A stretch of 64,000 bases of DNA from Bugula neritina (lineage: Eukaryota > Animalia > Bryozoa): the NCBI GenBank assembly GCA_964035545.1, contig OZ037766.1, forward strand, positions 2,790,001 through 2,854,000. The letters run 5' to 3'. Of the stretch, positions 1 through 64,000 are shown one piece after another. Within the stretch, counting starts at the first letter, position 1, and every line of letters starts with the position of its first letter. The notes under the pieces were generated by a model. It did no database searches. It saw only the letters and a list, made by a program, of their open reading frames with translations, and was not told where the DNA came from. Made by a program: the position numbers and the translations under genes.

Positions 1-24
1 AACAGAAATTAGAGACTAAAACAC

Positions 25-3000
25 CATTGCATATCCCAACATCTCCTGTCAGGTTGTTTTATTTCCTGTGCTAAAACACACAAGTCTTGAAATATTTAAA
101 AAAAAGGTGAGAAAGCTCTTTAGGATGTGGATGTGACAGATAGGATAACACATAGATAGGATTTATAATACATAGATAGGATAACACATAGATAGGATTT
201 ATAATACATAGTTAGGATAATACACAGATGGATACTACATAGATAGATATAAAAGTAAACAGAAATAAAAGGGATGACACAGATAAGAACTTACCATTTT
301 GCTGTCTGAGTCATTCTCGTGCAACATGAGCTGCAGAAGGAATATCGTCAAATAGAGAGAGGGTTCGGTAACTGTGTGCGTTTTCTTGTTCAGCTTCTAC
401 AATGTAAACAGTTAATAATAAACACATTAAGCATATAGAACTAATATAAAGATATATAATGAATATAAACATATCTAATGAATATGAATATATTTAACTA
501 GTATTTGCATATAAATCTATTTTTAGTACATCTGACCAAATAATTGTATCAGATGAAGCAAACAAATGTCATACTAATTATTTATTTTTTAGTCTTTAAA
601 AGAAATTTGGGGGTGGGGGGGAGTTAAAATATTTGTGACGGCAGTAGCAGCACAAAGTCATAATCTGGACTAGACTGCAGTTCTGTAGCTATTGTCAGTT
701 GAAGAGTATCGGTTGGTGCAGGGAACCCCCTACCTTATGCAGGATGTTAAAGGGTGGTGCGGGGAACCCCCTACCTTATGCAGGATGTTGAAGGGTGGTG
801 CGGGAACCCCCTACCTTATGCAGGATGTTGAAGCAAAGGTCGAGCAGAGTCTTAGAACGAAGGAGGTTGTAGACGCCGCTGTAAGCTTTCAACGGCTCAG
901 ACGGGATTCTGAATGGAGGCCACGGCGTTTGTCCTTGCGGGAATGACTTGACGTTTTGAACACTGAAATGAAAAGATAGGGATTAGTTACTAGAGAGAAG
1001 ATAACTCCTGCCCCATGCAATAGCATGTTATATCAGCGAGTTATATCAGCTAAATATAGGCATGTTATAGTAGAAAGAATAACAAAGCAGACGCGACTCA
1101 CAACTCAGTGTATCTGTCCATCGACTGCTGGAATTCCCGACGGTGAACTGTCCTAAGCATAGCGTGCAGCGGGTCATAGTCATTCAGCCATACCTCGGGC
1201 TTTGGGCAATACGTCCCTTGCTGCAACTTTCCATTGACATTGAAACCTGGGGCTTTAAAATCAGCCACCTACAATGCAAGAATAAAAGAAACCCTAAAAA
1301 CACAGCATAAACTTGTTGTAGTCATACCAATGAAAGTAAAAGGGCAGTTGTGGTTACATTACATTATCATAAGCACCAGCTTCAATCAGACACTATATTA
1401 ACTAAGTATGTGAAACTCAACATATGGCTCTATGTTCCTCACTAAGTAGCTATCACAGACTACTCATCATGTTGATTGAGGAAAAACTAAGGAATATGCT
1501 GGCGCTGATTTTGCTATTAGCTATGTCTGTAGCAGGTATGTCACTAGTTCATAGCGGAAAGAGAGGAGGAGAGAGAGGGGGAGAGAGGGTGGGAGAGAGT
1601 GTGGGAGAGAGTGTGGGAGAGAGTGTGGGAGAGAGTGAGGGGGAGAGAGGGTGGGAGAGAGTGAGAGGGAGAGAAGGTGGGAGAGAGTGAGGGGGAGAGA
1701 AGGTGGGAGAGAGTGAGAGGGAGAGAGGGTGAGAGAGAGTGAGGGGGAGAGAAGGTGGGAGAGAGTGAGGGGGAGAGAGGGTGGGAGAGAGTGAGGGGAA
1801 GAGAGGGTGGGAGAGAGTGAGGGGGAGAGAGGGTGGGAGAGAGAGGGGGAGAGAAGGTGGGAGAGAGTGAGGGGGAGAGAGAGGGGGAAAGGGAGGGAGA
1901 GAAACTTATGACTGAAAAAACAATAACACAATCTAGAAAGTTTTCAATGCTTAGTTTAAAATATTTAAATGCATTCTGTAACTTGCCCAAATAAATCGTT
2001 CAGATACATATATTTTTATCCTAAGTATATCTCAACGTATCAACTAGATATAACATGCTGCGTGGCCAATGACCCTTAGGAATGGTATTAATATTTTCAA
2101 AATAACAGTAAAACTGCACGCCACCAGCTTTTGAATGCTAAAAAGTCAAACTTTGATTTTTTCAAGGACTGGAAGACATGGCAAGGAGAAGCAACTCCTG
2201 CCCACCAGGTTGGATAGCCGGTCCGTTTACAAACTGCTACAAGTTTGTCATATCACAGAAGGTAACCTGGAGAGCCGCGCAAGGCCTGTGCCGAGACATG
2301 GGAGGCACCCTGGCTACACTAGATAGTAAGAATGAGATAATCTGGATGAGGGGCTACAGAAGCTACCACCCTAGTTTGTGGGGAGCGGCGTGGTTCGGAG
2401 GCTATCTGAAAGATGGGGTATGGTTGTGGCATGGTAGAATAGCAGACAGTGCGATAACCAACACAGACTGGAGCCCTGGTGAGCCCAACAACCAAAACGG
2501 GCTGGAAGGATGCGTAGAGGTTTATGGAGGAGATGTCACACTCAGTGCCCAATTTCGGTGGAATGATCAGAATTGCAATGGATTGCTGGGATACATCTGT
2601 GAAAAGGAAATCAGTTTCTAAATTCCTACTGGACTCACTACAATTGATTGGATGTTGAAATTCATTGAATTACTTCATAATTATTAAAATATAGCTGAGT
2701 GCTTTTACTATACTCTTTTCAACTATTAAAAATTTGTATGCAAATCTACAGTTTAGCTTTTCAGTTTTGTTTGTGTTTATACGAGTATAATTAAATAAAA
2801 AAAGGTCAACTTAACTTAGTTTCATTACTCACACAGCTGCTAGGAATATTTTAGTGAAAGTTTTAATAGATAGGATGAGCTGATAATTCCCAAACATGTA
2901 AAAAACTATTTAATTGAATCACCATAAACAAGTTAAGGGAAGCGAGTGGAAGGCAAATACTTAGCTACTCAAAATGCCTGTGTGAAAAAACAAGAGTTGC

Positions 3001-6000
3001 GAAGTTATAAGATAAGATAAAAGCAGCCATCTATACACTGTTGTGTTCCTGTTATGTGAGCTATACTCGCTGGTCAACTTTGGAAATATCAGGTTGGGTG
3101 GACGAATGCAAATTCCCTGATGGCAAGTTTGACAGCAAAGCTAGCACTGTTTGTCTCAATGGCAGCATTGGCAGCAGGTAAGTATTTGGTACATACAATT
3201 TTCATACCAAAATATTTTTGTGCCTCAAATAAGTAGCTAAAACCTTAAACATAAAACAAACCAAACCACAAAACAAAAGAATTTTATAATTAATTATATT
3301 AGTTAATGATGGTAGGTAGAACACTTTGATGCAAATAGCAAACAATTGTTTGAAGCTATGGCAACTTTCTCTCGCAAAGCCTCAAAAATTTAACAACAGT
3401 CATGCTGATACACCATCTTCTAACATAAATTCATTCATCAGCCTTTCAAGTTGTTTCAAACTCAAACTAATCAATTAATTCATAGAGGTCATTACAACAC
3501 CCAGAACCAAACTTGCAATATGGCAGTTTTTTATAAAAACCTGAAATTTAAAACATAACATTAAAAAACCATGAGAGTGCTCATAAGTTAAAGTATAAGC
3601 ATGCTTAGTGCTACATAGCTGCTTTATGACAATGCTCATTCCTTAACAAAAATATTGGAGTTGTGCTACACTGTTTAGGTGCTACTAGAACTTGTGCCAA
3701 TGGATGGATAGAAGGCCCGAGCTCATGTTACAGGTTTGTGATGGATCGAAAAGTGCCGTGGAAAACAGCCCAAGGACTGTGCAGAGACATGGGTGGAGTT
3801 CTGACGACACTAGACAGCCACATAGAGATAATGTGGCTACGGGGGTACAGAGGATACCACCCGAACCTTAGGAAAGCAGTGTGGATCGGAGGGTACAGGA
3901 AAAGTAAAAATTTACACGAGTGGCTTTGGAAAGGAAGGATAGCTGACAAAGCAATCACCCTAACCGACTGGGCACCAAAGGAACCAAACAATGATGATGG
4001 GGATGAGAGATGTATTGTGTTATATGGTTACAACAGTAAGATAGACATAGAGGAAGCGTATCGATGGAATGATAAAGAATGTGATTCTAAGTTTCCTTTC
4101 ATTTGTGAAAGAGATTATAAATTTTAAGATGTAATAAATATTCACCATGCTTCTTATATCCTTACAGGTAATTTATTTAACATGAAACATGAGCCTAGAA
4201 TAACACCTTTAAAAGCCTTGTGATGATTTGAAGCAGAAAAGATTTGAGACTAATGATAAATCTTTAAGATAGGGCATTTCTAAAAAACTATTTTACAAAT
4301 AATACCATCCAATATTTACCATTAGGTATTAGAGTAGACAAAATCCTGTTGAAACTTAAAAATAGTGACATAATTGTTTTCAGTGCGAGCTTAGAATGGT
4401 CCAAAATATAATTAATTAGTTGCAAATGCACTTAGTTTTGGTCAATTACACTCAGGTCTAGCTTAACAACTTTTGTTCTTATGAAATCCATGATTATAAA
4501 TTACACAACTGCATTAGTATTCAAAGGAAAGTCAGCCTGCCTTGATTATGACACATTTAGCCCTTATATTCTCAATACAGATGTTAATATTGTGTCAAAC
4601 CATTATAACTTAAGCCTTAAACTATAAAACATTCACAACAAATAGTGTTACTTGATTTACCATTATTCAATCTTCGGGACTAAATTGTTCATGTGAATAG
4701 CCAGGTGCGGTGGGTTAATTTAAACAGGAAAGAATACCATAACACTTTGCAGCTTCTGCATTGGGAAGTTACAAGAGATCTAAAATGCTACTGATAATAA
4801 TACTATTGGCTTCAACAGCACTTTCAACCTGTAAGTTATAAATTAGAATCAAATTTGAATAAGCATACTTAAATATTACAGTTAAACACATAGCATGCTT
4901 GTTTATTAGCATATGTTAGTTTGTTAAACTCTGTTAGCATGGTGAGCATTTGAAACACAATGAATGTGTTTAGTTAACAGAATATTAATAACGTAAATCA
5001 ACTTTCAATATTTTGAAGTCAGCTATAACTTGTGTATTTTTTAAAGCAGTAAATTGAGATTAGAATTACGTAACTTGTTGGTAAAATGTAGGAAGCATCG
5101 ATGTGTGACCTTTATAGCTTAAATAACTTTTTCGGGTTTTTCTTAATTATACTTTTCTGCAGTTTGATGCAATACAAACCTGCAATCTTATCTTCAGGCT
5201 CCGACACGGAAAAGAGAAGCGACTCCTGTCCAAATGGTTGGGTTAAAAGTCCCTTAAATAACTGCTACAGATTTGTAAGCTCACCAAAAGCATCATGGAA
5301 AACAGCCCAAGGTTTCTGCTTGGATGAAGGAGGAACATTAGCGACGATGGACAACGCAGACGAAACCTACTGGCTGAAGGGCTATCGATTATTTCACGCT
5401 AACCTCCATTTTTCCGCGTGGATCGGTGGTTACAAAAAGAATGGCCAGTGGCTCTGGCATGGAAGAATCACGGATAGCGCGGTTGTGGCGACAGATTGGG
5501 CGCCAAGCGAGCCGAATAATGTAAATGGTAATGAAGACTGTATAGAGGCCTATGGAAGTGGACACGTGTGGAACGACCTAGCTTGTCACGAGCCTAGAGG
5601 CTTTATATGTGAAAAAGATTTAGATTTTTAGATGCGTATTGCCCAGTGAAAAATTTCACACAATAAACCTTCAAACAGAATAAAAAAATCATTTGTAGAA
5701 ATTTAACTTTGGTAATAAATAAACACATGAACATCAAAATAAAAATTGTGATAAAATTTAAACTTGCCAGTACGTTGACAGTTATAGCAACTAATTAATA
5801 ATTAGATCATGAGAAAGGACATTAACTAGAAAATATATAGACCAAAGTAAATCAAAGAGTTATATCTTTTAACCCAGTAGAAAGAGTTAGGGTCTCTGGT
5901 TTTACGCAACATTTCAACAGATTTCAACTGTAAAGTAGATTGAAGAAATAACTGATGTATGTAAAGTCAGCACTCACTGTTCCTATCCACTACACTTATT

Positions 6001-9000
6001 AAAATTGAGAAATTGAAATTTCAACAAATCCACAAGAATAAATTTCCCGTAGCATTCCCTGTACTTTGTTATATCTGGATTTATAAGTATTATAAGTATG
6101 TGTAGTTGTCATTTCTTGTTGTTGCATGTGTGTGGGGTGCACAACTCTAAGTTTGACATTAATATTACTTATAGCGTGGGTGTGGCTTGTGTGAGCGTTG
6201 TAGCTATATAAACTAGTGCAAATGGGAGTATTGGGGGACTTGAGACTGATTGAGGAATGATTGAGAATATTTATATAGAATGTATGCGACCCAATTAGAA
6301 TGTGTTAGAGTACGTTAGTGAGTGCTAGCCCAGGATCATAGACTGAGGAGCACCACCAGCCAACTACTATAATCCGGAGTCTCAACTTCACCCCTACCAG
6401 ACAGACAGGAGTTGGAGTTATCTCGCAGCCAAGCTATTAACCCGTAACTACATACTGACCCCAAGCTCACCCCAAGGCTACCATATATATATTATTAGGT
6501 GAGTTTACGTTACTCAAAATCAGTAAAACCCACCATAACAACTTCACCAAAACCATTCAACAACCATTTTGTGTTAACAGAATATACAGCTTGATGACTC
6601 TTGTACAAATAGAATTAAAACAGATGGTGCACCTTTTGCAAATACTGTTTGATATCAGTGGGGCCGCCATAGGATCCAGACTTCTCCGGTACAGAGTCAC
6701 AGAGCTGACTGTAAGTTCTGTCCGCCATGCACAAGAGAGTGATGATCTCGTTGTAGAGGATGGACTCAGTTGATTGGCCACTGTAGGTCCGTATGCAGAG
6801 TATCATGGCTAGCATAGACAGACAACCTGGTGAACAAACAGAGCAGACGGTGAGCTCACTTCAAAATAGATGAGCTCTCTAAGAGTGGTTGAAGAGATCG
6901 TGTAAACTTTTTAACGAATCTTCTGCGTCAGAAACACTTTATAGTATGAGTTTCTAGAATTTAGTTGAACAAGATATAATAATATAATATAAGCAACCCA
7001 CACACACCAAAATTACTAAAAAAAATTAGGATAAAACAACGGAAATCAAGCAAAATTACAAAAAAAACCTTGTTAATATTTTATCAATTTAATGCAAGAA
7101 ACTATATACATTAGTTGCTAAACTGTAAAAAAATAGCTAAAACTAGAGATATATAGTGTGTACTAAAGTAGATAAAATGACTCATATAATATGCTATGAA
7201 AAGATAGCTTTCTTTACATATAGCCTTTAAATTAAATAAGTTGATACAATAAAATCTTACCCTCAAGCATGGCATCATCTTGTGACAGTTCAATATTATC
7301 CCGAGCTATTGGTGTGTCTACAAGAGTATTCCAATGCTCCAGGTGAAAGAGTTTGAGAGTTGTCTGCACAAAGTGGTCGGCACTCAAGTAGCTGGCACAC
7401 ACCTACAATATATGAGGTACCACCTTCACTATGAGTTGACCTGAAAGTAGTGCACATAACCAGCTTTTAGTTTATGTCAAGGCTACATCACATACCAAAT
7501 GATATAATGCAGCCCCAGGCTGAAACCTATACACTAGGAAGTGTTCAGAATATATTAATTTTTTAGGATTCAACTCTAAAGCATATAGTTTCAAGGATTC
7601 AAATGGTGCAGCAAAAATGTCAGCATTGAGGGCAGCAGTTAAACTCATCAGTGGCATAATTTAGCATTTCTAGGAAAAAAAAGAAACACTTTATACTGTG
7701 TATTTCATGAAAAGTGGTTAACTTGAGAATTAATGTTTGCTATTTACAAACTATATTAAAACTTATGGCGTAGTTCTGGTAGTCAGTAAAAGCTTACCTG
7801 AAGTAGGAAGAAATCAAGATCTACAAGTGAGTTACAGAAGTGACACTGAGTGTACGTCATGGCCTGTCCCCTTATCTGCAGCCCGTTGCGTACCCACATC
7901 TGGGCAAAGATCTCGTAGAATGCTACCTAGCAACATAATAACATATACCTCGTAGAATGCTACCTAGCAACATAATAACATACCCCTCTTAGAATGGTAT
8001 AACTTAGCAACATAATAACATACCCCTCTTAGAATGATATCACCTAGCAACATGACAACAGATGCCTAGCAACATGTCAACAAACACCTAGCAACATGTC
8101 AACAAACACCTAGCAACATGACAACAAACACCTAGCAACATGACAACAAACACCTAGCAACATGACATACAGAGAGCTCACCTGTATCTGGAGAGGATGA
8201 AGCATCACATTTTTTAAAAACTCTTGAGACAGTTCTGTCTCTGGATTGAAGCCGTCTTGCAAGACAGCACTGCACAGGAAGGCAGCGAAATACCTGCCCA
8301 ATAGAGACAGCGTGTTAGTCTATTTACATGATAAGATAACTGACAAAGTTAGCTGAAGTGTTAACAAGTAGTGCATAAAGTAGAAAAATATTACTGTATA
8401 CCTAGTATATCGACCAACTGACAAGTTTCAATATATTTCACAGTTGAGAATTAGATGAATCAATTTATTTTAGAAAGTAATACAACTAAAATGTAAAAAA
8501 AATACGTTACGAAAAGTATAAATAAAATGTTACCTATGAAGTGGTAGATGGAATGATACTTGGTATTCGTTGACTTTAATTCCAGCTGAAGAATATGTGC
8601 CAACAGATGAGAACCATACGTTGAGTGCCTCCATACACTTGTGTATAATAGTTCCCTGTGAATAGCAAGTCACATGACAGTTTATTAGCAAGTATTTCCC
8701 TTGCATACAGTCAGCTATTCTACCTCACTGTGTCCCGATTCCTGATTAGCTATCTAGTTAGTAAACCAAGCTGGAACTTTAGGTTTGAATGGAAAGTGCT
8801 TACACACTGCAAATGCTATATTTACAACAGTGCTTCCAGTTAACTCGAAACAGTGTTTTGTCTGTTTCAAATATAAATTATTTACCTTTCACCACCATTT
8901 CCTGATCGGGTGGCAGGGAGGGAGGGGGTGAAAACTATATGTTAATTAAAAATGATGAATTGTTGCATATAAAAGGAACAAACAATGTAAAAGCATCAAA

Positions 9001-12000
9001 AATTCTTCTAATTTAATATAACATATGCACTAAATTATTGCACGGGTTAATTTCTAACTGCTAAAGCTATAGCTGATTTTACTACAACTAACATAATGCT
9101 TACATGCTTACAGAGCATTTACTACTACTAGTTATCATATTATACAGTAGTGTGAGGAGTTGTCATAACATCATGCACTTAGTGCTGTAATATCACTAGT
9201 ATCTTTCACTCCATGACCTCCCAGAAAATGTAGTGTCTGTATTGCTCCAATAATACAGAGCAATTACTTAGATAAATTGAGTTTGTTTCCATACTTGATA
9301 TTTTAGAATAGCCCACACTATACACATTGCAGAGTATTACCTTGGTCTTAAGACTAACTAACTAACACAGGAGAGTAAACAGAGTGAAGAGAGAATAACA
9401 CACACAGCACAATAAAACAGAGTGGAGAGAGAATACCTACTGAGTGTCTATTGGTTTACACACACAGCCCAGTAAACAGAGTGGAGAGAATACTCACCAG
9501 GTGTCTATTGGTTACCACACAGCCCAGTAAACAGAGTGGAGAGAATACCCACCAGGTGTCTGTTGGTTACCACACAGCAGAGTAAACAGAGTGGAGAGAA
9601 TACTCACCAGGTGTCTGTTGGTAGAAGAGTCAGTGCAGTGAACAAGGAGTCTCCACAGAGGGGAGCAGCTGATTTCAAACTCAGCTGAGAAGGAGGCGTA
9701 GTACGTATCCGTCTCGTACTCTACATGTTGCACCAACTCTCTCTCGTTCAAATTCATACCTGGAAAGCGATGATCTCTTACAGTAATACAGTGATATGTA
9801 GTCTACTCACTCCATATCACTATGTGAGACATCATGTCTAATAGTTCGTACAGAAAGCATACTGTAAGGGGTTCATAACACATCTATACTAGCTGGAATT
9901 TAAAATTAACATCTTTTTAACCAAATTGAATCTATAAAAACTTTATTATTTTTACACTTGTTATATTTCAATACTGTGAAATACCTACCGGCACTTTGTT
10001 ATAGGACTAAAAAGTCTGACATTGTTTGAATAAACTTAGCATAGACATGTGCAACAGAAAAATAAACTCGATGTTACAGAAAAGCAAAAGGCACCATATA
10101 AAAGTATGGCAAATTATGCTACCTTTCTAGATATTGTAAACTAAGACTTTATCACACCACACTACATTATAGAATATATCATCACATAATGCTGCGTTGT
10201 AGAAAATGTTACTACAGAATATTAGCCACTGCCAAAGTTCTAAACAAAACACATTTTCAACTACAGAGCAATCCAACACCCACAGCCAAAACATAAAGTC
10301 ATTAAGCCATGATGAACAAAAATTCACGCTAACAATAAAGAGACAGTCTAAAAAATAGTCCAGAATCTCTGAAATAAACCTAAAAATAGTTCATAATCGC
10401 TTACATTGTAAGAAGCTGATCATTTCAAACCAGACGTCTAGTAGAATGGGACTGTCCATGAACATGAGGGCCACCTGTTTATGTGACATGATGTTAACTA
10501 GGTCACTGATGAGTGGCCAGAAACAATGGTCCTTGATGATGTCACTGGAACAGTCTAGAATCATGTGCGAGTTTTTCACAGCTGAAAGAGAAGACAACTC
10601 AAAACTAGTAACATTTATTCAGTTAGGTTACACACAGCAGTCAGTAACAGAGATAGATCTAGATCTATGGAAATACACTCTACAGTTTCAATTGCAACCA
10701 CAACATCCTAAAACTAGTATTGGCTCTTTTGTACCTTTCAATGAGCTGTATATTGTCGACTTGTAAATGGAAACTACCTAATGGAATGTGAACACTTTAA
10801 ATTGCACATCACCTTAAAGGAAATTATGTGTAACAAGGGTTTCTCTATTCAAAGATGAATACAACACACTGCTGCACACCCTCTATTCTGCAGCACACAT
10901 CTTTAAACATACTGTAGGCAGACACAAGCTATACTGTATACTGTGTACTGTACTCGATGTACACTTGAACAAACCTGCCATAGAGCTGGGGATGAGGTGC
11001 TGGGTCAGCATGTTGTACAACGAAATGATCATGCGAGTTAGCAACTGGTGTTCAGAAGTCATCCGTATGGCGTAGCCTTCGTTGCTGAACAGTTGCACAC
11101 TAACATGAACCACCTGCAAGTCGGCAAGAACTGATGATGTAGTAGACAAGTAGTGATGATGTAGTAGACAAGTAGTGATGATGTAGTAGACAAGTAGTGA
11201 TGATGTAGTAAGCAAGTATTGATGATGTAGTAAGCAAGTAGTGATGATGTAGTAAGCGAGAAGTTAACAGGTTGTGTTTGGTACATTACAAAATGATGGT
11301 TTTAAATGGTTTGAAAACATTTGCAGCTCTAAATAAGATTCAGTGGCAACTTTCAAGCTTTAAAAACATTGATACAAGTTACCTGACATGTACCCATTAT
11401 ACATAATTATGATAAAATGACATTATAACAACCCACAATATTAGATATACCTACAAATATATAAACATTATAACATTATATAGACCTACTTTGTTTGACA
11501 CACGCTGCCGCTGCTCGTTCCCTTTACAGTGGACCAATGAGGTGGAGATTCTAGAGTAATGCTCCACAAACATCTTGGTGAACTTATCCTGTCCAAAATA
11601 TGAAACTGAATTAGCAGAAGACTCTCCCCTGCTTATAGACGTACGTCGGCAGACGTGAGCTCATAGACGTGCACATAGAGAGAGAATAGTTATACATAAG
11701 TTTTTAGGGAACATGTAAGATAACATACATCTGTAGCAGCTATAAACCGAGAATACATTTGGAACGCCTATACAAAGCTAGAGAACCACAGAACCTATTA
11801 TTAGCAATGCTCACTGACCTTGAATGAGTCATCAGGCAGCAATGCCAGCAGCCATGTTGTAATCTTCTCCGGGAAGTGATACTTGACGGTCCAGAAGAGA
11901 ATCTCTCCGAGAGCGCACTGATGGTCCAGCTCGGGGAGGTCACCGTCTCCACTCAGAGCTTTCTGGACACACTGGTAGTTGCACCTTTGGTGAGGCAACT

Positions 12001-15000
12001 CCCTCAGGTTCTTGCACACTGTAAATAGTTGCTATGTAGCCCATTTCCTTAAACTTAGATGCAGATATTAGATGTGAATATCAACTTGGATATAGATATG
12101 AATAGGGGTTCACGACATTTTAATTTAAGGTGATGATTTTTCCATCAGCATAAAATGCTTTAACTCTCCAAATTAAACTGAAAATAAGCACTTTTTCAGA
12201 CAGTATCTAATCATAACTAAGCCTTGACCTTTGGCCAACAGCGACTGACCTTTGACCCTGAAGAACTCTGGTTTGGGAGGAGGAAGATCAGACTTGGCCT
12301 GAACATACTGTTCATGGCAGAGCACCTTATACGGGGAGAGATTGAGCACAGATTCTTCTGCAGAGAAAAGAGCAGAAGGCAATAATTTCTGCACTGAAAA
12401 ACTGATGGCAGGCAAAGAATTTGTTATATAAGTAAACTACAAACTGCAACACAAAATCGTATGCAGATACAACAAAACACATTAAAATAATGATTAGTCA
12501 ATTAAGGAAACCAACTCATGTGTTCTCTCAAAAAATCTAAATATATATCAAGTTTAATGGTCTGAACACTCCTTAAATATATGATAAACCAGCACCAGAT
12601 GACAGAAGGTTATTAATGTGAAATGCATATTAAATGATATATTTAACATAAGATTAAAGAAATCTTTAGCATAAGATCAAAGTTGATTGATTCACAAAGG
12701 AAGTCAAAGAATTGATACTATAAGAAGTATAGCAACACCCGATACTCATGCAATAACAAGTGCAGATGCAGAATCTATTAAAACTTCCATCAGTTACAGA
12801 TAGTATTTATGATTGTTGCAGCTACAGCATCATACTATATAGAGTATACCAGTTTCATCAAATATATCCATTGCATTTCTGATCAAGTGGAAAAAGAAAA
12901 TAAAATCTCAGGCAAAACATTGTTTTCAAAGTGAAAATTATTTTAAAAATAGTCAAATTAAAAAAAAACTAAATTTTTAGTTATCAAGTATTCTTTTAAA
13001 TTCCTTGAAAATATACTACAAAACTAATTATTGAAAATTTATCATTAAATCTGAACTAGATGAATAACACAACCAGACTCAAAGTTAGTAGTGACAGTAC
13101 TAAATATCCTACCATGTGAATTATTGAAGATAAACTCCCGGGAATATCGCTCAGTGTCCACTACAGCCTGACTGATCATCGTGCGGAAGACAGCGCCGAG
13201 GGACGTGAGTTCGTGTAGCAGGGACAGCAAGTGCTCTCCGTCATCCAAGTTGAACACTACACCGGTATCTGTAGCTACGGGGTCGGTGAGACCACCCGAT
13301 GTTAGCCACTCTACAGTTATAACGTAGAACCAGGCTATACATACTAATACATTCAGATGTACATGTGTGTTATGATTACAATGATATTTTTCAGTTTCAA
13401 TGCTACTCATGTACATATACTATACGACTAACTTTTTTGCTCTTTACAAAAAGCCATGCAACTGGTAAATCTATGATTTTCCGAAAGCTGATATGATTAA
13501 TCAGCATTATGGAATAATATATCAATACAATATATTTAAAAGCAATGTGAAATCTATGAAAACAGAAAAATGGATGAACAAATAATAACCTTTCACAACA
13601 TGTATGGTGTTTGAAATAAAACAAAATGAGAATAAAAAATAGGATATGGCTAAGTAATGGTAATGGTCAACATGACTAAATAATCCAGCAGTGAAATTAT
13701 AGCAGCAGCATCATAACTAACAATTAAGTAGCAGTAACTGTGTCACTATTACTACAATCACTGCTACAACTCCTTTGCGATGAAATGCTGTTTCAGCTGA
13801 ATAAATTTATGAGTCATAGAAGGCATGAGTCATCTTATAGGCATGCTGACTCATTACTTCCACAGAAATGTTCACGAAAAGAATTAAGGTTATGCAAGTC
13901 TTTCTAGGAATGATTTTCAGTGGCCTTAATAAAATAACTGCACTATTACCAAAAATTACAGAATAGTTATAGTTATCATGACAATAACAAAAGTACAAAG
14001 GATTAAAAAAGCCACCTTTAACTAAGAGTTATTATTAAAAGCTTTGCTGCACCTGAAACAGCTAAGTGACAAATGGTAACTTCCACAGTTACAATAGACA
14101 ACTATGGGTTGGTGAAAACTGTTGAGTTACCATTACGTAGGTTTTAGAATAGAAAAAGCAAGGAATCTCTGCAGGCTATTAAAGATGCAAGTACAAATCA
14201 CAGACACCACCAGCAAATATTATGACATTTAATTTTTAAATAAAATTATAACACATATCTAAAAAATTAGAGCTTTAGCACTGGATGCACTTTCAAAAAG
14301 TTGTAAATATCCAACAATTCTTTAATAGCTAGTAATTAATTGTGCTATCCACTATATAACTTTTGCATAGAGGTATATAACAGAAGTAAAGCACTTAACT
14401 AACCTTGATGCTTGGTCCGTAGATAGTATATGAACCTGGTGATAAGTCGTGGGATAACATGTTTAGCAGTGGCTGTAACCTCTGCAGGTATAGCTTTGGG
14501 AGCACTTTCTTGCTGCCCGTGCTTCGTGCAGAACCTGAAATACACACCTCTATGTGTTGCACAATCAATACTTATATGTTTCACATGGTAGAAGGTAGAG
14601 CAACTCTATGTCTGACTTTTTTATGCATTAGTACAGTTCCATATAACAAAAATTTATTTTCAAACAGAAGAAAGTTACTTACCGAATATTACAAATGACA
14701 CCATACTATACATTAAGTACTAGTTAGCATTAAATTGAAATTGTTATTTTCTTATACTTCTACTTTATACTCACCCTGACGGCTTCATAACGTTGGGATC
14801 GCCGCAATCACAAGCTCCACCAGCATGACTGCGGAACATGTTGAAATCATGACCTGTATGATCTGCGCCATAAAAACAATCTGGGCACAGTGACATACAA
14901 GGCGAGATACCACAGGTCCTGCAGCGATATGCTATAAATTTAGCCGTCCACACTAAGCCACAAACCTTAGCATTATCAAATTGACGCACTGTAACAAAAA

Positions 15001-15420
15001 AATGCAATGTTATAAGCACAGTTTACGTATGTAGCAATGTGGTGAACAAATACTAAAAAAAGATTTACATTAAAATAGATTTTTGACTCAAATGAAGTTG
15101 GTAGCAACTATGAACAAATTCAACAATTTGCACCATCACAGATCATCTTTAAACATGTTAGACTACTAACCATTTTCTGCGTAATCTTTAAAATCTATTC
15201 CACCAGCAACGATACTTTTGCACCAATCAGCAGCTTCTATGTCAAATGATTTTTCAGGATCCAACAAAAACTTCAATATTTCTTCTAGTTGTTGAGGTTC
15301 AGTACCGCAGCTCACGCCATTGTTAGACACACGGCAGCATTCACTTTTTATTTGCACAGCTACCTGTCGCTTACTTCTTTTAAGTATTGCGAGTTGTGGG
15401 CTAGATTCGTTAGAAGCCAT
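25..15420 (-). CDS. UBR3: E3 ubiquitin-protein ligase UBR3 (UBR-box family), 5' part; 3' end lies beyond the left edge of the window
   Basis: Hand-joined GT-AG exons: 15420-15171, 14988-14775, 14534-14404, 13310-13113, 12393-12250, 12018-11819, 11588-11490, 11113-10975, 10581-10405, 9759-9608, 8655-8534, 8293-8182, 7926-7798, 7402-7261, 6826-6633, 1268-1102, 962-815, 396-295, 65-25. UBR box [50 protein letters not shown]3-like motifs [83 protein letters not shown]. Confidence 0.95.
712..832. repeat. 40-41 bp minisatellite (3 copies) containing a UBR3 exon end and 5' splice site
   Basis: ggtgc(g/a)gggaaccccctaccttatgcaggatgtt(g/a)aag repeated three times; minus strand reads CATCCTGCATAAG|gtaggggg. 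Confidence 0.9.
1496..2621 (+). CDS. Secreted single-domain C-type lectin 1 (perlucin/lectin-like), nested antisense in UBR3 intron
   Basis: Exon 1 1496-1535 encodes signal peptide [14 protein letters not shown]|gtatgt donor. Exon 2 2167-2621 encodes the CTLD: [41 protein letters not shown] and WND motifs present. Confidence 0.92.
1558..1902. repeat. Purine-rich (GA) minisatellite in the intron of lectin 1
   Basis: Repeated gggagagagtgagggggagaga(a/g)ggt units; it accounts for the spurious ORFs at 1424-1990. Confidence 0.9.
3120..4127 (+). CDS. Secreted single-domain C-type lectin 2, nested antisense in UBR3 intron
   Basis: Exon 1 3120-3177 ([20 protein letters not shown]|gtaagt). Exon 2 3679-4127 CTLD with WIGG, EPNN, WND, FICE. 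Confidence 0.92.
4785..5631 (+). CDS. Secreted single-domain C-type lectin 3, nested antisense in UBR3 intron
   Basis: Exon 1 4785-4830 ([16 protein letters not shown]|gtaagt). Exon 2 5198-5631 CTLD with WIGG, EPNN, WND, FICE. AATAAA follows at about 5662. Confidence 0.92.
7911..8167. repeat. Intronic minisatellite (37-bp then ~21-bp units) containing a duplicated UBR3 3' splice site
   Basis: ctcgtagaatgctacctagcaacataataaca units grading into cacctagcaacatgacaacaaa units; fills nearly all of intron 7927-8181. Confidence 0.88.
9362..9622. repeat. 55-bp minisatellite containing a duplicated UBR3 exon end and donor site
   Basis: cacacagc(c/a)(c/g)agtaaacagagtggagagaatac(t/c)caccaggtgtct units; donor copies at 9608, 9553 and 9498. 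Confidence 0.88.
11133..11257. repeat. 22-bp intronic minisatellite next to a UBR3 acceptor
   Basis: gatgatgtagtagacaagtagt x5-6. Confidence 0.85.
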
Positions 15421-18083
15421 GGTTACATGTACGTCCAGATCTTGAAGTGAGATCTGATATTAAATATACCTAATCCCACAGACTTTCAAAGTTGAACGTC
15501 CGTATCCCTATCAGTTATGGCTCGAGTCAAGCTAAAACCAGATTTTAATGTTCGATAAGTATATTTTTCAAGAGTATCACTATCAGAGTCAGTATAAGTA
15601 TGACGACCAGACTCAGATTTAGTTACACTTACAGTTAGTGTTACAGTCTCAAGTAACAATTTTCGCTATGAATATGAGACTCAGAGTCAGACTGAGTGGT
15701 ACTGATGGCATCCGAATCCGTATCAGTAAATGTAATACTGTCACTATCAGTATCAGTGTGGTTAAACGATTTAGATTGAGTATGAATACAAACTTAAAAT
15801 GAAAACCAAAGATAAATGTGCAATACAACGACAATCACAATGTCAATCAGTATCACTATCACTATCAGAATGTTAAACTCAAAGTCAATGTGAATGTGAA
15901 TGTGAATTCAATTTAATAAATCATAAACTACCAAGTCAAATACTTAGTAAATAAGAGCGGGAAACAGAATAACAAATGTCTACAAGAACCATTTTACACT
16001 ATCGTAATTTTATGCAGACAAGTGAAGTAGATCCTTAATCAATTTTAAGGAATACGCCTATGATCAGCGTAACATTACATGTCTGATTAAAATTCATAAC
16101 CAAGAGCTCCAATTTTATTCCAAGTATGAGACGTTCCGCGAATGTTGCCAAGTAATTGCCTTTCTGTATCAAAGAGTGATAAATTAACGACACGCCCTTA
16201 AAGTCACTAATAAAGTATTGTTTTGCTCCGATAAATAAAATAGTATTGCGAATAACGACATACTAAAATACTTTAACATCGGTAACCATACTCAAATGAG
16301 AGGGCTCGATAATTTCCCTCCATAAATACACACATTTTAAACTCTGGCCTAGCGGCTCATGTGGTTTCGCTTTGCTCGCGGCTGCTGTCATGTGATTGCA
16401 ACCACTGAGCTGGAATAATTATTGAGTTCATTGATTGCAACATCGTAGCCTCATTATGATTATGATAATCATAATAACTTTGTTTTTGGCTGTAGATAGC
16501 TGTTATGAATGCTTGTGTTGGCATAAGTCATAACTATATTTTTTGTAAAAGTAAATAGGAAAGGAAATTAATTAACAATTTTGGCAATGATTTCCATTTT
16601 GATTATGATGGTAAATAATTCTGATGTGAATCAGAATGTAAATCAAATTTTATTTAAATTTTCAATAAAATTAGTAAAATAGTATTACGAATTACTATTA
16701 GTATTAGTAATTTAATTACTAATTCGCAATTAGATATAATAACTATGATTAATTTATTTAAATTGTAAATGAACATAATAATGTAAATATTTACACTTAG
16801 AGTTAGTGACTTACAGTTACTCAATCGCTTTTAGTTTTAGTCAGTTTTACTATGTCTATTGTCTATGACTATAACTATTAGTATTAGATTAAGATTTACT
16901 TTTAGTTTTAGTAATACTAATAGTAATAGTAATACTAAAATTTATTAGTTTTACTTTTAGACTTAGTCTTAGTATTATAAATGTAATTACGTGTCAGTGT
17001 ATTACTATTAGTATTACTATTAGTATCTTAATCTGTATTACTCTAACTGTTAGTAATAATATTAGTACACTATGACATGGCCATGGGCATTGACATAGCT
17101 AGAAGTATAAGTCTATTACTATTAGTGTTAGAGTTAGTATCAGTACGTATTATTATTTTATGTCTTCCAGGGTGTTTCAACAGGCTTTTAATTATCATTA
17201 TGACTGCTTGTGTTTTTTAGTCTAAGGTTATCAAGTCTTTTGTTATATTGCCATGAGAAAAAACTTAAGATTCATTCTACAATTTAAGCAGTGACATCTA
17301 ACAATGCATTATGTAAGGTCCAATCATACTTTAGCATTGTGTTGTGTAGTACATTTTACAGCATACTAAACATTATTTTGGTTCGAATTATCAAATTTAA
17401 AATCTTATAAAATACCCCAAAAAGTTGCTGAGCCATAGAAGATCTTGAGTCGTGTTTCAATTCTTTAACATATTTTATAAAATGTACCTTTTGCTGGCCA
17501 AAACTCCTTAATATATGTTGAGTATCGGGGACCTGAAAAATAGGTCAATTGTTTAGCATATGTACCTCATGTTTTCATGATACCTGGGAACTGGTTTCGT
17601 TTACCTAGAGTCATATGATTCTCTTGTCAATCTATCAGCATGAGATTTTACTTGTGTGCTTTGTTATCAGCTATATGAGCTGATTTATCAATATAAGCAT
17701 TGTTTCATTTTATCTATTGTTAAATAGTATACATATGTTTTGCTTATCTCAACAACTGTGATAACTGAAATTATTCACAAGGATTGGAATAAGTAGCAAT
17801 ACATGCTGTGGGAAACGTAGTGTTGGTTTTTAAAAATAGCTTTGGTAGTTTTAGGGAAAATAGTTGGATATGTTAAGCAACTTCTAGTTAATATTTGTTC
17901 TCTGTGTGCCTTAGAGATCAAGTCTATTTAAACTTTCAGAACTGAATGCAGCTATAGCTGATGTTTTGATCACTTATTTACATTCATTTGGAAGGCAGTA
18001 CTTACGCTTATATAAATAGGCGATAAAGAAAAGAGTTATTATATAGAACTTGTATATTTTAGAGTTGAAATAAGTTTGAAGTT

Positions 18084-28662
<10,579 letters not shown>

Positions 28663-29963
28663 ACCTGGGCCTACAGTTACCACAGCCACGGCGATGTCTA
28701 GTGACCAATCATCTAATTTCTATTTGGATTAAATCAGCCCTATTTATTTTAATTTTTTATTTAATTGTTTGACATGTGATGACAGAGAATGTAAAAAACA
28801 TGATTTCATGTTCTTTGATTTATTTAAACTCGAATGCTATGGCACTAGAGATTTCAATCAACTTTATTGATCTAATTATTCTATACTTAACTGACTCTAA
28901 TATTAAGGTTTCTAATTTTGCAAAGCCACATATGTATTAGTTTATTACAACAGAATAAAATTTATTGCAATAGTTAATATTTTTATCACTATTCACATAC
29001 ACCCATTATAACAGATAGGTTAGGTCTCCCCTAATCTGTGTGTTCAGAAATGGGCTATATATTATTATTATTATTATTATTTCACATGATGCGGAACACG
29101 TCTGTTGCTATAACCCAATTTTTTGATTTTAAAAAATTTTGCATAATTTTAATTGAGCATCAACAATCAAATTAAATTGTCAAATAGTGATTAGCATACT
29201 GTTTATTGAAATTTTCACAAGTGTATATCTTCTATCTTTTTTATAAAACTAATAAAACTACACAATTATGCAAAAGAAAGAATTTCTCAATAGATCAATC
29301 GTCATATGATATGACCGAGTAAGTAGTATAAAAGGGAATGTAAAGAAATTAATAAAACAGTAATTCACTTAACATATAGTCTAAAAAATAGTGCAAGTTG
29401 TGTATCAAAAGATTTTCAACAAAACAAATATCTTGTACACCATACAAGAGTGTAAGAGAAATAATAATATTGCAGTATTTTTAATAGCTGCACAAAATAA
29501 TAAAGTAGTATATTAGTGGAGTTAGTTTTCACCCATTTTTATCTAATGGAACATTTTATAATTAAAATTTCATAACAGTAGAAGAAATGATGAGTATAAC
29601 AGCTCAAAAGAGATTCAATTTTACGTAATACAATTATGGTACATTTTATCTTTCCTCTAGTGAGATGTGATGTTTATTAACACAAGTATGTCTGAGGTAG
29701 ATTTAACATGTTTCAAACTCTGAGATATAATGAAAAGTGCCAAGGGGCAGAAAACCTGTTAAAGCATTGATTAAATGAATATGGAGTAAAAAAACTAACA
29801 AATCTTATGCTCAAACTCTGCAACCTGAAAAATGAATATGCATACTCCAAACTTTGAAATTGCCTCCTCAAATGAATTTCCACATTCTGATTACATAGAT
29901 ATTTCGATTCTATATGTCTAACCTGTATATATTCAGCAAATATTTTAGCTCACAAGTTTTCAA

Positions 29964-31352
29964 TTAGTCGCAAGTGACAGTGTTTGGTAGAGTGAATGGA
30001 TCTCCCCAGCTAGTAAGATCATAAAATTGCAAGTAAACATTGGCTCTCTTTATCATCTCTGCAGATATTTCAACACTGCAAGTCTTATCCCTGCCCATAT
30101 AAGTGCCCTTCTGACTGTCTTCAGCCAAAACATCTATTATCAACCCATACCGTTCATCAGTCAGTTCTAAGTTGATGTAACGAAACAGAGTTTGCAAATA
30201 TTTCATTTGATTGCTTAACCAGTGCTCATATTTAAACGCTGGCATAGCCCGAGAGCTGGGCACCCGTTCATTATACTCTCTAAAGTGAAAACATATCTCC
30301 GCCCAATTCAGGATAAAACCAAAAAACCGAAGCTCACAGGGTTTTGGAATATTTTGCTTCTTGAAAATATACTCCAGGTGGGTCTTGTCATCACAAGAAT
30401 TATACATGAACCCAAGAGGTCGAATACTGGGAAATATCCCAGATAGAATTTTGTTGGTAGCAATGTATGAAGTTACATCTGAAGGCAACTCTACTTTTGC
30501 CAGTAGGTTGTAGATTGAGGTGACTTGTTTTTCTACTTCTCTGTACATGAAGATGTTTTTGAACTTAGGAAACAACTTTGGCAAAAGCTTCATATCGGCT
30601 GTAGCAACAGTCGGTGAACCCTTGACAATTATAACACTGGCGTCCTTTTGGCTTGGCTTGAGTAACAGACATGTAGCTGCGTAAAATGTTCTCATATATT
30701 GCTCGGAAAACTCAGGTTTCTTGTTCCAATTCCCGAAATTCTTATACTTATAGACTTGATTAAGAGAGAAACAGCACTGCGGCTCAGATATGCAGGTCAC
30801 ATCTGGTAAGGCATTGAATGCTTGAGCTACAGCTGTGGAGCCACATCTTCCAGGATGGTGAATCCAGACCACTTTTGTGGTGGGTTCACCTATGACCTTT
30901 GATAACCGAATAAGAGAGCTGACTGGCATTATCAAAATATAGTTAGCAGCTTGATGCATTGCTTCAAACAAAAATGGCCACTTTCTCACATCTAACACGT
31001 TAACTTCAGGTGAAGGTACACAGAAGATAGCTTCTTTATCAGTTACTGTCATAAGTGTTATGTGTTTCTGTAGAGAATATTCTGGGTGTACAAACTTCAC
31101 ATGTGTTGATAAAAAGTGTCTCTGATAAAGAATAGTGAAAGGCGTAGGCTTAGATCTTGACCAGACTTTGAGCAGCTGTGCAGATGTTTCATATTCCTCC
31201 CCGACTTTGCATCTGTCCAAATGACTTTGAATACCAGCTATTCTCCAAGATATTAGTTGACAGATGCGTAGTAAACCGTAAAGTACAAGGTGAAATAAAT
31301 ATAGTACTACACTGATATAGGCCTGAAAGGTATAAGCATTCCAGGCACTCAT
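29964..31352 (-). CDS. Sulfotransferase-fold protein (PAPS-dependent sulfotransferase-like), intronless CDS, N-terminal hydrophobic anchor, 462 aa
   Basis: Uninterrupted ORF. 5'-PSB-like loop HHPGRCGST, 3'-PB-like IFMYRE..QVTS, and FKYEHW (YEDL-like). N-terminal hydrophobic segment AYISVVLYLFHLVLYGLL. Confidence 0.8.
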   Translation of the reverse strand: MSAWNAYTFQAYISVVLYLFHLVLYGLLRICQLISWRIAGIQSHLDRCKVGEEYETSAQLLKVWSRSKPTPFTILYQRHFLSTHVKFVHPEYSLQKHITLMTVTDKEAIFCVPSPEVNVLDVRKWPFLFEAMHQAANYILIMPVSSLIRLSKVIGEPTTKVVWIHHPGRCGSTAVAQAFNALPDVTCISEPQCCFSLNQVYKYKNFGNWNKKPEFSEQYMRTFYAATCLLLKPSQKDASVIIVKGSPTVATADMKLLPKLFPKFKNIFMYREVEKQVTSIYNLLAKVELPSDVTSYIATNKILSGIFPSIRPLGFMYNSCDDKTHLEYIFKKQNIPKPCELRFFGFILNWAEICFHFREYNERVPSSRAMPAFKYEHWLSNQMKYLQTLFRYINLELTDERYGLIIDVLAEDSQKGTYMGRDKTCSVEISAEMIKRANVYLQFYDLTSWGDPFTLPNTVTCD

Positions 31353-32573
31353 AATGCCAATATTAAATCAATAACTAATAAATTATTTATGCATACGACT
31401 ATTTGAACTAGTTTATCCCAATTAGCATTTCAACCTTGTACTAAATTCCTTGCATGTACTCATAGTGATAGAAAAGCTCAATAGCTGAATAAATTAATAT
31501 TGAAGAAATCTATTGTCCTTGACTCAATATTCTCATGACTTTGAGTCATGCATCAGCATTCAATATGAGGATAATTTGTCTCCAACATGATAACAGCTAC
31601 AATGAAATATGAATACATAATACAGTACAATAGAAACACTCACTTTGTAGTATGTACTGCTAATTTGATTTTAAGCAATACTAATACTAATAGCATATGT
31701 AAATAGAAATACCCATATTGATAGTTACTGTAATTATAATAATACCAATACTAATAGCATCTTCATCTTGAAGTTGATGATCATGATGATCTTTCACTTC
31801 GTCCTTTTTACTTTGACTTTCCATTCTTAGAGTTAAAAAGTTTAATTATAAGTCAGTAAGCGTAACAGTGGTCGACAAAAAATTACCTGGAAACTCCACA
31901 GTGAATAAGTGAAAAAATATCACCAGGCCAACAATAAAGCCACTCCATACGGAGCTTTCATTAAATCAAGATTGAGTCAGTGTGAGTGTGGGTGTTGAGC
32001 ACTAGGTCCTTGCGGCCGTAGGCAGGATGTTTATGTGCACATCTTTTCTCCTAACGTTCTGACAACACGACTTTTTTAAACATTTATTATTTTGTCAATT
32101 TTAATATAGTTGAAAAACATTTAAAAAAAGTAAAAACACAACATTTTTGCAAATTTTGTTACAAAATAATTATTACGGATCATGTTTTTAGTTGTTGACA
32201 TTTCTGATAAAAAGAACTGTTGCGCACGTTACTTTTTGTAATAGACTATGATCTTACGATACTCATAATTTATTAGAAAATTTGAACCAGTCAGTTGTTG
32301 GACATAGTTACAAGAGCAATTATGAAACATCTTTCGATCACAGACTACAGGATTGTCATGGAGAAGTTTTGTTTGAGAAACATGCGTTATGATTATTAAT
32401 ATAATACTTTTTTATGTACATACTATGATATTTTAGTTGACACAAATATATAAATTATAAAAGATACTTCTTATTTATTGTAATGTTTAATATTTATTGT
32501 TTATATTATTATTGTGCTAATTCTTATAGAATTAGATGTGCATGAAGCTAAAACAAAATCAGCACTACTAGAC

Positions 32574-32620
32574 CTAGTCTAGTAGTAGTACTCATACTAG
32601 ACTAGTACTAGTACTAGTAC

Positions 32621-32675
<55 letters not shown>

Positions 32676-32735
32676 CTGGTAGTAGTACTACTCCTAATAC
32701 TAGTAGTAGTAATACTAGTAGTACTACTACTAATA
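32574..32735. repeat. (AGT)n / TAG low-complexity microsatellite
   Basis: Perfect agt run at 32621-32668 with degenerate flanks. Confidence 0.9.
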
Positions 32736-33721
32736 CTAAAAAAAACACAAACCTAATTCAATTGGAAGTAATTGGAAGTAGCTGCAAAGTATAATAATAA
32801 TTGAATTGAATTATTTTTATTATTGTGATTTGTGTTTTATTTTACAATCACGCTGTAATTTTTCTGTGCAGAAAGTAGGTAAACTCACAGGCCGTGTATG
32901 GGATTATGGTTGTGTTGTGATTCAGATTGGAGTTATGACATAGCTTTTGGTATTAATATAGCTTTGCGTTAGCTGTGAACTGAATGCAGATGTGAACAGC
33001 TGGGACCTTACAATTCTAACTTGAACCTGGTAAGTTGGACTAGTCTTACACATACATTCTCTCTATCAAAAAATTATTTTCAGTCGAGTAAATCAAATAT
33101 AATATTACCTAATATAGAATCATTTTTGCTCACACTTATAAGGTTGACAGTACAAACATAAGTTAAATTGTTTCAATTCACTTTTTGTGTTAGAACTATT
33201 TCAATTTTTATAGAAAAATTTGTAACAACAAATAGTTATATTATGCCAAATAAGTTAAAATTAAGTATAACAAACATACAACTGAAACTGTGAACTATTC
33301 CTGGTATCATGTCACGTGTGTAACTTACCCAAAAAATCTACCAGTTGAGTTTGCCAATTGGCATATTGTAAATGTAAGAAAGCGGTGTTCAGGAAATACT
33401 ACCGTAGTTATATACGCAAATGACAAGATAAAGTTAAGAAGCGTATAAAATTCGTGTGAAATTATTATATGAATGGTTCATTTTGTAATGAAAATATTGT
33501 TTTTGTGTTCAAAGTGCATTTTTGTAATAAAGGTGGGACACTTCGAGAACAGAATCATTTGTACTAAGCTAAGCGGTTTATTAATATGAAGAGCAGAGCT
33601 TTTTCAGTATGTATAGGCAATTAAATAGTGATGTAATGCGTTGAGAAACTACTATGTTAAGTCTTTTAATAGACATATTACTGGTATTTATAGCTGCTTA
33701 AATCTAATATTTAAACTGAAT

Positions 33722-36700
33722 ATGGATCATCAACAACCTGCTCAGAACTCTCCTGTTAAAAGTTCTTCAGATGAAACCAAGGAGTCTGTTTTACCACCTT
33801 TAGCACCTGGTGATGGATCTAACATCGTTAGTAGTCCACCAGCCTCACCAGAGTATGTTCGTTCTCCGTCTGCAAAACCCACAGATAATGTAACAGCTCC
33901 GGAGCCAGCTGGTTCTGATTCTAAACTTGTACCACAACCACCACCAAAGTCTTCCCAAGAAACAAACAGTTTAGAACCTGATATTCTGGCACTCCTTCCT
34001 CCTCGACTGGCTCAAATGTCTGATGAAGAAAGAAAACGTTTATTTGTGGCAAAGTGTGACACTGAACAATACATTCAAAATGTCGAAGCAGTTGTGGATG
34101 TTTTAATGCACGAGTCTTTGTCACTGATAGAAGATTCTTCCAAGCTTATTCAGCTTTACAGGCAAGAATTGTAATTCTTTTGTTTTTCACCAGTAAATAA
34201 AAAAATAGTAATAAATTAAGTTTAGAAAGCTACTGGTGGATTTTGTCAATATATATTCTCTCTTGTAGTATGGTAGTAACTATAATAAGAAAATTAGTTC
34301 TATGTTTGGTGAATTTTAATTGTTTTACTTTGTTTTGTTTTATCTAGACTGATTTCTGCTGCAATTGTGATTAAGAAATGTGACATGGAAATGAAAGAAA
34401 AAGCTGTTCAAGCGTTAATAAAGAAAGGTTGGATGAAATTTCTCATGAATAGTTTTTTGCTGGTGATTGAGGAAGTGGAAAAACGTCAAGATGGTTGGGA
34501 AAATGGAAATAACAAAGTAACTATTTCTAACCTAACAATGGGGCTCATGGCTTTGACATTTATCATGAAGCGTTGTGCAGCTGAAACAGCAACTGAAATA
34601 TGCAACGCCATGGTTGCCTTTTTAATTCAAATCCTTGATCATCCGGCTCTGATAACTGCTGCAGCTGAAGGGGACCCAATAAATTTTAGGAAGAAGCTCC
34701 TTGCAGTTTTGGACGACATATCAAGGCTTGAAGTTCTCCGTAAGGAGATTTCTAGTAGTCAGTTGGAACAAATTGAAACTGTGTTGTGTAAATATATTGA
34801 TAAATTATCCTCTCTGAGCTCTGATTGCCAAAGAGCACTATACCTTCTTGGAGATGTTGATGTTGTGAACAGACTACCTCTTCAAAAGCTCTTAAATTTT
34901 GCTCCAACTACCGAAAGTTTAGAGTCAGATCTTGCTGATTGTCAAAAGACTGTAAAAAGGTTGAACTCAATCAGTATGGAGACTCATGTCTTGAAACCGT
35001 GGAGAGTTTATCTTGATTTCAGGTACTAGCAGGAGTTAGTGAAAGTATCAGCTAGTGCTCTGTTGTAATAATAAAAGATATTTTTGCAACACATGGTCAT
35101 TCAGTGATTTTCACAAATTGTTTTAAAAATTGCTGAAGAGTTTTTAGCTTGATTGACTATGAAGCATATTTAAAAATCTATAATTAACCACAATTATTGT
35201 GATTATTGCTCTATTTCAACAAATGCATTTAGTAAAAATAAGGCAAGATTTTTTTACAAATATTGTTTGAATTTTAATTATTTGTATTAATTTACTGTGG
35301 CTTATAACTTTATTTTCTGTCTATCTTTTATAGCTACATGATAACCGTGGTGAATCAGTCCAAGTTTTCGCAATGTTCTCCCACCGCATGTGGAGATTTT
35401 TACGCTGCTATAGTTAGAGATGGAGTGTGGTACAAGTTTGTGTCTGAGCTTTATCTTCATGTCATTGACTCACTCGAAAGGTTCAATGATGGGAGCCTCA
35501 AAATATCTTCAATTGCAATAGATGAAGCCTTAAAAAACCTCTACTACGCTCTCTCTACACTTCACAATGGCACTGATTATTGTAAAGATGTTCAAATCCT
35601 GCAGCTCACTGTTGACCATTTTTCCGACATGATTATTGAACAGTTGAAAAATCCTGTTCTTCTAAACATTTTGGCTAAAGATACTAGTGAGTCCAGCAAT
35701 AATAGTGAAAATTTACTTGTCGAGATTGGTGATGCGTTGCTAAGCATCATACACAACCTCACATTCTACTTCGAACCGTGTATTCCTACATTGAGAGAGA
35801 AGGGCATGATGTCAGTGGCAAGGAATGTACGAGAGCTTGCCTATACCTCAGACATCAAAACTTCTTGTCTTCTCATCATAGCCTATCTAATTGATGAGGG
35901 AGACAGCAAGGATGTGATGAAAATTACAGACGATGAATTATCTTTCCTAATTAAGGAAGTGAGGCTGTCAATGGAGCCTGAAAAGAAATCGGGATATCAT
36001 CCCGAAGAACTTATTGAAGGTTTAACGAGAATTGCCGGTATTGATCACAATAAACTAAAAGTGATTGAGCAGGGTGCTCTCCCTCTTCTGGTTCGGTCTC
36101 TCGATGCTGACAAGTATAACGCTGATCACCAGGCTGCCGCTGCTAAGGCCATCTGGAATCTGGCTTTTACTGATGAAAGTCGTCAAAAAATCATTGAGGA
36201 AGAAGGTTGCCTTGAAGGTAGAGTTTTGAACGTCACAAAGCATTTATTTAAATGTAATATTGTGTATTATTTGCCTTTCTATTTATTTATTTCCCACATA
36301 TAGCACTGCATAAACTGCAAAACTCTGAGAACCATAAAGTAAAAAATGCTGTTGGGGGAGCTTTGTGGCAAATTGAAGGAAAAAATAAGCATAAACAGAA
36401 CACTGTTAGTGAAGAGTTGACAAGAAATGGTAAATACTTACTTCTTAAGTTCCTTAATGCTTTCGTAATGACTCATTGATCAGTTCTGGCCTGTCACACA
36501 ATTAACCAATATTTTCATGGCTGACGGTCACAGTAAATTGCTGTCAACATTTCCATTTTCTAGACTCGAAACAGATAATGCTGAGTTATAATAAACTAGC
36601 TCGATCTGAAGTTCTCAAGATGAAAGAGAGGCTTGCTAATCTGGGTTACAAGGTGTGGATAGACGTAGAGCAGATCACTGCAGGTGAGTTGCATCAGTGC

Positions 36701-39430
36701 CTTTTCAAAATATCAAATGGAAAACAATCATTTAGAAAACAACTAATCACCAATAGACAACAAGAAAATAGACAATCAGCAAATGGACATTTGGAAAACG
36801 AGGAATATTTAACATGGACTAGTCTGGAAGAGTGCCCCAGTCCAAAATAGCTTTCAACAATAAATATATAAAGTCCGAATCAGTCAGGCCTATCATGAAA
36901 GTAGAATTAGTTGCCGAATAGTTTCAATTTAAGATGGCTCACAATTACAATAAGCCATTTTGACCTGACCAGATGCTGAATGCCCCCCTCCAAATTAGCT
37001 CATGTTGAATATGCTTTATTTTCCGAATGCCATTTTCCAAACGTCTACTTTCGAAGTGTCTGTTTCCAAGTTGTCTGTTGGTAATTTGTCCGTTTTCCAA
37101 ATAAGTGTTTTCCAATTGTCATTTTCAAAATGTGAGACAGCTTATTGAGATTAACTACTGTAGGCACAACATTTCTATGGGATTTTAGTAAGACATTGTG
37201 TAAGTGGCTGAGAAAAGTTTACAAATTTCAAGTAATTTGCATATTTTAATATCAAATTCTATTTGTTTACAATGTTCTTCAGTTTTTATCAGAATTTTAA
37301 TACCAAGTAGTTAATCAGTATAGTTGTATTTCGAGTTTTATTTTTGATCGTTTCTATGTTGCAGGTTTTTTGGCTGCTTTTTTTCTAAAAGCATTTATGC
37401 TAAAATCACTTATCTATTCAGGTGGTTCAACACTGGAAGCTATGAGCAAAGCCATTGAAGAATCAAGTTTGGTTTTAATCTTTTTCAGTGAAGCCTACAA
37501 AAACAGCACCAATTGCAGAGCAGGTAAAGCTAAAATCTAAGCTAGCTTCATCGTATATTTCCTAATGACTAGTTCAGCTGTTGAATGTAAGCTCAATATT
37601 ATAGTCGAGTGTTTTCCAGCGACCAGCCTTTGTCTGGGGGTTAGAGTCTTGGCTTAGCAAAAATGAAGTCATGAGTTCGATCTCCAGTAAAGGCGATTGG
37701 TGATGTTAGGAAGAGCATTCAGTCATATATGCTCCTGCGCCACACATAATTAGATAAATCCTTAGCAGGCTTGAAAAAAACCTTTTTCCTCTGGAGTTCT
37801 CATAAAGGCAGTGACTATAAACATGCGTGAGTTTTATGCATGAGTGTTGTTGGTTTTAGAGGCAGAGTATGTATTTGAACAGAGAAGGCCATTTCTCCCT
37901 GTACAAGTACAGCCCAAGTACGTACCTAACGGCTGGTTGGGAATCTTGCTAGGGACTAGATATCGTTACTGTCTGACTAAAGCTGACAGATACGATTTAG
38001 AAGTGTCATCACTACTACTTAAAGTACAGGAGCTCATTACTGGTGTCCAACAACCTAGTCTGGATGCAATAGGTACGTCTAGTAACAATCTAGTTTCTAG
38101 TAACAATCTTCGCCACTTAGTGCATAACTGTCAGCGTGTTTGAATTCAATTAAAATTAAGTCTAATCTGTAATAGATCCCTTTTTCCAATTGCTGTTTTC
38201 AAATACAAGGATTATGCATTTTATGTAGCTAGGTTAATACAACTAGTATGCTCTATTTTATTTAATTAGTGCTTCTTTTCAATGTTTTTATCTTATTGGA
38301 TGCATCACTGGAATAATTTTGGTTACTTACGGTGAAGAATATTTTATATATATATATATATATATATAAATATATCTTTACGAGCTAGTAATTTGATTAT
38401 AAATAGGTATACGAGAAACATTGTTATTTATTACTTTATTATGTAAAGTAATTACACTGATATTTCGGGTACCACTGTACCCATCTTCAGTGGTACCCGA
38501 AATATCAGTGTAATTACTTTACATAATAAAGTAATAAATAACAATGTTTCTCGTATACCTATTTATATATATATATATATGTCATGTTAGAGTATATTTT
38601 ATAATCTGAAACAAACAAAACTGTTCCAAATGTGTATACCCAGATGTCACTTAAGATACAGAACTCAACTGACACTTTTGTTTTCTTATATGTCCTGAAT
38701 GTGGTTTATATGTCGTATACATCTAGATTGGTTTAAGTTTCAAATGAAATTGGTGTAAAGGAAAGACAACTGTTATCTATCACTTACTGTTTTCTCAATC
38801 TCAAAGATTGTGTACGGCTGTATTCAAATTCTCAGTATTCCTGTTACTTGCAGACGGCCCTCTGATTGAGTCAACTGTAGAGCCACTGTTAGCCTCAGCT
38901 CCTTCAGAAAAGACAGTAAACTTGGAGTGCGTTAGTTGGACCACCCAACAAGTTGCTGAATGGCTGGGCACCTCAGATCTTTCGAATTTTGTGAAGTGGT
39001 AAGCTATGTATATGTAACGTGATTCAGTCATCATAAGAACAGCGAACTGGTGGACTATACCAACAGCAAGTTGCAGTAATTATTATCTACATTAATAATA
39101 ATAATTCTTGTTTTAGCTATTTTAATAATAATAATTTTCTTATTTATGCTGTTTTCTATATTATTATTCCCAAAATATCTCTGCTACATACATAGTTTTG
39201 CTATTTTTTATATTATACCCAAAATATTACTGCTACATATATTGTGTAGTTTTGTTATTTCTATAAGCTGTAGTGATAGGAAGATGAATGGAGAGATGTT
39301 GGCTGAGCTAGCATTGCTATCGCAGCACCACAAAGACACCTTCTACTCAATGATTGGTCAAATGCAAGGAGTTGATATCTTCGACTTTTTGAGATTTAGT
39401 TGTGCTGCCAAAAAACTTTGTCAGCAATAA
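33722..39430 (+). CDS. ARM-repeat / TIR / SAM-like protein, paralog A (~953 aa)
   Basis: Exons 33722-34161 (GC donor), 34348-35022, 35334-36217, 36304-36429, 36564-36683, 37422-37523, 37860-38072, 38854-38998, 39274-39430; total 2862 nt, in frame. ARM-type repeats (NKLKVIEQGALPLLV..AAKAIWNLAF..IIEEEGCLEAL). TIR: IMLSY..GYKVWIDVEQ..GSTLEAMSKAIEES..FSEAYKNSTNCRAEAEY..PNGWLGILLG. SAM-like: VSWTTQQVAEWL..KMNGEMLAEL. Upstream acceptor at 33692 implies a 5' exon. Confidence 0.88.
36700..37132. mobile_element. Degenerate MITE-like insertion with imperfect inverted arms in intron 5 of paralog A
   Basis: Absent from the matching paralog B intron. Left arm (ggaaaac..agacaa..ggacatttggaaaa) roughly mirrors the right arm (ttttccaaacgtc..ttgtct..gttttcc). 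Confidence 0.55.
37616..37841 (+). mobile_element. Probable tRNA-derived SINE in intron 6 of paralog A
   Basis: About 230 bp absent from the paralog B intron. Pol III B-box-like gagttcgatctc (37673-37684) preceded by an A-box-like segment; gagtgtt on both flanks may be a TSD. Confidence 0.55.
38345..38580. mobile_element. Palindromic insertion in (TA)n: perfect 80-bp inverted arms with a hammerhead-like core, probable Penelope-like element remnant
   Basis: Arms 38398-38477 and 38488-38567, 10-nt spacer. Minus strand reads CTGAAGA-T-GGGTAC-agtg-GTACCC-GAAA-TA-TC. Flanked by TA runs; absent in paralog B. Confidence 0.7.
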
Positions 39431-40907
39431 AATTCCCAGAATCCTTAGGGGATGTAAGAATACAGTAGTCTATGTATGATCCTCTACAGTAATCTTATAG
39501 ATATGTGATGTACCATGTGCCTTTATTTTCCTTGTCAATACTTAGTAACCGTGTTATAAATATATTTTGCATGCTGCTTTTTTCTGACATTTTTGTAGCA
39601 ATTATTGGGTAACTTTATTAAATTGCTTAGTTTTTATAGTGTTTTACAAAAGTTATTTTTATATAACTAATTGACTAAGTTATTTATGCTTTTTGTATTG
39701 TTTTCTATTTTTGGATAAACTTATATTTAGTTTCTCTAATACTTAATTATATTTTTCCAAATTTTTGAGCAATTTTACTTCAAATAATTTTTTTCTGTTG
39801 TTTTTGCTTTTACTTTTCTTCTACGTATCATAAAAATCAAAGCGTTTCAGTCTCACATTATTTCTAGCTACTGCCACGAATATCACAAGTTCGCCTTTAT
39901 ACAAATGTTTATTATATATTCGGGAATTTCCAACCATGTTTTTATTTTTAGAGCATATGAACCAAAAATACACAATCTAAGTAACAGACAAATAGAACAC
40001 AAGATGAGGTGCTTATAATAATTTTACTGAGTAATATTTACTAGCTTCCTCAATGGTAAGCTATGATTCCTTACAAACTTAGGACACTAGAATAATATTC
40101 AATTATATTATTTGTATTTCATTGAGCAAGTAAAACAGTTGCTTTGAGGGGCAAAGATAACTAATGATATTTTCAAGTGAGCATGCTACTTTTAAATTTA
40201 TGTACATGTATATAATAGTTATACTTTTCATGCACCATGAGCTGTGTTATCCATCGTAAATTTAAGCAATGTAAAATGCATCAGAAAAATATTATTGCTC
40301 AGCAGTATATTATCTATACTTCAAATTTTATAATAATGTTTATGTATTTGTGGTTCTAACTTATAAACTTCCACGTGATAATCTGCACATATGGACACGG
40401 TTTGGCAATATAATAGCATTTACATGCAGAGTTCAAAGCTATAGAAATCCTGAATTTAATTGAACATTGTATTAATTATGTATGTTGGACAACTAGTCAC
40501 CAAGAATTGCGATCAGAAGTTATCCTACCAGATCTTTGTTAATTCTGGGTATTCCATGCACGTCCTCGTTTATTTTTCCAGCTATCGACATTTCGATTTA
40601 AATGACATTGACATCACTCCGTAATAAACTATGGACCTACAGCATTCGCTTTAAATCTAAGTTGCACGTTAGCTTGTAAGTACCAGTATTTATAAGCGAG
40701 AGAAGCACGAGCACAGACTAATGTATTACCATGGTGAACCTTTGCCGGAAAATCATAACAGCGCTGAGTTTGTGGAGAAAATCTCTTTAAAATTATGTTT
40801 TTACTGCTGATGCAACGTGAGCTTTTTAAATTGTACACGTGGAACTATGGTTAAATTTTATTGCTGGTTTTTACAGCTTTGTAAATCTGCTAATAATCAA
40901 ACTGAAT

Positions 40908-43900
40908 ATGGATAAGGATAAGGATAAGGATAAGGAACAACCTGCTCAGAACTCTCCTGTCAAAAGTTCCTCAGATGAAACCAAGAATCTTGTTTTACCA
41001 CCTTTAGCACATGATGATGGATCGAGCATTGTTAGCAGTCCACCAGCTCCACCTGAGTATGTTCGTTCTTCGTCTCCAAAAGCCACAGATAATGTAACAG
41101 CTCCGGAGCCAACTGGTTCCGATTCTAAACTCGTACCACAACCACCACCAAAGTCTTCCCAAGAAACAAACAGTTTGGAACCTGATATTCTGGCACTTCT
41201 TCCTCCTCGACTGGCTCAAGTGTCTGATGAAGAAAGAAGACGCTTATTCGTGGCAAATTGTGACACTAAACAATACATTCAAAATGTCGAAACAATTGTT
41301 GCTGTTTTAATGCACGAATCTTTTTCACTGATAGACGATTCTTCCAAGCTTATTCAGCTTTACAAGTAAGAATTTAATTTTATGCTTGATGCAAGTAAGA
41401 CAATAAATAATAATTTACTTAGTAGGCTTGATGATTGATGACTTCTGCTAAGTTATGTTCTATTATTATTAGAATACAAATGTTGAACAATTAATTAATT
41501 CTAATTGTTTTAAAATTTCTCGTTTCAACTAGGCTGATTTCTGCTGCAATTGTGACTAAGAAGTGTGACATGGAATTGAAAGAAAAAGCTGTTCAAGCAT
41601 TAATAAAGAAAGGTTGGATGAAATTTCTCATAATGAATTTTTCACTGGTGATTGAAGAAGTGGAAAAATGTCAAAATGGCTGGGAAAGTGAGAACATCAA
41701 TGCAACAATTTCTAACTTAATTATAGGGCTCAATACCTTGACATTTACCATGAAGTGTTGTACAGCCGAAATTGCTATTGAAATATCTAAGGCTATGGTT
41801 GTCTTTGTAATTGAAATCCTGGATCACCCAGTTCTGTTAACTGCTGCAGTTGAAGGGGACCCAATAAGTTTTAGGAAGAAGCTCCTTGCAGTTTTGGACG
41901 ACATAGCAAGGCTTGACGTTCTCCGTAAGGAGATTTCTAGTAGTCAGTTGGAACAAATTGAAACTGTGTTGTGTAAATATATCGATAAATTATCCTCTCT
42001 GAGCTCTGATTGCCAAAGAGCACTATACCTTCTTGGAGATGTTGATGTTGTGAACAGACTACCTCTTCAAAAGCTCTTAAACTTTGCTCCAACGACTGAA
42101 AGTATAGAGTCAGATATTGCTGATTGTCAAAAGACAGTGAGAAAGTTGAACTCAATCAGTATGGAAACTCATGTCTGGAGGCCTTGGAGGGTTAGACTTG
42201 AATTCAGGTACTAGCAAAACTATACATGAAAGTTAGCAAAATTATCAGCTTGTTCTTTTTTGGATTCTAGCTTAATAAAAGATATTTTTGCATCTGACTT
42301 GGAAATTGCCATCACGTGGTTATTCAATGATTTCTTAAATTGTTATGAGAAATTACAAAAGGGTTTTTTACTTGATTGCGTATGACATTAGTTGTTCTTA
42401 TTGCTTTATTTCAACAAGTTCATCTACTAAAAATAAGTTAAGTTTCTGTTACAAATATTGTTTGAATTTTAATATATTGTACTAGTGTACTTTGAGTTCT
42501 AGCTTTATTTTCTATCTTTCTTGTATAGCTACATGATGGATGTGGTGACTCTGTCCAATTTCTCTCAGTGTTCTCCCACCGCGTGTGGAGATTTTTACGC
42601 TGCTATAGTTAGAGATGGAGTGTGGTACGAATTTGTGTCTGAGATTTATCTTCATGTCATTGACTCACTCAAAAGATTCAAAGATGGGAGCCTCAAAATA
42701 TCTTCATTTGCAATGGATTGCGCCATGATAAACCTCGTCAACAGTGTTGCTACACTCCAGAATGGCACTGATTATTGTAAAGATGCTCAAATCCTGCAGC
42801 TTACTGCTGACTATTTTTCGGACATGATTATTGAGCAGTTGAAAACTCCTGTTCTTCTAAACATTTTGGCTAAAGAAACTCGTGAGTCCAGCAATGATGG
42901 TGAAAATTTCCTTGTCGCGATTGGTGATGCATTGCTAAGCATCATACACAACCTTACATTTTACTTTGAACCGTGTATTCCTACATTGAGAGAGAAGGGA
43001 ATGATGTCAGTGGCAAGGAATGTGCGAGAACTTGCCCATGCCTCAAACACCAAGACCTCTTGTCTTCTCATCATAGCATATCTAATTGATGAGGGAGACA
43101 GCAAGGATGTGATGAAAATTACAGACGATGAATTATCTTTCCTAATTGAAGAATTGGGGGTGTCAATCGAACCCGATAGAATATCATATCATCCTGAAGA
43201 GGTCATTGAAGGTTTAACGAGAATTGCCGTTATTGATCACAATAAACTGAAAGTGATTGAGCAGGGTGCTCTCCCTCTTCTGGTTCGGTCTCTCAATGCT
43301 GACAAATATAACGCTGATCACCAGGCCGCCGCTGCTAAGGCCATCTGGAATCTGGCTTTTACTGATGAAAGTCGTCAAAAGATCATAGAGGAAGAAGGCT
43401 GCCTTGAAGGTAGAGTTTTGGACGTCACATAATGCGTTTATTTAAATGTGTATTGTGTATTGTTTGCCTTTTTATTTATTTGGATATTGTTTCCACATAT
43501 AGCATTGCGTAAGCTGCAAAACTCTGAGAACCTTAAAGTAAAGAACGCTGTTGCTGGTGCTTTGTGGCAAATTGAAGGGAAAAATAAGCATAAACAACAC
43601 GCTCCTAGTGAAGAGTTGACAAGAAATGGTAAATACTTACTTCTCAAGTTTCCTAATACTTTAGTTTTGACTCATTGGCTAGTTCTGGCTTTTTAATCAA
43701 CCTGAAAGCTTGAATAGACCCTTTTCAGAGGTCCCTTATATCTCCTTCACAGTAAAGATTTGTGGTCTTCCACAGGGAATAGGTTGAATGTTTGTATAAA
43801 GAGCAATTTCATTTAAAATTTAAAGTTTGGCTGCTACTTAGAATTCTAAATTATGCTATAGAATTGTCTTTTTAGGAGATAGATATTTTGGTATAAGCAC

Positions 43901-46280
43901 ACATATTAGCAGTTCAAAAAAAATTTTTTTATAGATAATTTTGACAAAAAATAATCTTGAAATCATTTATGTGGTTTTGGTTATTGAGCAAAGCTAAAGT
44001 GGGACTTTGTCAGTGCTCAGTAACCAAAACCACAAAAATGAGTTCAAGCCTATTTTGGGAGACCACAACTATTAATTGTAAGGGGGGACATTGGGACCTC
44101 TGAAAAGGGTCTATTGACCAATATTTCCATGGCTGATGGTCACAGTAAATTGCTGCCAACTTTTCCATTTTCTAGACTCGAAACAGATAATGCTGAGTTA
44201 TAATAAACTAGCTCGATCTGAAGTGCTCAAGATGAAAGAGAGGCTTGCTAATCTGGGTTACAAGGTGTGGATAGATGTAGAGCAGATCACTGCAGGTGAG
44301 TTCCTGCCTTAGCTAACTTGTAGTTTCGTGAAACAGCATATTAAGATTAACTACCATGAACAAGACTGTTGTATATGTGATTTTAGTAAGACATTGTGTA
44401 ACTGGCTAAGAAAAATTCACCAATTTTAGTAATTCACATATTTTATTGTCAAATCCTATTTGTTTACAACATTGTTTGATTGCTTTATAAAACTTAAAAA
44501 GTTCCATCTATTTAGGTGGTTCAACACTTGAAGCTATGAGTAAAGCCGTAGAAGAATCAAGTTTGGTTTTGATATTTTTCAGTGAAGCCTACAAAAACAG
44601 CAACAATTGCAGGGCGGGTAAGTTGAAATCTAAAGATAATTTCGTTGTTTTTCTAATGACTCTTTCAGCTGTTGAATTCGAACTAAATTTTTGTATAGTA
44701 GGTTTTTATTGGTTTTAGAGGCAGAGTATGTATTTGAACAGAGAAGGCCATTTCTCCCTGTACAAGTACAGCCCAAGTACGTGCCTAACGGCTGGTTGGG
44801 AATCTTGCTAGGGACTAGATATCGTTACTGTCTGACTAAAGCTGACAGATACGATTTAGAAGTGTCATCACTACTACTTAAAGTACAGGAGCTCATTACT
44901 GGTGTCCAGCAACCCAGTCTGGATGCAATAGGTACTTCTAGTAACAATCTAGTTTCTAGTAACATCTGTGCAGCTTCATCTCTTCTGTATGTTTGTAACT
45001 TATAAACGCATTGTTCATTATCAGCTAATGTAAGTCAATTTAACATAACTGTCAGTGTGTTTAAATTCAAAATTTCTGTTTGAAATGAAATTCTACTCTG
45101 TATTGGATCAGTGTACTCTCACCTATATAGTCAGTTTTTCAATTGCAATTGAAAAATCAGGCACTTTATATAACTGAAACAATACAACTATTATGAGCTT
45201 TTTGTTTTCAAGATCAGTTGTTTTTCAGGTGTATTCAAATGTCATGATGTTTCTGTTATTTTGAGTATATGTCATGTTGGAGTATATTTTATAGTCTGAA
45301 ACAAACAAAACTGTTACAAATGTGTATACCCAGATGTCACTTGAGATAGAGAACTCAACTGACACTTTTGTTTTCTTATATATCCTGAATGTGGTTTATA
45401 TGTCGTATACATTTAGATTGGTTTAAGTTTCAAATGAAATTGGTGTAAAGGAAAGACAACTGTTATCTATCACTTACTGTTTTCTCAATCTCAAAGTTTG
45501 TGTTCGGCTGTATTCAAATTCTTAGTATTCCTGCTACTTGCAGACGGCCCTCTGATTGAGTCAACTGTAGAGCCACTGCTAGCCTCAGCTCCTCTAGAAA
45601 AAGCAGTAAACTTGAAGTGTGTTAGTTGGACCACCCAACAAGTTGCTGAATGGCTCAGCACCTCAGATCTTTCCAACTTTGTGAAGTGGTAGGATATGTA
45701 TGTCTGGTATTATTCAATGAACAAGTAGTAGATAGCAAACACAGTGGCTCAGTTTTAGTCCCTGAAACTGAGCAACTGTGTTGCTAGCAGCTTTATTAGA
45801 ATCATACACTAATTAATTGTTGCTGTTCAACTAATTGTTTTCAACATATTTAGTGATGTTAAACACAAAGTATTCACGCATCACAACATAACACACTGAT
45901 CAGTAGTTTAAACAAGTTTGCCTATCAAAGCATGATCTGAAATTCTGGCTACTGTAGCTAACACAAAAAACAAGAACAGATGACAATAGTATTAAGAGAT
46001 ATGGTTACTCTTATTATTTGCATCATTACCAACTCTTGTTAATTAATATTATTTGATACACTATTACTCATAAAGTAATATTGTTATATGCATAGGCCTA
46101 ATTGTTATTTTTATAAACTATAGCGTTAGAGAGATGAATGGAGAGATGTTGGCTGAGCTAGCATTGCTATCGCAGCACCACAAAGACACCTTCTACTCAA
46201 TGATTGGTCAAATGCAAGGAGTTGATATTTCCGATTTTTTGAGATTCAGTTGTGCTGCCAAGAAACTTTGTCAGCAATAA
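40908..46280 (+). CDS. ARM-repeat / TIR / SAM-like protein, paralog B (~958 aa)
   Basis: Exons 40908-41365, 41533-42207, 42529-43409, 43503-43628, 44176-44295, 44516-44617, 44719-44931, 45544-45688, 46124-46280; total 2877 nt, in frame, all GT-AG. Same intron positions and phases as paralog A. Confidence 0.9.
43714..44114. mobile_element. MITE (non-autonomous DNA transposon) in intron 4 of paralog B
   Basis: TIRs atagacccttttcagaggtccc / gggacctctgaaaagggtctat. TSD is TGA or AT depending on the end chosen. Internal hairpin at 43956-44048. Empty site in paralog A at about 36500. Confidence 0.85.
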
Positions 46281-47308
46281 AATTCCCAGAATCCTTAGGG
46301 GATGTAAGAATACAGTAGTCTATGTATAATACTCTACAGTAATATTATAGTTATGTGATGCACCATGTGCCTTTATTTTCCTTCTCAATACTCAGAACTG
46401 TTACTCATAACTGTGCTATAAATATATTTTGCATGCTGCTTTTTACTGACATTTTATACTAATTATTGGGTAATGTTTATTACCATATTATTCCTTAGTT
46501 TTCATAGTCCTTTTATGAAATTTTTTTATATAAATAATGCCATTGATATTCATATTGACTAAGTTTATGGTTTTTGTATTGTCTCTCTGTTTTTGGCCAA
46601 ATTTATATTTATAAATAGTTTTTATTACTTTATTCTACGTTTCCATTTTTTGAGCAATTTTGCTTTCAAATTTCTTTTCTGTTGCTTTTACTTTTATATC
46701 TCTTCTAGATTTCAGTCTTACATTATCTGCAGCTACTGCTAGTAATATAAACATTTAACATTAACATATTTTAATAGATACATCATACTTCATAAGACCT
46801 AGTGCATTAAGCCAAACTGTTCTCTATCAACTTTAAAATACCTTTCTAGACCAGATACTAAAAGCCACCTCTTATGCTTCCAGACCAGATAACAAAACTA
46901 CCTTAATTATTGCTACATCATAAAAAGTTGGTGAGTATTTAAAGACTCGCAGATACCCAATAAGTCATCAAATAGCATTTTTGCTCAGTAACACAAATCA
47001 GTTATCTTTTTTTTTTTATTAGCTTGACATGCCTATTGAAGATATCAAGGGGGCATAACCTCCTTTACAATATTTCTCCTCTACAATAGGCTACAGACTT
47101 TTTCAGACTGTACCTTCATCTCAAAGTAGTTGGTAGCTTCTTCCCCAACAGTTGAAGCTACCAAATGAGTAATATACATTCAAGCAGCAATATTGCTAGA
47201 GCATCATTGGACATCTTGGAAATACATGTATAGAAACAATTTCTGTTGCAGTTAGTGTATGTTACAACTTATTAAATTTATATTATATAATTGACTATGA
47301 AAAATAAT

Positions 47309-47382
47309 GTTCCCCACCGAGATTCGAACCACAGACCTCCGGCTTGCAAGCAGGCGCGCTAACCAATTACGCTAAAGGGGCC
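47309..47382 (-). pseudogene. Degenerate tRNA-like sequence (Ala-TGC-like); pseudo-tRNA or SINE head
   Basis: Minus strand GGCCCCTTTAGCGTAATTGGTTAGCGCGCCTGCTTGCAAGCCGGAGGTCTGTGGTTCGAATCTCGGTGGGGAAC. Good A and B boxes and D stem, but a 6-nt anticodon loop and mispaired T and acceptor stems. Confidence 0.7.
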
Positions 47383-48034
47383 ACTGGGTAAACTCATCGC
47401 TACAGACTATACATATTTCATTTGTTTTTGCAGGCAATATAGACAATAATTATTATAATTTCAGATTAAAAACTGAGAAATAAACAGATGAACATATTAT
47501 TCGAAATTATTTTTCATCTTTAGTGGTCACTGTAATAGAAGTTGTAGTTGTGTTTAAAACATAAGACTGCCATTTTCAAAATTGTAAGAAAACTGTTGAT
47601 AAGTGGTTAAGCATTGCATAACTGTCTACAATAATAATAATAATATCTTAAATTAGATCCACGTGCCTCTCACTTAAGATATTTCTTAAAACTATTGATA
47701 TCTGACTATCTTCTCTTAAAGCGCTTGAAATAAGTTGAAGCTTTTGGCTGTAAAATATAAATTCAGAGATCTGAAGTGTAAGCATTGAACTTAGACTCTA
47801 AGGTATAATCTCTTCTGCCAGTGTTTATGTACTTCAACAGACACAGTATGTCAATGACCATTAATTATTATTAGCACTGGGAGTCTATACTGCTTTATAT
47901 CTTTGCAACAAGAGTACATTACTGTCAATGGTTGGTTGACATATCATAAACTAGCCAAGACTATTTGTGAATTAAAGCATTCACAGTTTGATCACTGGCA
48001 TTCTATAAGCAATGTTTGTCTGGATATATCAGCT

Positions 48035-48048
48035 TATATATATGTATA

Positions 48049-48114
<66 letters not shown>
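48035..48114. repeat. (TA)n microsatellite
   Basis: Interrupted TA run. Confidence 0.95.
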
Positions 48115-48118
<4 letters not shown>

Positions 48119-49484
48119 ATATATATCCCATCTTCATAAACTGCAAAATGAGTTATATATGCAAAAGATGATGGCATATAAAATGTAAAAAAATTCAGAT
48201 TACAAGTTATACAAAGAATACTAAGTTGTAAGTAACTTACCAAGCAAAGCTGAATTGTATGAAGTATTTGCTTTTGTTCCAAACATAGTGCAGCATGCAA
48301 ATGAGTGCTTTATGTAATTATTTCGGCTAATTTAAATCAGCAATCTATTTTTGGTGCAGCTGTTGCGGACCTAGAGCTTTTTTTTCAATTCAGGTTGAAA
48401 AATATTTAACCTAGTTCTTAAGCTGGACTGGTGCTGACAATTCTAAATACTTGACAAAGTGTTCTGTGGCACTTTCACCCACAATATCCAGTTGTATCAA
48501 ACAGAGCCTAAAAACTCAGAAAATGCTATATCTGACCACTAAATTATTGACATGAAGCCAACACTTGCCAGACAGATAACTAAAAACATGAAGCTATTAC
48601 TGTTACTAGATATAGATGTTGCCAACTAATTAAAATATTTATGCTGACACAGGATTGGGGAATATTTCAGATTCCCATTGGTATTTTAACAAGTGTTTGA
48701 TTTTTGCAGCACACACTCAGCCAAACTAACACATTAATAGCGCCAACCGCAGAATGAGATGCTAGTATTTGTAATGAGTTATTTTTGAAAACAATTAAAG
48801 CAGCTAAATATATAAAATACCTAATTGTTAACAAGAAAAAGAATTATTATAATAAGTGTTGATATCAATTTTTAAAATTAAGTCCTACTTTCCCCAAATT
48901 TTAATATTGATATAAGGAAATGAAATTATTACAAGCAAAAATTGCCGAATGCTGCTTTGCATATATTGAATAAATTGATGAATGCCACCAAAAGCTTTTA
49001 AACTTTTGTTTCAGAAATATAGCTTCTGTCTTTGTACTAGCTGAACACAAGTAAATAAATAGAATGTTACTATCTGTAAATACTTCCTAAAGCATTTACC
49101 ATCATGAAATATTTCTAGGGCAACATTGATATTCATGGTCAGTCATAAGTAACGATATGTGCTATCTGTGTTTGAAACCTAACTAACTTAAAAGAACGAT
49201 CATTCAGTAGAACTGAGTGGCATCTCTACTCGACATCTAGTGTGCTAAAGAACTTAATTCTAACTATTTTAATGAGTATTTCTTCTGTTGTTGGAAGCAT
49301 ACAAAAAATGGGTTAACGGAGAGTTCACATGTTACGGGTTCAGACAAGTTTTCATCTCTTTGGTCTGTTAACATTGGCTGTTGGTAGGAGGCACTCTGCT
49401 GGTTCACTGCTTCTACAAAGAATACTCTTCTTAATTAAGATGGTTTAAGCTTACCTATAAACTCCAAGATGAGATGCACTTGAT

Positions 49485-49691
49485 TATGGAGTGCCAAATG
49501 GTAAAAAATTCGCTTATTATTGTATCTCATATGCTTATAATAAAGTATCTAGCCATTATTCTCTCTCATATGCTCACAAAACGCTCTCATAGGTCTATAA
49601 TTTGCTCTTATATACCCTTATGGCTAGATACTTTGTTATAAACATATGAGACACAATAATAATCAAATTTTTGACCATTTGGCACTCCATA
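49485..49691. mobile_element. 207-bp MITE with ~72-bp TIRs and 6-bp TSD (IS3EU-type ends)
   Basis: TATGGAGTGCCAAATGG..CCATTTGGCACTCCATA flanked by cttgat on both sides. Confidence 0.85.
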
Positions 49692-50688
49692 CTTGATAGG
49701 TAGGGTGCTACATACTGTTTCACTTTAATTGAGTTGAACTTATTTTTGACTTAATTACTCCTTGAAACACCTTAGTACATTGTTCTTGTACATTGTTCAT
49801 TGTACATTGTGGGAACTTCTCTGTGTCAAATTTCATGTTGCTACATTGACCTTAACCTGCAATGGTTTTACTTGATGCTTATAGCATTAGAGTTTTCAGA
49901 AAAATTGCTCCTTATTATATAAAGTATCTCAGTCTATTTCTTTGACCCAGCAGCTAGTGTTAGGATTTTGAAGGCTCTCTCTCTCTGTTGGTGTTTACTT
50001 ATAAAGCCTTGCTGCCTATTTCTTCCTGCTTCGACTGCGATTTATCTAAAAATTCTAACATATTTTCTATACATTTCAGTATTTTAAGCAAAGTGCAATG
50101 AACCTTTACTGCAATTGACAAAGTGATATGCAGATGTCATGTACTAATTTCTAGTTCTTGTACATACCACTACACCAGTAATAGTGAAGCTAAGGTCCAA
50201 TCTATATTGTGGCCTGGCTAGTATACAATATGTCCATCAACTTTTGACAGTAATGTACTCTTGTTGCAATGACACAAGGCAGTATCAATTCCCAGAGCTA
50301 ATAATAAAATATTACGGTCATTGACATACTGTGTCTGTTGAAGTACATATGTACTGGCAATGAAATTATATTTTACAGACAAAAACTTCAACTTATTTCA
50401 AGTGCTTTAAGAGAAGATAGTCAGAAGAACTTAATGGTTTTAAGAAATATTTTAAGTTAGAGTCACATGGATGTAATATAAGATATTATTACTAACAACT
50501 GTAGCAAGGTTCAACCACCTGTCCACAGCACCACCATATTTTTGAAGATGATAGCCTCGTGTTTTGACACAGCTACAGAATTTATTACGGTGACTGCTGA
50601 AGATAAAAATAACTTTGAATAATTTTCAGTCATAACTTGTTTATTGGTCTTTGATATGAAATTACGTTATTATATATACATATAAATT

Positions 50689-50694
50689 TGTGTG

Positions 50695-50778
<84 letters not shown>

Positions 50779-50784
50779 TGTGTG
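50689..50784. repeat. (CGTG)n microsatellite
   Basis: Perfect cgtg run with tg flanks. Confidence 0.97.
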
Positions 50785-51082
50785 ACATATTATGTAAATG
50801 TAAACTTTTATTTTTAGGAACTAGCAAATTCCTTGTATGGCAAACCATTATTTAGAGTTTTGACTGAGTGCAGGTTTAATTTTCACTTGCGCAGTGGGTA
50901 TGACTTTTAACATTTGCTGGCCAATAGCTATATGCAGACAATCCTGTTTAACTGACATTAGGTGCCTATATAAAGCACCAGCCCCCAACATTTCAAATGT
51001 ACTTCAACTTCTAACTTTCTTGACTTTATGACTGATTGACTTTAAATATTACTAAAGTAATAATTTGCTGTTGGTTATCATT

Positions 51083-52466
51083 ATGAATTTCAGTACCTGG
51101 ATTGCTTATAAGAACTACCTGCTCTACAGCATCTATCTTTTACTTTATGGGTTACTACGGATCTGTTAACTGATATCTTGGAGAATAGCTGGTATTCAAA
51201 ATCATTTGAACAAATGCAAAGTCGGGGAGAAATATGAAACATCTGCACAGCTGCTCAAAGTTTGGTCAAGATCTAAGCCTACATTTTTCACTATACTTTT
51301 TCAAAGACACTTTTTATCAACACATGTGAAGTTTGTACATCCAGATTATTCTCTACAGAAACACATAACACTTATGACAGTAACTGATAAAGAAGCTATC
51401 TTCTGTGTACCTTCATCAAAAGTAGACATTCTCAATGTCAAAAAATGGCCATTTCTTTTTCATGCTCAACACGAGACAGCTGAATACATTCTCGTAATGC
51501 CCATCCAATCACTCATCAAATTAGCTTCTGTCCTTGGAGATCCAACAGGAAAGGTTATCTGGGTTCACCACACTGGAAGATGCATGTGGATCTACAGCCA
51601 TGGCTCAAGCTTGCAATGCTTTACCAGATGTGCTGACTATTTCAGAGCCTCTCAACATCTTCTCTCTCGATCAATCTTTCAAGTATAGGCATTTGAGGAG
51701 TGATAGCTTAGATTGGGAGCCTACAGAAGAATATCTCAGCATTCATCAGAGCATCGTGAGAGTCATGTTATCAAAGCCTTACCTGAAATCAGCTAAAATA
51801 ATTGTTGTGAAAGCAGCTCCTGCGAATTCAATGGTTGATTTAAACTCAATTGTTGAACTCTTTTCCAAGTTTATCAATGTATTCATGTACAGAGAAATGA
51901 GAGAGCAGGTTACCTCATTGTACAAAACAGTTTCAGGTTTTGATATCCAAAGAGGCTTGACTTCTTTTATTGCTTCATCTACGATATTGTCTCGGTTCTT
52001 TCCAAATGTGAAACCTCACGCTACATTACAAAACTGCTGCAATGACAAAAAACATGTGGAATGGCTGCTTGATAAAAGCAGTGTTCACAATCATACAGAA
52101 TTTATTGCTTTTGTTATCAGTTGGTGTGAGACTTGTTCGCACTACATGAAGCTTGGTGAAAGTTTAACCGAACCAAAAGTGCCTGCCTTTAAATATGAAC
52201 ACTGGCAATCGAATCCAGACAAATATCTTGAAACATTTTTCAAGTTAGTAGATCTAGAATTGACCGACGAGAGACTTCAGATTGTGAAAGATGTCTTGAA
52301 TGAAGACAGTCAGAAGAACTCCATGTTCTCAAGAGAGAAGGTAAAGCAGAGAGGGGTTGAGATTCCTAAAGATATGATTCATGTAGCTAATTCATACTCC
52401 AAATTTTATCACCTGCCAGAATGGGGAGCGTCCTGTATTTTACCTAATACAGCAACATCTCCTTAA
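51083..52466 (+). pseudogene. Sulfotransferase-like paralog 2, disrupted
   Basis: ATG 51083. In-frame TAA at 51167-51169 (CAA/Gln in the intact paralog). A 4-bp insertion at about 51582 (AGATGCATGTGGA) frameshifts the GRCGST motif. Otherwise collinear with 29964-31352. Confidence 0.85.
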
Positions 52467-52812
52467 AATTATCTTCTAAGTTGTAATGTGGTTTGGTCTT
52501 GAAATTTGATCGCAATTGCTTACAATTTGATGCTATTGCTAACAATTACTAAAGATTCCAGCTGAAGCTTTCTGTATAACTAAATAAACTATGTTAATTA
52601 TGCATATTGCTATAATATATTCCATTTAGCAATTTTTTAATATCTGTAAATTTGTATAAATGACTAAAAATATAAATCAGATACAATAAATGAGAGTTAT
52701 TGTCTTCTCTTGCTTCATAATTACATAAATTTGTTTATAAAAGGAGGGTGAAGTGTAATATAAAGTTACAATAACGTGTTAATTTAAAACGAACATTGTA
52801 TATCAAGCCAAA

Positions 52813-52982
<170 letters not shown>

Positions 52983-54616
52983 CAACTGGCAACACATAAT
53001 GGTTAAACTAAGCTACAAATTTACTGCGTCAGCCTTCAAAATACCATTTCAACAATAGACTGCCATAGCTCATTTCACATGACTGTAATTGCAGAAATGC
53101 TATCTAAGTAGAAATTTGCTGACTAAAGGCATTATATATGACTGCCTTCATCAACATTAAAATATCTTCCTATGTAGACTATAGATGCTAAGGCTTCCTT
53201 TTATATTTCTAGACCAGATGCTAAAACCACTTCTCATTTGTCCAGACAGTCTTTAAAAAACCTGCACAGAGCAGTCCAAATATGCATCTATCAGGTCATA
53301 GGAAGATATGGTTTAATGGCGGATCATTAAACATACATCAGTGCACAGCCTCACATTCAAGCAGTATGCCCAGAAGTTTTGTATCATTTACATATCATAA
53401 ACCCCAAATCCCTCACCCATCCTTACCTATTTCCGCACTGTCCTGTTTGGGTAGTGAGCCACAACTATTTGATGTATGTCTACCTGAATCTTTGCTAATA
53501 ATAAAGTATTGTGCACATGATTATGACAATTTACCTATAAATTACACTAAAATATCACATTAACTAAGTGTGCATCAATAAGCATATCATAACTTTGTAC
53601 AAATTTCAGCATGCATTGTTACAACATATTCCTGGATGAGGTACATACCAAGCTTAATGTTTGCTTTTTTAGAACTGATGTAGGTTGGCTTATTGTGTTT
53701 GACTGGTAGAGGTAGAGTCTCTGTGTTGTTTATATTTTCAACAGAAAGGTTTATAACATAACCAGGGAACTTTACTACCAAGCTCATACAGTTCATGCTG
53801 GTGGTGGGCAACCCACCCACTGTAGGGCTGAGCAATAAGTTTAAAGAGAAGACAACCCTTATAGAGATACACAGTTCAGATTTTTGTTCCTTGTAAAGTT
53901 TGGTTGAGTTACATGATCGATGCTACGCTGATAGGTATAAAGTCTGCTAATTGTGTAAGAGCTTGCTTCTTTATACTCATTTGTAAATCTATTGGTTTAC
54001 TGCGTCAAGCCAATCAAAAATGTCCCAAAGCATTCAGCCAATAATATTATATTAATAAATTTGTTCACACCAGCTGACTAGAAAGTGAAAATTCAACTTG
54101 AACTAGCAAGCAATCAGCAAATCAGCAACTACATAAACAATGAATTAGTGGGTCGCTAGAAATTCACAAGCAACCTGAGTCACCAAGGGGCATTCACGTG
54201 CAGTAACAGTGAAAACCGTCAGTTTTTATTTTTTGTAAACTTTGCTTCCACTTCAGTTTATTAATTATAGAAAGTCCTTCCTTCACCAACTGCCTAGTTG
54301 TTCTTTGGCATGAGTACACAGATAATTGAGTTCAAGTGTGCCAGAAAGCTTAAGAAAGCAAACCAATTATTAATATTTGAGCTGTTTCTTTTTCAATGAC
54401 AACTTTATTCTACCCAGTAACCAACTAGCTTGAAAAAGAGTATGCGCGTATGATTATTTTAAAAACAACAGCATAATTGTTTGTATGCATGAACTGTGCT
54501 ACGGCATTGCTACAACCACACAATATATATGATAAATTATGAGTCATGATATATCAAAGCTGCTTTAGAAAACATCCAAGTACCAAAAAATTAATTTTCG
54601 AACTAAAAGAAAAGTT

Positions 54617-55987
54617 TAAGGAGATGTTACTGTATACAGGACGCTCCCCATTCTGGCAGGTGATAAAATTTGGAGTATGAATTAGCTACATGAATCATAC
54701 CTTTAGGAATCTCAACCCCTCTCTGCTTTACCTTCTCTCTTGAGAACATGGAGTTCTTCTGACTGTCTTCATTCAAAACATCTTTCACAATCTGAAGTCT
54801 CTTGTTGGTCAATTCTAGATCTACTAACTTGAAAAATGTTTCAAGATATTTGTCTGGATTTGATTGCCAGTGTTCATATTTGAAGGCAGGCACTTTTGGT
54901 TCGGTTGAACCTTCGCAGAGCTTCATGTAGTGTGAACAAACCTCACAATAGCTGATAACGTAAGCAATAAATTCTGTATAATTATGGGCCTTGCTCTTAC
55001 CAAGCATCCATTCAACGTGCTTTTTGTCATTACAGCTGTTTTGTACTATTGCGTGAGGTTTCACATTTGGAAAAAGATCTGAGACAATGTTATAGACGAG
55101 GCAATAAAAGCAGTCAAGTCTCGTTGAATATTTAAACTTGCAAATGCTTTGTAAGATGAGGTAACCTGCTCTCTCATTTCTCTGTACATGAATACATTGA
55201 TAAACTTGGGAAAGATTTCAACAATCAAGTCTAAATCAACCATTGAATTCTTAGGAGCTGCTTTCACAACAATTATTTCAGCTGATTTCAGGTAAGGCTT
55301 TGATAACATGACTCTCACGGTGCTCTGATAAATGCTGAGATATTCTTCTGTAGGCTCCCAATCTAAGCTACCGTTTCTCAAACAGTTATATTTGAAAGAT
55401 TGATCAAGAGATAATAAGTTGAGAGACTCTGAAATAGTCAGCACATCTGGTAAAGCATTACAAGCCTGAGCCATGGCTGTAGATCCACATCTTCCAGGGT
55501 GATGAACCCAGATAACCTTTCCTGTCGGATCTCCAAGGACAGAAGCTAATTTGATGAGTGATTGGATGGGCATTACGAGAATGTATTCAGCTGTCTGGTA
55601 TTGAGCAAGAAAGAGAAATGGCCACTTTCTCACATCTAATACGTTAACTTCAGGTGGAGGTACACAGAAGATAGCTTCTTTATCAGTTACTGTCATAAGT
55701 GTTATGTGTTTCTGTAAAGAATACTCTGGATGTACAAACTTCACATGAGTTGATAAAAAGTGTCTTTGATAAAGAATAGTGAAAGGCGTAGGCTTAGATC
55801 TTGACCAAACTTTGAGCAGCTGTGCAGATGTTTCATATTTCTCCCCGACTTTGCATTTGTTCAAATGATTTTGAATACCAGCTATTCTCCAAGATATCAG
55901 TTAACAGATCCGTAGTAACCCATAAAGTAAAAGATGGATGCTGTAGAGCAGATAATTCTTATAAGTAATCCAGGTTCTTGAAACCAT
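54617..55987 (-). pseudogene. Sulfotransferase-like paralog 3, disrupted, convergent with paralog 2
   Basis: ATG 55987. Same TAA at 55903-55901. +2 frameshift in a T-run at about 55071-55075. 10-bp deletion near the C-terminus relative to paralog 2. Confidence 0.85.
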
Positions 55988-56244
55988 GATGACAAGCAAT
56001 GGTAACTGATCAATTAACATTCAAGTCACCTTGCTCAAGAATTATTCGGCAAAACTGAAGGTAGCCCTTTGAAGGTCGAATTTGCTTTAAATATTATGTA
56101 TACTGGTAGTTTGCAAGCACTTCACCACTTAGTGTATAAAAGTACATGTCGTGTTTTTGCCGTATAGATACTTCACAGCAGCTAGTACAGCATACATTTA
56201 CTACTGTTGTAATAATTATACTTCATAACACAGTATCTTTAAGG

Positions 56245-56510
56245 AACTTATAGTTTCTACCAAAGCATATTTAAAAAGTACGTAAATGCAAGCCTGGGAA
56301 CTTATAGGAGTCATGAGCCTTGTAATATATATGCTCTCATTTAATGCTCAGCAATGACATTAAATGATTGAGCACTCTCACCATGGTCACAAACTCAAGC
56401 TGCTAGCATTTTGCAATGCTCGTGACTCCTAGGTGACCCCTAGAGTCACTTGAGCACTCTGGCTTGAGTTTACACACCTTTTAAATATGCTTTAGTAAAA
56501 CTATAAGTTT
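56245..56510. mobile_element. Degenerate MITE with ~50-bp imperfect TIRs
   Basis: aacttatagtttctaccaaagcatatttaaaaag..caagcc versus ggcttg..cttttaaatatgctttagtaaaactataagtt; second inner inverted pair aggagtcatgagc / gctcgtgactcct. Confidence 0.7.
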
Positions 56511-56545
56511 ATACTATTGCAAAGGTGTGGGCCATGGTACTCTGT

Positions 56546-56592
56546 TCTGTGCTGATGAGGGGACAAATCCCGAAACAGCTGCTGTCCACAGA
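56546..56592 (+). ncRNA. Type I hammerhead ribozyme
   Basis: Stem I TCTGTG/CACAGA; core CTGATGA (56552-56558); stem II GGG(G)A-caaa-TCCC; GAAA (56572-56575); stem III ACAGC-t-GCTGT; cleavage triplet GTC (56584-56586). Confidence 0.88.
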
Positions 56593-59500
56593 TTAAGATA
56601 TATATATATATATATATATTCTTAAATGTGGTTTCATAGGGGGCTGCTCATAGGGGGCTTATATGCATTTAGTATATTTCGATACCATAGGGGGCCTATA
56701 AACAGAGCCCCCTCTGTTATCAGAATATATCATATTTTTTTTCTTTGAAATTGTCTTCTCATTTTTACCTTTTGAGTAATAAAAGCTATATTACATTTGT
56801 ACTATGCAAAGTATAGAAACTCAATTGGTTTTGTTCTACTTTGTCTGCTATAATTAATTCTCCAACAATTTCAGTTAAAAAAAATTATTTTTCAACTTCT
56901 ATTCACACTATGCCATTAATCTCTGTAAGGAACTAATATAGCCATGCATTCAAAATAAAAAAATTACACTTCTATTTCCTATGTTATGTATTTCCTTTTT
57001 AAAATCGAATAAGGATTTTCATGTCTAATAATTCGAAGTGCACCCTGTATCATCCTCATTACATTTGTTGATGTTTTGCTTATTCTTATATTTTGTTCAG
57101 GTAATGAAAGTTGTATATATATATATTTTTTTTTATATAACAGGAAAAGTTCAATTAAATTGAACCAAGTTTATATAATTTTAAACTGTAAAAACAAGTA
57201 CTTTGAAAAAGAAATTGCACGTCATTCAATAAGCAAGTGAAGTAAAATATTGTAATAGCAAAAATAGAATAGCAGTTAGTTGACAAAATACAGATATAAT
57301 TAATTAATTAAAAGTTGCCTCAAATTATTATAAGCCTATATTGTATACTTAAAGAATGAATGAAACATAATGTATATTTTATTTTAGAAATTACTCAATT
57401 TGAATGCAGCCAGTTTATACTGTAATATCTAATATCTATAGTATTTTCCTGTATTAAAAAATATGTGTGTTAAGTTCATTTAGCTACCATGCATATACCT
57501 ACTATAATTCGGACAAAGCAAGATAAAACTAATTTCTAAACTAGCTATATGTTCTAAAGTCTTTTAATAAAAAACAATTGGATAGATAGCACCACTATAT
57601 AGGTATTACTAAAAAAACGGCCAGGTATGCACTTCTATTTACCAGATGCTAAACGATTTGCTTCAAAGGCTTATTTTTTAAGTTTTACTAGCTATTCCTT
57701 TCATTAAATCAACCGTATAGGTACAGTATTTTGCAGATTTCTTAAAAGTCTGCCTCAGTGATTCTTTGAACAGTTATATAGATGGCAATTTGAGGGCACT
57801 GTTTGTAATCAATCATTAAAGAACACGCAGAACACCATTGCTTTAAACTAATCTTAAGAATATTAGCACATTTTCTGCACTCCATCTTCATGATGCATCA
57901 TATGAGAACAAAATGTCCTACTAATATTTTTGTCATTGCTAATATTATTTGAATTACTAATGCACAATAGGCTGATAATGTTTTAATATTTATTTCAAAA
58001 TAATTATAGTATTCTATTTGAATTTACATAACAAAGAGACTTGTAATATATGATAGGATTAAACCAATTAAAATATATTTTTCACAATCATTTATATCTG
58101 AAAATGTACTTTGAACTGCGATTCTTTGCTATAGTGCACACAAAACAGTCGGCTAGTACACTTTCATATGCTCTAAAGTCTATAGAGATTAACTCAACGC
58201 TTCAGTAAAATATATTGAGTTAAAGCTGAATGTAAGGCTACTAATTATATGCTCTTTCTTCTCAAACCCATATCTGAGTTCTTTTTTTAAATGCTTTACG
58301 GAGCACAAATAAGAGCAACCCCTAACTATATCTTTCACAGTTGCTAATATATAAAATAGTGCTTTTTAAAAAACCTGAAGCTATATGTGTACTAAAACAA
58401 AATTTGAAAACCATGTTATCTAGCCTTTTATAAGCTATTGAAACTTTTTGTTGGCTAGAAATGCAGCAGTTACACTACAAATTACTCTTTAATTGCAATA
58501 GCTTCAAAAGAAATATATTAGCAAGCTTCTGAATGTGCCTTGATTTTTTTTCAATCTTTAGCAGTAACTTTTATAGGTTTAATGTTAACAATTAGTGGTA
58601 TAATATACAAGCTTTTTCAAAACTGCTCCCAACTCTTAGCAATTGGGCATTTTGTTTGCATGAGCAGACGTTTCAGAACCCGTCTCTGTTACTGCTTTTA
58701 CGTACTTTTTATTTAATCTTGTACTGGTAAACTACATTTTTTTACTGGCCTTACCTGGCATAAATATATTGACAATTCAAATATTGGCACTCAACAATTT
58801 GTAAGCTAGGATAGCAGTTTATGCACAATCGCACTATATATGCAACTGGTTTATCTCTCTTTTTGTCCTAATGCTAGAGAGACAAATTAACATAATATTT
58901 ATGACAAGCACCAGATTTTTTCTTATTTTTTTTGTTTGGGTATCAGTCTACTACTATAAGCATTACGACATAGCCTTGTAAACTAAGACAAGTAAACAAC
59001 TTTCCTTCTACAATGTGTAAGTCATCTTCCATTGAAATACAGAATGTTTAATGCATGCTTTATAAACATCAGCAAGACTTTCCCCGGGAAAGTTTATAGT
59101 AATATATTATTAAATTTTTCTTTCAATTATTTTCAGAAACTATTGTGTGTAACACAATGCTACTTTAAATCTTAATTAAACAACTTGGCTATATAATTAC
59201 AGGTTATTAACTAAAGCTTGCCAATTTTCACAAAAGCTAAACTTCAGAATAAGCAATTTTGGCTTGCTTTGTTGATAGCCTACCGTGATAGAGAGCAATC
59301 CAGTAAGTTGAGTATTGGGTAAATGTTTCAATTTGTTTTAAGTTTCATAAAAAGCTCTTTCAGTAGCTCTTTTCACAAATTGATAGAAGACAATAATGCA
59401 GAATATTGGGGTAGAGATACAAACTGAACAACAATGTATGGTGCGACCATTAAACATGTTTTTACTTTGAGAATATTTCAAAATTGATTTATCTTGTAAG

Positions 59501-60217
59501 AGCAAAATGTAACAGGTATCTAGTCATAAAAAGCAATTTGAATCCTCTGTCTGCAAGCCAGAGTATGGCAAGTAAAGCACCCTGGACTATCAATAGGTTA
59601 CAAGTGCTAGATGGTGCTAGATAGTGCTAGTTCTTCATTCTTAAAGCCTAGGGCCTAGAGTAAATAGAACAGCCTACAAACTAATAAATAATTAGGTAAC
59701 TGACTGAATAGATAGAACAAACACTGCTACACTGCATGAAAGCTTCAAGTGAAACTATTAGAAACAATAATATAACAGTTGTTCTTTCCACAACTGAAAT
59801 GTTAATTTAACTAAAAAAAACTTTTTTTGATATAAAATACAAAATTATACAACTTTTCATGATTTATTCTGTACTTTATGATTAGTTTTGCAAAATAAAT
59901 GGCTTGCTTTATGTTTCATTATTCAGCCAGAGCTGCACGGCAACATCAAACAGTTTTACAAAATGCAATTTATCTTCGTTAAAAAGATTTCTTGCTGGTA
60001 TGGAGTTTCAGCAAGTTGAAAAAATGTGTTTAAAGTTTACATTAGTTAGGTATAATATTAATTCTTTGGGGAATTGCCAGCAAAATTTCTTCAAACTTCA
60101 TGTCCTATGTTATACTTATTGTAGTTGTTGTTGTCCTTATGTAGCCCTTTGTGTATCTCTATAAGGTTGGAGCCTGTTATTAGCTCTATAATGAAAGCCA
60201 TTACCTCTAAAATTACT

Positions 60218-62618
60218 TAGACCGTGTAAAAGTCAGCCAATCAGCAAAGTGTACCAGGTCAACACCCCACTATTATAGCTTATATAAAATTCTGCAAGTT
60301 CAGTTGCAAAATGCATGCTTCTAGAAAGCAGTTGTGCAACTTTTTTTAAGTGCATTACTTTATTTCATATCTTAAATTTATGACACTCTGATGTATTTTC
60401 AAAACATCTAAAGTAAGTGTGTATAAAATGCAATTAAAAATTGTATGTCTAAAAAAATGACCTGGTACACTTTTGCAGCTGAAGGCCAGTTGTTACAAAA
60501 CTCTTAGCTTCATTTGTTCTCTATTATACTAGTGTGAACTCTTGTTCTCCAATATGCCAGCTTTTGGTACAGAAATCTGATTAGCTGGGTTTTTGAATGG
60601 TTTTCTATTACATACATCTGATTGCCTGAATAGTGTACACTCCGTCTACCTTTACATGGTGCAAACTACAGGGTAGTATTATACCATCTTTCTGTTTACC
60701 AATCTTTTGTTCATAATAGTAAATAGGCTATTCAGCAAGGATTTTATGGCATGTAAGCCATGGGAACTACTGAAGAGGTTAAATCAACCATCACTGCTGC
60801 TAATATTGCTTATGCATCTGTCCCATTATAGTTCTTTCTCCTAAACTTTGAAATTGTTTCAATAAACATTAGTAGTTAAACCACATGTATTTATTATTTA
60901 TCTGTAGGGTTTAGCAGTTTACATATTTAGAAAATATGTTTTATATAGAGTATTCATCTATCACCTAAAGTAGTTCACTTGCTGTCTTGACTTATTTAGT
61001 TAAGGTTATAATTTAACATGCGACAACCCTATACTCAGTAAAGAATAAACTTTTTTGGTTGCAATTTTTTTTAGGAGTAAATTAGCTTCATTTATACTTG
61101 TCTTTAAAGTCTATCAAAAGTGACCACCTCATTACTAGTCATTGCCCGATAATACTTCAGTGTTTAAAGTAAGAATGATTTATACCCATTGCTTAAACAC
61201 AACATTCATTAAAATTATTGCTGTTATAGCTGCATGGGTTTAAACCAGCTACTAAGTAAAGCAATAGTTGTTTGTCAGAAGTATTTGCTTAAATTCATGA
61301 ACAAAGCCTTGTCTCATACAGCCAGATTACTATGCATAGTTGCAACATTATGTAATGCATGTTGACACCCATTACATTATGTTTGAATGGTAAAGTATTG
61401 GGTAAAGCCTTCAGCTAGCATTTCTTGAAAGTCCTATTGTCTGCTGGGATCTCTGCAATCTGCAGCCACCCTCTATAACTGATGAAGTCTAGTACTTTCT
61501 CTATAACTGATGAAATGCAGTACTTTCATAAAAATTTTCTTACTATATTTTAAAGCTATGAGATTAGATCGTGTAAAAACATTATGTTATCATAAGCAGC
61601 ATAAATTGCAATTTCTCTACACCAATAATTTATGTGTTTATAATTCATTGAAAAAAAAAACAATGTTAAGTTGCTAAACTTCGCATTTTAAATCCTGCAA
61701 GTAAATATAATATGACTAGTTCAACCTATTGTCCATATATAAGAGACAAACAGTATTTTAGGTTCAGAAACGGCCAACTCAGGCTTAGCATAAGCTGCAA
61801 TACAAATTTTTTAAGTTATGGTATTGGTAAGCTGAAGAATAGGGTAGTCTAAAAGAAATGCATTTAAAAACTGTACATGATAGTTTACCAAAGCTAAATC
61901 ATTGAATGATTGCTTGTTATTTTCTATGAGTGAAGGAGGGATTTTATTATCTGAAGAAAATTGAATAAGTTTATATGAGAATATTGGTAGTAACACTATG
62001 ATGTAGACTTGCTATTACAAGCTAAAATATATACAGCAGAGAGGGTTGATAGTTCCCATGGCTTACATGCCATAAAATCTTTGCTAAATAGCTTATTTAC
62101 TATTGTGAACAAAAGATTGGTAAACAGAAAGTTGGTATAATACTACCCTGTAGCTTGCACCACATAAAGGTAGACGGAGTGTACACTATTTAGGCAATCA
62201 AATGTATGTAATAGAAAACCATTCAAAAACCCGGCTAATCAGAGTTCTGTACCAAAATCTGGTGGCTCATTACTAGCTGGCATATTGGAGAACAAGAGTT
62301 CATACTAGTATAATAGAGAACAAATAAAGCTAAGAGTTATGTAACAACTGGCCTTCAGCTGCAAAAGTGTACCAGGTCATTTTCGTAGACATACAATTTT
62401 TAATTGCATTTTATACACACTTAATTTAATTGTTTTGAAAAATACATCAGAGATCATAAATTTAAGATATGAAATAAAGTAATGCACTTGAAAAAAGTTG
62501 CACAACTGCTTTCTAGAAGCATGCATTTTGCAACTGAACTTGCAGAATTTTATATAAACTATAATAGTGGGATGTTGACCTGGTACACATTGCTGATCGG
62601 CTGACTTTTACATGGTTT
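60218..62618. mobile_element. ~2.4-kb non-autonomous DNA transposon / foldback element with ~550-580-bp TIRs
   Basis: 60221-60799 is a high-identity reverse complement of 62034-62616 (accgtgtaaaagtcagcc..gccatgggaacta / tagttcccatggc..ggctgacttttacatggt). No ORF in the spacer. Confidence 0.88.
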
Positions 62619-64000
62619 TACACGTCAGCTGTTCGAGTTCTCCATAAACTTTTAGTAGTCAATTAAGTTTGCATAGCCTGGTTGGGCCCAGGCCGAGAAA
62701 GGCAATAGTAAATAAGTTGAGTCTAACCTTTTGCCATTAATTTCAAATCACAAACTTACTTTAGGTGTTTATACATAAAAATATTCAAGCATTTAATGAG
62801 CCACGGTTGTAAAAATCCTAAACTTCTTTTGCTGAGGCAGAACATTTTATTTATTAAGTTTCCTGTGTAACAGGTTAGCTACTTGACTAATACTACATGT
62901 CTTACAGTTGCTAGCCTTTGCTAAGTCTAAACTAAATGGCTGTTTTTTCTTCAATATAGGAAAGAAAAATGTAAGTAGCTCCAAAAAAGTTAGGCAATCT
63001 AAAGACACCCATCATTAATTTAAATTTGCCATAGTTCTTGGCCTAATGTATTGGAATAGGAGGTTGTTAAAAGATTTTATTTTGTAAATTCTTACTTTGC
63101 CTGTCACTTAGTAAGGATAAGAGCAAATCCACTGTTAAGCTATTATACTAATTACCAAATACCCACAATGTCCACATCCATGTCTACTTTTTAGTTGAAT
63201 TGTTTAGAGGTATTACAGCTGCAAATATTTAGCCATTCTACAGTTAGCTAGTGTATTTGCTCCAACTGTGTTTACATGAGACATACTCAGGGTTTCCCCC
63301 AGCTTCTATTAATTGCATGCAACAAAATATTTCCAGCAAAATACATATTATTTATAAAAAGTACAATTTTCATTTTCTAACGCTTTTAAATATAGCTGTT
63401 CAGTAGGCAGTCTAAGTAGAATATATTGTTTGGCGTCTATATGGAGGGGGTTGTCTATTTGGAATTAAACTGAATTGTTACTCTTATAGAGACGGATGAC
63501 CAGTGTAACACTGGTGCTACGTGCCTTTTTCAAACTTTAAAACTATAATTTGCTGAATTGGTTTCCCTGTTTTGAAAGTTTTTCAAGTAAAATAATGCAG
63601 CTAGAAAAAGTATTGTTCGTGCAATGGGTGAATAACAAAATCTAAACTTCTTGCTAGTCATATAATTTGACTACCAACAAAAAGAGTAAGACGTGTATAA
63701 ATAGTTTTCAATAATATGTGTTAATAACTTTGAATTCATCATTTCTACTGATTCCCATTAGATTTATTGTGAATGAAACTTGGTGTAGGGCCTATCTTAT
63801 ATTCTACAGGGTCTAATATTTAATAGCAAAGGTAAGCTGCAAGCATTTCTTAATATTTCCTATTATAAAAGTCCGTGTTGTAGTGACAGCAGACAAGATC
63901 TCAGCTATTATGCTCTCAGTCAGTTGAAAAAGGTCTCTCATAGAGACTATAAACTCTGCGTGTACTGAGATAACACAAAATCAAGAAAAATAGAACAGCC

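What the first reader, a model, noticed from the sequence alone, without database searches (positions are those of the whole stretch)
33722..46280. Tandem pair of ARM-TIR-SAM proteins: a rearranged SARM1-like, putative NAD+-cleaving immune receptor system
Seen: both genes splice into intact ~955-aa proteins with a Pro/Ser-rich N-tail, a long helical/ARM region, a TIR domain and a C-terminal SAM-like domain. The alphaC motif S-x-N-C-R-A-E-A-E-Y keeps the glutamate at the position used for catalysis by enzymatic TIRs. Established: SARM1 is ARM-SAM-SAM-TIR, and enzymatic TIRs (SARM1, plant TNLs, bacterial Thoeris) need that Glu plus oligomerisation. ARM+TIR proteins are known from invertebrate genome surveys, so the architecture may not be new, but I know of no biochemical characterisation. 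Inference: ARM is the sensor or autoinhibitor, SAM the oligomeriser and TIR the NADase or signal generator, i.e. a receptor family parallel to NLRs and SARM1.
Basis: partly seen in the sequence, partly recalled or inferred. Interest (0 to 1): 0.85.

Follow-up and report, generated by a model that had tools for sequence, protein, structure and literature searches.

The report
Tandem ARM-TIR-SAM genes in a bryozoan
Two neighbouring, intact bryozoan genes encode proteins with an armadillo-repeat region, a TIR domain and a SAM domain; they are recent duplicates within a widespread but functionally uncharacterised animal family, not a rearranged SARM1, and whether they cleave NAD+ is untested.

Summary
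Window 33722-39430 and 40908-46280 (+) carry two nine-exon genes of 953 and 958 aa. Each has a Pro/Ser-rich tail, about 560 aa of alpha-solenoid/ARM, a TIR domain and a divergent C-terminal SAM domain. Every splice site is canonical (one GC-AG), no exon has a stop, and dN/dS between the copies is 0.31. Transcript-like contigs from four studies join the ARM, TIR and SAM exons at the junctions I predicted. The motif N-C-R-A-E-A-E-Y is real. Its first Glu (Glu783/788; the codon is split by intron 6) sits in the family's invariant column. A family profile aligns that column with the catalytic Glu of Cat1, RPS4 and TIR-1/SARM1.

This is the known "ARM-TIR" family, found from corals to lamprey and gar, and most retrieved members end in the same SAM-like domain. 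Neither its TIR nor its ARM is specifically SARM1-like. A 2026 preprint catalogues Bugula ARM-TIR proteins in the TIR cluster whose tested gar member is a close TIR relative of the window proteins. All four isolated TIRs tested from that cluster were inactive, while an oyster TIR from another cluster made cADPR. The pair is a recent tandem duplication, one of at least three pairs in this genome (other notes of this scan flagged two of them). It is a new member of a known kind.

The parts
33722..34161 (+). Gene 1 exon 1: start codon, Pro/Ser-rich low-complexity tail (about 105 aa), then the first helices. The donor is GC (GC-AG intron 1).
   Evidence: joint 34161|34348 seen in one transcript-like contig
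34348..35022 (+). Gene 1 exon 2: 224-aa helical region with no Pfam hit. Probably the N-terminal continuation of the alpha-solenoid. Specific to the chromosome-C2 subfamily.
   Evidence: homologous exon in the C2 paralogs; language-model look-alikes are HEAT/TPR/ARM-type solenoid pieces (weak)
35334..36217 (+). Gene 1 exon 3: armadillo-repeat solenoid (294 aa).
   Evidence: Pfam Arm 6.6e-6; AF2 pLDDT 91.9, pTM 0.90, all-helical; Foldseek top hits are designed ARM repeat proteins and APC-ARM
36304..36429 (+). Gene 1 exon 4: last ARM repeat and linker to the TIR.
   Evidence: joints 36217|36304 and 36429|36564 in transcript contigs
36564..36683 (+). Gene 1 exon 5: TIR beta-A to beta-B. Reads I-M-L-S-Y-N-K-L where the family has S-Y-Q-W-D.
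   Evidence: Pfam TIR_2 6e-4; alignments
37422..37523 (+). Gene 1 exon 6: TIR BB loop, alpha-B, beta-C and the start of alpha-C. Ends ...N-C-R-A plus the first base (G) of the Glu783 codon.
   Evidence: Pfam TIR_2 3.6e-5
37860..38072 (+). Gene 1 exon 7: begins with AG, completing Glu783 (the catalytic-position Glu). Then A-E-Y-V-F, beta-D, the G-W-L-G motif, alpha-E and a linker.
   Evidence: joints 37523|37860 and 38072|38854 in contigs
38854..38998 (+). Gene 1 exon 8: linker and N-terminal half of the SAM-like domain (W-T-T-Q-Q-V-A-E-W-L).
39274..39430 (+). Gene 1 exon 9: C-terminal half of the SAM-like domain and the TAA stop. An alternative acceptor 6 nt upstream (39268) is also seen.
37618..37740 (.). 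SINE-like dispersed repeat inserted in gene 1 intron 6 and absent from gene 2. Not part of the coding unit.
   Evidence: very high contig depth; 771 first-look candidates in the genome at 81-88% identity; no tRNA or Rfam match
40908..41365 (+). Gene 2 exon 1. Has an extra (D-K)n insert after the start codon; the donor is GT.
41533..42207 (+). Gene 2 exon 2: helical region, 82% aa identity to gene 1, with a divergent patch at aa 31-105.
42529..43409 (+). Gene 2 exon 3: ARM repeats, with a one-codon deletion relative to gene 1.
43503..43628 (+). Gene 2 exon 4: last ARM repeat and linker.
44176..44295 (+). Gene 2 exon 5: TIR, 100% aa identical to gene 1.
44516..44617 (+). Gene 2 exon 6: TIR. Ends N-C-R-A plus the G of the Glu788 codon.
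44719..44931 (+). Gene 2 exon 7: TIR C-terminal half and linker, 100% aa identical to gene 1, dS 0.06.
45544..45688 (+). Gene 2 exon 8: N-terminal half of the SAM-like domain.
46124..46280 (+). Gene 2 exon 9: C-terminal half of the SAM-like domain and the stop.

Best explanation
Shown: these are two recently duplicated, intact paralogues of a bryozoan-expanded subfamily of the pan-metazoan ARM-TIR-SAM family (the 'ARM-TIR' proteins of invertebrate immune-gene surveys). The N-terminus shows no hydrophobic signal-like or membrane-like segment by eye, so a cytosolic location is likely (not tested with a predictor). Each protein has a long ARM/alpha-solenoid, a TIR_2-type TIR domain that keeps the family's invariant Glu at the position used for catalysis by NAD+-processing TIRs, and one divergent C-terminal SAM domain. 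Inferred: the ARM solenoid binds a partner or ligand and may hold the TIR inactive. The SAM domain self-associates and brings TIR domains together. The assembled TIRs then either process NAD+ (cADPR-type signal or NAD+ depletion; I put this at roughly 50%) or act as a scaffold in innate-immune or cell-death signalling. The tandem arrangement reflects gene-family turnover. The TIR exons are kept nearly identical, probably by gene conversion plus purifying selection, while parts of the ARM/N-terminal region diverge.
For: Intact nine-exon genes with omega 0.31. Spliced contigs from four studies join ARM exon 3 through SAM exon 9; one 1665-nt contig spans most of that stretch. Homologues with Arm + TIR_2 + SAM_1/2/3 Pfam hits occur in annelids, molluscs, hemichordates and more. 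Named relatives run from corals and Nematostella to lamprey and gar. The closest named protein is from the bryozoan Watersipora subatra. The C-terminal domain is found at the extreme C-terminus of 147 of 260 retrieved relatives. Its profile hits only SAM domains in the PDB: liprin-beta1 1e-11, ETV6 1e-8, SMS1 2e-6, SARM1 SAM 4e-6. The TIR profile's best PDB hits are enzymatic TIRs, and the family Glu aligns to the Glu of Cat1 C-W-D-E, RPS4 C-V-R-E and TIR-1 H-K-E. That Glu is invariant in 31 of 31 aligned TIR-SAM regions. It is the same column as gar W5N735 E317, the residue Hurieva et al. call catalytic. Their Table S2 lists several Bugula neritina ARM(TPR-clan)-TIR proteins with a Glu whose C-alpha lies 0.6-1.0 A from ThsB E85. 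An oyster TIR with the same motif pattern, from another TIR cluster, made cADPR in a Glu-dependent way. The window's exon 3 folds as an ARM solenoid. The TIR-SAM part of a same-genome paralogue folds as TIR plus a helical bundle at pLDDT 95-98. In the tree, gene 1 and gene 2 are sisters, and all six genomic copies share the exon structure. TIR exons 5 and 7 are 100% aa identical with dS 0.06-0.08, against dS of about 0.2 or more (0.16-0.48) in the other exons.
Against: There is no functional data for any bryozoan member. All four isolated TIR domains tested from the TIR cluster represented by A0A0B7AZE4_1 (Chlamydomonas, amphioxus, gar, Phallusia) are blank in the 'Active' column of Table S4. 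I infer the window proteins belong to that cluster from their alignment to the gar member; I did not test it by clustering. The window's subfamily has lost the family's near-invariant Trp in the beta-A/alpha-A loop (S-Y-Q-W-D becomes S-Y-N-K-L). In SARM1 and plant TIRs that loop lines the NAD+ pocket (PMC7075850). A Glu at this position also occurs in TIRs with no detected activity, such as TLR2. The transcript contigs are 93-97% identical and carry a mix of gene 1, gene 2 and unique letters. They therefore prove the splice pattern in a close relative or strain, not expression of these exact copies. An immune role is inferred only from the domain types.
Confidence: 0.6

Rival explanations
1. 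Non-enzymatic adaptor or scaffold. The TIR domain only mediates TIR-TIR contacts, for example downstream of Toll-like receptors. The ARM and SAM domains recruit partners, and the conserved Glu is structural.
For: Four of four isolated TIRs tested from the relevant TIR cluster showed no product or NAD+ loss. The near-invariant pocket-loop Trp is lost in the window's subfamily. MyD88 TIR is also a good structural match, TM 0.73. A Glu at this position is frequent in inactive TLR1/2/6/10-type TIRs.
Against: The Glu is invariant in 31 of 31 family members spanning cnidarians to vertebrates. The best sequence-profile matches in the PDB are enzymatic TIRs. TIRs from other clusters with the same motif pattern are active (oyster, herring, coelacanth). 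Isolated TIR domains often need oligomerisation, which the constructs lacking SAM could not supply (my own knowledge of SARM1 and plant TIRs).
Confidence: 0.33
2. A SARM1 paralogue made by domain shuffling (ARM-SAM-SAM-TIR turned into ARM-TIR-SAM), sharing SARM1's NMN/NAD+-sensing ARM and octameric SAM ring.
For: The same three domain types are present. SARM1's SAM and TIR both appear among the weaker profile hits.
Against: There is one SAM, not two, and it is closer to the liprin and ETV6 SAMs than to SARM1's. The TIR lacks the SARM1 box motifs and is no closer to SARM1 than to bacterial or plant TIRs. SARM1's ARM is absent from the top 50 fold matches. SARM1 TIRs form their own cluster or group. 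ARM-TIR proteins coexist with SARM in Aplysia and oyster surveys. Green-algal ARM-TIR proteins sit in the same TIR cluster, which suggests an old, separate origin.
Confidence: 0.04
3. A functional two-gene unit (sensor plus helper, as in paired plant NLRs), in which the tandem arrangement itself is required.
For: All six copies found in the genome lie in three head-to-tail pairs. The chromosome-C1 pair may predate the split from Watersipora, with weak support of 87/76.
Against: Gene 1 and gene 2 are sisters at 85% aa identity with identical architecture. The upstream and downstream members of different pairs do not group by position. The effector-type domains are identical rather than specialised.
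Confidence: 0.03

Closest known systems
ARM-TIR proteins of invertebrate immune-gene surveys (oyster, Aplysia, sea urchin, amphioxus); the TIR cluster represented by A0A0B7AZE4_1 in Hurieva et al. 2026 (bioRxiv 10.64898/2026.04.20.719644)
   Same: N-terminal ARM repeats. TIR_2-type TIR with the G-S-T-L-E-A-M, C-R-x-E-A-E-Y and G-W-L-G motifs. A C-terminal SAM-like domain. No signal peptide evident by eye. That cluster already lists several Bugula neritina ARM-TIR proteins with a Glu at the catalytic position.
   Different: The window genes belong to a divergent bryozoan subclade (long branch). They carry about 370 extra N-terminal residues (953 aa against a typical 600-700). The near-invariant Trp of S-Y-Q-W-D is replaced.
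SARM1 / dSarm / TIR-1
   Same: ARM, SAM and TIR domain types in one protein. A Glu at the position of E642 by profile alignment. A plausible shared logic of oligomerisation-dependent TIR activity.
   Different: Domain order ARM-TIR-SAM with a single SAM. The TIR lacks SARM1-specific motifs and sits in another TIR cluster. The ARM is not specifically similar. SARM1 is typically single-copy, whereas this family is multi-copy and tandemly duplicated.
Enzymatic TIRs of bacteria and plants (Cat1, ThsB, RPS4/RPP1, SPARTA TIR-APAZ)
   Same: These are the best sequence-profile and structural neighbours. The catalytic-position Glu is conserved.
   Different: Different partner domains. No activity has been demonstrated for the TIR cluster that the window's TIR appears to belong to.

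Membership tests
ARM-TIR(-SAM) family of Metazoa | N-terminal armadillo-repeat solenoid | tested here: met
   Pfam Arm 6.6e-6 on exon 3; AF2 pTM 0.90 with ARM-repeat fold matches
ARM-TIR(-SAM) family of Metazoa | TIR_2-type TIR with the family motifs (G-S-T-L-E-A-M, C-R-x-E-A-E-Y, G-W-L-G) following the ARM | tested here: met
   The exon 5-7 pieces align column for column with 34 family TIRs. Transcripts join the exons.
ARM-TIR(-SAM) family of Metazoa | C-terminal SAM-like domain (W-x4-V-x2-W-L ... D-G-x-L-L ... P-E-F-F-Y) | tested here: met
   Exons 8 and 9 align to it. The profile hits only SAM domains in the PDB. Sixteen of 32 sequences in the alignment hit Pfam SAM_1/SAM_2. The window copy is divergent: no Pfam hit exon by exon.
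ARM-TIR(-SAM) family of Metazoa | Near-invariant S-Y-Q-W-D after beta-A | tested here: not met
   Gene 1 and gene 2 read S-Y-N-K-L. The two other C2 paralogues read S-Y-N-H-x. The C1 pair keeps S-Y-Q-W-D. This is subfamily divergence, not exclusion from the family.
SARM1 orthologues | Domain order ARM - SAM - SAM - TIR with tandem SAMs | tested here: not met
   The order is ARM - TIR - single SAM.
SARM1 orthologues | SARM1-type TIR (box 1 D-V-F-I-S-Y, BB loop E-(R/K)-L-E-A-G, W-V-H-K-E; group 24 of PMC7075850) | tested here: not met
   The window has I-M-L-S-Y-N-K, V-E-Q-I-T-A-G-G and N-C-R-A-E. phmmer of an annelid family member's TIR (P0020) against the PDB found nothing, SARM1 included.
SARM1 orthologues | Catalytic Glu equivalent to E642 | tested here: met
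   The family profile aligns its Glu to the H-K-E of TIR-1/SARM1. This is by sequence profile, not by superposition of the window protein itself.
NAD+-processing (enzymatic) TIR domains | Glu on alpha-C pointing into the pocket | tested here: inconclusive
   The position is met by alignment, and by published structural alignment for Bugula family members. The orientation in the window proteins could not be modelled, because the TIR is split over three exons and no reference exists for the joined sequence.
NAD+-processing (enzymatic) TIR domains | Measured NAD+ cleavage or cyclisation that depends on the Glu | not testable with these tools
   Published assay: four of four TIRs from the relevant cluster were inactive when isolated; an oyster TIR from another cluster was active.
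NAD+-processing (enzymatic) TIR domains | A means of oligomerisation | tested here: inconclusive
   A SAM domain is present. Self-association was not tested.

The most novel reading that the evidence does not exclude
The chromosome-C2 genes are a bryozoan-specific receptor-like subfamily. In this reading a lengthened, diversifying ARM solenoid is the recognition surface (local pN/pS 1.4-2.1 in exon 3 patches, on small counts). A TIR-SAM effector kept uniform by gene conversion polymerises through SAM and makes an NAD+-derived signal. The remodelled pocket loop (S-Y-N-K-L) changes the product or substrate relative to the canonical family. That would be an NLR-like evolutionary mode built on ARM-TIR-SAM.
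Probability: 0.15. Interest if true: 0.6.

Novelty: new member of a known kind. Interest (0 to 1): 0.3.

Why it matters
The ARM-TIR-SAM family is widespread in animals, including lamprey and gar, and often multi-copy, yet no member has a known biological role. If SAM-driven assembly switches on its TIR, it would be a second animal NAD+-signalling TIR system alongside SARM1. It could also explain why isolated TIRs of this cluster looked inactive in the 2026 screen. For this window specifically the gain is modest. It adds well-supported gene models, shows that the C-terminal SAM is a family-wide feature, and documents a bryozoan expansion in tandem pairs with a changed pocket loop.

Tried and rejected
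1. I tried to obtain the window's own full-length proteins as database entries so they could be folded and scanned whole. Three homologous-protein searches and the representative search returned only single-exon ORF fragments of bryozoan paralogues (P0001-P0010), a Watersipora protein (P0018) and a transcript-derived paralogue of the same genome (P0258). All searches were exon by exon, by reference. As a result the window's own TIR (three exons, with the Glu codon split) could not be folded or superposed on SARM1. In scripts I read only the junction codons, with 12 nt on each side.

2. phmmer of a family TIR against the PDB found nothing. Only the profile reached solved TIRs.

3. Pfam on exons 1, 2, 7, 8 and 9 alone gave no meaningful hits.

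4. I considered a paired sensor/helper reading and rejected it from the tree.

5. I considered that the RNA-like contigs came from gene 2. Rejected: 22 of 40 variant letters match gene 2 and the rest match neither copy.

6. I considered that the high-depth block in intron 6 was a tRNA or a known RNA. There was no ARAGORN or Rfam match. It is a dispersed repeat.

Full report
WHAT IS THERE

The region lies in AT-rich, intron-bearing animal DNA. Earlier notes of this scan call the genome a bryozoan. The closest named protein I found is from the bryozoan Watersipora subatra.

A self-comparison shows that 33.7-39.8 kb and 40.9-46.7 kb are tandem copies. They are 82-98% identical, introns included.

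I built the gene 1 model from the reading frames and splice signals and transferred it to gene 2. Both models have nine exons. Intron phases are identical in the two genes, and all acceptors are AG. All donors are GT except gene 1 intron 1, which is GC. There are no internal stops. The products are 953 aa and 958 aa.

Between the copies dN is 0.064, dS is 0.207 and omega is 0.31, so both are under purifying selection.

RNA EVIDENCE

No run is on record as RNA. Even so, contigs from four runs of four studies lie on the exons only and skip the introns at my predicted junctions. The joints are 34161|34348, 36217|36304, 36429|36564, 36683|37422, 37523|37860, 38072|38854 and 38998|39274. A minor acceptor at 39268 is also used.

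One 1665-nt contig runs from ARM exon 3 through the TIR exons into SAM exon 9. Spliced joints can only come from cDNA.

There is a caveat. The contigs are 93-97% identical to the window. Of 40 variant letters, 22 equal gene 2 and the rest equal neither copy. The contigs come from another strain or sibling species. They show the splice pattern, not expression of these exact copies.

DOMAINS

- N-terminal tail. The first 105 aa are 34% Pro plus Ser.
- Exon 2 (224 aa). It has no Pfam or BLAST match outside the bryozoan paralogues. It looks like generic alpha-solenoid to a language-model search (weak evidence).
- Exon 3. It hits Pfam Arm at 6.6e-6. It folds with pLDDT 91.9 and pTM 0.90 as an all-helical repeat. 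The best PDB matches are designed armadillo-repeat proteins and APC-ARM. SARM1's ARM is not in the top 50.
- Exons 5-7. They carry a TIR_2-type TIR domain.
- Exons 8-9. They align to the C-terminal domain of the family. A profile of that domain hits only SAM domains among solved structures: liprin-beta1 at 1e-11, ETV6 at 1e-8, SMS1 at 2e-6 and SARM1 SAM at 4e-6. Half of the aligned sequences hit Pfam SAM_1/2/3.
- TIR-SAM model. The TIR-SAM part of P0258, a transcript-derived paralogue from the same genome, folds as a TIR plus a helical bundle at pLDDT 95-98, joined by a disordered linker.

THE GLUTAMATE

The motif is N-C-R-A-E-A-E-Y in both genes. The first Glu (783 in gene 1, 788 in gene 2) is encoded by a codon split G|AG by phase-1 intron 6. 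The other bryozoan paralogues have an exon break at the same point of the motif.

In a 37-row TIR alignment this Glu falls in a nearly invariant column. It is invariant in 31 of 31 TIR-SAM regions. It is the same column as E317 of gar W5N735 (my P0255), the residue that Hurieva et al. list as catalytic.

A profile of the family aligns that Glu with the catalytic-motif Glu of Cat1, RPS4 and C. elegans TIR-1, which is the SARM1 E642 position.

I could not superpose the window's own TIR, because the joined sequence has no reference. That step was left out.

WHAT FAMILY IT IS

A whole-library search with the ARM exon returned 341 relatives. Full-length hits have Arm + TIR_2 (+ SAM) Pfam architectures. 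Named relatives come from annelids, nemerteans, molluscs, brachiopods, hemichordates, echinoderms, amphioxus, tunicates, corals, Nematostella, lamprey and gar. Almost all are annotated 'uncharacterized' or 'TIR domain-containing'. The SAM-like domain sits at the extreme C-terminus of 147 of 260 retrieved proteins.

The category 'ARM-TIR' is standard in invertebrate immune-gene surveys, where it is listed apart from SARM (oyster PMC4346834; Aplysia PMC9334734).

Hurieva et al. (bioRxiv 10.64898/2026.04.20.719644) place such TIRs in a cluster represented by A0A0B7AZE4_1. That cluster already contains several Bugula neritina ARM(TPR-clan)-TIR proteins, one of them with a SAM. Each has a Glu whose C-alpha lies 0.6-1.0 A from ThsB E85 in structural alignments. 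The cluster also includes green-algal members. SARM1 is in a different cluster and a different group in PMC7075850. I infer that the window's TIR belongs to this cluster from its close alignment to the gar member; I did not test this by clustering.

The TIR model's structural neighbours are Hydra TRR-2 (TM 0.80), MyD88 (0.73), SARM1 (0.68), SPARTA and plant TIRs. So it is a TIR with mostly enzymatic neighbours and no special link to SARM1.

BIOCHEMISTRY IN THE LITERATURE

In Table S4 of that preprint, four isolated TIR domains of this cluster have an empty 'Active' field: Chlamydomonas, Branchiostoma lanceolatum, gar and Phallusia. An oyster TIR from another cluster (A0A8W8J0Z4) shows the same motif pattern by eye and made cADPR. 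TIRs from other clusters that also show this pattern (herring, coelacanth) were active too. I did not verify that the oyster protein carries ARM repeats.

The constructs were TIR domains alone, without the SAM domain.

WITHIN THE GENOME

The ARM exon finds six copies, in three head-to-tail pairs:
- this window;
- a pair 650-660 kb upstream on the same chromosome (C2);
- a pair on another chromosome (C1).

Two of these pairs were flagged by other first-stage notes. All six share the exon order ARM-TIR-SAM.

In a maximum-likelihood tree, gene 1 and gene 2 are sisters (100/99). Next comes the upstream member of the other C2 pair, then its downstream member. This C2 clade sits on a long branch together with exon fragments from other assemblies. 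The C1 pair groups with Watersipora P0018 and with P0258, nearer to the pan-metazoan sequences.

The C2 clade has an extra N-terminal region. It also replaces the family's near-invariant Trp (S-Y-Q-W-D) with S-Y-N-K-L or S-Y-N-H-x. In SARM1 and plant TIRs that loop lines the NAD+ pocket.

Between gene 1 and gene 2, TIR exons 5 and 7 are 100% identical in protein with dS of 0.06-0.08. dS ranges from 0.16 to 0.48 in the other exons, and identity stays high into the flanking introns. This points to gene conversion.

Differences in exons 2 and 3 are patchy. Two short exon 3 stretches have pN/pS above 1, on very small counts. That is suggestive only.

VERDICT

The architecture and the Glu are real, but this is a new member of an already catalogued, widespread ARM-TIR(-SAM) family. 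It is not a rearranged SARM1, and the pair is not a two-component system.

The most likely mechanism is ARM-mediated recognition or autoinhibition, SAM-mediated assembly, and TIR signalling that may be enzymatic. Published evidence for catalysis is mixed and indirect, and this subfamily has a changed pocket loop. Interest is moderate to low for this window. The family as a whole remains a worthwhile biochemical target.

Noticed in passing
window 37540-37760 (core about 37618-37740), gene 1 intron 6: A SINE-like dispersed repeat of about 120 nt. The genome search gave 771 first-look candidates at 81-88% identity, and contig depth in the RNA-like runs was extremely high. It is absent from the same intron of gene 2. 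No tRNA or Rfam match.
   Followed up: partly
window 29964-31352 (-), 51206-52466 (+), 54627-55864 (-): Three copies of a single-exon ORF family of about 460 aa flank the TIR gene pair. The first is intact (462 aa). The other two are each split into two ORFs, probably by frameshifts. They are 63% identical to the first copy and have no Pfam match. They contain an H-P-G-R-C-G-S-T-A motif that might be a nucleotide- or PAPS-binding loop. Function unknown.
   Followed up: partly
window 2178-5631 (+): Three tandem ORFs, the first a Pfam C-type lectin domain (Lectin_C 2.1e-12). They form a small lectin cluster about 28 kb upstream of the TIR genes.
   Followed up: partly
window 21724-24519 (+): Exons of a glycoside hydrolase family 31 (alpha-glucosidase-like) gene.
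   Followed up: partly
window 56546-56620: Another first-stage note calls this a type I hammerhead ribozyme. Rfam found nothing there, either at gathering threshold over the whole window or at E<=1 over 56400-56800. The only hits were two chance-level miRNA matches in the (TA)n run.
   Followed up: partly
window 39268 / 39274: Alternative 3' splice sites 6 nt apart at the start of exon 9 are both seen in transcript-like contigs. They add or remove two residues at the start of the second half of the SAM domain.
   Followed up: no
window 1521-1990 (-): Long ORFs made of a simple S-P-S-L/S-H-P-L repeat in a GC-skewed block at the window's start. Probably a low-complexity repeat rather than a gene.
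   Followed up: no
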